Source of the DNA: Schmidtea polychroa
Taxonomy: Eukaryota
Assembly (NCBI GenBank): GCA_044892525.1
Contig: CM097886.1
Location: 83,514,001 to 83,578,000, forward strand
DNA length: 64,000 nt
Reading direction: 5' to 3'
The notes beneath the pieces were generated by a model. The model had not been told where the DNA came from and ran no database searches. It saw only the letters and a list, made by a program, of their open reading frames with translations. Positions within the stretch are counted from its first letter, which is position 1. The number at the start of each line of letters is the position of its first letter. Shown piece by piece: positions 1 to 64,000 of this stretch. Position numbers and translations under genes: made by a program.

Positions 1-914
1 TAGCACGATAACATTTTCATTTCCTGGTTCAACTCACATTCCGATATCATCTCAATGATTCTTTTCGTTTGCTTCATTTACTTCAATCATTTCCAAAGCT
101 ACTCACTTTCATTAATAAATTCGATCACTGCTTTTAACCACAAAAAATGATGACAATAAGGAAACAGTATGAAAAATTTACTGATTTTGACAGTATACCT
201 GGTTTAAAGCCATAAAAACCGTATTAAAACTGCTTATAACGGAAATGCTTCCAAATATTGATCAATTTTCTACTGTCGTGCATGTCATTTCACTAAGATC
301 AGCCAGTGGACCAATCCTCTTAAGTGACAATATAAATCATTAATCTGTGACAAAGACTGTAGATGGATCGAAGTGGTGCATCTCATAGTGTTGTTGTTTT
401 TAAACTGAAATTCAAGTGCCAAAGGCATTATAATTTTTTTTAAATATATCATTTAACATAATAAAAATCATATAAAACACTTAAAATATAACTTTAATAT
501 TAAATTTAATATTAAATTTTAAAAATTACATTAAAAGATGAATCATTCTATGAAAGAGCATAGTAATTTGGTTATCAACAAAATCTTTCATTATTTAATT
601 CTAATTTCTATTTAATAAATTTTTTTAATGTATAAATAATATAGATTATGATAATTATTAATGATAAACAGATTTTTATCCTATTAATATTTTCAAAGAT
701 TGAATAATGTATAAACATTTTTTTTAGTTTGTTTAATTATATGAATTAAATTAATTACTTTTAAAATATTTTAATATAACTTTATCTTATAAAGTTATTA
801 AGTTAGTTACTCTTGTTACTTTTTAATAATTCTTGCATTTTCAAAAATTTTACTCTAGTAAAGTGTTGAGGCTAAGGCTAGATTTGATATTTGTCATATT
901 TAAAAAGAATAAAG

Positions 915-1010
915 ATGAATTTTCTTAAACGCATGGCGCCCTGCTTCTCAATAAATGAAACCAATATTAAAATCTTAAAGGAGCCCAATGATTTTTTCCA
1001 ATTTATTAAA
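915..1010 (+). CDS. PGS1: PGS1 exon 1 (CDP-diacylglycerol--glycerol-3-phosphate 3-phosphatidyltransferase, mitochondrial)
   Basis: MNFLKRMAPCFSINETNIKILKEPNDFFQFIK, then GTAATT donor at 1011. Resembles the PGS1 N-terminal 'V.VL.SP.EFF.L.K' segment. An upstream exon is possible (AG precedes the ATG). Confidence 0.8.
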
Positions 1011-1054
1011 GTAATTATGGTTGTAGATATAAATAATTAAAATTTCTTATTTAG

Positions 1055-1132
1055 TTAAAAGCAAGTTCGTGTACCAAAAGAATAGTCATAGCCTCTTTAT
1101 ATTTAGGGTCTGGAAAGAAAGAAAAATCATTG
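1055..1132 (+). CDS. PGS1: PGS1 exon 2
   Basis: LKASSCTKRIVIASLYLGSGKKEKSL matches the conserved PGS1 'RVVMASLYLGTG' motif. Flanked by TTTAG acceptor (44-nt intron) and GTACAA donor. Confidence 0.92.
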
Positions 1133-1178
1133 GTACAAACATTTCTTTTATTTAAATTAAAATAATAGTGCAATAAAG

Positions 1179-1486
1179 GTTGATGCCATTTTTAATTCGA
1201 TTAACAACAATATGAATAATAAAAATTTTCGAGTTCATCTATTATTTGATGCAACCAGGGGATCTAGGTCAGTAATTGATCACGAAGGAAATAAGAGTAG
1301 TTCTCGATTAATGTGTTTGCCTCTGTTGGACAATAAACAAACTTTATCAACAACAAAAATATCATTCTTTCATACTCCTAATTTACGATGGTGGCTTTAT
1401 AAAGTCTTACCGGAAAAATTGAATGAAGTAATTGGATTGCAGCACATGAAAATCTATTTGTTTGACGATTGTCTGGTGATATCAGG
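1179..1486 (+). CDS. PGS1: PGS1 exon 3 (first HKD motif)
   Basis: VDAIFNS...LLFDATRGSR...FFHTPNLRWWLYKVLPEKLNEVIGLQHMKIYLFDDCLVISG contains HxKxxxxD. 46-nt upstream intron; phase-2 GTAATT donor at 1487. Confidence 0.95.
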
Positions 1487-1536
1487 GTAATTTGATAATG
1501 AGTTTAGGTGGGAATTTCCAATGAAATTTTGTTTAG

Positions 1537-1715
1537 TGCCAACTTGAGTGAAGATTATTTCACGAACAGACAAGATCGTTATTTTGTGTTTGATAATAGT
1601 CCGCTACTCTGTGATTTTTATGAAGAGTTGGTAGATATTGTTGGATCTAGGTCGTATAATATGACTTCAATGAATTCATTAGAATCTCCAAAACTTGGCT
1701 GTGATCCACTTTCAG
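1537..1715 (+). CDS. PGS1: PGS1 exon 4
   Basis: (G)ANLSEDYFTNRQDRYFVFDNS...; GG|T restores Gly across the 50-nt intron. The 3' donor (GTTCAT at 1716) is weak but phase-compatible with exon 5. Confidence 0.9.
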
Positions 1716-1929
1716 GTTCATTAATTATTTTATTATTATTTATTAATCCCATTCACGTATCTTTTATGGTGTATATATTCATTATCTGTTTATACAAGAC
1801 ATGTTGACAACCAAATTTTATTTTTTGTTCACACTTGATCTGTTTTTTCAGTATTTTATCTATTTTCATTACGACTGTTAAAATGTTACTAGAAAATCCT
1901 CTAAGTTGTTTTGAAAAACATTTAGGGTA

Positions 1930-2500
1930 CCGAATTTTCTGCCAGATACAGCATATGAGCAGATACCACGCACCAGCAAATACCGCACACTAGCAGATAC
2001 CGTGCATCAACAGATACAGCACGCCAGCAGATACCGCGCACCAACAGATACCGCGAACCTTAATAATTTTATCGAATTGAAAATTGTTTACATGACGCAC
2101 AGACAAAAGGAAATCGTGAAACCGGAACAATTCTTAATTTAGGAGAATCCAGAGTCCGAGAATGAAGAAAAAGTGAAGGCATTCTCAATTGCTTGCGTGA
2201 AAGAAAACGTTCAATGCGTTTTAAAAAGTGTTTTTGACCAGGGTTGGAAAACAAAACTATACAATTGGGTTATTAAAGAGTGATCAAATGGTATTAGAAT
2301 TTCAACTGTTTGTGTGTTACCCGAAGCAAAGACAATAGCACAAAGCAAAAACATTTGAGTTTAAGGCTTATCTATTATCGGTTTTTAAATTAAGAAATTG
2401 GACTGGGAAGTAAAAAATAAAATTTAGATTGTTCCTCAAGGAAAACCTTTGTGAAAACATGGACGAGGTTTCGATTAGTTTTGATCTCAATAAAATGTAA
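1930..2500 (+). pseudogene. Decayed pogo/Tigger (POGK-like) transposon 5' part inside PGS1 intron 4
   Basis: Starts TA|CCGAATTTTCT. Reading through stops/frameshifts gives GNRETG...GESRVRE*RK...PGLENKLYNWVIKE...IRISTVCV (BrkDBD/CENP-B HTH-like) and MDEVSISFD (first catalytic Asp). Confidence 0.65.
1941..2058 (+). repeat. About 7 copies of a 17-bp unit (CAGCAGATACCGCGCAC), subterminal repeats of the pogo relic
   Basis: CAGATAC core recurs at about 17-bp spacing. Confidence 0.85.
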
Positions 2501-3004
2501 CGAATTGTTGTAAATTTCCATTACTATACGAAAAGCACTACAATGAAATAAGCCCAATTTTTAAGAAATATCGATTGGTTTTACACTTTCTCATTTTCTG
2601 GGAGAACCAAAAGGCTTTTCAAGGATTTTATTTCGGATTCTTCTTAGTTGAGTCGTGACGCAACTTTATCATGAAGAATGTCTTGACAAAATATGTCTGG
2701 TTCTCAATGTTCCAAAAATTATTTCTTAAAAACGCAAAAGGTACATCACAAAAAAATTTTTTTTCAAGTTTTTTCATATAATATTGTTTGACGTCACCGG
2801 GGACATCTTTTTCATGTAGGGTGTCTTGGTGAAATATCAAGTCTTAATTTAGGAATAACCAATTGCACTTTGCACTTAATAAAAAAATTTGCACTAAAAA
2901 ATCAATAATTACACTTTTTGTCTAATTAATCTGATTCCTGGGGCTCGCATCTACCTAATACTAGTTTTCAATGTTTTTCAATGGTAACGGAATATGCTTT
3001 AAAG

Positions 3005-3351
3005 CAGTGTTTCCCAACGTGGGGCCCACGCCCCACTTGGGGGCAATTTCGATTTCCAGGGGGGCAATTTCAATTTTAGGGAATCGTTTAGATATCATCG
3101 AAAGAGGAGATCTAAGGCTTAAACTTACCAACTTCGAACCTAATATTAAATCACTCTGCAGTAACCATCAGAGTCAATTGTCTCATTGAATAAAAAAATT
3201 AATCTTTATCTATTAGATTCCATTAATTACGTATATCAATAAAAATTGTTGGAAATTTTTTAAAAACTGTAAAATGTTTTGCATAGGGGGGACAAAAGAA
3301 AAAAAAATTCAGCTAGGGATGACATGAGCTAACAAAGGTTGGGAAACACTG
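3005..3351. mobile_element. hAT (Charlie-like) MITE, 347 bp
   Basis: TIR CAGTGTTTCCCAAC / GTTGGGAAACACTG; perfect 8-bp TSD CTTTAAAG (2997-3004, 3352-3359). Confidence 0.92.
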
Positions 3352-5077
3352 CTTTAAAGTTTCAAAACTCAAAATCTCGATATTTAATCACCGAAACACG
3401 CTGATGATTTTTATCAAATTTTGTCTTTATATATGTGTGACACATTAATCACATACTTTTCGAAATAGTTTCTTTGAACAAATTTTTGAACGAACAAATG
3501 ACATTTTACATTCTACTTCCGTAGCTTGACATAACGCTGTCGTAACTGTCCACAAGAAATGATTAATGATACATCAATTTAAAATTGCTAAATTTCTTTA
3601 TCGATTCTCACTTATACCTATTCGGGAAATGTTGGTATTAAAATTTTGTATTTTAACTAATTTTGCACTCAAATTTTAATTGATTATATTTTAAATTCTA
3701 TTTAAACAAATTCCTTTAAATAATTTTTTTTTAACAAGAATTTTGGAAATTGATTTTCATCACAAATTTTAATTAATTTATTCAATTAGAAAATAGACCA
3801 TATTTTATATTTTAAATTAATTTGATTGGATTATTTTTTTAAAAAAAAATAAAAAAAGATAAAACAAAAAAATAACAAAAAGAATGTCGATGAATAATTT
3901 GTTAGCGATTTCTTTACAAATTATCCATTTATTTTCAATAAGTAACCTCAAATAAGAAAACAATTTAAACATGATTTTTGTTATACCAATAACTGCAAAT
4001 CATGGAATGATAAATATGTCATCACATTTTTGATAATTATTTAGACCATATGATATATTCTATTGAACATGTGAATGAAATGTACTTCATTAAATTCTAA
4101 TTGTTTTTTCAATTAGAATAACGAAGTTGTATGAGATTGATCCAATATTTGACTAATTTTAGCTCTAAATTGCGTAAATCGCCCAACANNNNNNNNNNNN
4201 NNNNNNNNNNNNNNNNNNNNNNNNNNNNNNNNNNNNNNNNNNNNNNNNNNNNNNNNNNNNNNNNNNNNNNNNNNNNNNNNNNNNNNNNNNNNNNNNNNNN
4301 NNNNNNNNNNNNNNNNNNNNNNNNNNNNNNNNNNNNNNNNNNNNNNNNNNNNNNNNNNNNNNNNNNNNNNNNNNNNNNNNNNNNNNNNNNNNNNNNNNNN
4401 NNNNNNNNNNNNNNNNNNNNNNNNTGGACAATCTTTTAATGGCATGCTTCGTGATTCGTAGAATAACGTTTTTTTATCTCCAAAATTGTTTGATTGAAAG
4501 CATCAAAGTCAATGGATGAAACAAGTACAGGCAACCACATATGGCTAAGGATCGTCAAATCATTAATGGTACGCTACCTGTATCTTTAGAAGTAAAAGCA
4601 GAAATATTAGCAAATGCTCTTTCCCTTCGAAATAAATAAAATGTTTCATTCTCTTTTGTAAAAGATAGCAATCACAAGTGACCACAACACAAATACGTGT
4701 TTTTATGCACTTATGTAGCAGAACTAGCATTTTTAAGAAATAAATTTAATAAAAATATATCAAATTTTTAACAAAACTAGTTTTTTATAGAAACATATCC
4801 AGTAATATAGGACAGAGTTTTGATTAAATAAAAGTTGACTCCAATTCATTATTTATAGTGTTTTAAGAAATATAATCAAAGATAAATTTCAATTAATAAG
4901 CAATGCAGTTACGAATGAGAAACTAGTGTTGTTAAGACTACAACTGTCTTTTTTAAACTCAACTTTTTTGCTATTTTTTTCAATTATTTTTTATAATTAT
5001 ATTTTTTATAATTATTATATTTATAATATTATAATATTTTCAATATTTTTTTCAATTGAACATTTTTATACTTTACT

Positions 5078-5696
5078 TAAGGTGACCAGACATTTTGGCG
5101 CGACAGTCCCGATTTTTCACGATTTATCACGCGTCCCGCAACGTTTTTCAAAAGTCCCGACTTTTAGAATTAAGTTAAATTTTATATTTATGAAAATCAT
5201 TGTTTTGCATTCTAAGAATCCCACGGACTACTAAGACTAACATATTGCTTTTCTTACCCAGTTACATTGTATTTGTTTCTCAAATGATACACTTCGTGTT
5301 CGTACTGCGTGCTAGGAAGCTAATTAAACAAATAACTATTACAAATCTGCTACTTACCATAGAAAATTAAGGTAAGTAATTTATATATTTCGTAAATACA
5401 TAAATTTTCTCAAACTTAGCCTAAAATACTCGTAGTCTTCAATTTCAAGTATATCACTGACCCTAATCTTAAAAGAAATTTTAGAAAGAAATATAAAAAC
5501 AAAATTTTGCAAATATTTTAAGTTAATCAAACTAATAATATGTCAAGGAGTAAAATATTATACAATTTTTTATATTTATAAATTGTACTTATGTTAAAAA
5601 TCAAAAAATATTACCATATTATTTTTATTCTATATGAAAATTTTTGTTGATACCCCCCTTCTCCCGCTTTGCCCATCTAAAAATCAGGTCACCTTA
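5078..5696. mobile_element. hAT MITE, about 620 bp
   Basis: TIR TAAGGTGACC / GGTCACCTTA; 8-bp TSD ACTTTACT / ATTTTACT (7/8). Confidence 0.82.
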
Positions 5697-5935
5697 ATTT
5701 TACTTGAATTATATATTGTTCAATTGAACATTTTTATATTTTGAAATTTAATTTATTTACTTGAACTTAACACAATTCCACTTGAAGATTAGTATACTCC
5801 CATAATACAAGTGTATATAGAAGACATAGATATATACATTCAGAAACTGGAATTTGATAATTATAGATATATAGATATAGTAATATCTAATCAAGCAAAA
5901 CTTACAACCAATAGAACGTATATTTTATTATGTAG

Positions 5936-6261
5936 GAAATTTCAATGAATATGTTATGGAATTTCGTGATGCAATAGAAAGTTTCATTAGGTTGCAAATA
6001 ATAAAAACTCAAGAAATAGAAAGTACAGATTCTGGTGAATTGACTCAAGTTTATCCGCTAATTCAGATGGGTCTATTTGGAATTATGCAAGACCAGATTG
6101 TCCTTAAGAAATTATTTGAAACTCTTAGTCGGGAAGGAGGCAAACAGATGTCCGTTGCACTTACGTCCGGATATTTTAATTTAGACGATGACAATGAAAA
6201 TTTATTATTTGAAATAGCTAAAAGAAATGTTTCAATCGAGGTTCTAACAGCAGCTCCTGAA
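5936..6261 (+). CDS. PGS1: PGS1 exon 5
   Basis: TGTAG acceptor; ...TQVYPLIQMGLFGI...LTSGYFNL...EVLTAAPE matches PGS1 'YPLIQM', 'TTGYFNL' and 'LASPE'. GTTGGT donor at 6262. Confidence 0.92.
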
Positions 6262-8429
6262 GTTGGTTCTTATTTTTCTTGTTTTAAGTTCGAGATTATA
6301 TTTTTAATTAATTTCCCAATTTAAATATTAGATAAATTTTTTAATTTGCTTTATCTTCATGCATTTTCAGGCTAATTATATCAATATTTTGTTTTATATA
6401 TGGCATGATTTTTCGACATTGCTTTTTCAAGGTCGAAAATAAATTTAATTTATTAATTTAATAAAATGAAAAATAAAATCATCTTAATAAAATTAATTAA
6501 TTAATTAAAATAGAAAAAGAAATTTGAATGCTATATTTTCTTTTTTTGTCTCTTAAATTAAATTAATTAATTCAATCATTAATTTAAAAATAAAGATGAA
6601 AAAGAAAATCAAAATTTTACATTATTTTAAATTATTTTAATAAATTAATTAAAATATATGAAAGAAAAATTGGTTTTTACATGGCATTATTTTTCGACAT
6701 TAGTTTTTTCAAATTTTTTTTTAATAAAAGACAACTACGAAAAGGATTAAAGATTTTACTGATAAATAAATTTAAAATAATTAATCAAAAAATAAAAAAC
6801 CACATTTTAGGATTTTATATTTTATTTTAATAAAATTAATTAATTGAAATATAAAAAAGAAAGATGAAAAAATTCTACATTTTCTTTTCTTTTAAAATAA
6901 ATTTAATTAATTAAAAAATAAAAACTAGAAATTTTCATTTTCATTAATTAATATAAAAAAGATTAATACATATTTTAAATTAGAACAAAAAATATTTGAA
7001 TACTATATTGCCTTGTCTTACATTTAATTAATTAATTATTTAATTTAATAAAAATAATTAAAAAAAAATCTATTAGATAAATTAAATCGAATTTATTAAA
7101 AAGCAAACAAAAAACAAGATATTCTTAATTTAATTAATTTAATTAATTAAAAAATATTATAAAAATTTGTTTTATATGTATCACGATTTTTTGACACTGC
7201 TTTTTTCCAAAAGTTGAATAAAGATCAATGGTGTAAAAGATAAAAGATTTTATTGAAAAAGAATTTAATTAATTAATCTAGTCAATCTATTTATTATTAT
7301 CAATCTATTTATTAATTCAATCTATTTATTATTCCATTTATTAATCCAATCTATTTATTATTCTATTTATTAATCTAATCTATTTATTAATCTATTTATT
7401 AATCAAACTTACGCATATGAAACATATTTTAAAAATGGATGAAATTAGAAGAATACTCCAGATGCAAATGTTCACTATCCCGCAAATGAATTTAACCAAT
7501 GGGATATTGTACTAATGTCAAGACGAAGAAATCGAAATTAGGGGGTTTTATGAAGATGGAGTTTGGACAATTGTTGAAAGATGTGATTCAAACACATTTT
7601 TGATTAGAAATAATCTTATAGAAGCTGTATAGAAAAACAGGTTGAAAAAATGTTCATTCAAATAAATTATATTGTAATGAAATACTCGTAATTTAGTTGA
7701 AAATGAAACCTAATGAATCCTGCTTAACAAATATGTCGAATTATTTTACATTAAATATGTTATCAAATGAAACATATTTCAAGGAAATTATCCTCATTTT
7801 TAGTCTGCCATAATAATCTATGTCAAAAGTTATATACAGAAACAATAATGACGTAATGAGTTAAAAATTAAATAATCTCAATAAATTCTTTGCTGATTCA
7901 ATATTAGATGTATGGAATTGTATTAATAATACCGATGTCTCACTTATTGTTAATTTTAATAATTAATAATTAATTGGTAATTTTAATATCATAATTGACC
8001 CAAAATTGACTACTAGTGCATCGTTCAGAATATTTATTGCTGGTAGATCTTTTGTACAGAATATTTTCATCCGTTGCATTACCATTTTCCAACACCAGTC
8101 ATTATTTCCGGACTTTATCTGTCAAAGGTTATAGTAATCAGTGTTAGTAGATAGATGTGTGGACTCCAGCCCAACAGGAATCTTCAACTCTCACAAACTT
8201 TTTTTGGACTTCTGACATCCCCTACTTTTTTTAAAATTTTGTTTTAATTATCGATTACACAATAATTTTATTTTGTTTAAATCTCTTATTATGTCATCAA
8301 TTTTCATTTTATAAGATTTTTTTATGTCAATATACTTGAAATTAAATTCTCTATTAAATGATAATATGACGTAATCAAAATTGTTAAATTTCATTTTTAG
8401 TGCACCATTTTTGAATTTACACATCTTTT

Positions 8430-9300
8430 TAAACAACTTGAGATATTTTCACTCAAACAATATATAGATAGAATTTAAATCTCTACAAAATGATATTATT
8501 ATTTATTTCAAATTCACGATCATAACACATTGAACAATGCCTTTTTCAGCCAACTTTTACATACATCATTTACTATACTCATCATTTGCTTCTCATTAAA
8601 TTATTTGTTTCTTCATGTTATTCATAAATTTCAAGACTAAAATTCAAACGAGCAACAGACATAATTTTATGAAAAACTGTGACAGATTTACACGCAGTTC
8701 AAAATTGTACAAATGATTCCAAAAGTTCTTATAACACCTGCTTTATAGTTGAAATTCAATTTTGACATATTTTCCTAATTATATTGATATTCATTGCTCG
8801 TAATTCGCTGGTTCTGCATCACATATATTCGATTGATAAAAATAGCTTCTCGACTGAGATAGACTTAGAAACTTCGAAATAGATCAAAAAATATGTATTC
8901 AAAACAATATTGATTACTACTATTAAAACAAGTTTTTGTACTTGCAATAATCCACAATAAATTCAAATTCCAAATTAAACTGTAAATAGGAAACCATAAT
9001 TTCCAATATACGCACCTATTAAAATAAATATAACTTAGGTGCATCAAAATATAAACATCTATACAAGAACATGTAAAGGTTCAAAAATAGTAGCACTTCG
9101 TTGAGTTGAGACACGTAGGAAAAAAGCACCATTGATTCCAAATCTTTTTACATATTTTTCTATGCTCAATAATAACTCCCATCCTCTCAATCGGCTATGT
9201 TCCTGAAGCCATATGCGAAGATTTAGAAAGCGGATAAATTTTCTTGGGTAATTTGATTCAGAATTTTCTTAACTGTCAATTAAATTATCAATATCCAATA
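8430..9300 (-). pseudogene. Probable decayed piggyBac transposase inside PGS1 intron 5
   Basis: Minus-strand fragments in expected order: DNLIDS (cf. DNFFTS), MASGT*PIER (cf. A.GT.R.NR), NYKAGV (cf. YN...GVD), KRHCSMCY (Cys-rich C-terminus). Many stops and frameshifts. Confidence 0.4.
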
Positions 9301-11727
9301 TTCAATATCCAATCAAATTACAAAAAATTTTTCCGAAAAAATTGCAACTGAGTTTAGTTGAAAACCTTTTCACTTTCAAAGTGTAACTATCTATCTCTCT
9401 TTATCTTTTTTTAGTAGTGCTTTAAATAAAATTGATGCTTTAAATAGTGCACAAATTTTCGTTTTTTGCCAATTATACTAAGTCTAAATGCGTTTTTAGA
9501 TCATGTATCCACATTTATTACTTTGATTCTGTAAGCAAGATCAATATTATTTTACCATTGTTACAGTTATATACATTACAATTTTATTAGTTCATTTCAA
9601 GTTAAAAGACCGTTTCATTTTCCAAAAATAGAAATAATTAATATTTATTTCTTGCAATTTTGCAACCTCCACATAACATTAAAATTTATCGCATTTTTAT
9701 GTCATATCATGAAGGGAAAATTAAAAAAAAATAACTTAAAAAACTGGCAAATAAATATTTTATATTAAAAATCTATTATTACACTTGATTTTCGATGTAT
9801 TTATTATCAATAAATTATTCTATTGATTTTGAATATTGATTTTCATTTTATTCAATGAATCAATTCAATATATTAATTCACTAATATTAAATATATTGAA
9901 TTTATTGATTGTTTTAATGAAAATCTTAGAAAAAAGAAATTCCAGATTTATTATATTTCATCAAAAATAAATGTCTCGTAAGATTTTTGTTATTGGGAAT
10001 TTGTAATGTGTTACTAGAGTTAATGAACAATAATCAATTAAATTCTGTTTCGTTTCCCGGGAAATACTTATTTAAATTCTCAAAGAATCCAGTTTCTCGC
10101 AGCGTAAATCGCTAAATTAACTGAAAACACATTTTCTAGTTGATAAAATTTGTTTTTCTCCTTTTAGCAATTAAAATAATTTTTATCCATTATAGGTTTG
10201 TTATTTTTTTATTATTTTCTCTTATATGCAATGCAAATTAAATTTCTATCGTTAACTATGAATAAAATGAAGCTAGCAGACGCATTATGGGATTATTATA
10301 TAAATTAAAAACATTTCGTGTTCAGTTACACTGAATCCAGTAAATGCCATATTAAGTCACCTACTTATGTCTACACCAGAGGTTTTAAATGCTTCCTATT
10401 ATTTTTCTATAAATGGATTTTGAAAAACAAAATTATAATTTATATATTTTTTTCTAATAAAGCGCCACTCAAACATTCGTTTTACGATATAATTCGCCAG
10501 TTTTCCTGTCATCATCGGGTAGATAAAGAACAATAAATATTATTTCAAATTTAATTTAAATAATCAATTATATATCAATTTATACTAAATATATTTATAG
10601 ATTTTAAAATATTTTATTTTAATATAATTTTTAATCTATAAATCTTTAATTAAATTGAAATTTATAATTATTCAACTTAATAACTTAAACTTTTGAAATT
10701 AATAGCTATTCTCATATCCACAATTAAAAACCCAAACTATTTAAAAACATTCAAAATACAAAATATAGTCGATTGAATAGATCGACTAAAATTTAAGAAA
10801 ACAATAAATGTATGAGAAAAATCCGAATTAATACATTTTAATGATTATTGGGAACGTGTAATTGTGAGCGGAAATTATTGTTCAAAATGCTGTGAAAACT
10901 TATGTTTTGCATGTCTTTAAACAAATTTTTTCTGTTTTTCTTTAGTAAATGCCATTATTTTTTATATAGGAAAATTTCCAAAACTTATTTGAAAATAATA
11001 TTGTTTAAATGTTATATTGTGATCAGTCGGTGGAAATAACTATTTGTGTTAAATTTGTTTATTGAAATCGGTAATAAATTATATATTATATTTAAGAATT
11101 TTAAATTCAAGTAATTTTACTTAAGATCAATAGTTGCATTAATATTATTAATTACCATACCTCAGCTGTTTAAATTATCAGAAAAAAGAGAATTTTAAAT
11201 TTAACATATATAGTATACCAAAGCGTATAAATTATGTGCAACAAAGCCAAATATTATCGCAGGTGGTAAGTTCATATTTCTATTTTTCTATATTTATAAA
11301 ATTTTTATTAAAATTAAAATTTCGTATTTATTATGAATTTCTGGTCATTTCTGACAATTTATGAAAATGTAAAAATTTATTTAAATACTTTTTTTGAAGA
11401 TATTAAAAAATGTTTTCAATTACTATTCTCCCGGGAATTTTGTTTTATACGATCTCGACGTAATTTTTTCCTTGTTCAGTAATATTTCAATTATAAAAAA
11501 GTGTTGTTGCAATTTTTGTAACTGAATTATAATTACATTGATTACATTTGCGTCTCTTTTACTCATTGAAAGTTGGAATGGGATAAAGCGCTAGAAAAAC
11601 TCTCAAATCGCATATTTTTATAATTAAAAAATCCTGTAATAAATGTCTACCCATAATTTTGTGCTATATATTGTTATGATAAGGTATTTTTCTCGTTGAA
11701 ATTATAATTTGCCATTATGCAGTTAAT

Positions 11728-11914
11728 GCCGTAATTTATTCCAGTGCTCTTAATATTTGTCCTTATACGGTAAATGCCCGTAATTTATTCCAGTGCCCTT
11801 AATATTTGTCCTTATATGGTAAATGCCCGTAATTTATTCCAGTGCCCTTAATATTTGTCCTTATATGGTAAATACCCGTAATTTATTCCAATTCCCTTAA
11901 TATTTGTCCTTATT
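11728..11914. repeat. 49-bp tandem repeat x4
   Basis: Unit CCCGTAATTTATTCCAGTGCCCTTAATATTTGTCCTTATATGGTAAATG starting at 11728, 11777, 11826, 11875. Confidence 0.95.
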
Positions 11915-12307
11915 TAAAATAAATATTTATTTTTTCTGTACATTATTTTATTATGTTTCGTACTATACCTTGGTTTATGGTTAAACATACCGTAATTTGT
12001 GTGGTTTGGTGTAAATATACCGTAATGAAATAATTAAAAATATACTTTAATCTAATGGAGTCCATTTATACATCAAGGTTATTGTTATTACAAGAAATTT
12101 GTGGTGAATAAATAAATAATATTATTGGCTCTTGAATTGAATTTTGAAAATAAAAAACTTGTTGAATCTTGTTATTTTAAATAAAGAAAAATACAGTCGG
12201 ATAGTGTTTTAAAATTTTGGCAGAAATTGTTATAAACATTATATTATTTCATAATTGCTTCACTATATCAAAACTCCAAATTTTCAACGAATATAATTTT
12301 CTAACAG

Positions 12308-12712
12308 GCAAATGGCTTTTTTAAAGCTAGAGGTGCTATGAAATATATTCCAGATGTATATACGAATATACTTTTTGATTTTCAAACGAGGTCATTAAAT
12401 CTACCGATTAAAACATTTGAATGGAGGAAAAATAATTGGACATTTCACGCCAAAGGATTTTGGATAAGTAAACTAATTTCAGATTATACTCGTATTTATG
12501 TGACATTGATTGGATCAACGAATTACGGGTACAGGTCGTGTTTTAGGGATTTGGAAACTGAGATACTCATAGAAACCCAATCAGAAAAATTGCAGAAAGA
12601 ATTAACAGAGGAAAAAAATCGAATATATTGCAATGGATTGGAAACAGAAAATCAAAGAGTGATACCGAGTTGGATTCCCTGGGTTGTACCAATAGTGAAA
12701 TATTTTTTCTAA
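12308..12712 (+). CDS. PGS1: PGS1 exon 6 (last exon, second degenerate HKD)
   Basis: CTAACAG acceptor; ANGFFKARGAMKYIPDVY...WTFHAKGFW...TLIGSTNYGYRSCFRDLE...WVVPIVKYFF*. The six exons sum to 1392 nt (463 aa + stop) in frame. Confidence 0.95.
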   Translation, partial: ANGFFKARGAMKYIPDVYTNILFDFQTRSLNLPIKTFEWRKNNWTFHAKGFWISKLISDYTRIYVTLIGSTNYGYRSCFRDLETEILIETQSEKLQKELTEEKNRIYCNGLETENQRVIPSWIPWVVPIVKYFF

Positions 12713-13714
12713 GTTTTAATTTTTATTTTTTTAAGAGATTAGATTCGAGTCGTATTCAATTTATTTATATTTTATTAGATTCAAATTTGAAATGTTTTTT
12801 TTTATTTATTAGTATTGTATAAGAGTTGGCAATTATAGAATTGTTTAGGATTTTACATTGTCATTGATAAGAAGTTTTTCATTATTTATCGATTTTTGAT
12901 AAATCCCGAAACAGGAAATTTTTATTGACTAATTAAATCAACGTATTGGTGAGGTTAGTGGAGTTGCAAAAAACGCCCCTCAATTCGCATGTCAACAGTT
13001 ACACTACCGAACAACTGTTGATTGACAACGTTGGTACTGTGAGAAGTGGGTGGTTGTCAGCAAAGAGTGAGCTATATTAGAACTAATGCATATCTCGAGT
13101 TCACGAACAATCGTAGAAATATATTTATCCAATGTAGTTTTAAGTTCCATTCATTTTTGTTGCACTTTCGAAAGTTTTCTGTCGCGGCATATCAATCGTC
13201 ACGTAATATATGTTGAAAAATTGCCATAGGTGCAATGGGTATGTATCATCATCTGGTATCTTGAAGAGTTAACTTAATAAATAACTTCAATAGGCTCCTT
13301 ACAAAAATATTAATCCCAATCAAATAATGCTACTTATCACATTTAACATAAATTTAACATAGACCTTGAATTGTTATACACCACATTACATCTTTAAATT
13401 TTAGATGAGAGTAAGATTTTCCAGTGGGTTTGTTATTAATTTAAGGAAAAACAATTTATTCCGTGTATTTAAAAAAATAAAATGGTGAAGGTTGGAATAT
13501 TTTCAGATGGTGCATTTGTTAAATTCTAGAGTTCTTCAAATCGATAATCGATTGCTGGAATTCATTTTGAATATTTAAATATGCTGTAATTTGTTAATTC
13601 AGTAGCTTAGACCATATTAAACCGAAAAAGGTTGATAGTCATAACATTCAAACAATTCTTAAGGTTTTAATAAATTAAAGTTATAGAAAATCCCAAATTA
13701 TTGGAAAGCTATTA

Positions 13715-14257
13715 CAGGAATACATCGCATAGTACGGTTTCGATCAATGCGATTTCTCTATAGTACGGTCTTGAAATTTTCAAAATATGATTGTTTTTTT
13801 GCTACAAAGAATTGTATAAGGAGAAACGACAAAAAAATGTTCAGACATCGTTATTGAAATTTTTAAACAATAAAAAATGAATCTAAACATTAGAATTTAA
13901 GTGAATTGCTTTTGTTGGTCTTTTTTAAATTAAATTTTTGTGCTTATTTAATTTAATTTTCTTGTTTTTCATCAGCTATTTTTAATATTTTTAAAATGAA
14001 ATAAATTCATTTTTTTTTTGATTTAGTTGCAATGAATTGGTATTGCCAACTTATTAACTGTGTTAAACATGCTTGTTTTGCTCTTGAATATCAGAAAAAT
14101 AAAATTACATAACAAAATATTTTTTGTTTACTAGATTATAATCACGATTTTTAAATTTAATAGGGGTACTAAGCCGTAAATTTATTAGCGCCAGAATGCC
14201 TAGAATAGTACGGCTAAATTCCAGAACCGATTAACCGTACTGTTCGAGGTATTCCTG
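13715..14257. mobile_element. Tigger/pogo-like MITE, 543 bp
   Basis: TA TSD both sides; 25-bp TIR CAGGAATAC(A/C)TCG(C/A)A(T/C)AGTACGGTT with 3 mismatches, resembling Tigger1 CAGGCATACCTCG. Confidence 0.82.
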
Positions 14258-15636
14258 TATTGATAATAAAATTTTTCGAACACACCCAAAGCGATTACAA
14301 ATAACACAATGTAACAATGGAAATTCACATTCAGCAACCATGTAGATTATATAGGTGTTCTTACACTGTGATATGACAACATATTTCTAGTTCCTGAATC
14401 GATGAAAGGAAATCTCTTTTCTAGAGTTTCTTTTCCTCCTTAAATATTCCTCGCTACTCACATCTAGTTTATTGTACGCAAAACACTAATCATACAAATT
14501 TCTTTGTCCAATATATACTCATGAATTACATTTTTTGGTCTATTATTTCGTGTTGATATTTTTTTCATGATTTATGATTAATTTCTTAATTAGCCTATAT
14601 TATCCGGTCACCATGATGAATTTTGTATTTTTACGGGTTTTATCTCACCATTTCCGATCATTGTAAATTTTAGTGTTTATTTGAATTTTTTTAATATTTT
14701 CTTGTGTTACATATTTTGTGTTATTGAATTTTAAACAGTCAATTTCTTAGCTCAAAACTATAAATACATAATTATTTTTTTGACTTCCCTCACCTTAGTT
14801 TTAATAAGTTTTAATTTATTATTAATAAATTCTTAAAATTTTTAGATTTCAGTAAAGGAAGATCATAGCAATATTTTTGTAGATTCACTAACCATATTAT
14901 TTTCTTCACTAATTGCCTTACCTGAAAGCGCATGCTCATTTGAAGTGTGAAAAAAATGTCATTGAGATAAACAATATTTTAAAAATACTTCTAGACATCT
15001 CTTTTTCTTTCCCTTCATTTTGAAATTTTATCGTTTTCATTATCATTATATCGTCGAAATTTCATTTTGTAATCTATACCTGCAATTCGAGTATGCTTAG
15101 GGATCCAAGGACCAACTAAATAGCTCCAAGATTAACTTCATTTCTAATAACCCTTTCCTTGAAAAGGTAATCGTCAAAATTCCATCACAAAACAAATGCC
15201 AATTAATTGAACTTTTTAACAAGAAAAAATAACTTTCCAAAATTTCACAAAAAGATAAAATTCAATTAATTACAGATTAAAATTTAGGAAAATCACTAGT
15301 GACTAGTCCAAAACTAATAAATAAACTAATGATATTTTACTAACATTTGATAAATAAAAAACACCATAAGGTCGTCACATTCATTTGAGTCACAATGAAT
15401 AATTTATTTATTTAAATTAGTCACAGGAATTAATTCCACTAATCCCCAAAATTTATGTTAATAAATAAATATTAGATAGAGTTAAAAATAATTTGGTTTT
15501 TTGATGATAGTTGGCAAAAAGAACGAGATTTGCATATAAACGTCATATGTTATTGAAAGATAAAGTTTCCGAGTGCGTATTAAGAAAGCATTTGTTTAAT
15601 AACATTAAATAATAATTATTTTGTGTGGGTTTGAAA

Positions 15637-16566
15637 ATGGAAAACAATAAACTGTATTTTCGATGTTTGATACTTTATTACTACCGCAAAGGTAAAAATG
15701 CTTTACAGATGAAAATGGAAATATGTGCTGTGTATGGCGAATGTTCTGTGAGTGAGAGTCACAATTGGTTTTACAAATTTCGTGCTGGAAATACCTCATG
15801 TGAAGATAATGAGCGTTCTTATAGATCATCAGTAGTTGATGATGATAGTTGACGTATCCCAAAAAACAGTTATGAACCATTTACAAGCTCTTCATTACCC
15901 TGAGTCGTTAAGATATTTTGGCACCTCAGAACGTAACTGAAAAGAACTTTGTCAGTCAAAAGACAGCCGTTTCTCAAACACATGGTAACAGGTGATGAAA
16001 AGCGGGTTGTTTATCATAATGTAGAATGCAAAAAATTATGAGGAAAACTGGGTTTATCTCTACAAACAAAACCAAACAAAAATATTCACTCACAAAAGGT
16101 TATGTTGTGCACATGATGGAATTGGAAAGGAGTTGTATATTATGAATTGCTTCCTCAGAATGAAGTTATTAATATACCACTAAATACTGTTCCCACATGG
16201 ACTCTGTGAAGGCAGAAATTGATGAATAGTGCCCAGAACTAGCCAATCGATATGGAGTTATTTTCCATCAAGACAATATTTAGAACTAATATCTTTTTAG
16301 CGACCCAGAAAAAATTAGTCTAGTTTTGCTGGGATTCTTTGCCTCATCCACCTTATCTCCACGGCCTAGCAACTTCTGATTTTCATTTATTCCGACCTTT
16401 ACAAAATTATTTATATGGAAAAACTTTCACCTCTTTTGGAAAATATAAAATGCACTTTGAACAATTTTTCGCCCAGAAACTAAAAAACCTCTGGGAGGAT
16501 GGAATTTCTAATTTACCTGCAAGATGGCATAAAGCAATTGTACAAAATGGTGAATATATAATTTAA
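15637..16566 (+). pseudogene. mariner transposase (mellifera-like), frameshifted
   Basis: MENNKLYFRCLILYYYRKGKNA...CAVYG...NWFYKFRAG; MVTGDEK; FHQDN; PPYLHGLATSDFHLFRPLQN; ends IVQNGEYII*. DD34D architecture. Confidence 0.93.
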
Positions 16567-17102
16567 TAAAATTCTTCATTAAATTTTATTTTAGTTTTTT
16601 TACTCAAAAATTTCTCTTCTCTTAATTATTTCGCTCCGAACTGCCAATTTTTCCTTTCCTAATTATTCACTATGAAATATCCTAATCCGAATTGGCTCGT
16701 TTAAGGAAAAAGTTGCCCATAAAAAACATTAATCGCGATTTTTGACAAATTTTACTTTCAAACATTAAATGCAGATTTTTCAGTACCTATTTTTAAGTAT
16801 TTTTTTGAAAGGTGTTTCAGCACTTAAAAAGTTTTGTCAAAATTTGTGATTTTTAAAGAAAAATATTGATCAATTTCTTAATCTTTTTTTTGATCAATTT
16901 TTTGAACCATCTGAGGCTTATTTATTTAGTAGATCAACCGACTTTATAAAGAAGAATGGATTAAAAGGTGATTCTTGAATTTTTTTTTGTGATTCACTTT
17001 ATGTGCAATTAAGCTTGCCAACTCTCAAGTTTTTGCCGGGAGTCTTGCGGAATCGGCTTTCGTCTCCCGATGAATATGACGCGGGAGATGTAAATCTCCC
17101 GT

Positions 17103-19255
17103 AGTAGGTAGTTAGTAGCGTACGGGAACAAATACCCCCCCCAGGGGGGGGGGGGGGGGTAAATTGTTCCCAACTTTTTATTACGCAATTGTTCCCAACT
17201 CATTTTTTTGCTTTCAGGGATTTTTGGTCCAAATTTTTTTTTATCAGACTATAGTGCGGGGGTCTCGATGGTCCTGGGATTTTCAATACAAATAAAATTT
17301 TTTCAATACAAAAACGATGGTCCTGGAATTTTCAATACAAAAAAAAATTTTCAATACAAAAAGCTGGTCTACACTAAAAAAGTCAAGGATTTATCAGACT
17401 ATAGTGAGGGGGTCTCGATGGTCCTAGGATTTTCAATACAAATAAAATTTTTTCAATACAAAAACGATGGTCCTGGGATTTTCAATACAAAAAATTTTTT
17501 TCAATACAAAAACGATGGTCCTGGGATTTTCAATACAAAAATCCGACTACCACTAAAAAAGCCAAGGATTTTTCAGACTATAGTGAGGTGAGTCTCCTTG
17601 GACCTGAGAAATAGCTGGTCTACACTAAAAAAGCATGGTAATTTAAGGTCTCAGGATATTTTCAATACAAAAATCCGACTACCACTAAAAAAGCCAAGGA
17701 TTTTTCAGACTATAGTGAGGTGAGTCTCCTTGGACCTGAGAAATAGCTGGTCTACACTAAAAAAGCATGGTAATTTAAGGTCTCAGGATATTTTCAATAC
17801 AAAAAGCTGGTCTACACTAAAAAAGCCAAGGATTTTTCAGACTATAGTGAGGTGGGTCTCCTTGGTCCTGAGAAAAAGGTGGTCTACACTAAAAAAACGT
17901 GGTAATTTAAGGTCTCAGGATATTTTCAATACAAAAATCCGACTATCAATAAAAAAGCATGGATTTTTCGAATTAAATTAAGGTGAGTCTCCTTGGTCCT
18001 GAGAAAAAGGTGGTCTACACTAAAAAACTTGGTAAATTTTTCAATTACAGTAAATTATGGCTCAAATTTTTGAATTACAGTAAATTATGGGTCTAAAAAA
18101 TTAAATTACAGTAAATAATGGTTCAAATTTTTCAATTACAGTAAGTAATGGGTCTAAAAATTAAATTACAGTAAATTATAGTCCAAATTTTTAAATTAAA
18201 GTAAATTATTGCTCAAATTTTTCAATTAAAGTAAATTATGGTCCTAAAAAATTAAATTACAGTAAATTATGGGTCTAAAAATTAAATTAAAGAAAATTAT
18301 GGTCAAAAATTTTGAATTACAGTAAATAATGGTCCAAATTTTTAAATTAAAGTAAATTAAGGTCCAAATTTTTAAATTAAGTAATCAATGGTAAAAAATT
18401 AAAATTAAAGTTAAATAAGTAAATTAAAGTAATAATTTTTTAAATAAGTAAATTAAAGTAAATTAAAGTAAGATTTTAAAATTTATTAACAAAAAGTTGA
18501 AATAATAGAAGGTGTTTGAGAATTGAAATTTTTTAATAGAAATTTTAATGAAATATTTTTCAATGGTAATTTTTAATGGAAATTTTTATGGAATAATTTT
18601 TTAATCCAAATTTTTAAATTAAGTAATCAATGGTAAAAAATTAAAATTAAAGTTAAATAAGTAAATTAAAGTAATAATTTTTTAAATAAGTAAATTAAAG
18701 TAAATTAAAGTAAGATTTTAAAATTTATTAACAAAAAGTTGAAATAATAGAAGGTGTTTGAGAATTGAAATTTTTTAATAGAAATTTTAATGAAATATTT
18801 TTCAATGGTAATTTTTAATGGAAATTTTTATGGAATAATTTTTTAAGTTAATTTTTAATGGAAATTTTTATGAAATATTTTTCAATGATAATTTTAGATG
18901 GAAATTTTTAAGATAATTTTTAATGAAAATTTTTATGAAATATTTTTCAAAGACAAATTTTAATAATAATTCAACAACAAACCAACAACTTAGTACCAAC
19001 AACCAGTAATTTACGAACATATATTAACAACCAGATACCTACAACTAGTTACTAACAACCAGTTACCTGATACCAGATACCTACCAACTACTTACAACCA
19101 AAATCAACCAGATACCTACAACTAGTTACTAACAACCAATTACCTGCTACCAAGTACTTACAACTAGATACCACGTACTAAATAACTCTCAAACAACCAA
19201 GTACCTACAACAAATTACCAGATACCAAGTACCTACAACTAGTTACTAACAACTA
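17103..19255 (+). repeat. Left TIR arm (about 2.15 kb, modular tandem repeats)
   Basis: Reverse complement of 24382-26767; ORF-track translations 17208-17591(+) and 26301-26684(-) are identical. Contains about 132-bp, 25-bp and 30/31-bp units and CA-rich simple repeats. Confidence 0.93.
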
Positions 19256-21686
19256 GTTACCTGATACTAAGTACCTAGAACCACCTAACAAGTACTAACA
19301 ACCAAAAACAAGCAACCAACCAGGTACCAGATACCAACTACTAAGTACCTACAACCAACATCAACCAGATACCTACAACTCGATACTAACAACCAGTTAC
19401 CTGATACCAAGTACTAACAACCAAAAACAATCAACCAACTAGCTACCACCTACCAAGCACTCAACCGTCAACAACCAGTTACTAAGCATTATTAACCAAC
19501 TACTAAGTACCTACAACCAAAAACAACCAGCTATCAACTAGATACCAAGTACTTACAACCAACATCAACCAAGTACTAAGCATTATCAACCAACTAAATA
19601 CTAAGTACTAACAACCAACCAACTAGGTACTAGATAGCAAGTACTTACAACCAACATCAACCAACTACTAAGTACTAACAACCAAAAACATACAACCAAC
19701 TAGCTACCAAGTACTAACAACCAACAACAACCAGGTACTAAGCATTAATTACCAACTACTAACTACCTACAACCTACAACTAGATACTAACAACCAGTTA
19801 CCAAGTACCTACAACCACCTACCCATTAACTAGCTACAACCAGCTAACAGCAACCAACCAAATACTAAGTACTAACAACCAACAACAACCAAGTACTAAG
19901 CATTATCAACCAACTAAATACTAAGTACTAACAACCAGCTAACAACTAGATACCTAGTACTAAGCACTGTCAACTAGATACCAAGCACTGACAACCAGAT
20001 GACCACATGAAATTATTGGTTAAATAAGTAAATTAATATTTAATTTTTAAATTAACTAATCAATGGTCTAAAATATTAAAGTTAAAGTCAATTTAAGATG
20101 AAAGTTTTCTGGGATTTTCAATGTTAATTTTAGATGCAAATCTTCGTCAATTAATCAATGACCACATGAAATTATTGGTTAAATATGAAAATAAGGATTA
20201 TATTTAGTTGTTAAGTAAATTATGGTGTAAAATTAAGAAATAAAGAATAATTAGGTAAATTAAGGATAAGTAAAGTTAAAAATTTTAAATAAGCAAATTA
20301 AGGTTCAAAATTTTAAATTAAAGAAAACAATGGTTTTAATTTTAAATTAAAGCTAAATGAGTAAATTAAAGTAATAATTTTTAAATAAGTAAATTAAAGT
20401 AAGATTTTTAAATTTATTATCAAAATATTGAATAACCACCAATTTTTTTGAGAAATGTAATTTTNNNNNNNNNNNNNNNNNNNNNNNNNNNNNNNNNNNN
20501 NNNNNNNNNNNNNNNNNNNNNNNNNNNNNNNNNNNNNNNNNNNNNNNNNNNNNNNNNNNNNNNNNNNNNNNNNNNNNNNNNNNNNNNNNNNNNNNNNNNN
20601 NNNNNNNNNNNNNNNNNNNNNNNNNNNNNNNNNNNAATCGGTTACTAAATATTTTTAACTAGGTGCTAACAAATACTTTCAACATGATACCACGTACTAA
20701 CTAACTCTCAAACAACCACATACTTACAACTAACTACTTACAATCAACTAAATATTCTTTATTGTATTTTATGAAATGCTTTTTAAATTAATATTTTTTA
20801 TACAGCTTCTATAATAATTTTAATTACAATCAGTAGAAAAACCTTTTCAAAATGTCTAAATTTGACAAAAATGTTGATTTTCATCAAAAAACCACAACTC
20901 AACCACTTTAAAACACCACGTGGAATTCAAAATAATTACAATGAAAGACTAATGAATTCTAATTTACAAAACATTCTTCTTTTAAATGATAACTACTGAC
21001 TTATTATTGCAATGTAAAAATCGCATTCAATAAATACTTATTGTTGATCAGTTTTATTATATATACTCTGACTTTATCCGACAGGATGTTTTGACCCCCT
21101 AAGGGTACAGGTCGTAAGGGTACTGGTCGTAAGGGTATTGGTAACACTCAACCACCACCTACCCATTAACTAGTTACTAAGTACTATCAACAAGCTATCA
21201 ACCAGATACCAAGTACTCACAACCGACAACAACCAGGTACTAAGCATTATCAACCTACAACTATATAACAACAATCAGTAAACAACATTGTACCTACTAC
21301 CAAATACAAGATACCAACAACTTAGTACCAACAATCAACTAACAACACATAAAAATAATAGCAATTAAATACAAAATATTCTTCATCGCATACACTATTT
21401 TCTTATCAAAATCTAAAAAGTCAACCAACTACTTACAACCTACAACTGTGTACTAACAAATTGATCTTTAAAAGCAAATACTCATCACTTGAAAAATTAG
21501 ATGGAAAATTAATTGAACTCAAGGCATCAATAACTAGGTAAAAATTGATTAAATTATTGTAAAAATTTAAAATATTCGAAATAAATATCATAAAAATTTA
21601 ATTAATGGACAGGAAAAAATTCTAGTCATCAAGTAAATAAAAAAAATATTGATCATTCAAGTTGAATCAACTAAGATAATAAATTA

Positions 21687-22338
21687 CCCTGAGTTCTTGT
21701 CTATAAGCCGCGGCTTATCTAAAAAAAAATCAACCCGACATTCATAAAAACAGTATCGGCTTATACATAAGTACGGCTTATACACAAAATATATTAAATG
21801 AAAAGGTTATGCATTTTTAAAAAAATATTTGCCCACTAATAATTTTCCTTTTAATTTAAATTCTCGATTAATCAAAGCCATCAAATTCTTCTCCTGATTC
21901 AGTATTGAAAAACTCAAGAATATCATTATAAGATGCTGGAATTTCTGATTCAATTTCGCTCTCGGATTCTTCTTCAAATTCTTCTTCGCTACAAGTGACC
22001 CTTATTGCCTCTTCATTTGAATATTCACAGATATTCGCAGCCTTAAATCCATTTTTAATGCAATCCACCGTTATTTCATCCCAGCATTCGTCGAACCAGT
22101 CTGCTACCATATGAGGGCCATTTCCTATTATGCGGTTTTGTAGACTATCTTGCTGTAAAAGATCAACGGGATGCCATTACGCACGTTGAGGTCCAATAAA
22201 TATGCGCGAAATTACTTAAAAACTTTACGGCTTATCCATGAGTCCGGCTTATCTAAGATAAAAAAAATTTTTTTTAATATATGTGATTTAGAGAAACCGG
22301 TTTATGCACGAGTCCGGCTTATAGACAAGAACTTAGGG
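21687..22338 (-). mobile_element. Internally deleted pogo element nested in the Polinton-like core
   Basis: TA TSD; TIR CCCT(G/A)AGTTCTTGTCTATAAGCCG; retains transposase C-terminus MVADWFDECWDEITVDCIKNGFKAANI...EEFDGFD* (21868-22110). Confidence 0.85.
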
Positions 22339-23499
22339 TAATAAAAACTTTGAAATAAGATCTAGTAGATAATTGATTTAGATTGAATAAATTAATTGAA
22401 ATAAAATTAATTTTAAGTATTTTTTTAAAAGTAATACATGTACTCAAATTGATTGACTGATTTCTCAATATATTCAAAAAAAATCAGTATAAATTCATTA
22501 CAATTATCAAAGTCAGCAATCTACAATAAAAATAATTATCATAAAATTCCAAAAGAGACTAGATAACTAATGATAACATCTAATAAACCAGTAAATTTAT
22601 TTAAATGACAATAATTGGTATATCCTAGTGAATTCTCCAATTTCTCATTTCCTCCCAAATATATCAATATGTAAAGATTGGTATTGTAATGATAAATACT
22701 TGTTAAAGATCATATATTCACCTCAAACTAACAAGATTCCTTAAAATCCCTTAAATGACTATATTTCTACCCTTAATTCATATTATTACAAATATTTCAC
22801 TAAAATCATCTGAAAAGCATCAAATTTCATTGAAATAACTCTATCTTTTAAGATTGATATTTTAATGATAAGTACTTGTTAAAGATCATATATTCCCTTC
22901 AGACTAATAAGATTGCTTAAACTCCCCTTTAAATGACTATAATTCTAACTTTAATTCCTATTATCATACATGTTTCACTATTGATAAAACCGGTTATAAT
23001 TAACTTTTTGTTAATCACTGTACTCGAAATTTAAAATAAATATAACTGACTAGGTCCCATTAAAAGATTAAATTTATCCATTCAATAAAATATATTTCTT
23101 CAAATGATCATTTTACCGATATTCAATCGATTTAATTACTAATTAAAATCAATCGATAGATTTCTTTCAATAAAGATCAATTTTATTTAGTTGTTGTTGA
23201 TGTTTTAAGTCCATATTTCTCAACTTTTGTCATTCTCCGTCTAAATAAAGATAAAAATAATTTAAAGTTGATATCAATCCCATTTATCTGTAAAGCTTTC
23301 ATCGTCAAAACCAAGTAAATCGATCATTATCCTTACTTAATAGAACATTGTTCTAAAACATAAATCTAAATTAATATACAATGAATTAATCACAACCTAA
23401 TAAAACGATATAATTATTATTGATACATAACTGACTAATTGACATTTCCCTTAAAACAATGATATTTTACCAACATCACCATTTAAAAAATCATATATT

Positions 23500-23760
23500 T
23501 CCATCTTAACCCATGTCTCATTAAATTTAACCGACTATATTCCAATCTTAACCCATCCTTCATTAAATTCAATCGACTATATCTCCCTTACAATGATATA
23601 TTCCCACCTTATCTGATCTCTCATTAAATCTAACCGACTATATCCCCTCAAAAGATCATATTTTCCCCATCTTAACCGATCTCTCATTAAATCTAACCGA
23701 CTATATCCCCTCAAAAGATCATATTTTCCCATCTTAACCGATCTCTCACCAAATATTTCT
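23500..23760. repeat. 63-bp tandem repeat (21-codon period on minus strand)
   Basis: TCATTAAATCTAACCGACTATATCCCC at 23621 and 23684 plus diverged or shortened copies; translates as GKYDLLRGYSRLDLMRDRLRW. Confidence 0.8.
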
Positions 23761-24381
23761 ACACTTTTAAACATCTATCCGATTATATCCCTTAATTTCC
23801 CCAAAGATTCCACCCACTTGAGCACTTTAATATATCAATCCTCTTAAAATCCTTAGAGAACTTCAAAAATATGACTTTTAATTAATTGTTATAGACACCA
23901 GACATTCTTCCATTGAAATAATTTAGTAGCTAAATAATAAGAGCCCACTAACCAATCAAAATCATGGAAGGGCAGAGGAAAAATATATTACGTTGCGGTA
24001 TTTTAAAATTAAAATTTATTTTAAAAACACATTTTGACGCTAAAGGCGACTTATGTAACAGACATAATAAACTGATTATTTTCTACAAATATTTACCATC
24101 AAATACCTAACTGGAGATGATATATATTGATTGATCATAATTCTTCATCGATTCAACCAATCATTTTCAAGCAATAACAGCAAACTAAATTTAAAGTCCC
24201 TGATTAAGTTAACTGGTTTCTTAGCTTATGTTTTAAAAGATCATCAATGTGTAAATATTCTTAGAAAATTATTGAAAAAAATTATCTAGTCAAATATATT
24301 ACAAAGTTATCATCAAAAATTTATTCTATCACTTAATTATACCTAATTGTCAATGAAATTAATTTTTATTTAAAAACTATT

Positions 24382-26767
24382 TAGTTGTTAGTAACTAGTT
24401 GTAGGTACTTGGTATCTGGTAATTTGTTGTAGGTACTTGGTTGTTTGAGAGTTATTTAGTACGTGGTATCTAGTTGTAAGTACTTGGTAGCAGGTAATTG
24501 GTTGTTAGTAACTAGTTGTAGGTATCTGGTTGATTTTGGTTGTAAGTAGTTGGTAGGTATCTGGTATCAGGTAACTGGTTGTTAGTAACTAGTTGTAGGT
24601 ATCTGGTTGTTAATATATGTTCGTAAGTTACTGGTTGTTGGTACTAAGTTGTTGGTTTGTTGTTGAATTATTATTAAAATTTGTCTTTAAAAAATATTTC
24701 ATAAAAATTTTCATTAAAAATTATCTTAAAAATTTCCATCTAAAATTATCATTGAAAAATATTTCATAAAAATTTCCATTAAAAATTAACTTAAAAAATT
24801 ATTCCATAAAAATTTCCATTAAAAATTACCATTGAAAAATATTTCATTAAAATTTCTATTAAAAAATTTCAATTCTCAAACACCTTCTATTATTTCAACT
24901 TTTTGTTAATAAATTTTAAAATCTTACTTTAATTTACTTTAATTTACTTATTTAAAAAATTATTACTTTAATTTACTTATTTAACTTTAATTTTAATTTT
25001 TTACCATTGATTACTTAATTTAAAAATTTGGACCTTAATTTACTTTATTTTAATTTTTTAGAACCTTAATTTACTTTAATTTAAAAATTTGGACCATTAT
25101 TTACTGTAATTCAAAATTTTTGACCATAATTTTCTTTAATTTAATTTTTAGACCCATAATTTACTGTAATTTAATTTTTTAGGACCTTTATTTACTTTAA
25201 TTGAAATATTTGAACCATAATTTACTGTAACTTAATTTTTTAGAACCATATTTTACTTTAATTTAATTTTTAGGACCATAATTTACTGTATTTGAAAAAT
25301 TTAGAACCATAATTTACTTTAATTTAATTTTTTAGGACCATAATTTACTGTATTTGAAAAATTTGGACCATAATTTACTGTAATTCAAAAATTTTGACCA
25401 TTATTTACTGTAATTTAATTTTTAAGAACCATAATTTACTTAAATTTAATTTTTTAGAACCATAATTTACTTTAATTTAATTTTTAGGACCATAATTTAC
25501 TTTAATTGAAAAATTTGAGCAATAATTTACTTTAATTTAATTTTTAGAAACATAATTTACTTTAATTTAAAAATTTGGACTATAATTTACTGTAATTTAA
25601 TTTTTAGACCCATTACTTACTGTAATTGAAAAATTTGAACCATTATTTACTGTAATTTAATTTTTTGACCCATAATTTACTGTAATTCAAAAATTTGAGC
25701 CATAATTTACTGTAATTGAAAAATTTACCACGTTTTTTAGTGTAGACCACCTTTTTCTCAGGACCAAGGAGACTCACCTTAATTTAATTCGAAAAATCCA
25801 TGCTTTTTTATTGATAGTCGGATTTTTGTATTGAAAATATCCTGAGACCTTAAATTACCACGTTTTTTTAGTGTAGACCACCTTTTTCTCAGGACCAAGG
25901 AGACTCACCTTAATTTAATTCGAAAAATCCATGCTTTTTTATTGATAGTCGGATTTTTGTATTGAAAATATCCTGAGACCTTAAATTACCACGTTTTTTT
26001 AGTGTAGACCACCTTTTTCTCAGGACCAAGGAGACCCACCTCACTATAGTCTGAAAAATCCTTGGCTTTTTTAGTGGTAGTCGGATTTTTGTATTGAAAA
26101 TATCCTGAGACCTTAAATTACCATGCTTTTTTAGTGTAGACCAGCTATTTCTCAGGACCAAGGAGACTCACCTCACTATAGTCTGAAAAATCCTTGGCTT
26201 TTTTTAGTGGTAGTCGGATTTTTGTATTGAAAATATCCTGAGACCTTAAATTACCATGCTTTTTTAGTGTAGACCACCTATTTCTCAGGTCCAAGGAGAC
26301 TCACCTCACTATAGTTTGAAAAATCCTTGGCTTTTTTAGTGGTAGTCGGATTTTTGTATTGAAAATCCCAGGACCATCGTTTTTGTATTGAAAAAAATTT
26401 TTTGTATTGAAAATCCCAGGACCATCGTTTTTGTATTGAAAAAATTTTATTTGTATTGAAAATCCTAGGACCATCGAGACCCCCTCACTATAGTCTGATA
26501 AATCCTTGACTTTTTTAGTGTAGACCAGCTTTTTGTATTGAAAATTTTTTTTTGTATTGAAAATTCCAGGACCATCGTTTTTGTATTGAAAAAATTTTAT
26601 TTGTATTGAAAATCCCAGGACCATCGAGACCCCCGCACTATAGTCTGATAAAAAAAAATTTGGACCAAAAATCCCTGAAAGCAAAAAAAATGAGTTGGGA
26701 ACAATTTACCCCCCCCCCCCCCCCTGGGGGGGGGGTAATTGTTCCCGTACGCTACTAACTACCTACT
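24382..26767 (-). repeat. Right TIR arm (about 2.39 kb)
   Basis: Mirror of the left arm, with more 30/31-bp units and only one copy of the 242-bp segment. Confidence 0.93.
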
Positions 26768-27219
26768 TCCCGTCTTTCCGTTTTTACAATTTTTCAAGAA
26801 AAATGTGCAGTTTTTGAACTTTTAACTTTTGAAAAAAACCCTATGTGCCATTCTTTTTAATTTAAACATTCCTGGTTTTTCTTGAGCATTAAACCTTTAA
26901 ATATACAATAGTGACAATGCTGTTGAAATATTATTATTATTATTATTAGTTATTCTAATTTTAATGTTTAATTATATTCATAATTAAAATTAAAATTGTA
27001 ATATTTATTTACGCAAAATTTTTTTCTCTAAGATTATTAAAACAAATCCGTACAACGAAATGTTTTCAATAAATTAATTAGGATTTCTGAAAACGGCCGT
27101 TTTTTCTTTTATATTAATAAAGTAAAATATAATTAAGGTAAATACATAAACAATCTCTTAAATTATTGTTTATTTATTATTTTCGTATTTAAATCATTTA
27201 TTGTTTATTAAACCACATT

Positions 27220-28880
27220 CTATTTTTTCGACTTGTTATAATAGAATTTGAGAAAAACTAGAGCATAAAGCGAATTATCTGAGAATATTGAACGAATTTT
27301 GGTACAAAAATTTGTGCAAACTGAGAAAACTCGTTCTATATCAGTAGATGTTCGTTTAATACAAAGAAGAGCATCATATAAAGAGTAAACTCCTGTTTCT
27401 GTCACTTGATCCAATTGTAGTCATTTGAGTACCTTTATTCAGCAACATGTGCCACTCATCTTGCAATGAAAGTTCTTTTGCAGCATCAGTTTGAGCATTG
27501 GATTCAACATTTAGGGTTGAATCGTCGCCATTCGTTCCAAATAATCGTGATGATAAATTTCCAGCAAAATCAATTATGAACTTAGAAGGAATACTAGAAG
27601 GATCCCCAAGACTTTTAACAAATTTGTCACATCACGATTCCATCTTTCGTCTATTCCCTTTTTGAGGTTGTAAATAGTTCACTGCTAATGTCAGAATTCA
27701 ATTCTGCGACCTTGTTATAAGTAAATCCAATAACTGATTCAGTTGTCAACAAAGTCGAATCCTGTCTACTAAGAACTTCAACTGCAAGTTTGATTGGAGC
27801 CATAGCCTGAAGAAGTGTTTCCAATCCATTGAAATCCAAATTATTTATCATTTCCAAGTTATTCAATTCCGAGAACATTTCAAATAATGCAATTTTCGCC
27901 TTTAAAATTGGCTCAATCATTGTAGGAATCAAATTCCAACGGTGTCTAACATCCAAATGAAGTTCAATGCTATGATCGTGATGTAATTTGACTTTCACTT
28001 GAAATACATGATTATGAACCGTTGATTTTTTGATAAATTTAACAAATTCCCGTGTTCTTTTTAGCAATTCATGAAAGTCAATGTTCTCATCAAATTGATC
28101 GTTAAGTATTTCCATATGTAATTTGTCAAAAGAATCCTTTTCGCTTGTATCAAGACTACCAAGATCACTTGTGTTGATTAAATTATCTCGCTTTTTATAA
28201 AGTGTATCACAGAACGCTAAATGATTTGCATGATTAATACAAAATTGACCAACAACGTCCATTATTTTCATGTATTTCTTATTTACAGCTGCACCATCTA
28301 GGGTTGAAGCTAAGATATCTTGATCTGATACTATACAAAATAATTTTAAATGATTATTCACGTTATCTGCCATGCTTTCAGCAAGACACGATCCATAAAT
28401 TCAATGAAGTTCAATCCATGAAGTTCAATGCCATGGCCGTGATGTAATTTGACTTTCTCTTGAAATATCCATAAATTCTCACGAGGCCTGTTTTAAAAGT
28501 TGTCTTTTCAATGCTCGATTTTCGTCTAGATTTCTTTGGTCATTTCAGCTCTTTTGTCGCAATAGTGATCAATAATTAACTTCATGACATCACATTCATT
28601 GGCATGAAGCTTGAATCCATTTGGCTGAATAGATTTTCTTATATAATTATTTCTAGTTATTGCGTTGATAGTTATTCCGTCAGTAGCTAAGTCTGACACA
28701 ATTTCATTTAATGATTGCTTTTGAACAAAATTCAGCAATTTTTTCATTTTCTTATTTACTGGCTGATATCTCTTGTGTATCTTCATCTTCGTCAAAAATT
28801 CCATGAGATTTCAAATGGTTTCTCAAAGAAGTTCTCAAAGAAGTTTATTTTCTTAGTAACTTTATCTTTAATTTTTGTCG
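27220..28880 (-). pseudogene. hAT transposase, frameshifted
   Basis: TLDGAAVN, CINHANHL (CxxH), LDVRHRWN (DVxTRWN), RTSTDIERVFS...KIRS...L (hAT dimerisation domain) spread over three ORFs. Confidence 0.9.
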
Positions 28881-29558
28881 CATAATCCCAAATCATATCT
28901 GAAAAAATAAATTAAATAAGAATGCTACACAAAGTAACAACATTATAATCAAATACTTACATTCTTAATCTCGTATTTTATGCATAAATTAAATATAAAT
29001 ACCTATCACAAATATTTTTCGATCAGAACAAAATCAAAACATTATTTTAATTTTGTTAATTAATTACTATATTTAATTTAATTTTTTAAAATTTTTATTT
29101 ACTTTAATTATTACTTTTCATTAGTTTTAATTATTTTAATTTTATTATTTAAATAATTAAAATTTAATTTTTCTTAATTTTTAATAACTTTTAATTATTT
29201 ATTTTCTTTTTTATTATTATTAATATTATTAATAATATACATCAGACGTTATTTGACTCCTAAAATTAGACAATTCCGTTATTAAGTAGAAACCATAAAA
29301 TCAGATTCATGGATTAGCCATAAATAATAACCTACCTCACATCTTAGCTATCTTCTACATTGATTTCAGAGAATCTAAGATTAAATCTCTCTTTGGAGAA
29401 AAAATAATCTTTTGATAAAGATACATTGACGACATTTTCATTATATTCACAATTCCGCTTTTTCCAAAATACAGAAGTATTATTTTTAAAACAGCAAAAT
29501 CATTTATTAAAGGTTGTAGTAAAATTATCACTCATTACATCTATCACAATTTATTCAA

Positions 29559-29951
29559 TTACATCATATTAACAAATATACTTAGTTCGTTCAATAACGC
29601 ATCGGACAGAAACTTTTGAACAAATCGTGAGCATAATTTGCGATAGCCTAATTTCCCAATGATGTTGTGACAACTGCTAACACTTATTTTAAGTAATTCT
29701 GCTATTTCACCAACCTTAATTCGTCTTTCAGCTCGAATAATCGCCTCACATTGCGTAATTTTTTGATCGGAAATTTCAGTTGGTCTGCCAACTTTGGAAT
29801 AATCTTGGTGCACACTTTCATGACCATGCTTGAATAATGATATCCAACGATATATTGTGGATCTAAAAGGATATTTGTTACCATATGCAATTACCATATC
29901 GTGAAATATTTCATTAGACGACTTCTTTAAAAGCACATAGAATTTTATCAC
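29559..29951 (-). pseudogene. mariner transposase N-terminal (double HTH) fragment, 3'-truncated
   Basis: IKFYVLLKKSSNEIFHDMVIAYG...TIYRWISLFKHG...GRP...IRAERRIKVGEIAELLKIS...KLGYRKLCSRFVQKFL (cf. WVPR.L). Confidence 0.88.
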
Positions 29952-30732
29952 GCTTTAGATAAAAAATGGAATTATAAGTACGTACGTCAGCCAATCAGAT
30001 TATTTAATTTATACATATAAACAAACATACGTGTAGGTGTTAAAAGCAATTGGTTTGTTTGGTTTATCATGTTTCTTTTTTAGTCAGTCCCAGACATTAT
30101 TGAAGTTAACCAAACAATTATTAATTCAGTTGAAGAAGTACATAAGAAATTTTAAATCTGAAAATCCAAAAATCCTTAAAATAATTTTTATAATAAGTAT
30201 AATAATAATTGGTCAATCTTGAATTTAATTATGTATCAAGACTATGTGTCCATTGAGTATTGATTGTTTGTACAGATTTGTTTGTACAGATACAAAATTA
30301 AGGTATGTTTGATTTTTAGATTTTTATATATTTTAAATTGATTTATTTTTTTGGAGTTTAGAGAAGTTTGTTTTAAAAAAGGTTGGTGGCGAATTTTTTG
30401 GATAGAATAAAGATTTTTAAAAACATTCGTTTTTATTATGAAATGATGTAACTTAAAGAATGGATATGAATTCATAAGTGTTGACAATGATATCTTTGTT
30501 CATGTTAAATCTATCACATCTGATCGAAAAGTTCTTTTCAATAATCCCAAAGCTGACAGAGGATCGATGACTCAAATTACATTGGTGACATTTAATGCAA
30601 AAATGAAAATTTTGATGATATTGATGATGACAATTTTGATGAGTATGAAAATTCAAATGTTGACGATTATGATGTTGAGGTCAGTAAATTAAAATAAATT
30701 TAAATAAAAAGTATACGAATGAAAAATAGAAT

Positions 30733-31459
30733 TGTGGTCATGCATAGAAGTGATAGCAAAGGAAATTATGATAGAAACAGTAGTAGGAAATAGCAAAAGC
30801 AGTCACGAAAGGCAAAAATCTGAAAAAAATCAATAAATTGTAAAGTTATCGAAATTGAATCGGGAAAACGGGGCAGGTATAGATTAGGTAACGGTCAACA
30901 AGAGGGTGATTAGGGATTTATTAAAAAATGGTAAGGTCTGTAATGAGTACAAACAAAGTTTAGGGATATTACGAAGCAATTAATCACGATATTGTTCAAA
31001 AAACGTTTGAGGAACCGGTTGTCAAACCATTGTCAGATAGAAACAATCCGGTTAAAAACCAAATTATGAAAGTGATTATTTTAGTAAAGAAAAGTCGAAA
31101 TTAAAAATAATCGGCATTCTACCTCAGCTAGGGACACGAAGAAACCGAGCTTAGGGTAATGAGAAAATTAGGGAAACCAACAAATAGAGTTAGAAAATAT
31201 TTGAGATGTGAAATGAAAATTGAATGGAGGCGAACCAGATCAAATAGAAAAAATTCGATTAGTTCGATTTGATTTTGACAAAGCATTAGCGCTGAGTGGA
31301 GAACCGATTAAACTGGAAAAACTCTGTCGTTGATTGTATCATTGGATTGTGAGAGATTTGTGATTCAAATATACATTGGGTAGTTCATTGTTTTGTTATT
31401 TTCGATTAAAAGAACACGTGGAGTCAGAGGTTACCGACTTGAATTAATAAAACCCAACA
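30733..31459 (+). mobile_element. LTR-like repeat, family A
   Basis: Starts TGTGG; ends AAGAACACGTGGAGTCAGAG...ACCGACTT...AAACCCAACA, a 3' signature shared with other copies. No TSD found. Confidence 0.5.
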
Positions 31460-31485
31460 TTCTTAAAAATTTATGTTTAATAGAA

Positions 31486-32617
31486 TATTGGTTGTAAACA
31501 AACACAGGTTCAGTTATTATTAAAAATATAACTAGGAATAAACATCAACAAATAATGAAAAAATATCGCATTTTAAGAAACCTGTAAAATAAAATAACAA
31601 CAAAGACATCAAGTATTGCAAATGATTACATAAATCACAACAAAAAGACTACAACTGAAATAGATTCGATATTCATCCTAACAGATTTTAGAAAATAAAA
31701 AAAATCATAAAAATTTCAGTAAAAATTGCAAAAAATATACAAAATTTACTAAATCATACATGGTGACAATAGGAATGAAATATATAATTAAAATTAAAAA
31801 AAATATTTCAAAAGTACAAATGTATAGTCCAACTCGAATGAAAATATTGAAAATTATTAATATTTCTAATTAATTTAATTACATAAATCATGCACACACA
31901 GAAATACACACAAACAATATATCAATGCATAAAGGAGTTTATATGTTATTTTATGATCTGGATCTCAAACTTTTGAATCAGATGTTGGTCCAAAACTGGC
32001 ATTTGATTAAACAAAATAATAAAAATGATGATTTTGTTGAAATAAGTTGGTTAAACAACATAAAAATTTAGCTAAGCTCAAAATACGATATAAACACCAA
32101 GTAAACTGTTAATACATACACAAAAAATCATCAGCATAAGAATTGCAAACACTTCAGCAAAAAATTTAAACAAACATAAAAGAAGAGAAATAATAATATT
32201 TATACAAATTAAAAGAACCAAGAAATAAAACATAACATAAAATATTAGCAAATAGTATTAAAAAATCGATTAAGAAATTGGAAAAAATACATTTGCAATT
32301 AGTTAAATTACCAAAAAGACAATAGATAAAAAGTCGCGAATAAGGTAAATTAAATAAATTAGAAAGTTTTAAAAGTAAATTAATAAAAATTGATTAGAAA
32401 AGACTTAAAAATAAGATGCAAAAGAATTAAAAAGGAACAAAAACGAATAAAAACCGTTAAATCCAAACTGAAATCGCAAATAACATTTATTAATAAATTC
32501 ACCTTAAAAATGATACAATTTACTGCAAATAATAAATTGCACTAGGTCGCGCGCACGCAAAATCAGGTATAGATACTGACGCTATTTACGACCATTTCCC
32601 TTCTGTGTATACCAAAA
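31486..32617 (+). repeat. A-rich LTR-like repeat, family B (paralog of 52734-53437)
   Basis: Shared 3' end CAAAA(T)CAGGTATA(G/T)ATAC(T/C)GACGC...TGTAT(A/G)CCAAAA; extreme A skew. Confidence 0.4.
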
Positions 32618-35314
32618 TTTAATTTCTTTATTTGAGATTAAGTAAAAGAACAAAAAAAGTAATTCATAGTTTGGGAAATCAGTAAATCGTTTATCCAAAA
32701 AATATTCAAACAACTTTCATTCGTTGGCATGTTCTACAAATTTCATTTTTTTGCAAAATGGGAAACTTTTCTTTTTCTACTTGCTTTCGATAAATTAATA
32801 ACTTCAGTTTGAATATCTTAAATTATTTATATTTTCCTTCAATTAAAAAATTTCATTTTCTAAAAATCTCTTTGAACAACAAGTTTCACTACCTTGAACA
32901 TCATTAGAATGTGTTTTAATCAATTTGGAAAATTAATTTTATTATGACATAATTCATTTTTCATGAAGTCTTGCTTCTAAATTTATAAATAAATATAAAA
33001 TATTTATTAAAAAAAATTTTCCCTTCACAATTATTTGTATTTAACTAAGAAACTGAAAAATTTGTAATGTGAAAACAATTTTTAATAGAATTAGAATATT
33101 CTTTATTAATTATCTGTTTGCTTTCTAAAAGAAAATGCATTTATGAATTGAAACAAATATTTCCCAATTAATTAAAAAAAACAATTTAATTTATATAATA
33201 AAAATAAATAAACATAATATTTATTTTAAAATCTAAAATTGATTTTAATAAATTTCTTACTTCTATGCATATGCCAACATTTTAGGTTGCAATTTTATGC
33301 ACGATAATTTTTAATGTTATTTCTATGTAATTTCTGTTTTTTTCTAGGTGATTGATATGATATTTCATTAAATATTTTAAGAATTAATTTTATTATCACT
33401 ATGTTACAATATTTTTTTTCACTTCAATGACTTCATGTATCGAACTTTTTAGGGCCCACAGCCAATACACACTACAAGCAAGATAACAAAATCAATCAAC
33501 ATAATGGACCACCTGGAAATCTAAGCAGTTTACCTGTCGTACGCAGTTAACTCAGTAAACTCTCTTGCTACTGTAAACAAAGGCTTTGTGGCTTTATACT
33601 GTTGGTAAACTCTAGTGTTATACTATCAATCTTGAAAGAAATAAGCCGACTAACTGAGTAGCCCCCATACAAGTGAAAATCTCTTATAGTAATATTTTTG
33701 AATAGCGTTAAACTTTTACTTTGGTCGTGAGACATCTTATAATATACTATGGTTAGTCTCACTGAAGTCCAGTATATTTATGCAATACGAGCAATTAAAA
33801 TACGATAATAATGTTAAGACAAATAATAATTGAAATCAAATCAATTAATAAACTAATCTTTGTCTCGGTAGAGAATAACAACAGTAATAAGAAGCGACGA
33901 ACAAGTGGTCAATAATTATTGAAACCAATCGACAAATTAGTCCCAAAAGTCCAATAGACGTTTGTATGGAAGTGTTGTATTATGGGTTACTCTGGAAACA
34001 TAAAAAGGCATAATTTTGGTTACCTGTAACCCATCAATAATAAAATTTAATAAAAATAAGGATAATTAATAATTTCTCAAAAATAATAATAAAATTTATA
34101 TTGATGACCAACTATATTTTAGACTTGACTTACTTATTTTAAATAAATATTTAGTTTGTAATATGTCTTGTTATTTTATATAATAGATGGTTTTTCATTG
34201 TATAAAGAGTTATCTTAAGTATATAATTATATTTTAAAGTTGTAACATTTGACAAATGTGTGTGCGTGTGTAAAAGTTGTCTAAAATGATGGCATAATCG
34301 TCAATTCGACAAAATTTAAAAATTACATAATCATCAATTTAAACAAAATTGAAATTAAAAAATTTATGGAAGTGGTATCACAAAAAAATATTAAGTTTTC
34401 ACTTATTAAAAATAATTAATTTTTATATATTAAAGTATTGCAATAAACCTCAATATTCGATCAAAAAAAAATATTTGTAAGTGTCAAGGATTCCTATAGC
34501 ATCTGGAGTCCACACATATATCTCATAGATATGCTAATAGATTTAACAATTAATAACCTTTAATTCCCGTTCTTTCCTGTAAATAAAAATTTAACATCAT
34601 CAATTTTGGCACCAGCTTTCAGAATTAGAATAAATGCTGTAAACTATCTCTTCATTTTTAAAGAAAAACATGTTTTTGAAAAATCTTTTTGGTTTGTGGT
34701 CAAAAACATTCTTATACAATTAATATACAATTAATGTAAAATCAAAATTCAAAGTAATTCGTAATCATTTATCATTTCAATTGTTAATAGAATCTGTTTT
34801 TAATATTTTAAACATCAAAATTGCATTGAAATAAACCGTTTAATAATTAATTTTAAAATCTAAAAGTAAATTTTTTAAATTAAATCCAACAAATTTCAAA
34901 GCAAATTTACTTTGTTCGGGATTGAGCAGTCGTATTTATATTTAATGGAAATAAAAATAAATTTAATATAACGTTTAAAAAAAATTCTATTAAAATCATT
35001 ACATAAAAATTAGTTTTAATGAAAACTTTTTTTCATGTAAATTAAATTAAAAACTTTAAAAAATAAAATAAAACATATATATTATATACAAAAAGTTAAT
35101 AAAAGGCTTTAATTAATGGAAAATAAATATCCGCTATTATAAACTACTCATGTGAAAACCATAGATCCACTTTTAGTCTAGACATTGAATATATATTTTG
35201 GTTAAAGTTAATTATATAAAAAAATAAAATATATTTATATTGTTATTTGTTGGGTTAATATTTTACAAGTCCGTTTTATCTCACTCCTCGTGTTCTAATT
35301 TTAAAAAATAATCG

Positions 35315-35317
<3 letters not shown>

Positions 35318-35362
<45 letters not shown>
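35318..35362. repeat. (TA)n microsatellite between LTR-like ends
   Basis: Direct reading of the sequence. Confidence 0.95.
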
Positions 35363-35368
<6 letters not shown>

Positions 35369-35376
35369 TATATTAT

Positions 35377-36255
35377 TGTTGGGTTTTTTAATGTAAGTCG
35401 GTATCACAGTCTGACTCCTTTGTGTTCTTTTTCAAAATCAAGATAACCCAACACAAAAATTTTATTCAAGACCAATACAAGTACACTTTTTGATTACACT
35501 CTTTATTGAACAATTACAATCTTTAATAACTCTTTGATCTGCACTTTTCAATACTACAATAAATCTCACGTAGGTATAATCTTCCAAAGGGAGATGAACC
35601 TTTCTGGTACGTTCGATTTTTAAATGGTTTAATTTCTACTAACTTTAATATTTCCTTTTCCGCTCTCTTCAAACTTCTATTTTCTTTTCTTCGACCAACT
35701 GGCAATTATGTTTCTTTGCTGGTTCCTTTTATACTTGACCCGTCAATTGATTTTAATTCGTCAAGCCCTTCGTATCCAATTTCCCGGGCTTCCTCCTATC
35801 TCTTTCTCTCATTATTCTAATTTAATTTTCGTCGGCCGATCTAATTTCCCCTTTGATCGACCATTTAGGCTCTCCCATGACGTTAGGGCTTTCTATTATC
35901 TCGGGCTTCCCATTATCTCGGGTTTTTCATTATCTCGGGTTTCCCATTAGCTCGGGTTCTCCATTAGCTCGGGTTTCCCATTAGCTCGGGCTTCCCATTA
36001 GTTAATTAATTTTTAATTAATTTTTGTTTTTTATAATTTATTCTTTCTAGGGACCCCCCATTGATTTTATTTTATCATATTTAAACTCGTCTCATAATTT
36101 GGCCTCCGCCCATACCAGTTTCCCCCGAAATTATTCAATTTTTGTTTTTTTGATTATTTTAATTAATCTCTTTGTATTTTAAATTTATTATTATGAATTT
36201 GGTGTTTTCATTGATTTTTACCTCAATTTTATATCTCTTTTATTGAACCCCAACA
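35377..36255 (-). mobile_element. Solo LTR, family A, 879 bp
   Basis: TGTTGGG...CCCAACA inverted ends; 4-bp TTAT flanking both sides (within a TTA repeat); internal 17-bp repeats CCCATTAGCTCGGGTTT at about 35895-36000. Confidence 0.68.
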
Positions 36256-36265
36256 TTATTATTAT

Positions 36266-36968
36266 TGTTGTGGTTAGTACTAAAACCAAAAATAAAATAA
36301 TATATAAAAGGAATGTTAACGCTAAATAGAAAGACAAATTCAGAGATTATAATGAAAATATAATAAGAGGTTCACAGGGAAAAGTTTAACGTAAAAAAAT
36401 AAAATTAATTTAAGTTAATTATTCCGTAATGGGTCTGTAAAATCCGATCTAGTGAGAAGCCCGACCCCATAAGAAAGTCGAGTTCTGAAGGGAACCTGAA
36501 GCGTATTGAGACTCGACTGATTTGATAGGAAACTGAACTCACATGAGCGCCAATCCATGGCAAACAAATTAAAATGATTTAACAACCCTCAAAATATTTA
36601 CCCAAGATTCACGAAAACTACTTATTTTCAATAATCCCAAATTCTGTAGATAATTGACCTCTCAGAAAAATATTAAAATAGGTCTCAAAAACAGAGAAGT
36701 CACTAGTTGGTCGAAGAAACAAGAGAGAAACTGAGTGAATAAGACAGTCAGCGATTAGAGGACGAAATCTAGTAACTGAATGCAAAGTTTAACTCTTGTA
36801 CCAGAAAAGGTGATTGTCCCTTGGGCTGTCTACCTTTGTGAGCAATATTTATTGGAGAGAAAGGTGAAAAATCTAGTGACGAATTTTAATTGTGATTAAG
36901 GTTTAATAAAGTTATCATCTGTTGGGTTCGATTTATTTGTTTAAATAAGAACACGAGAAGTCAGAGAA
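36266..36968 (+). mobile_element. LTR-like repeat, family A; 3' end runs into gap
   Basis: Starts TGTTGTGG; AAGAACACGAGAAGTCAGAG family motif just before the N-gap. Confidence 0.45.
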
Positions 36969-37676
36969 NNNNNNNNNNNNNNNNNNNNNNNNNNNNNNNN
37001 NNNNNNNNNNNNNNNNNNNNNNNNNNNNNNNNNNNNNNNNNNNNNNNNNNNNNNNNNNNNNNNNNNNNNNNNNNNNNNNNNNNNNNNNNNNNNNNNNNNN
37101 NNNNNNNNNNNNNNAGTTTATGGTTCATCAGATAGAACATAAATATATGCTTCATTATCAAAGAGTTTCCATTTTTTGGTAGTGAAGTTCAGAAATTTAT
37201 TGAAAATTGCATAAGCAGCTAATTGCTTAAGATATAAACAATAAATAGTTCCAACAATTAGAGTAGTAATTTCTGATCCAGTTTTTCCCTGTACAAAATT
37301 CCTTCAAAACCTTAAAATATAAAAGTTTTACGTTTATTTAATTATATTGAATTAAAAGATAAATATTATTATAATAAATAATAATATTTAATTATATAAA
37401 TATTGTAATTGCTTATAAATTTTCAATTGATAACTAATAAGTTGCTAATATAAATTAAAGGTTATTTATGACTATAGATGATTATAAATAAAATAGGGGA
37501 TTATAACTAATACAGGGAGTTTTAAAATAATAATTTGAAAAATTGAAACATTAGAAAAATTAGAAAAAAATAAAGCAAAAAGTAAAAATTCTAAAAGTAT
37601 TCGAATAGCTATAAAAATTCAAAAAGTAAACCTAATAACACGGAATGGGTATTTTGAATGCAAAACAAATTAAAAG

Positions 37677-38250
37677 TTAACAAATAATTTCAATAGCAAG
37701 CATAGTGTTATTCAAAATGTGTTCTTTTCCATATTTTTTCCTGAGCATAAATTCGAACAAATATCCTTCAAGATATTCCTCAGTCGTACGATTCTGGCGT
37801 TTTAATTTTTGTTTAGCATGATGCCACAAATTGTCAATGTTTTGAGTGTGTATACTTGGGTCCATGGGCGTCCGCAAGGGGGCAATTGGAGCCACTTGCC
37901 CTCCCCTTGAATTTCCCAATACATTCTATTTTTAGATTAATTTAAACACATTTTAATAGATGCGCTCAAACAATGTTGGAAAAACCTAAATGTTATTAAT
38001 TATATCTGGAAATCAATGATTTCAAATCATCTTATTTGTATAAAAACTTTCAATATTAACTGACGTTCTCGTTTTAAAAAAGTGTTCTATTTTTTAAATT
38101 AATAAAAAAAGTCCTATTTTGTATAATGCACCAAATTTTTATTATACACATGCATTTTTTCTACTTGGTAAAAAATATTTTTGCCCCCCCCCATTGGAAA
38201 AATTCCTGCGGACGCCCATGCTTGGGTTCTCGGAGACACAAAATTACCAA
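37677..38250 (-). pseudogene. Merlin (IS1016/IS1595-like) transposase C-terminal relic, interrupted by a hAT MITE
   Basis: Removing the MITE joins NFVSP/ENPSIHTQNIDNLWHHAKQKLKR...YLFEFMLR, matching Merlin NFVDP...HTQ.IE..W...K...YL.EF..R. Confidence 0.75.
37863..38220. mobile_element. hAT MITE, 358 bp
   Basis: TIR CATGGGCGTCCGCA / TGCGGACGCCCATG; 8-bp TSD CTTGGGTC / CTTGGGTT. Confidence 0.9.
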
Positions 38251-39905
38251 ATTAAATAATTAAAATAAAATTGTTAATGAGAATTAATATTATAAATAAA
38301 TGAAGAATTTTATGTACATGTATCGTATATGTATTGAATGAGCGATTTTTAAATTTTTTGTTTAAATCTTATTACGAATTTTGAATAATAATTGATAAAT
38401 TTTCCTTTCTATTTGTATTATTAAATATTAAGTTTCTGAAATTCAATATTCAATTTATTTTGGAGGAAGAAAATAATTCTTACATAACAAGAGTTATTGA
38501 AAATTTTTTCAAATTTTTAAAAAATTAAGAAACATAAAGCGGCCTTCAATTTATTGCAGGAATTTGGGTCCATTAATTGATTCGCGGAATGTTTTATAAT
38601 TAAACAAATAAAATAAACATGTCTTTAACCATATGATAGAACATCCATTTTAGGCAAGAAAAAGGTCAAAGATGAAGGCCCCTCGGATGATCATAATAAA
38701 TCTTATAAAGAAATATTGTGGACATGACGTAAAGTTTTCAACAATATAGCATAAAGTTCACAAAACCCATTTGGTACTTTGATTCTATAGCATACTCCAA
38801 CAAATTCATTTTTGAAACTTAATCTTGTTTGAATTTAATAGTTCCCTTTTTTATTTGTGTAAAATCATAAGTGTCTTGTTTATTGTAATTTCCTTTAAAT
38901 AATAGTCTCCCTGTGTGTCCAAATGTCGCAATTTAATTTTTGAGGACAAAATCACATTTGAAGTTCTTGCGTAATAATTTATATAAAAATTTACAATTTA
39001 ACAAATGTTTGATCTCAAAATTTATATGCTACAGTTGTGTATTGTTTTTATCAAATAAACCTTGAAAGTATTCATTTTGCGAGTTGATGTTTCTTTGAAA
39101 ACTTTTTCATAACCAAAAATTCTCATTTGTGTAAACTTTAAACTTGCAGAAAAACCTTATCATGTCATTTATTCATTATTTTAATGTGAAATGATACTGC
39201 TACCAGGAAATTGTTGTTGTATATTAATGTATAGACTTTATACTACAAATAAATTTCGATGGTTAGACAGCACCTAAAATACCATGATGATGAACCATCG
39301 AGCGGTTTTAATAATACTATTTTATTGGCCAATAAAAACGAGACGCTTCACAATTTAAGATTTGAACTTGTACTTGTGGCTTTCTGTAACATTTTATGAT
39401 TACTTGCCAGTCGTTATATCTTCATTATTGATCATCGGAATAGTTGTACTGGAGACTATTAAGATGTAAAGATATTAAACAGAAGCTGATCTAAAGACAT
39501 TTAGAGAAATATATTCTTAACAAATAAATATTTATAAATATCGTAAGAATAAAAAAATTAATATGAGTATTTTTGATGCTTAGAACTCATTTATATTGAG
39601 TAATAAAAAAGAAATAATTGTTTAAACATTAGATTATTTCTGATCGTATAAAACAAAATCTATTATTTAAATTTCTTTCCATAATTACATTTTACAAATT
39701 TTACAATTAATCGTTAAATCTGAAAGATTTCCTTAAATATTAAAATATTAAAATGTTCAGATTTGTGGGGTTTGTTTGAAAATTCAATTACACAAATTAG
39801 CAGAATAAAACAATAATGTTAATTAATTATATGATATTTATATGATAATCAATTATATAATATATAATTAATTACTAAATAATTCAATGTTTCCCAACCT
39901 ATGTG

Positions 39906-40345
39906 CAGGGCCGTAACAAGGCATTATTGCGCCATGTGTGGTTCATATATCTGGCGCCCCTAAACCCGAATTCAAACAGCCTACTATAATAATTATAATA
40001 TTCATGTTGAGATTGTTAACTATGTATTCATCTTCAGCTATTATAAAAGGTAGTAATGCTCTTAAAATTCTGTTGCTAATTGAAAAAAATGACAGGAACC
40101 CATTTTGTGGACTAACATTTTACAAAATCCATACCTACGAAGGCACACTAATGGACTAGTACATTCAGCAATGTTAAAGATAGGCTAGCTAGGGCGTCGT
40201 TTTGCAAGCCATTTGATAATTTCTTTTATTTATATTTTGTTATTTTTTGGTAACATTAAAAAAATGTTACATTCCAATTTTGCGCCCCTTTCAGATGTAC
40301 ACCCTGTGCGACTGGACCGCTCGCATCACCCTTGTTATGGCCCTG
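39906..40345. mobile_element. hAT MITE, 440 bp, nested in the end of a Charlie-like hAT
   Basis: TIR CAGGGCCGTAACAAGG / CCTTGTTATGGCCCTG; perfect 8-bp TSD CCTATGTG; host begins CAATGTTTCCCAAC at 39885. Confidence 0.92.
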
Positions 40346-43300
40346 CCTATGTGCTGCGAGATTTTTGAAAAATATTCAAAATCCCTAGGTTTTATTAACT
40401 CTGAAACTACACAGGCGCCTCTTGCGAATATATTTTAAAGAGGTGCACCAAAATGATTTTTTTTGTTTCGGTCGAATTAAATTTTCAAAACAAAAAAAAT
40501 TGTTAAGAACAAAATTCAAATCATTATTGAAAATTATTAATGAGAAGGAAATGCGAATATAAAGGAAAGTTTTGTACATCTCAAAACCAGAAAATGTTGG
40601 ATATATCTATTATTAAATGGAGTGATGACATGTTATTTCTTCTGTAATCTGGATAAGCCATTTTCTCAACAACGGAGAATTCCCTTACATTAAATTTCCT
40701 CCACTTCCGAATTCAAGTAATGCGTGGTGGACTTCATGTATGATAGATAATATCTTGGTTTTTATTCTATTGCAGCAAATTTGTTCGCTCATTTCTAGAG
40801 CGTGACTTAACATTTCGTTTCCTGATCACTATTTTGAAGAAAATTTCTACTTTAAATTTTGAAGAAAGTGTCGAAAGTTATGAAAAGAAAAAAAAAGTTC
40901 TTTTATACTCATTGGAGTTCGGAGCCATTGAAAATTGACAGACAGTTTAGCAATATTGTATGGTAAAATTCGTGAGATTCTCAATTTACAATTCGTATTG
41001 AGTAATAAGGATTTATGACACTATCTACTAGGTATTTTCAAAAAGATATAATTTGAAAAACCACAAATATTTTGTACGGGAAAAAAACCAATATGCGCTT
41101 TTTGGATTTAACTCATTTCATATATATCAGCATCATGGTCGCCAAAATATTTAGCAAAAAGCAAAATAGTCATCACCCCAGTGGACATCTTTTTCAAATT
41201 TCCTTCGAATTCATTTTGAGCAAAAAATGACAAAAAAGATCGGGAATTTTATAATTTTTATAAAACTGGTTTACGAAGAGGTGGTNNNNNNNNNNNNNNN
41301 NNNNNNNNNNNNNNNNNNNNNNNNNNNNNNNNNNNNNNNNNNNNNNNNNNNNNNNNNNNNNNNNNNNNNNNNNNNNNNNNNNNNNNNNNNNNNNNNNNNN
41401 NNNNNNNNNNNNNNNNNNNNNNNGATGTCTAACATTAAAATAATATAAACATTACAAGCTATGTGATACCCAGTGCAAATCCCAATAGTAGACTAGTTTC
41501 GAGCTTTTGACTTTTTATTAAGCTTCTAGAAGCTAATTATAGAAGCTTTAAAAAATTTTAAAAATTTTGGTTTGTGTCATTTTGATTTTTAGATGATATT
41601 TATTTTATTTTAATTTTAATTTTAAATAAAATTTTTAAAAAATTCAGAAAAAGAAAGTATATCATTAAATTATATTATATTTATAACCAATGAGAATTAA
41701 GAAAAAGAAATAAAAGAAAGATAGAAATGTATTTACGGGAAGAACATTGCTAAATTCCAGGAGATCGACAAGGGCTCTCTTATAGTCGAAATTTTTTCAT
41801 TAAATACATTATTCGCAGCAAAAAGCTTAANNNNNNNNNNNNNNNNNNNNNNNNNNNNNNNNNNNNNNNNNNNNNNNNNNNNNNNNNNNNNNNNNNNNNN
41901 NNNNNNNNNNNNNNNNNNNNNNNNNNNNNNNNNNNNNNNNNNNNNNNNNNNNNNNNNNNNNNNNNNNNNNNNNNNNNNNNNNNNNNNNNNNNNNNNNNNN
42001 NNNNNNNNNNNNNNNNNNNNNNNNNNNNNNNNNNNNNNNNNNNNNNNNNNNNNNNNNNNNNNNNNNNNNNNNNNNNNNNNNNNNNNNNNNNNNNNNNNNN
42101 NNNNNNNNNNNNNNNNNNNNNNNNNNNNNNTAACAAGGAACAAGGAAATAACAACAATATTGTAGAAAAATGGAAAATCGAAATTTTCTTTGGTAAAAAT
42201 AAAAGTATATTTCTGGTTAAATTTTGATTATTAATCTATTGAAATCCAAATATAAAGCACATATTTTATTTTCCTGTTTAACTTGCAAGATTATTTTCAA
42301 ATATTAGAAAATATATTAATAATTTTCTTTCAAAATAATTCTTTTATCTTGAAATATGCTATCAAGCTTATAAAGTTAATATCTGGAAAATGTTATTTTT
42401 TTGAATATTAAAGTGTAGGTTTTTATAAATAAATTTTATATATGCCTATTAAAAAATATTAAAGACTTACAAATATTTAAAATTTAAAAAAATTTTAGCT
42501 GTCTAAGAAACTTAATAGAATACTTATAATTTCAATTCATCCAATATCAATATTAATATAAATATAAGTTGACCATTCACAGGGAGTTTAATTAAAATAA
42601 ATTTAATAATCTTAAATTTGACCAATGAAAATTCGACATAATATTAGTTTGTGTTGTGTTGGTTGGCTAATTTTTATTTTGAGATCAAGTATTTCAGAGC
42701 CATTGCCTTATAAAATACAAAAAAAACAGTATTATCTTAAAAGCATGATTTCCATATAATTCAAAAGTTTGTTAATGTTATAACAAGTTCAAAGTCTAGA
42801 GTAAATGATGAGGACCTCATTTCCAACCGGGAAAAAGTCCGAAAATCCGTAAAACCGAATTTCTTTTTCTAAAATTTGAAAATATAATTTAAAATCTGAA
42901 ATTAAATTTCTTGTAATAGAAATCTATCTAATTAAGTATCCGACGTCTATTATTACAATAATATAATTACAATTTCCAAATAATTAAAAAAGGAATATTG
43001 GAAATTCCAAGTCAAGAAATCATCGAATTAAAATTTGAAAACCGAGTCAGGTGTAAATGAGTTAATTGGAAAGATCATAGAGAGAACAGATACATCAGAA
43101 TATGTTTAGAAAGAGTCACAATGTAAGAAAACGTACAAAAACAGAAAATCGTTAATTTGTTTACAAAAAGAAAAGTAAACAAATTGGATTCTGGAAAACC
43201 ATTATCATGACAACATGAGTAATGGGAAAGCGAGAAAAGATTATCACAATGGAGACGCACAGTGGAACAATTAATTATTTTTTTCAAAGGAGAAAAGATG

Positions 43301-43431
43301 AAAAAGGCCACGAGTCAAAGCTTGACAAAGAGAGACAATCTAGTTGAAACGCCATTAATCAATGCGATTATTTCAACTATATAAAGGAGCTCAAACTTAG
43401 AAGCAATTAACATTTTGCTTCAGGTAGGTAC

Positions 43432-43720
43432 TGTTGGGTTTTTAATTGAAAGTCGGTTCTCTCTTTGACTCCTCATGTTCTTATTCAGCCAAATAACTCA
43501 AACCCAACGCATAATACTTTTTATTAAATCTTTATCACAATTACAATTTGTCACTGGATTGCGTCTCAATATATTTCTCCTTCAAATTATTGATCGCTGG
43601 ATTAATAATAATGCCTTGTCAGCCTAAGGGTAAATCCAGGCCTACTTACACTCCAAACCTTTATAGTGCGTTTTTTATGTCAAAACGCTAGGAACCTTTT
43701 TAAAACCTTTTAGTACATAC
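43432..43720 (-). mobile_element. LTR-like family A, 3' end fragment
   Basis: Reverse complement reads AAGAACATGAGGAGTCAAAGAGAGAACCGACTTTCAATTAAAAACCCAACA. The other boundary is approximate. Confidence 0.45.
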
Positions 43721-46312
43721 TAATAAAGATTGTTTTTAAAATATTTTAATATATTATTTTATTCATTTTAGTCGTTTGGAGGTGTGTTAGTTTAAATAAA
43801 AATCCTCATTTTATTTCATATTTTCACAAAATAACTCTTTTTATCGAACTTTTTATACATGCCAAGTCAATCGGATATGAGGAAGTGGGTTTATAATAAA
43901 ATTCGACCCAAACAAACAATTAAGTGAAGTTAAATATAAATTTGTAATATATTTGTATTGTTTTCAAGGCTTTAAAATGAATACAATAAAAGTAAAGCGA
44001 TTATTTTGTTTTTTCATGCGTGCAAAGATTCTTATTCTGCAAACTTATTACATATATTCATGAATCATGAATATATAACAATTAATTCTTTAAAGGAAAA
44101 CATATTTCATAAAAAATTATAAACCATGTAGGCCTGCTAAAAACAGAATTCTACATTCGGGTATTATATAAATGGAATAATGAGGGTCTTAGAACTATTT
44201 AAAAAAATGACCTGAAATGACCTGAAATGACCTGAAATGACCTTGAAGTGCTTAATGCACATTGTTTAATTTAAATTTGAATTAGACTTTCTAAACATAT
44301 ACTGAGAGTATATGACTCGTTGTGTAAACTGTACAGCTTTTATGCAAATATTTACTCAAAAGTCTACGAAGTTTTAACACTAAAAATGACGAAATCATCA
44401 TATTGAAACTTTCTACAATGAAGTGCAGCAGACGGCCGCTTTGCTGAGAGGTTTGACGTTGTTTTGCTTAAAAATGAATTATTAGTTCAAATGAATTTTA
44501 TGTGAGTGCTATAGTGTGAAAACAAAAATATAAAATATAATTTATATAAAAAATTAATCAATAAAGTCAAAATTGAAATATTTTATTATTTATAATTATT
44601 TTTTTTAATTTGATTTGTTTGAAGACCCTTGGTGCGCACCTAGTGGACCTATACGTAAACACGGCACTGATGATTATTTCTTAAATTTTATATTTGGAGC
44701 AGTTTGTAGTAATTTTTTAGTGGTCCCTAACGAGTTTAAATAAAGGATTAATAATGAAAATAGAATCTGTAGTATATGAGCATCTTTCGTGCAAAACAGA
44801 AAAGGATAAAATACTTCCAATTTCCCCTGTTTTATTTTTATACAATATTGAAAATATCACTAGAGTAAAGGAGAACTTTTGGAAAACTGATTTACATTAA
44901 TAAATACTAGTGCTAAGTCCGAATTAATGACAACAGAACTTTACGGTTTGGACTATGAAAATGTCATCAATATATCTTTTCCACATCAGGATCTTATTTC
45001 CAAAAATTTATCTAATATTTAACAAGCATTTAAAGCAAATTTTCAGATTTGAGACAGAAATAAAATTTGTTTACAAAATTTTGTTTCGTATAAAACGTAT
45101 ATTATCTGAGAAATTCAAATTTAATACAAATCTTTATTGCAGTTTTTTATCATTATATTTTAGTAAATTGTTAGTAAGTTTAGTTTATAGTCTTAGCTGT
45201 TTAATATTTGTGCACAATTTGTCCTGCCATCTGACGACTGCATTTGAAATATTAATTTATTTTTTTATAGTTTTAAATTTGGGTTACTTTAACATTTTTA
45301 AACTATTAAAACTATAATTTTAAACGTTTTCTTTTCCTGAATAGAAGGTTTATTGATAAAATATATTAAAAAACAAAAAACACAGAATTTTAGCACCATG
45401 TTTGTGGATCACCTAACTGCTCGTAGCGTACCACCAGTGGTTTAAACGGTTTTCCTTTAATTAATACAGTATCTGAGTTTATGGCTACTTTGACAATTTN
45501 NNNNNNNNNNNNNNNNNNNNNNNNNNNNNNNNNNNNNNNNNNNNNNNNNNNNNNNNNNNNNNNNNNNNNNNNNNNNNNNNNNNNNNNNNNNNNNNNNNNN
45601 NNNNNNNNNNNNNNNNNNNNNNNNNNNNNNNNNNNNNNNNNNNNNNNNNNNNNTTTAAGTCTTTTGCTGCGAATTATATATATATATTTAATAAAATGAA
45701 AGAATTTTCAATTACACCCATCGCTCGCTTAACGAAAATTCATTTTACGAAATTTCGATAACATAGTTTTGTTTAACGAAATTTCTATTCATGAAATATA
45801 ATTTCCTTAAACCGAAATTTCAAATTTTTAAACAACTTTTCGCAAAAGAATTAATTTCATAAAGCGAGGGGTATGTGTATAAAAATTGTCCTTTTCAATT
45901 TCCTGGAATTTAGTTGCTTCCATTTTCAAATGCTTTTTGATCTTTTCTTTTATTTCCTTTTTCTTACTGTTCATTGGTTAAAAATAAACTGAATCAAAAT
46001 AAAACTTTTTTGAAAAAATCTAAAAATTCTTTTTAAATTAAATTTCCTTTAAAATTCAAAACAAAATAATAAACATTTTTTTAAGTTTTTAAAGCTTCTA
46101 TAATTAACTCATAATAAATAGAAGCTTTAAAAAATAATATCATAATATATTTATAAAAAGAATCTTCAAAATACATACGCAATTTAAAATAATTTAATTA
46201 TATTTTGATTTTTATTCCTAATGATTTCTAAAAGTTTACTTCCTTAAAATTTGATTTAGTTATTTTGTATATTATTTGAAAATTATTATTTTAAAAAATA
46301 TATAACAACTAT

Positions 46313-46543
46313 TCAGACTAATGATTTCATTGATTCTACTTTAACGTTTCTTATTGGCTGTCGGTTTATGATGAGAATTGCCTCTTTAAATCTGACATTT
46401 TTCTTTTCTTTAAGTCTTTGGAGCAAAATCCTGAGCGTACTTCCAATGTATATTTCTTTGCATGCATTACACGTGATGCAAAAGACAACGTTTTTTTCGG
46501 AAGTATATTTTCTTCGGTGACTGGCTGGTTTTTCACTGTGCAA
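46313..46543 (-). pseudogene. Penelope-like element GIY-YIG endonuclease relic
   Basis: KNVVFCITCNACKEIYIGSTLRILLQRLKE matches PLE NVVY.I.C..C...YIG.T.R.L..R..EH; internally deleted. Confidence 0.8.
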
Positions 46544-47599
46544 TGTTTTCGTTTTTTCTGTTATTTGCCAGAGCTTCCAAGAGCTTTCACTAATATTCTG
46601 GCTTAATTTTCATTAGATTGTGACAAATGATGAACTTAGTGCTGGTACCTCAGAAATCAAATGTGTTTAGCCTCAAGAGAAATTTGAAATAAGATAAAAA
46701 TGTCTAAAGTATTATCATTTTCCTGTTAGTTCTCATTAAAAATACTGATCCTCAAACAAAGTATTTAATTTTTTTATAAAATATTTTTAGCAATTTTAAA
46801 CAAGATTATTTCTTGCAATTGGGGTTCAAAACTAAATTGATTTTTAAGTGAAATTATGTTATTCATAATTATATTGTTTATAAATTACTGATTTTTCATA
46901 ACTTCGAAATGTTAATTTCACCATTAACAGGGAACAATGACTTAAAATGCGGCCTATCCTTAAATATCTTAAAATTGAAAATAACTACAAATGATAGGAT
47001 AAATTTAAAAAGAAATTCACTATTTGAGGTTTTGTAAATAAATTAATTGATGCATTCACAGTAGATAAAAATGTTTTAATTGACATATTTTTACAGATTA
47101 ATAGGCGTGACTTCATTGTACTAATTATAACAATAATTTTTTAATATAATGATTAAGGTCGAATTCAAAGCATTTTTAAATGAAAAAATTAATTTAATTA
47201 ACCTCTATTAATTAATATTGTATTGATCCATTTATTTTTTTTTATTTTACAATTAAAACAAATATTATTTAGATAGAAAGGATAAAACATTTTTAATTAT
47301 CTAATAATTATATAAAATTAATTTTGATATAAACCAGGTTAAATTTAATTTATAACATAATTATGAGTGCTAAGTTTGTATTATAAATTTAATTTAAAAT
47401 ATTTTGTATTTATCCAAAATTCATAAAAAATAGCTATTTTAAATGCTAACAAATATATTAGGGTTTCGCGAGTATAATTAAAACAAATACGAATAATCCA
47501 TAAATCCTTTTGCTAAAAACCATGAAAACTAATTAAAAAATATTTTCCCCAGGAAAAGATTCTTTGTGATTTTTCAAAAATGTTGACATAAATACTATA

Positions 47600-48440
47600 A
47601 ATACATAAATAATAAATAATATGATAAATAAATAAATATTACCTGGGAGAAAATCGTCATGACGAATGAGAAGAATGAGACGAAAGTAAAAAGAAGTGAG
47701 AAATGAGAAAGATAAATCAAACAAGAAATTAAAACAAAGATCAACATTAATTAAGAAGTACAAAGAGGAAAAGGAATTTCAAATTCCAAAAACAAGAACA
47801 GGAGAAAAATGTATATCTTAACAGCTTGTCACATTTATCGGAATTGCAGGGAAAATCGGCCTAACAAAAAAATGGAAAAAACAAGGCATATCTCGACATG
47901 TGTCAGATATAAGACAGGAACAGTGGAAAATGCAAAAGGAGAAAAAATAAGAAAACAAAAATACCACAAATGTAGTATGCTATAAAAGGGAAGGACACAG
48001 AAGTCAGTAGAGTGGAAAAAACGGAGTTAAAGCAGAATTAAAGGAGGTGATTCAGAAATATTTAATTGGGAGAGTGACGAGAATCTTTGGAAAAATTTAA
48101 TATAAAAATAGAAGTGTAGTAAAGAATTTGTGATCAAAGCAAATAGAGCAATTGATTAACGTACCTGTGAGTGAGTAGGTTGACGACTAGTGATTATTGT
48201 TATTATTATTGGCAATTATACACGGATAGCTATTCTTCACGTAAGTGTCACAATAAGCTCTGTATAATTCTCTGTTTTAGAGTTGATTGGTTTTGTAATT
48301 GGAACTTGTACAATATATTGTGAATATTAATAAAGGTTTATTTTGTTCGAGAGAGTATATTTGTAAATCGATAAAACACGCTAGGAGTCAGAGACGGGCT
48401 TGTTGAATTTATAGTTCATCACTTATCAATAAACCCAACA
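47600..48440 (+). mobile_element. LTR-like family A copy (left boundary approximate)
   Basis: AAAACACGCTAGGAGTCAGAG...AATAAACCCAACA 3' end; purine-rich body. Confidence 0.4.
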
Positions 48441-48909
48441 AAATTAATTTTTGAAAAATATTGAAATTTTAGAAACCTACATTTTCGCACCAATTTTATA
48501 AATTTACATTGGAATGTGGTAAAATATATGAAAAATGGAATTTTTAAGTTAGAGAAAGTGTTATTTGAAAAATGGTAGAGATCGTCGAAATCTGCATTTT
48601 AGCTGATCATGAAATGTTAGTATAATATTGAAAAGGCGGTAAAATCACTTTATCAGTTTTCAAGCTTCCCATGCTTGTCTTTATATATGATTAGTCTGAT
48701 GCTTTGAAAATTTTGAAAGTATCGTTTGTTATTTTGTTCTAATAGTTGAGACAAGTCTTTTTGAAAACCACAACTTTTACGATTTCATTCTAAGTTCCTC
48801 AAATCCAGAAAAAGTAAAATTCTATGAGTTGACAATTTTCGTAATGTTTAATATATACAATTCTAAGAAATTTTTTTTCAAATTTCACCACTGATTTTTT
48901 TTTTCATTG

Positions 48910-48992
48910 TATTTATTAAAAAGCTTAAAGACTATGAATCAGTAAATATTACTGATTTACTGATTCAAAGTCTTCAAGCTTTTTAATAAATA
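48910..48992. repeat. Long hairpin (38-bp stem, 2 mismatches, 7-nt loop)
   Basis: TATTTATTAAAAAGCTTAAAGACTATGAATCAGTAAAT-ATTACTG-ATTTACTGATTCAAAGTCTTCAAGCTTTTTAATAAATA. Confidence 0.9.
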
Positions 48993-50479
48993 TAATATAT
49001 ACAAGTCTAGATTTCACGTATTTAATATATAGACATCTACTTTACAGTATTGACTTTATATTGACCTTATATTACAAAATTAATATCCCATTTCACATGC
49101 ATGTTATTAATGTTTTTCAAGTAATATAGTTAAACATGATGTTCATCATTCACAAAAATTGCAAAATTGTGAAACAGAATACAAATAATGTTTACATGTA
49201 GTAAAGTTCAGATTTTTGACGAAACATTTTTATGCGTGTAATCGATTGTGCATCATTATTATTAAGACTTTTTCTTTCATACTGAAATATACCAATTACG
49301 AAGTCAAGAATATAAGAGATGAGTCAAATAATTATTCGAAGTGTCGAAAAAACTTTCAAAAATCCTAATCGGTAATAGTTTGCTTAATTTTTAGTATTTA
49401 ACTTCACGAGAGAAAGATGTTAATCTTCCAATTAGGGTTCAAATATTTCTGTAATTGGACATATTGCAGTTGGTACATCCGTTATTTAGATAAATCTAAA
49501 ACAGTAAGATCAATATAACTAGATTCATCTTAAACAATTCAAATCGTTATTCGGATGAGCTGCAAAAATATCGTTATCAATTATGATGCACTTTCTGAAA
49601 GACGATTTTGATGAATATATAATCATCTTTTCAAATGAATTAAATAATTTCAAATTCATCCTCCGTTTCAGATTTTCAACGAATTTAGCATTATTAGGAT
49701 TTGTCTAGAGAGGCGCAATAAAAATTTAATTGAGTGGAAATCGATAATAAATGGCAAAATTTATTAAAAATCAAAAAATAAAATGCAAAAATTAATTAAA
49801 AAATTGGGAAAAAATAAGAATACAATAATATGAAAATCAATGAAGGCCGTTTCAAAAAAGCTTTTCAAAAAACACCAATTAATAAAAACAAATTAATTGG
49901 TAAGTGGGAAACCCCAAGCAATAAATGAAAAAATAAATGAGATTAGCCTTTGTTCAATAATTAACAATGAGATCAATTTATCTTAAAATCAAATAAGCAG
50001 CAGAGAATCTCTGGAAAAAGGTGAGAGGTTGCCTTCTTCATTATTTTGTTTTTTTAACCATAAATACCGCTTACTTAAGTGTTTTTACTTTCGAAATGTT
50101 TGCCTAATTTAAATATTTTGTTTTGAAAAACTGCTATGAAAACTGGCTAAGGGCTAGTTGGTCGAAGATAACATTTTGAATAATTGAATAACATTGAATA
50201 GTTCAAGAATAGTTAGAGTTAGTGAATTGACAATACTGTTAGAAATTTTAGTGAAATTGAATACAATATATTGTGTTGAGTGTCATTGTTTATTTTTAAC
50301 TAAAGAGTACCTGGAGTCAGAATGTGATACCCCCCTTTACAATAATAACTCAACAACATAGTTGTATTTGTATTAATATATTCTTTAAATATTGGAATCT
50401 GCATAAACCTAATTGTCCTATGAATATTTACATTGAAATATTTGAATTTTGAACTTGGAGCCAATTTTGAGTTTCAATT

Positions 50480-50800
50480 TAAAAAGCTTCATGAATGAAA
50501 TTAGTCATTCTTTTGTCTTCAAATATATGTACGTTGTAGAATGATGATTCATCAATAGCAAAATGCACAATTTCCTTCATCTTTCACGGACAAATTGTAT
50601 GTTTCGAATTAAGTCCAATCTGATATCCGGTTAATAATAATGCTTCAACTCGAACTCTTTTTACCATTAATTGAACATCTACTAATTGAAATTTTAACGC
50701 TCAGAATATAATGATAATGCAGAATTAGATCCCTTCAATTTAATGTGAATATTAATACATGGGAGTAAATATTTTTCTGATACGTGAAATCAAACGGTAA
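50480..50800 (-). pseudogene. Probable Polinton/Maverick major capsid protein (double jelly-roll) fragment
   Basis: SEKYLLPCINIHIKLKGSNSALSL, then frameshift, LVDVQLMVKRVRVEALLLTGYQIGLNSKHTICP*KMKEIVHFAI. Resembles Polinton MCP (Q.R.LLNG.D..IKL.RS..F.L ... I.DA.L.V.KV.V...AH..AL....AKYP) by recalled consensus only. Confidence 0.5.
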
Positions 50801-50856
50801 GGAAAAACACGTTGTCAACACTTTTAAGCCTTTAATCCAAATTTTTCCTTACACGT

Positions 50857-51615
50857 GGTTCCTGTTCACTAAATATACCGCTAACTTCATTATTATCGCC
50901 GTTTTTATTGATATATTTGACCGAATTTTGAGTTGTTTATTCTTTGGTATTTGAAATACTTCAACACTCCAATTACTATCAAAATTCTAAATGAATCGTG
51001 GAATCAAATATTTAATATATATTTTAACATGATAACCGACTTTATATTTCGGCTTTTATTTTTATTTTGAATATAACACCTTTCTTTTGATGTTACATCA
51101 ACCATTTCCAATCCCTTTAGAACCCAAAGTTTAAACTAATATAATATGAATCACTGCAACTATGAAATATTTTCGATAAAACATTTACTCATGTTTTATT
51201 ACCTTGATTTATAAAATACATTTTGAGTTTATCTCTCAATATTTTATTAATTCGTTCAAAACGGGCTGCTTTGAATTCTGAAAATACCGAGTAATATTTT
51301 ATTATATTAATAATTTCTTTAAATTTACTATTGTAAAATTTTAGTCAAATCTGTATAAAAATTATTTGGTTTTCCACTTCTAAACATTGATTTTAATTTT
51401 AAAGTCTTTTTATTTGCAAATTTTGTTTTGATTGAGATTGCACGAGCTAATCAACTGAAAACATCAATGCTTGTCAAAATATTCTCATAGTTCTTGTTAA
51501 TTGTTGAAAATGGAATCATTTTCATCAAATCCATTTGTCATAAATTGATAAAAATATATGTTCTTGTGGGAAATCTTTTCAACGTCGGTTTGTTTAGACA
51601 AAATCTGGGTAAACT
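50857..51615 (-). pseudogene. Polinton/Maverick retroviral-type (c-)integrase, decayed
   Basis: KPTLKRFPTRTYI...L*QMDLMKMIPFSTINKNYENILTSIDVFS*LARAISIKTK; FYTD; FYNSKFKEII; KYYSVFSEFKAARFERINKILRDKLKMYFINQGNKT*VNVL; KPKYKVGYHVKI; NWSVEVFQI; SGIFSEQE. All three DDE residues and the Polinton-type C-terminal domain are present. Confidence 0.88.
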
Positions 51616-52461
51616 AGGGTCCTTGAGTTTACTTTTTCGTAACGCATTTTAAAAATAAAACATAATGCATTGAAGAAATTGCAAGACAGATGCAGTACAA
51701 TTGCAAAACATAATTCATATAGGTCACATACACAACGTTTAAACATTGCTAATGTACAAGATTCATGTTAATTCAGTTGAATGGATTTTACCGGAGGCTT
51801 GCGTAAATTAGCAAATACAAATTCGAAGACAAATCTAGTCAGCATCATGTTTTAAGTAAGCACTCAGTTTCAGCTCCAAGTAAAAAAGCCCAGTGATTAT
51901 TCTTTTTTTTACAAAGTTAATAAATACTGGTTTTAATAAATATTGTTATTATTATTTTGATTGTCTTAAATATTTTACCTACATATATCGAATAAATAAC
52001 ATTCACCTGAGTTGCCCCGACACAAAGGAGACTCTGATGGGCCCTACAGACTCCTATAAATACACGCACCGAAAAAATAACAAATTTGAAGAAATCCCAT
52101 TAAAAGTTAATGAATGCTGGTTTAACAATATCTCAGTCAAAATATACAAAATCAATTCAATTTGGAAGTCGATCTTGCTAAAATCTAATTAGAATTTTAA
52201 TTGTTTTGTTTAGTATATATGTTTAATCAATACATGGTCTTCTTAATTATTTTTTACCCGTGGATATTTTATAAGGTACAATGTTTATGGTGTCGTAATT
52301 ATGATATTGTAGAGGTTTTCACCTTAAATTGAACTATTTTCATGATTACAATGGTTACCATGCTGTTTATATGGTATTCTATGACTTACTTTAAAAATTA
52401 AAAACAAATTTCACCGACTTTTTCTAAGGGATCTTGGCCTAAATCTGACAGGCTTATCTAC

Positions 52462-52462
<1 letters not shown>

Positions 52463-52550
<88 letters not shown>
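52463..52550. repeat. (ATT)n microsatellite
   Basis: About 29 uninterrupted units. Confidence 0.97.
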
Positions 52551-52551
<1 letters not shown>

Positions 52552-52733
52552 GTATAAAATGATGATTGCTTGGTAGCAGCATTTATTATTTAAAACAATA
52601 AAATGATAATTTAAGCCTTTTGCTGCAAATAATGTATTTAATGAAAGAATTTTCGACTATACGATAGTCCTTGTCAATTATTATAATTATTATTATTTTA
52701 TATTATTATTATAATTATTATAATTATTATTAT

Positions 52734-53437
52734 TGTTGGGCTAGAACTGGGTTCTAGACACAAACTTCTAATTGTGACTGAAATGCGTAGGTACACAGCA
52801 TGCAAAAAGCAAAAAGTGTAGTTAAATATTAAAAATACACCAAATAAACAATATTAATTAAAGGAGAAAACAACAAAAGAATAAACACAGAAATTAAATA
52901 AAATTATATCAAAAGCAAGAAGTTATGCAACATCGAACTCAAAAATAACCAAATAAACATAGAGTTACAAAAAACAAACTCGAATAACTTAACAGACGGT
53001 AAAAATAGTAAAAAATTCCAGAAAAACCCAAAACATTCCATAAAAATGGTGATGACCATCACAAAAGCTATCTAAAACCATAAAAAGGAGAGAAAATAAA
53101 TAAATTAGTATTAAAAATAAAAATTCTTAAAAAGAAATTCGTAAAATATCAGTTAAAATAAAAATTAATTTAAAGTAATATGGAATGTTCTGGAACCGTT
53201 CCAAATCCATCATGGACGTAAAAATAACAAGAAATAATTAAAAAATAAAAGTTTAAAAATAAAAATAAAAATTATGGCACTAAAATTGCCATTAAAAATA
53301 TCAAAATTACAAAATAGAAAATTCTGGAATAAAAAGAATTCGAGTTTGTTTTAATGCATCAATACATACACGTGTACAAAACAGGTATATATACCGACGC
53401 ATTTTCGTCACAATTCAGATATTTTTGTATGCCAAAA
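52734..53437 (+). repeat. A-rich LTR-like repeat, family B
   Basis: Starts TGTTGGG after TTA repeats; 3' end shared with 31486-32617. Confidence 0.4.
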
Positions 53438-54489
53438 ACTTTTACTGAAACATCAAGCAGTATTGAAAGTAAGGATGATCGTTTATATTTATTGTATAAT
53501 TATTATTTTATGATACATTATATTGATTGTTAATTTTTATCCTTTTTTGTTATCATTTTACTATTACGTAACAAGAGTGACCAGCGTTGTCGACGGGTTA
53601 TATTCGCGACGCTGATCAGCCTTGTTTCCAACTACTATTTCACATGCACAAATTCGGGTCTACGACCTTACATGCACAAAATTTCATTTTTTAACCGGAA
53701 GGTCGCCACGAATAAATGGTTTCTAACCAGGAGTAGGGCGGTAAATCCATCCAGGTAGTTGGCATAGTCGCAGGGACTATGCGGACGAAATAAAATTTGG
53801 GCTAGTAATCGCGGGAAACATAATACAATAAGGCCTATCGTACCGTATTCAGTTGAGTCGGGAAAGTAGGAAAATTTTAAATAAATCGACCTTTCGGTAA
53901 ATCACATACATAAAATGTACACTCAAATATTCTATAGGAAATACATCATTAGGAACATCTAAACGGGAAATATCCCAGACTCAAATTATCACAAAAGTTC
54001 CCAAGTAGTCGGCTAATTGCACAAACTATTATTCAGTATACTCAATATTAACTACTATTAAGAGATTCTATTAATATTATTCATAATTATATTCAATGAT
54101 AAATAATGTATTATCATTATATGTATTAATTATAAACTAAAATCATTTCGTAAAAATTTTATACTTACCGTTATATGTATCGAAATTTAGCTTATATAAA
54201 ATCTTTAAATTTTTTGTTTGTGCCCTAATAATACTATCATCTTTAGGATCATTATTATTATAATTATTATTTTTACAAAGTTACATTAATAAAGAGTATA
54301 TCATTACCATTAGTATATTAAAGCATATATAAGTATATTAAACTTTAAAAAACAACTAACCCAAACTAACCCAAAGTTACGAAATCGTCGAAACACATGT
54401 TCACATTCATAACCTAACTTATATAAGTATATTTGAAACTTATAAAAGTATAACCCACCTTGGTTCATCAGTGCTTAGGTTTCATATAT

Positions 54490-55268
54490 ATAGTGGTAAA
54501 TTAACTTATTTTAATATATATTTAGGTTTTAGAATGTTAAAATGATAGTTTATAAATATTCATAAATAACCCCCCCCCCGAATAATACCTTCATTACCCA
54601 GTGCATAAATACCCTAAACTAACTTATTACAATATATATTTAACTTGTAGAATGTTAAAATGATAATTTATAAATACTTATGAATGACCCCCCTGAATTA
54701 TACCTTCATTACCCAGTGTATAAATATCTTAAACTAACTTATTACAATATATATTTAACTTGTAGAATGATAATTTATAAATATTTATGAATGACCCCTC
54801 TGAATTATACCTTCATTACCCAGTGCATAAATATCCTAAACTAACTTATTACAATATATATTTAACTTGTAGAATGTTAAAATGATAATTTATAAATACT
54901 TATGAAAGACCCCCCTGAATTATACCTTCATTACCGGTGCATAGATATCCCAAATTAAATTAGTTTAATATATATTTAGCTTGTAGTATGTTAAAAATGA
55001 TGATTTATAAATATTCATAAATGACCCCCCCCCGAATTATATATCCATTACCCATTACACAAATATCCTAAATTAACTTATTTTAATATATATTTAGCTT
55101 GTAGTATGTTAAAAATGTTGATTTATAAATATTCATAAATGACCCCCCTCCGAATTATATATCCATTACCCATTACACAAATATCCTAAATTAACTTATT
55201 TCAATATATATTTAGCTTGTAGTATGTTAAAATGATAATTTATAAATATTCATACATGACCCCCTCAG
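54490..55268. repeat. About 115-bp tandem satellite, about 6.5 copies
   Basis: GACCCCCC anchor at about 54570, 54686, 54794, 54908, 55023, 55141, 55257. Confidence 0.95.
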
Positions 55269-57102
55269 TTCATATAGTCCTTAATGACTACTCAAAGGTA
55301 TCAATCTAATTTGCTTCTAGACATAGTTAGCTTACATTACTTTTAGAAATGTCGTTTACATCTTGTTGCAACCGACCCCTCCAAATCCAGTAGCCGTAAA
55401 CTATTCATGATCTCATAAAACTATGAACTTACATTTATTATTTGTTNNNNNNNNNNNNNNNNNNNNNNNNNNNNNNNNNNNNNNNNNNNNNNNNNNNNNN
55501 NNNNNNNNNNNNNNNNNNNNNNNNNNNNNNNNNNNNNNNNNNNNNNNNNNNNNNNNNNNNNNNNNNNNNNNNNNNNNNNNNNNNNNNNNNNNNNNNNNNN
55601 NNNNNNNNNNNNNNNNNNNNNNNNNNNNNNNNNNNNNNNNNNNNNNNNNNNATTGACATTAACATTTTCACCCTGGTCATTACTATCACTATTATCATTA
55701 TGGTTACGTTATTAGAATGATTATTTTCTTAAATAAAATTTTAACCAAAATTATTGATTTTGGGATCCCCCTATTTCTAAATTTAGTTACAAAGACACTA
55801 TCCTCCAATAAAATCCCGGAAAACTACTGAGACCTATTTTTAGCAACACCCCCCCCCCCGGTAAACGACGTCAGGATCAGTAACTTGAATTTGTAAGTTT
55901 ATGTAGTTATAACTGTGTATGTGCATATGTGAGTGTACGTGTGTATGCCTATATTAATAATAACCTCATGGAAGCATGGTTGTCCCTCGGATCATCGTGT
56001 GATGGAACACTCTAGTTCATTTATCTACCCCAGAAAAAACAAAATTATGCCGAAGCTACCCTAAAGAACTGAATATCTGAGTAGGATTGTTTAAAGAAAT
56101 TAAAAGACTCAAAAAATCTAGCTGAATTTATTGACCAAAATACTCTTTAAAAAAACGGAAAACGACATAAATAAATCAAATTATATAAAAGTCACTTTGA
56201 ATGCTCGTTTCACGAGAATTATATAACCAAATATTTCCATCACGGTAAATCCTCGAAAGCAAATGACAAATCGCTGAACGCCTTCGGGTGCAATTTGTGA
56301 ACTTAGAATTCCACGGCATGGATCCAAAATCTGAAATAAATAATAATTCCCAGCTAAACCCTCGCAAATTTAGAATGTTGGCCTATTCTGAACTCCCATC
56401 AAACAGTGGCATCTCGAATTTATTATCTAAGTTGTCATCTTCAAAGTGAAGAGTTTGGAGACTCATTCCTGAAATTATACAAATTTAAAAGATTTCAAAA
56501 GCTAATTTACCCGTTAAGTATCAGCTGATGAGGGAGCTACTTACAACCACTATGGTCAGGGATTCGCAAGAGCTGAATGTAAATTCAGACAATTTACAAT
56601 ATCCGCTTCCCATAGTGGGTCCTAGTAGTATAAATTTTGCCAAAAAAATTATCAATAGAGAATTCTAAAAATTATTAAATGAAAAATAATATTTGAATTA
56701 ATATAGATTGGTATAAATAGTTAAATTAAATCTTTGAATGATTTAAACAACCACTATTGGAAGTTTAATTTATAAAATTTTAAACGCTCATTTCTACTGT
56801 ATCAACCATTAGTTCATCAAAACCAAGCTCATGGATTTCCACTTTAAACATACGAACTGCAATTCTGTAACTGATACTTATAAACTTGAATTTCGTAATT
56901 CTCTGGCCAACTTAAATTACATCGAAAATCAAAAGGGGAAAATTAATTAGCACATTAAGTTCATTTTTTCACCACCTAAAATATCATTGCAATACGGGTC
57001 ACGTTTGAATTTAAATGCAACAGTGCGTTAAACGTCTTGGGGTAACCAGACGTAGACGAGCGAATAGAAATTTTACTAATATGTTCTCTTAATATCTCAG
57101 GC

Positions 57103-57603
57103 ATGCCTACTATTAGCCCAGAAGACAGCTACGCGAATCCCTCGGCATCTACATCCAGACTCAACCTAAACCACGCGGAGGTAGACGAAGTCGCCAGATT
57201 GGACCAGGAGGAAGAACTCACTCGCCTGAGGTCCAGGTGGATCTGGTATAAAATCCATGATTGAACCTACCAGAACGTAGTCCCAGTGATCCCGAAGGTG
57301 GAGCCGTATATCAATTATACATCATTGGCTTTGGGCGACGCATTCGACGATGCGAAGGAAGCGGTGGACCGATTGCACAGGCTCGAAACAGCAACCCTGG
57401 CCGGCGAGCTCGAGGACATTGACGGTTACGCTCGAGCTCAATGTCATCCTAAGCGGACCGCAGCCCTTCGCCGTGGGCTGGAATACCCAAGGAGTCCTCA
57501 ACGTGGGCCGAACCAGCGGAGAAAACGCGGACGCCCACGAAAAACCACCAGCTCAGCCAAGGAGATTACCGGGCCAAAAGCCAGCATGGTGCGACACGCC
57601 TAA
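57103..57603 (+). pseudogene. GC-rich orphan ORF with AT-hook; one in-frame TGA near 57262
   Basis: MPTISPEDSY...KIHD*TYQNVVPVIPKVEP...QRRKRGRPRKTT...; RGRP AT-hook at about 57517-57543; sampled lines about 50-60% GC. Confidence 0.5.
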
Positions 57604-58150
57604 CATCTGCGTTGTGAGCAAGGACTGGGACTCGTAATCAAACACTATACAGCACGAAATAATTTTGTTGCTAAATGTACAGTGCGATTTATGTAGTGTG
57701 ATGAATGTTTTTATATTACTTTTTATGTCTTGGCAGTCGTATTAATCCAACTGCTTATTTATGTTTTGGTCATCAATATTAATTTCATTATTGGTATCGT
57801 TTTATTTTTGATTATTTTCTTTAACGTAGACCAGTATTATTATTGACTATAATTTTTCTTAATTCAATTGTTTATTTATGTTTTAATTATCAATACTAAT
57901 TTCATTGTTTGCACCGTTTTAATTTCAGTGATTTTCTTTAACGTGGGCCATTGTTACTATTGACTATAATTTTCCTTAACGTTGACCATTACGACCAGCC
58001 CTATAAGTTTTGGTAAGATCCATAGAACTAGGTCTAGGTGTGCGTAAAGGAGGGCAGTGACGAAGAGACTACATTCACTTAGCATTGATGCTCATAATAA
58101 TACGCGTCACTCAATGCTGAGGAGAAAATCACTAATGTTGTCTTATTTTA

Positions 58151-58606
58151 GTGCTAAAACTCCTGGAAGAAATGCGAGCAGACAGAGAACGGGCGCAACA
58201 GCAAGCAGAGGAATACCGGGCCAAGCTAGCACGAATCAAGGCCCATTGTCGGAATTTCGAGAGCACCTGGTTCCCGCCAGCAGAGATGAAAAGACGGATG
58301 AAACTGATCACTCAACTGCAACTCCAGAGTGCACAGGATCAGGTTGAGTTACGGGCCCTCCACCTAAGAGTGAAGGAACTGGAGATCAAGGTACACCAAC
58401 AGGACCTTGATCGAGAGGTCATTTCCAAGATCCGATCCATGAGTGAGCTGCTCCGCAGGCCGAGGAAGTGTACACCACCGATGATCCCTAGGAAGAAGAT
58501 CCGGCCGGGTAAAGCGGCGCGGGCGAGAATAAGACAAGCCAGCCAGCCAGGCCCAATTAATGCCTCATTCTGCTGGGTCAGAGTCTACCCCAAAAGAATC
58601 GACTAA
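58151..58606 (+). CDS. GC-rich orphan ORF, coiled-coil plus basic tail (151 aa)
   Basis: LLEEMRADRERAQQQAEEYRAKLARIK...QVELRALHLRVKELEIKV...RRPRKCTPPMIPRKKIRPGK; uninterrupted; preceded by a TTTTAG possible acceptor. Confidence 0.55.
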   Translation: MLKLLEEMRADRERAQQQAEEYRAKLARIKAHCRNFESTWFPPAEMKRRMKLITQLQLQSAQDQVELRALHLRVKELEIKVHQQDLDREVISKIRSMSELLRRPRKCTPPMIPRKKIRPGKAARARIRQASQPGPINASFCWVRVYPKRID

Positions 58607-58610
58607 GATA

Positions 58611-58824
58611 CAGGGTTTAAACCCTTATTTAACGGTTTTAAAGTTTAATTTAACGGGGTTAAAAATTAATTTAACGGTTTTAAAGTTTAATTTAACGGGG
58701 TTAAAAATTAATTTAACGGTTTTAAAGTTTAATTTAACGGTTTTAAAGTTTAATTTAACGGTTTTAAAGTTTAATTTAACGGTTTTAAAGTTTAATTTAA
58801 CGGTTTTAAAGTTTAATTTAACGG
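58611..58824. repeat. Putative Tc1 terminus: TA|CAGGG, 14-bp palindrome and 21-bp tandem array
   Basis: AGGGTTTAAACCCT at 58612-58625; about 9.5 copies of ATTTAACGGTTTTAAAGTTTA / ATTTAACGGGGTTAAAAATTA. Confidence 0.8.
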
Positions 58825-58916
58825 ATGGACGAACAAAAATATTTAAGGCTTAAATAAGGCATAAATAATATATTAAGATAAGAATAAAGAAAAAAATACG
58901 TTTAAGATTCACTTTA

Positions 58917-59480
58917 TTAAAAATCTTCTCTTCGTATACCTTTCAAAGCAAAAACACGCGTGTGTCTAAAAAAACCTTGACAATCCTCTTCTGTAATACG
59001 GGCTGCTGAAATTTCAATATTACTATATAGTTCTGTTATAGTTTTCGAGTTGCAGGATTTTATTATATGCTTCCATTTACTGAACACTTCCTCGATAGGA
59101 TTTAACTGGGGGCTGTAAGGAGGAAGAAAAAATAGTTCGAAACCGCTTGTACCTAAAAAATTTCTTAAATTTTCACTCTTGTGAATTGAAGCATTATCCA
59201 TCACTATCCTACCACTTGTAATACCAGATTCATTTAAAGTGCTAATTACTGCTCTCATAAATTCAAGAAACGATATTGAATTATATGCAGTATCTTTTAT
59301 TGTAAATTTAAGGACACCGAATTCATCAATAAAAATTAAACTTGATTCATCTTGCAATATATATTCATTGCAATAGGCTTCACGATCATCGATATATAAA
59401 TTCTGATTATGTTTCTCGAATAAATCTTTAGTGGGACATTCATATCGGGCCATTTTGATTTTTCTCAATATGTTAATTGT
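58917..59480 (-). pseudogene. Tc1/IS630 (DD34E) transposase catalytic domain, 5'-truncated and internally deleted
   Basis: LIFIDEFG...IVMDNASIHK...FLPPYSPQLNPIEEVFSKWK; 34 residues between D and E. Confidence 0.92.
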
Positions 59481-62400
59481 CGTAACGGGGACGAAAAGAA
59501 ACCGGACATAGGCCTTCTATCGGCAGTCCGTGAACCCCAGTGGGTGCTAGACAATTATAGTATGTTAAGCATGCTCACTTTTTGCTAGTACCCAAGCCTT
59601 TGATACAGTACCAACGTTGATTACTCAACGGGTATCAAGTGGTCAGCTATAAATTGTATCCTGGGTTACGTTGGAAACAGCAGGCGTAGGTAGAAACTTT
59701 GANNNNNNNNNNNNNNNNNNNNNNNNNNNNNNNNNNNNNNNNNNNNNNNNNNNNNNNNNNNNNNNNNNNNNNNNNNNNNNNNNNNNNNNNNNNNNNNNNN
59801 NNNNNNNNNNNNNNNNNNNNNNNNNNNNNNNNNNNNNNNNNNNNNNNNNNNNNNNNNNNNNNNNNNNNNNNNNNNNNNNNNNNNNNNNNNNNNNNNNNNN
59901 NNNNNNNNNNNNNNNNNNNNNNNNNNNNNNNNNNNNNNNNNNNNNNNNNNNNNNNNNNNNNNNNNNNNNNNNNNNNNNNNNNNNNNNNNNNNNNNNNNNN
60001 NNNNNNNNNNNNNNNNNNNNNNNNNNNNNNNNNNNNNNNNNNNNNNNNNNNNNNNNNNNNNNNNNNNNNNNNNNNNNNNNNNNNNNACTATTTGTTTTAA
60101 TCCTATTGAATTATTTTAATTACCTTAATAAAGATCAAAATGGAAATAAGAAATTCATAATTATAGTTTAATGGAAACAACAACAAAATCAAACGACTTA
60201 TTAGAGAAATCATTTCAATCTAATTATGTCCTGCATCATATCCTTGATGTCAGATGTAGCTGTTTAACAAAGAATTGAGAACACATCTTGACACCTAAAA
60301 ATACCGAAGATAAATTAGAAAGTGAAAATTAGATTGTAACGGTACTGATCAAAGAAGTCTATATTGTTTGGAATTCGTTATTGTTATTAATTAAACATGC
60401 TTTGAAGTTGGATTGCTAGTTATTAATTTTATATTTCACAGACAAAACCCCAACACTCATTTTGTAAAACACCAAAACTAAAACAATTTGGATATTCTTA
60501 GGTAAGTTTTGCAAAAATGGGAAGTAAAAATCAGAAGGTCAATAAAAGTATTTCAAATCTTAACCAAGAGAATGTTGAAGTAAATATGACATTTTGTAAA
60601 GTTCATGTACTACTTACAAAATATACCTTAGTTACTTTTTAATTCAATATATCTGTTATTATAACTGAAATTAAAATCTTATGAAAACTGTTATTTCTTA
60701 TAAGTGCGTTCCATGAAGTATTTCATGTTGATTGTCACCTGTTTTGAGTACCAAGTGTTTCGTATTTACACAAACATTATTTCTCATTTAAATAAACAAT
60801 AAATAATTTCATTAAATTTTTCATATTGGCTTTTGATCTTAAAATTTACCGACTACAAAAATCTATATTTAATATTTTACAATTTATTTTCAGTTCCTTT
60901 ACCAATGAAGCGGAGTTTTTAGTTTAACTTTAACTTGTGAAATATATTTCTAAATATATTTTAACGACCTCTACTGAAACAACGTTCTATAGGGGGCTGC
61001 ATTTTATTTTTATAATAAATGAATTAATCTTTAATTTCTGTTAGTATTAAAATGCAATTTTGTTTTAAAAATAATGAATTTTAGAAATAAATTATATTAC
61101 AAATGAATTTATTTATGAAAAAGAAACGCACTAGGAAGATATTAATGCATTTATTATCAATTATTATACATCTTTTGAATTTATATAATTATTTTATATT
61201 ATCTTTTAAAATTAGAATTTTATTTTTTATATCAACACCTACATTTTTTGATTTTTTGTTAATAAGCGAAAGCTTCTGATTTTGGAATTTTCAATTTTAG
61301 TACATAAATAATTATTTTTAAAATCTATTTACTACTTTACAGTAAAATAAAAAATAAATGAAAGATTATATTTTTCAATTATCGTTGTTTATGAAATAAT
61401 ATAAATATAAATTTGATTTTATTATCTAATTTTGTAACATGTCTAAAAAATAAAGAGCTGTTGATTTAAATATAGAACCAGAGAAAAACAATAAATATTA
61501 TTACATTTTGTTGATATTTACGATATTTGACTTAACTTAGAAATTTCTATATATTTTGTAATTCAAAAAATATTACGAAAAAGTGTTTTTTTAACTATAC
61601 TTAATATTACAAGATTTTCAGTGACATTTTTGGAGGGAAAATGGTTTAGCTTAAATTAAATTTTGCTTAAAAAACAATATTATTATAATACTATTTAGAT
61701 TGTTTTCAACCGCATAATCTAGAAATGGAAATATTACCAGTTTAAGCCTTAAAGCAAATCATATACTTAGTTTTTTTCAATTCATCGCATATCCAGACAT
61801 TTTCGCATCAGTCATCAAACATCGAAGTGATAGCGACCTGGTTATATAATTAATTTATTATTATTATTATTATTATTATGCCACTTTAGATATACAAAGA
61901 TATTGACATAATAATACGAAATTAATTAACTTTTCTTAGTTTTAAATGACTCTTTATTTCATGAAATATTTTCATCAACAAAAATACATATTTATGTATT
62001 TTCCATTAAATAAATTTGCTTTATATTAGTTTTTGCTTTATTATTTGCTTTATATAATTTTTATATATATACACCACCGGGTAACCGATCAAAAATGACA
62101 GAAATAAAACAAAACCTTTTTTAATTAGATTTTTTATTTCAAATTTTTTACAAAAATGTTAATTAATTCTTATCTTCATTAATACTTCTTTTTTAGAGCT
62201 TAGAAGCATTAATAAAAATACACAAATATTATATTTAGAAAAAACCACGGCAATTTGGTATAAAAATAACTATTTAAAATAGTCAGTAGAATAAATTTAT
62301 GAATAATAGAATATTTAATAAAAATTCCATTACACACATGAAGACAAATACATGAAAATTATAAGTAAATAATTCGCAATTTTATTGCTGTAAAATTGTA

Positions 62401-63087
62401 ATTTTAATATTATCATTAATAACAGTTTGTTGTCTTTTCAATATCTCATCTTGATCTATTATTTATCCATTTTAGTGATATGATTTTTTAGAAATGAATT
62501 TACATATTATTTCTTGATGTTCCGTTGGCCGTGAACCAATTATTTCTATTCTCTTGACATTTACTCATTTCATATTCTTTATTTTCAGTTTCAGTTTGAT
62601 TATCGAATTTTCTAGTGAAACCTATGCTATGTCATATTTTACATACTAAATTTGTAATTTGAATATAATCATAGTTACAATAAAGTAAAATCTTTATCAA
62701 TAACTATTTTCACAATTTTCACTATTATATTATTATATTTAATTTATATTAAATTATTTACAAAGTTAAAAATAAAAAATGGAAGTTTGTTTAAATGAAT
62801 AAAAAGAAGAAAATGCGAGAAACTTAAAACCTTTTATTCTTGGATGTTACTAACGATTCAATTTCAAATACACAACAATTGATTTCTAATTCTAATAAAT
62901 AAATTTCTAATTCCAACAGAGTGATTTCTTATGCAGACCAATTAATTATAAATCCTGACAAATCCAATTCCTTTGCCAAATAATTATTTCAAAAAAAGCT
63001 CAGATCGAAACAAACGAACATTCAATAGACAATCAATTCGGAATATTGTTACCCAACTGAATGATTATTATATATTCTAATTGTTAA

Positions 63088-63228
63088 CCGTTTGCGGACG
63101 GTAGGCCAGAACTGCTGACCACGAATTTTGTTCCAGACGTTCTACAATGTATATATCGGGCATTCGTATACTAAAAAATTATGCTAAAATATATACTACT
63201 TATTAAAATTAATTCCGTCCGCAAACGG
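63088..63228. mobile_element. piggyBac-type MITE, 141 bp
   Basis: TTAA both sides; perfect 14-bp TIR CCGTTTGCGGACGG. Confidence 0.9.
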
Positions 63229-63704
63229 TTAAAGGAAAACATTAGTTTATAATTTAATTAATGATCATTTTAGAATGAAACATCTAGACTTTATTTATTC
63301 ACATAATGTTTTTGATATTCGCTATTTTATAACATAAATAAATCATATTATAAATATTATATTATTTACAATTGACTGCATCTGTATGTATTATATTTTA
63401 TTGCTGAAATTATATATTTCACAACCATTAAATTTTATTTCAGTTTATTTACACATTTATAAAACTAAATTTTTAAAACACATCATTTGAAGATTTAGAA
63501 TGTTTTAGAATTTTTTAAAAACTTTAAATCTAAAAATTGTATTTGTTTAAATATTATTATTTTAATAAATATTTTAAAATATTTATAATATTTTTTAAAT
63601 AATAAATAAATAATACAAAATAAATAATGAATAATAAATGGTGAATAATTTGTCAATCCAATTTCTAATTCAAAATCAAAGCAATATTTTATATTAACTC
63701 AGCA

Positions 63705-63744
<40 letters not shown>

Positions 63745-64000
63745 CTATTTCCGTTCATCAATGATTAATAAAGGTTACATAAGTTTATATAATTTTTTAA
63801 TTTCGAATGACGCAAACGTGACATGAAAAATCACTTAAAATAGAACAATTCAAACAATTTATAATTTTTAATTATTTTATAATTTAAAAATTACTTTAAT
63901 TATTCGAGTCATTTAAACGCAATGAACTTTATTACCAAAAATAAATTTTATAAAAATTGATGGTGTAAAAGCAAACATAGATCGAGGGAATAGTTAAGGC

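What the first reader, a model, noticed from the sequence alone, without database searches (positions are those of the whole stretch)
17097..26773. 9.7-kb gene-less Polinton/Maverick-like element with giant modular TIRs
Seen: perfect 6-bp TSD (TCCCGT), 5'-AGTAG...CTACT-3' ends, and TIRs of about 2.15 and 2.39 kb, about 47% of the element. Long stretches are near-identical between arms. Known: 6-bp TSD, AG...CT ends and short terminal repeats typify Polintons, which prime replication with a protein and use a retroviral-type integrase; their TIRs are usually hundreds of bp. Inference: a recently inserted non-autonomous element with no visible pPolB, integrase, ATPase or capsid. It would depend on a helper Polinton, like a satellite or defective-interfering parasite of an endogenous virus. 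The TIR length and tandem architecture are unusual.
Basis: partly seen in the sequence, partly recalled or inferred. Interest (0 to 1): 0.85.

Follow-up and report, generated by a model that had tools for sequence, protein, structure and literature searches.

The report
Gene-less foldback transposon with Polinton-type ends
A real, intact 9.7-kb insertion of non-coding mobile DNA whose two 2-kb inverted arms are built of tandem repeats; its 6-bp target duplication and AG...CT ends fit the virus-like Polinton/Maverick elements, but no helper or second copy could be found, so that link stays an inference.

Summary
The element proper is 17103-26767. It has a perfect 6-bp TSD (TCCCGT), a 27/27 inverted tip starting 5'-AGTAG, and arms of 2,153 and 2,386 bp (47% of the element). 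The arms are 98.5-99.7% identical outside one variable 30-mer array.

The N gap (20465-20635) lies in non-coding repeat DNA. Its flanks are collinear with the module order of the arm, and no reading frame crosses it.

The element has no gene of its own. The only coding remnant (21871-22176, minus strand) belongs to a nested 652-bp pogo-type deletion derivative with its own TIRs and TA duplication.

The layout is that of foldback transposons: tip, subterminal palindrome, tandem-repeat domains and a non-coding middle. Known foldback elements make 7-10-bp duplications. A 6-bp duplication with AG...CT ends, 5/6 of the (AGT)2 end motif of vertebrate Mavericks, fits only Polinton/Maverick among the families compared.

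No pPolB, integrase or capsid gene lies in the window. No other copy was found in any searchable collection, so dependence on a helper Polinton is plausible (about 0.5) but untested. I rate it a new variant of a known kind, of moderate interest.

The parts
17097..17102 (.). left copy of the 6-bp target site duplication (TCCCGT)
26768..26773 (.). right copy of the 6-bp target site duplication (TCCCGT)
17103..26767 (.). the element proper, 9,665 bp as assembled; the length is approximate because of the N gap
17103..19255 (+). left terminal inverted repeat (arm), 2,153 bp
24382..26767 (-). right terminal inverted repeat (arm), 2,386 bp
17103..17123 (+). left 21-nt tip, 5'-AGTAGG..., with GTAG three times in the first 16 nt; part of the 27-nt perfect inverted terminus
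26747..26767 (-). right 21-nt tip, identical to the left one
17124..17171 (+). left subterminal palindrome, 48 nt (GGGAACAA..C8-A-G16..TTGTTCCC); single-strand DNA fold -20.3 kcal/mol, z -3.9
26697..26746 (-). right subterminal palindrome, 50 nt (C10 instead of C8); fold -24.9 kcal/mol, z -5.7
17240..18035 (+). left outer tandem-repeat domain: 150-bp/48-bp units, then 132-bp units x3.9; carries 12 perfect copies of the 13-mer TTTTCAATACAAA
25725..26652 (-). right outer tandem-repeat domain: 131-bp units x4.9, then 150/48-bp units; carries 13 perfect copies of the same 13-mer
18034..18384 (+). left AT-rich 30-bp array, 11.7 copies
24979..25721 (-). right AT-rich 30-bp array, 24.6 copies; this is the main length difference between the arms
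18363..18846 (+). perfect 242-bp x2 tandem duplication, present in the left arm only (one copy on the right at about 24791-25032)
19025..20005 (+). C/A-rich 14/28-bp minisatellite; 19025-19255 is the inner end of the left arm, and the array runs on about 750 bp beyond the arm (right-arm counterpart 24384-24656)
20020..21300 (+). diverged (74-87%) direct second copy of inner-arm modules 18257-19960; contains the N gap 20465-20635
21301..24381 (.). unique non-coding middle domain; holds a 63-bp tandem array at 23494-23748 and a direct repeat 22657-22802 / 22833-22980
21687..22338 (-). nested, internally deleted pogo/Tigger-type transposon, 652 bp; 28-nt inverted arms (96%) that include the flanking TA and a few flank bases, TA duplication at 21685-21686 and 22339-22340; not part of the host element's own machinery
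21871..22176 (-). remnant of the pogo-type DDE_1 transposase gene: C-terminal 102 codons, open, with the upstream part lost by one deletion

Best explanation
This is one intact insertion of a non-coding, non-autonomous DNA element with foldback architecture.

Shown:
- Each end has a 21-nt tip starting 5'-AGTAG, then a 48-50-nt C/G-centred palindrome.
- About 2 kb of tandem-repeat modules follow. They include 25 perfectly conserved 13-mers, all with the same orientation relative to their end.
- A 5.1-kb non-coding middle lies between the arms. It holds a diverged extra copy of inner-arm modules and a nested pogo-type remnant.
- The element encodes nothing that could move it.

Inferred:
- It was inserted by an enzyme that makes 6-bp staggered cuts and recognises AG...CT ends. 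Among the families compared, that is the retroviral-type integrase of Polinton/Maverick elements supplied in trans, so this would be a hitch-hiker on a resident Polinton family.
- The tip with its reiterated GTAG would be the cis site for integration and perhaps for protein-primed copying.
- The arrayed 13-mers and the palindrome would be multiple binding or structure sites.
- The near-identity of the arms, next to a 13-26% diverged internal copy of the same modules, would be kept by arm-to-arm pairing during copying or by gene conversion.
For: - Perfect 6-bp TSD and a 27/27 inverted tip.
- 6-bp TSD is the Polinton value; Ginger elements make 4-5 bp (PMC10045372).
- Vertebrate Mavericks have 6-bp TSDs and the end motifs (AGT)2//(ACT)2 or (AG)3//(CT)3 (PMC8097293). 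This element has AGTAGG//CCTACT, a 5/6 match with P about 0.006 by composition.
- Polinton TIRs reach 1,447 bp in vertebrates and about 2 kb in butterflies.
- No coding capacity of its own: the arm ORFs have no homologue among 5.8 billion proteins and no Pfam family. The ten longest stop-free stretches of the interior give nothing.
- The only real coding piece belongs to a nested pogo-type element with its own TIRs and TA TSD.
- The other 6-bp families fail on other features. IS3EU/GingerRoot has TA..TA ends. Dada has no TIRs and targets small-RNA genes, and none is present here.
- The architecture matches the published foldback scheme, which is said to arise by gene loss and TIR elongation in different lineages (PMC4079207).
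Against: - No Polinton gene lies in the element or anywhere in the 64 kb.
- No second copy or autonomous partner was found, so the link rests on one TSD and a few terminal bases.
- Tandem-repeat arms with arrayed short motifs are typical of cut-and-paste foldback elements of the Mutator and P superfamilies, not a described Polinton trait.
- The tip is only 5/6 of the vertebrate motif, and the host is not a vertebrate as far as can be told.
- Three copies of one 4-mer in 16 nt occur by chance in 5-10% of cases in this AT-rich sequence.
- The gap length is only an estimate.
Confidence: 0.5

Rival explanations
1. It is a foldback-type non-autonomous cut-and-paste transposon. A DDE transposase of some other superfamily, known or undescribed, mobilises it and happens to make 6-bp duplications. 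It has no link to Polintons.
For: - The layout (tip, tandem-repeat outer domain, inner domain, non-coding middle) is that of FB/Tetris and Galileo (PMC4079207; PMC3573991).
- The 25 perfect, uniformly oriented 13-mers look like arrayed transposase-binding sites.
- No Polinton gene or partner was found.
Against: - Described foldback elements make 8-10-bp (Tetris, Mutator-type) or 7-bp (Galileo, P) duplications.
- The 6-bp families compared have other ends or no TIRs.
- The AGTAG start fits the Maverick end motif.
Confidence: 0.3
2. It is an assembly artefact. The inverted arms, or the join across the N gap, are products of short-read scaffolding of repeats rather than one real element.
For: - The window has eight N gaps.
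- The gap lies in repeat DNA.
- The left arm has a perfect 242-bp x2 duplication.
- Repeat copy numbers differ between the arms.
Against: - Identical 6-bp flanks and identical 27-nt tips at both ends, next to unique host DNA, are not expected from a mis-join.
- The arms differ by substitutions and by unit number, so they are not one collapsed copy.
Confidence: 0.05
3. It is an autonomous or partly coding element whose genes are hidden in the N gap, because the gap is much longer than the estimated 171 bp.
For: Gap lengths are only estimates. The reference arm has 370 bp where this copy shows 199 bp.
Against: Both gap flanks are collinear pieces of the same repeat-module series. That points to a few hundred missing bases of repeats, not to kilobases of genes. 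The sequence on either side is non-coding.
Confidence: 0.04

Closest known systems
Polinton/Maverick elements (and their non-autonomous derivatives)
   Same: 6-bp TSD, 5'-AG...CT-3' ends, an AGT-type reiterated start (5/6 of the (AGT)2 motif) and long TIRs.
   Different: It has no pPolB, integrase, ATPase, protease or capsid genes. The arms are made of tandem-repeat modules and take up 47% of the element. It has a subterminal C/G palindrome. It is about half the usual 15-20 kb. No helper was identified.
Foldback elements: Drosophila FB and Tetris (Mutator-type)
   Same: Terminal unique domain, tandem-repeat outer domain, inner domain and a non-coding middle domain. Non-autonomous, and few structurally complete copies (PMC4079207).
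   Different: Tetris makes 8-10-bp TSDs; this element makes 6 bp. The arms here are longer (2.2-2.4 kb). The ends are AG...CT.
Galileo (P superfamily)
   Same: Long, internally repetitive TIRs that resemble Foldback, with TIR length varying between copies (PMC3573991).
   Different: Galileo has 7-bp TSDs, TIRs up to about 1.2 kb and a P-type transposase in complete copies.
IS3EU/GingerRoot
   Same: 6-bp TSD and an integrase-related transposase lineage (PMC10045372).
   Different: Its ends are TA..TA (rarely TG..CA), not AG..CT.
Dada
   Same: 6-7-bp TSD (PMC3706591).
   Different: Dada has no TIRs and inserts into snRNA or tRNA genes. This element has 2-kb TIRs and no small-RNA gene at the target.

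Membership tests
Polinton/Maverick | 6-bp target site duplication | tested here: met
   TCCCGT on both sides; definition from PMC8097293, PMC10045372 and PMC8969392.
Polinton/Maverick | 5'-AG...CT-3' ends with a short reiterated end motif such as (AGT)2 or (AG)3 | tested here: inconclusive
   The AG...CT ends are met. AGTAGG matches 5/6 of (AGT)2 (P about 0.006). GTAG occurs three times in 16 nt, but that is expected by chance in 5-10% of cases. The motif is defined on vertebrate elements.
Polinton/Maverick | terminal inverted repeats of hundreds of bp to 1-2 kb | tested here: met
   Arms of 2,153 and 2,386 bp. Published range is 46-1,447 bp in vertebrates and about 2 kb in butterflies.
Polinton/Maverick | [quoted passage not shown] | tested here: not met
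   No Pfam hit in the stop-free stretches scanned (the longest in the element, and those of at least 85 codons in the window). This is expected for a non-autonomous derivative, but it bars filing the element as a Polinton proper.
Polinton/Maverick | retroviral-type (rve) integrase gene | tested here: not met
   None in the element or the window.
Polinton/Maverick | capsid, packaging ATPase and protease genes | tested here: not met
   None in the element or the window.
Non-autonomous Polinton derivative | shares its termini with an autonomous Polinton of the same genome | not testable with these tools
   The rest of the genome is not available. No match to the tip or to arm repeats in JGI metagenomes or IMG/VR. 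The arm ORF is not on record and has no homologue.
Foldback-type elements (structural class) | long TIRs with a terminal domain, a tandem-repeat domain and an inner domain, around a non-coding middle domain | tested here: met
   scheme from PMC4079207.
Foldback elements of Mutator type (FB, Tetris) or P type (Galileo) | TSD of 8-10 bp (Mutator type) or 7 bp (Galileo) | tested here: not met
   The TSD is exactly 6 bp; 7- and 8-bp readings of the flanks fail.
IS3EU/GingerRoot | TA..TA (or TG..CA) termini with a 6-bp TSD | tested here: not met
   The TSD length fits, but the ends are AG..CT.
Dada | no TIRs; insertion at fixed sites in snRNA or tRNA genes | tested here: not met
   The element has 2-kb TIRs. 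Rfam and ARAGORN find no RNA gene in the window.
pogo/Tigger (for the nested element 21687-22338 only) | TA duplication, short TIRs, DDE_1 transposase | tested here: met
   TA on both sides and 28-nt inverted arms at 96% that take in the TA. The 102-codon remnant matches the C-termini of DDE_1 proteins. It is 93.5% identical over 416 nt to contigs that carry HTH_Tnp_Tc5 + DDE_1 genes.

The most novel reading that the evidence does not exclude
A foldback-shaped, entirely non-coding hyperparasite of an endogenous virus-like Polinton. It would keep only the cis signals (the AGTAG tip, the palindrome and the arrayed 13-mers). It would borrow the helper's integrase, and possibly its protein-primed copying. 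This would show that self-synthesising virus-like elements spawn MITE/foldback-type satellites, as cut-and-paste transposons do.
Probability: 0.2. Interest if true: 0.7.

Novelty: new variant of a known kind. Interest (0 to 1): 0.4.

Why it matters
If the Polinton link holds, the element isolates the minimal cis signals that a Polinton integrase, and perhaps its replication machinery, needs. Those signals are a 21-nt tip, a subterminal palindrome and arrayed 13-mers.

It would also extend the foldback route, gene loss plus TIR elongation, to a virus-like class. I found that route described only for the Mutator and P superfamilies.

Either way, 2-kb near-identical inverted arms are substrates for hairpins, inversions and assembly errors. 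Annotation pipelines that rely on protein homology would miss such an element.

If the link fails, this is an ordinary orphan foldback element with an unusual TSD length.

Tried and rejected
Looking for other copies or a helper:
- Exact look-up of the arm ORF gave nothing, and its homology search gave no hit among 5.8 billion proteins.
- Tip and arm-repeat patterns found nothing in JGI metagenomes (both scans used) or in IMG/VR.
- No fragment of the element lies elsewhere in the window, and the flanks are unique.

Identifying the organism failed:
- Exact look-ups of window ORFs were not on record, and two look-ups were never sent because the queue was full.
- The neighbouring hAT-like ORF gave only a 46% hit to a bdelloid rotifer protein.
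- The host-gene exon gave 35-40% hits that only confirm a phosphatidylglycerophosphate-synthase-type gene.

Rejected readings:
- The 127-142-codon ORFs in the arms are not genes. They are by-products of stop-free tandem repeats.
- The 102-codon stretch is not a gene of the element. It belongs to the nested pogo-type insertion.
- The flanks do not allow a 7-, 8- or TA-type TSD.
- The reiterated tip is not significant on its own.

Not available: the founding Polinton paper (PMC1450207) is not held.

I did not fetch known Polinton or adintovirus sequences as comparators, because these are animal virus-like elements.

Full report
**Observation.** The finding's coordinates include the target duplications. 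The element proper is 17103-26767, 9,665 bp as assembled. TCCCGT lies at 17097-17102 and again at 26768-26773. Two 6-nt flanks agree by chance with a probability of about 8e-4 at this base composition. No 7-bp, 8-bp or TA reading of the flanks works.

The first 27 nt, starting 5'-AGTAGGTAG, occur exactly twice in the 64-kb window, once at each end in inverted orientation. There are no mismatches, and none are expected by chance.

The arms are 17103-19255 (2,153 bp) and 24382-26767 (2,386 bp), 47.0% of the element. The collinear blocks are as follows.

| Left arm | Right arm | Identity |
|---|---|---|
| 17103-17175 | 26767-26693 | 96% over 75 nt |
| 17187-18039 | 26706-25852 | 98.5% over 857 nt |
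| 18040-18384 | 25660-25314 | 86% (variable AT-rich 30-mer array) |
| 18605-19255 | 25032-24382 | 99.7% over 651 nt (2 mismatches) |

No other copy or fragment lies in the window, and the flanking DNA is unique.

**The assembly gap.** The window has eight N runs; the one at 20465-20635 lies inside the element. The 78 nt before it match 18698-18774 of the left arm, and the 74 nt after it match 19145-19218. Both matches are in direct orientation and in the order of the arm.

The gap therefore lies within a diverged second copy (20020-21300, 74-87% identical) of the inner-arm modules 18257-19960. The reference arm has 370 bp between those two points. This copy has 199 bp, 171 of them N, so the real length is uncertain and some repeat units are probably missing.

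Nothing coding crosses the gap. The join of the two halves depends on scaffolding. The identical TSD and tips at the two ends are independent evidence that they belong to one insertion.

**Anatomy.** Each end has a 21-nt tip and then a 48-nt (left) or 50-nt (right) imperfect palindrome. The palindrome is centred on a run of 8 or 10 C, one A and 16 G, framed by GGGAACAA and TTGTTCCC. As single-stranded DNA it folds at -20.3 and -24.9 kcal/mol, with z-scores of -3.9 and -5.7.

The repeat modules follow in this order from the tip inwards.

| Module | Left arm | Right arm |
|---|---|---|
| 150-bp units made of 48-bp subunits | present | present |
| 131/132-bp units | 3.9 copies | 4.9 copies |
| AT-rich 30-bp units | 11.7 copies | 24.6 copies |
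| 242-bp unit | perfectly duplicated | single |
| 40-bp units | present | present |
| C/A-rich 14/28-bp minisatellite | present, runs on about 750 bp past the arm | present |

The 13-mer TTTTCAATACAAA occurs 12 times in the left arm and 13 times in the right arm. All copies are perfect and have the same orientation relative to their end. No perfect copy lies elsewhere in the window.

The middle consists of the minisatellite extension (to 20005), the diverged module copy (20020-21300) and about 3.1 kb of unique AT-rich DNA (21301-24381) with small tandem arrays.

**Coding capacity.** The 127-142-codon open frames in the arms are products of stop-free repeats. They have no Pfam family, no homologue among 5.8 billion proteins and no record. 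The ten longest stop-free stretches of the interior give no credible Pfam match.

The one real coding piece is a 102-codon stretch at 21871-22176 on the minus strand.
- Scored against 1.84 billion representatives it finds 18 relatives.
- The longer relatives carry PF03184 DDE_1 ending where the match begins, and two carry Brinker/CENP-B-type DNA-binding domains.
- The closest relative (95%) lies just after an HTH_Tnp_Tc5 + DDE_1 gene on a metagenome contig.
- That contig matches window 21685-22098 at 93.5%.

The piece belongs to a nested 652-bp pogo/Tigger-type deletion derivative at 21687-22338. This has 28-nt inverted arms (96% complementary, taking in the flanking TA) and a TA duplication. 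Its transposase gene is broken once, by a deletion that removed the upstream part; the remaining frame is open. So the 9.7-kb element has no gene of its own.

No pPolB, integrase, ATPase, protease or capsid domain appears among the window's stop-free stretches of 85 codons or more.

**What it is.** The layout is the foldback architecture described for FB, Tetris and Galileo: a terminal domain, a tandem-repeat outer domain, an inner domain and a non-coding middle. [quoted passage not shown]

Those elements make 8-10-bp or 7-bp duplications; this one makes 6 bp. Among the families compared:
- 6 bp is the value for Polinton/Maverick (PMC10045372, PMC8969392).
- IS3EU/GingerRoot also makes 6 bp but ends in TA..TA.
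- Dada makes 6-7 bp but lacks TIRs and targets snRNA or tRNA genes. Rfam and ARAGORN find none in the window.

Vertebrate Mavericks carry the end motifs (AGT)2//(ACT)2 or (AG)3//(CT)3, which are held to serve jumping-back in protein-primed replication (PMC8097293). This element has AGTAGG//CCTACT, a 5/6 match (P about 0.006). GTAG occurs three times in its first 16 nt, but that is weak evidence, being expected by chance in 5-10% of cases. Polinton TIRs of 1.4 kb and about 2 kb are on record.

**Mechanism.**
- Shown: a non-autonomous element was inserted with a 6-bp staggered cut.
- Inferred: the enzyme was a Polinton-type integrase supplied in trans.
- Inferred: the tip is its recognition site, and perhaps a replication origin.
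- Inferred: the palindrome and the arrayed 13-mers are structure or binding sites.
- Inferred: arm-to-arm pairing or gene conversion keeps the arms 98.5-99.7% alike, while the internal third copy of the same modules has drifted to 74-87%.

I put this reading at about 0.5. A foldback element of another superfamily, possibly undescribed, gets about 0.3. An assembly artefact gets about 0.05, and genes hidden in the gap about 0.04.

**Limits.** The link to Polintons rests on one TSD and a few terminal bases. No helper, second copy or empty site could be searched for, because the rest of the genome is not in any reachable collection. The organism was not identified. The hAT-like neighbour is 46% identical to a bdelloid rotifer protein, and the host gene is a CDP-diacylglycerol--glycerol-3-phosphate phosphatidyltransferase-like gene.

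One slip is declared.

**Verdict.** It is better named a foldback-type non-autonomous element with Polinton-type ends than a Polinton. I rate it a new variant of a known kind, interest 0.4.

Noticed in passing
window 21687-22338: A nested, internally deleted pogo/Tigger-type transposon with a TA duplication and 28-nt inverted arms (which take in the TA). It is 93.5% identical over 416 nt to metagenome contigs L001 and L002, which carry HTH_Tnp_Tc5 + DDE_1 genes.
   Followed up: yes
window 17063-17102, and nt 20-25 of each tip (17122-17127, 26743-26748): Three of the window's five TCTCCCG heptamers lie in the 40 bp that end in the TSD. The reverse complement of the TSD (ACGGGA) also occurs inside each tip. 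This could be a target preference or chance.
   Followed up: partly
window 18363-18846: A perfect 242-bp x2 tandem duplication in the left arm only. It is either a very recent duplication or an assembly artefact.
   Followed up: no
window 27377-28810 (-): A hAT-like transposase remnant in several stop-free pieces, just right of the insertion. Its only hit is 46% identity to a Didymodactylos carnosus (bdelloid rotifer) protein.
   Followed up: partly
window 29562-29954 (-) and 58920-59516 (-): Mariner-type remnants: a Mos1-type HTH piece and a DDE_3 catalytic piece (E 1.8e-21).
   Followed up: partly
window 46316-46609 (-): A weak GIY-YIG match (E 0.0046, below Pfam's cut-off). It may be a fragment of a retroelement-associated endonuclease.
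   Followed up: no
window ~57000-58600: A GC-rich island (49-51% GC against about 25% around it) with stop-free stretches of 99-156 codons on the plus strand. None has a Pfam family, and the origin is unknown.
   Followed up: partly
window 1161-12709 (+): A host gene with long introns: a PLD-type CDP-diacylglycerol--glycerol-3-phosphate phosphatidyltransferase-like gene. Its last coding exon ends about 4.4 kb upstream of the insertion.
   Followed up: partly

Follow-up and report, generated by a model that had tools for sequence, protein, structure and literature searches.

Results

A broken copy of a Polinton/Maverick element, in which pieces of the integrase, capsid and polymerase genes directly adjoin one another, lies within the window, our term for the whole 64,000-nucleotide stretch of DNA analysed here (G000:C2:83514001-83578000, part of a 781-Mb, AT-rich genome). 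The locus is identified as a Polinton relic by three genes that were tested and by the order in which they lie: on the minus strand, the integrase at 51603-50850 is followed by the middle of the capsid gene at 50850-50430 and then by a family B polymerase at 50432-49253. The fossil retains about 2.0 kb of coding remains, and every gene is broken. With a probability of roughly 0.9, it was once a capsid-encoding Polinton of about 15 kb that integrated long ago, lost most of its length by deletions at short shared sequences and decayed neutrally. The features, with missing lengths as mapped on one near-complete family A copy, are:

52070..52168, plus strand: C-terminal remnant of a small conserved element gene, weak (tblastn on the whole window, 46% over 39 aa, E 8e-4)
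50850..51603, minus strand: integrase pseudogene, residues 48-297 of 341, without the N-terminus and chromodomain; 4 stops, 4 frame changes
50848..50852, minus strand: joint 1, integrase to capsid; the genes adjoin without a spacer, some 1.9 kb is missing, and the frame across it is ambiguous
50430..50850, minus strand: pseudogene fragment of the major capsid protein covering residues 143-290 of 406, with 2 stops and 3 frame changes
50428..50432, minus strand: joint 2, capsid to polymerase; the two genes overlap by 5 bp (TGTAA) and are in frame with each other; some 4.9 kb is missing
50357..50432, minus strand: fragment 1 of the family B DNA polymerase, corresponding to about residues 995-1020 of the 1329 in the open copy L020
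49692..50356, no strand assigned: dispersed repeat, about 670 bp long, that interrupts the polymerase, with about 60 bp of polymerase missing at the site
49253..49691, minus strand: fragment 2 of the family B DNA polymerase, from residue 1039 to about residue 1190; stops, 2 frame changes

An initial annotation had placed the fossil at 50480..51615 and had called it absent from the open reading frame track. That absence is confirmed, as no frame of at least 100 aa in the window's list covers the motifs it named. The extent given there is real but too short, since both polymerase pieces (50432-50357 and 49691-49253) and the weak small-gene remnant at 52070-52168 fall outside it. Pfam searches of ten stop-free pieces of the fossil returned chance-level matches only and nothing meaningful.

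Integrase and capsid pieces

The open integrase of L005 aligns with 51603-50850 (minus strand) in five frame segments at 55-65% identity (E 4e-52). In the aligned frames, stops interrupt the integrase at 51540, 51453, 51191 and 50989. Together with the motifs QMD, YTD, FER, KPKYKVG and NWS.EVF, all present in the translation, this alignment upholds the assignment to a Polinton integrase that had been made by eye; the D, D and E of QMD, YTD and FER are what we take to be the catalytic triad. The domains are recognisable in an open integrase of family B (L014), which matches Pfam rve at E 1.3e-10 and Chromo at E 7.5e-6. A homologue search returned 2086 relatives of the integrase, nearly all of them unnamed, and so provided depth but no names.

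The capsid piece was identified by two approaches. Residues 143-290 of the 406-residue open capsid protein of L022 align with 50845-50429 at 59-67% identity (E 2e-30), and a profile built from 106 capsid relatives detects 50700-50464 at 37.3 bits (iE 4.6e-13) and 50879-50691 at 9.8 bits. With the same profile, the best domain in the reversed window scored -6.1 bits. The suggestion that this segment resembles the middle of the Polinton major capsid protein was therefore correct. In contrast, the spacer of about 60 bp proposed between integrase and capsid does not exist: those bases encode capsid residues 143-165 in another frame.

The evidence on the fold comes from the open relative L022, the fossil being assigned to it by alignment (residues 143-290). 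An alignment-based model of L022 with 105 relatives reached a pLDDT of 91.5 and a pTM of 0.88, and Foldseek matched it to the capsids of iridovirus, PBCV-1, Sputnik and mavirus (E 1e-16 to 1e-11, TM 0.52-0.68). The open capsid protein is thus predicted to be a double jelly roll, of which the fossil piece covers only the middle. The capsid homologue search (123 relatives, nearly all unnamed) likewise gave depth and no names. Sequence searches of solved structures with capsid and polymerase queries yielded nothing meaningful.

Polymerase pieces and flanks

Beyond the capsid, two polymerase fragments were recovered (E 3e-6 and E 1.7e-25). Residues 995-1020 of the open polymerase align at 50425-50348; against the L062 polymerase this first fragment is 68% identical over 25 aa (E 3e-6), with a DNA identity of 72%. 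Residues 1039-1173 align at 49689-49307, and similarity at the DNA level reaches 49253. The aligned frames contain 2-3 stops, and the GDTDS motif of the open polymerase is disrupted in fragment 2 by a deletion of about 20 bp. The C-terminal part of L020 that matches fragment 2 was placed in PF03175 clusters at 0.96-0.98 by a protein atlas (14-28% of cluster members carry PF03175), while Pfam itself made no PF03175 call on L020. The L062 polymerase also matches a PHROG DNA polymerase at E 1.9e-19. Polymerases of families B and D contain a weak endonuclease VII-like match, at about residues 610-644 in L020; Krupovic et al. 2024 (PMC11161782) mention that homing endonucleases can be inserted in polinton polymerases.

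The repeat that separates the two fragments has 53 matching pieces in the genome, counted from the best 40 of 159 candidates, the top ones 66-83% identical. By eye it has no clear terminal repeat or target duplication, and four copies that were translated share no coding frame. Just past the polymerase end, at 48835-48997, lies a short repeat that is 73-85% identical to pieces in several loci and occurs in both orientations in L037 and L050.

On the other flank, 52070-52168 scored 10.0 bits (iE 2e-4) with a profile of 4 open copies of the small gene, and the reversed control scored -1.2 bits. The parent gene encodes about 140-160 aa and has no Pfam family; in complete copies it lies close to one end, on the opposite strand from the integrase, and the orientation of the remnant agrees with that arrangement. 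Remnants of the same gene were found in three of four other loci fetched for this flank (L079, L080 and L082). Because this weak remnant stands at 52070-52168 on the expected strand, it suggests a third deletion, covering the TBP-like gene, the ATPase and the start of the integrase. No element sequence matches the roughly 470 bp that separate this remnant from the integrase start.

Are other morphogenesis genes preserved nearby? The initial annotation had proposed scanning the flanks for ATPase, protease and polymerase. The scan recovered the polymerase pieces but neither of the other two: remnants of ATPase, penton or protease were absent from the whole window at E<=1e-3 and from 44000-58000 at E<=0.05. 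Mapping on the near-complete copy puts the penton and protease places inside intervals missing from the fossil, and the TBP-like gene was undetected in the fossil. Likewise, no recognisable termini or target duplication lie alongside it, a single match with 3 mismatches at 47685 being at chance level. Termini and the remaining morphogenesis genes are not seen because those parts of the element are gone.

Open Polinton families in the same genome

When 50400-51700 was searched at the DNA level, scoring the best 40 of 2329 candidates yielded 44 matches, most of them 70-77% identical over the integrase. Complete copies carry a small gene and the TBP-like gene on the plus strand and, on the minus strand, ATPase, small gene, integrase, putative penton, small gene, capsid, protease, (small gene,) polymerase. 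The fossil preserves part of this series, in the same order. In complete relatives Pfam recognises Pox_A32 (ATPase, E 3.5e-6) and Peptidase_C5 (protease, E 2e-4). The penton gene, of 340-350 aa, has no family match and is labelled by position only, as in PMC4028283. The TBP-like gene of open copies matches PF00352 at E 2.4e-15 (L021, 1728-2195).

Two complete copies of about 15.0 kb have terminal repeats and 6-bp target duplications (C3:134.49 Mb, GCAGCA; C3:110.43 Mb, TATGGC), and such ends occur in complete relatives of families B and D. Whole-length open capsid frames were found in 96 of 99 scored matches, the best 99 of 5056 first-look candidates. That capsid-encoding Polintons colonised this genome, as the initial annotation held, is therefore true, but the fossil adds little as independent evidence for it, these capsid genes being open already.

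The nearest open family is A (L002-L012, L022, L094), which differs from the fossil by 24% in both integrase and capsid, compared with 39% for the family B capsid gene. In the capsid tree (midpoint-rooted) the fossil groups with the decayed copy L050 with a FastTree support of 0.97, on a long separate branch. Both trees omit rows that cover <75% of the segment; for this reason the capsid tree lacks family B and the integrase tree lacks families C/D. L050, the closest sampled relative, has deletion breakpoints different from those of the fossil.

Rearranged copies were also observed. At L052 2233-8573 (G000:C1:152.34 Mb) a tandem array of about eight 801-bp units lies inside a Polinton copy, each unit containing an integrase piece with an internal deletion and the first part of the putative penton gene. 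In L091, L092, L025 and L102 a family A copy is situated within a large inverted structure, together with a distantly related polymerase (about 27% identical) and an integrase of a second type (about 38%); these distant genes apparently belong to another Polinton lineage.

Deletion joints and decay

The internal deletion inferred earlier is real and is in fact two: relative to the near-complete family A copy, about 1.9 kb is gone at joint 1 (the integrase end, putative penton gene, small gene and N-terminal third of the capsid) and about 4.9 kb at joint 2 (the capsid end, protease, small gene and first three quarters of the polymerase). At joint 1 the two sides share no more than about 3 bp, as judged from relatives that are 24% different. 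Only the window itself spans joint 1 among 3 candidates, and it was the sole match for joint 2, with 1 candidate scored. No multi-copy family sharing these joints was found among the candidates scored; genome searches scored the best 40-99 candidates and skipped common words, and may therefore have overlooked another copy of a joint if it had diverged.

Seven other distinct deletion joints were present among the loci scanned, including an independent integrase-to-capsid deletion with other breakpoints (L011/L012). Counting duplicate loci of one event once and scoring the ambiguous joint 1 as out of frame, 4 of 9 distinct joints are in frame versus 3 expected by chance, and a bias to in-frame joints was rejected. 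In L011 929-1717 and L012 1890-2666 (G000:C2:183.61-183.64 Mb), the family A deletion has produced an open frame of about 260 aa that joins integrase and capsid; both arms of an inverted duplication spanning about 21 kb carry this deletion.

Within the aligned frames there are 4 integrase stops, 2 capsid stops and 2-3 polymerase stops, and the reading frame changes 9 times overall. Of the sites that do not vary among five open copies, 80 of 470 in the integrase and 41 of 262 in the capsid are changed in the fossil (16-17%). By codon position 1/2/3, its differences amount to 20/17/12% in the integrase and 19/13/16% in the capsid, whereas the open families A, B and C/D differ between themselves by 6-17% at second and 34-47% at third positions. 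Since the fossil, unlike the open families, has no excess at third positions, its decay looks neutral. On codon-position counts, the substitution pattern appears to be that of neutral decay after the lineage stopped replicating. A capsid-encoding Polinton lineage would have been in this host long enough for about 16% neutral change, and related families are near-identical and open.

Discussion

How did the fossil reach its present form? We favour loss in the chromosome. A full-length element of about 15 kb would have integrated by means of its own integrase. Blocks would then have been lost at short overlaps, by microhomology-mediated repair or replication slippage, a third deletion would have taken out the TBP-like gene, the ATPase and the first part of the integrase, and the polymerase received the insertion of about 670 bp while the locus decayed neutrally. 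It probably has no function today. This history is supported by the ordered gene subset, the complete copies of about 15.0 kb, the even spread of substitutions and the seven other distinct joints. Against it, termini and target duplication are gone, so the original insertion event cannot be demonstrated; moreover, joint 1 offers only about 3 bp of microhomology, and some 470 bp lack any element match.

Could the deletions have preceded integration? It is unlikely that the fossil is an integrated defective Polinton virus genome, belonging to a recurring class of derivatives whose lineage is now extinct here. We regard as very unlikely the corresponding mechanism, in which template switching by the protein-primed polymerase produced a short defective genome that integrated with the help of a complete element. 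Joints at 3-5 bp overlaps would fit, and deletion derivatives as well as gene-less elements with Polinton ends and 6-bp duplications recur in the genome. However, chromosomal repair leaves short overlaps too, neither joint was seen at a second locus among the candidates scored, no termini remain, and the closest sampled relative, L050, carries a different deletion.

It is highly improbable that the joined pieces were once a selected integrase-capsid-polymerase fusion protein or a copy of a spliced transcript, even though joint 2 is in frame, its capsid side starts with the donor-like GTAAC, and the independent L011/L012 deletion leaves its integrase-capsid frame open. The GT-starting bases are kept at joint 2, which means that no intron was removed and rejects a spliced-copy origin there; in-frame joints are near their chance expectation (4 of 9, against 3), substitutions show no codon-position constraint, and the capsid piece represents only the middle of the predicted fold.

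An integrase from an LTR or Ginger element with a chance likeness to capsid, for which the rve core family common to LTR elements might speak, is barely credible: on the LTR side, the one compared, a gypsy-like integrase-bearing frame from the same genome matched the fossil at 20 bits (E 0.097) versus E 9e-53 for a Polinton integrase, so that the best match anticipated for this reading did not occur, and the capsid profile score (37.3 bits against -6.1) and the family B polymerase next in expected order refute the LTR and chance-capsid combination.

Relation to the element at 17103-26767

The fossil had also been proposed as a candidate relative of the helper of 17103-26767, a largely palindromic, gene-less element whose ends are of Polinton type and which is flanked by a perfect 6-bp target duplication, TCCCGT. 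The outer 700 bases of its arms show 672 matches and 4 mismatches. Exact matches to its 24-base terminus number 25 genome-wide. Five further paired copies, 12-18 kb long, lack Polinton genes, and four of them have 6-bp duplications; one same-strand pair (L073) has a single weak integrase match of 38%. The element belongs to a recent gene-less family, and the fossil is far older, because it is about 16% decayed while these arms are near-identical.

The helper proposal is accordingly weak: the fossil has no termini, and the nearest sampled family, A, with ends AGTAGAAGG / AGTAGAAGGATGTG, has just 5 terminal bases in common with 17103-26767. Family D has 6, and the very abundant family B, ending in AGTAGGTAGTTATG, has 12, together with 236 exact 19-mer terminal matches. 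Because of these 5 bases in A against 12 and 236 terminal matches in B, the fossil would be only a distant relative of any helper, and family B the better candidate. A Polinton terminal-repeat piece lies elsewhere in the window at 8146-8565, with a terminal-like motif at 8146; its part at 8237-8565 is 87% identical to the family B terminal repeat over 332 bp.

Further features of the window include a frame with a phospholipase D-like motif at 12305-12712 (plus strand; PLDc_2 E 7.7e-5), possibly a host-gene exon, and a stop-free frame of 249 aa without Pfam match at 27651-28400 (minus strand). Transposase remains with DDE_3 (E 2e-21) and helix-turn-helix domains, a combination presumably typical of Tc1/mariner, occur at 58917-59516 and 29559-29954, both on the minus strand.

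Comparison with known Polintons and Mavericks

The fossil is real, ordinary and of a known kind. By itself it matters little, decay being the usual state of Polintons (96% of vertebrate Maverick loci are degraded according to Barreat and Katzourakis 2021, PMC8097293), and virion formation is impossible for this broken copy. The fossil may be usable as a dated marker, provided that sister species have orthologues. Possible virion production and satellite mobilisation by animal Polintons would be better studied in the open families and in the gene-less palindromic elements that carry Polinton ends. Among the papers listed by literature searches on Polinton/Maverick capsids, deletions, non-autonomous forms and adintoviruses, none deals with this locus or its families, judging by titles and the openings of abstracts.

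With Polintons/Mavericks as described in the excerpts of Krupovic et al. 2014 (PMC4028283) and Krupovic et al. 2024 (PMC11161782), the fossil shares the rve integrase, the family B polymerase and the double-jelly-roll capsid, the last as predicted from its open relative. Complete relatives in this genome add the A32-like ATPase, the adenovirus-type protease, the length of about 15 kb, the terminal repeats and the 6-bp duplications, and match the Polinton definition in PMC4028283 and PMC8097293. Unlike such elements, the fossil lacks ATPase, penton, protease, terminal inverted repeats with an AG-rich start and the 6-bp duplication. The TBP-like gene of the open relatives is not among the core genes listed in the excerpts of PMC4028283 and PMC11161782. 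Mobile polintons without polB are described in insects in 10.1101/2025.02.07.637071.

A close parallel is provided by degraded Maverick/adintovirus relics, as presented in PMC8097293 and in Starrett et al. 2021 (PMC8502044), an example being the human chromosome 7 relic in the latter. These likewise contain stops, frameshifts and insertions, have no discernible terminal repeats and, like the fossil, are recognised by alignment to complete relatives. They belong to another host and lineage, whereas the fossil has open relatives, at a DNA difference of about 24%, in the same genome.
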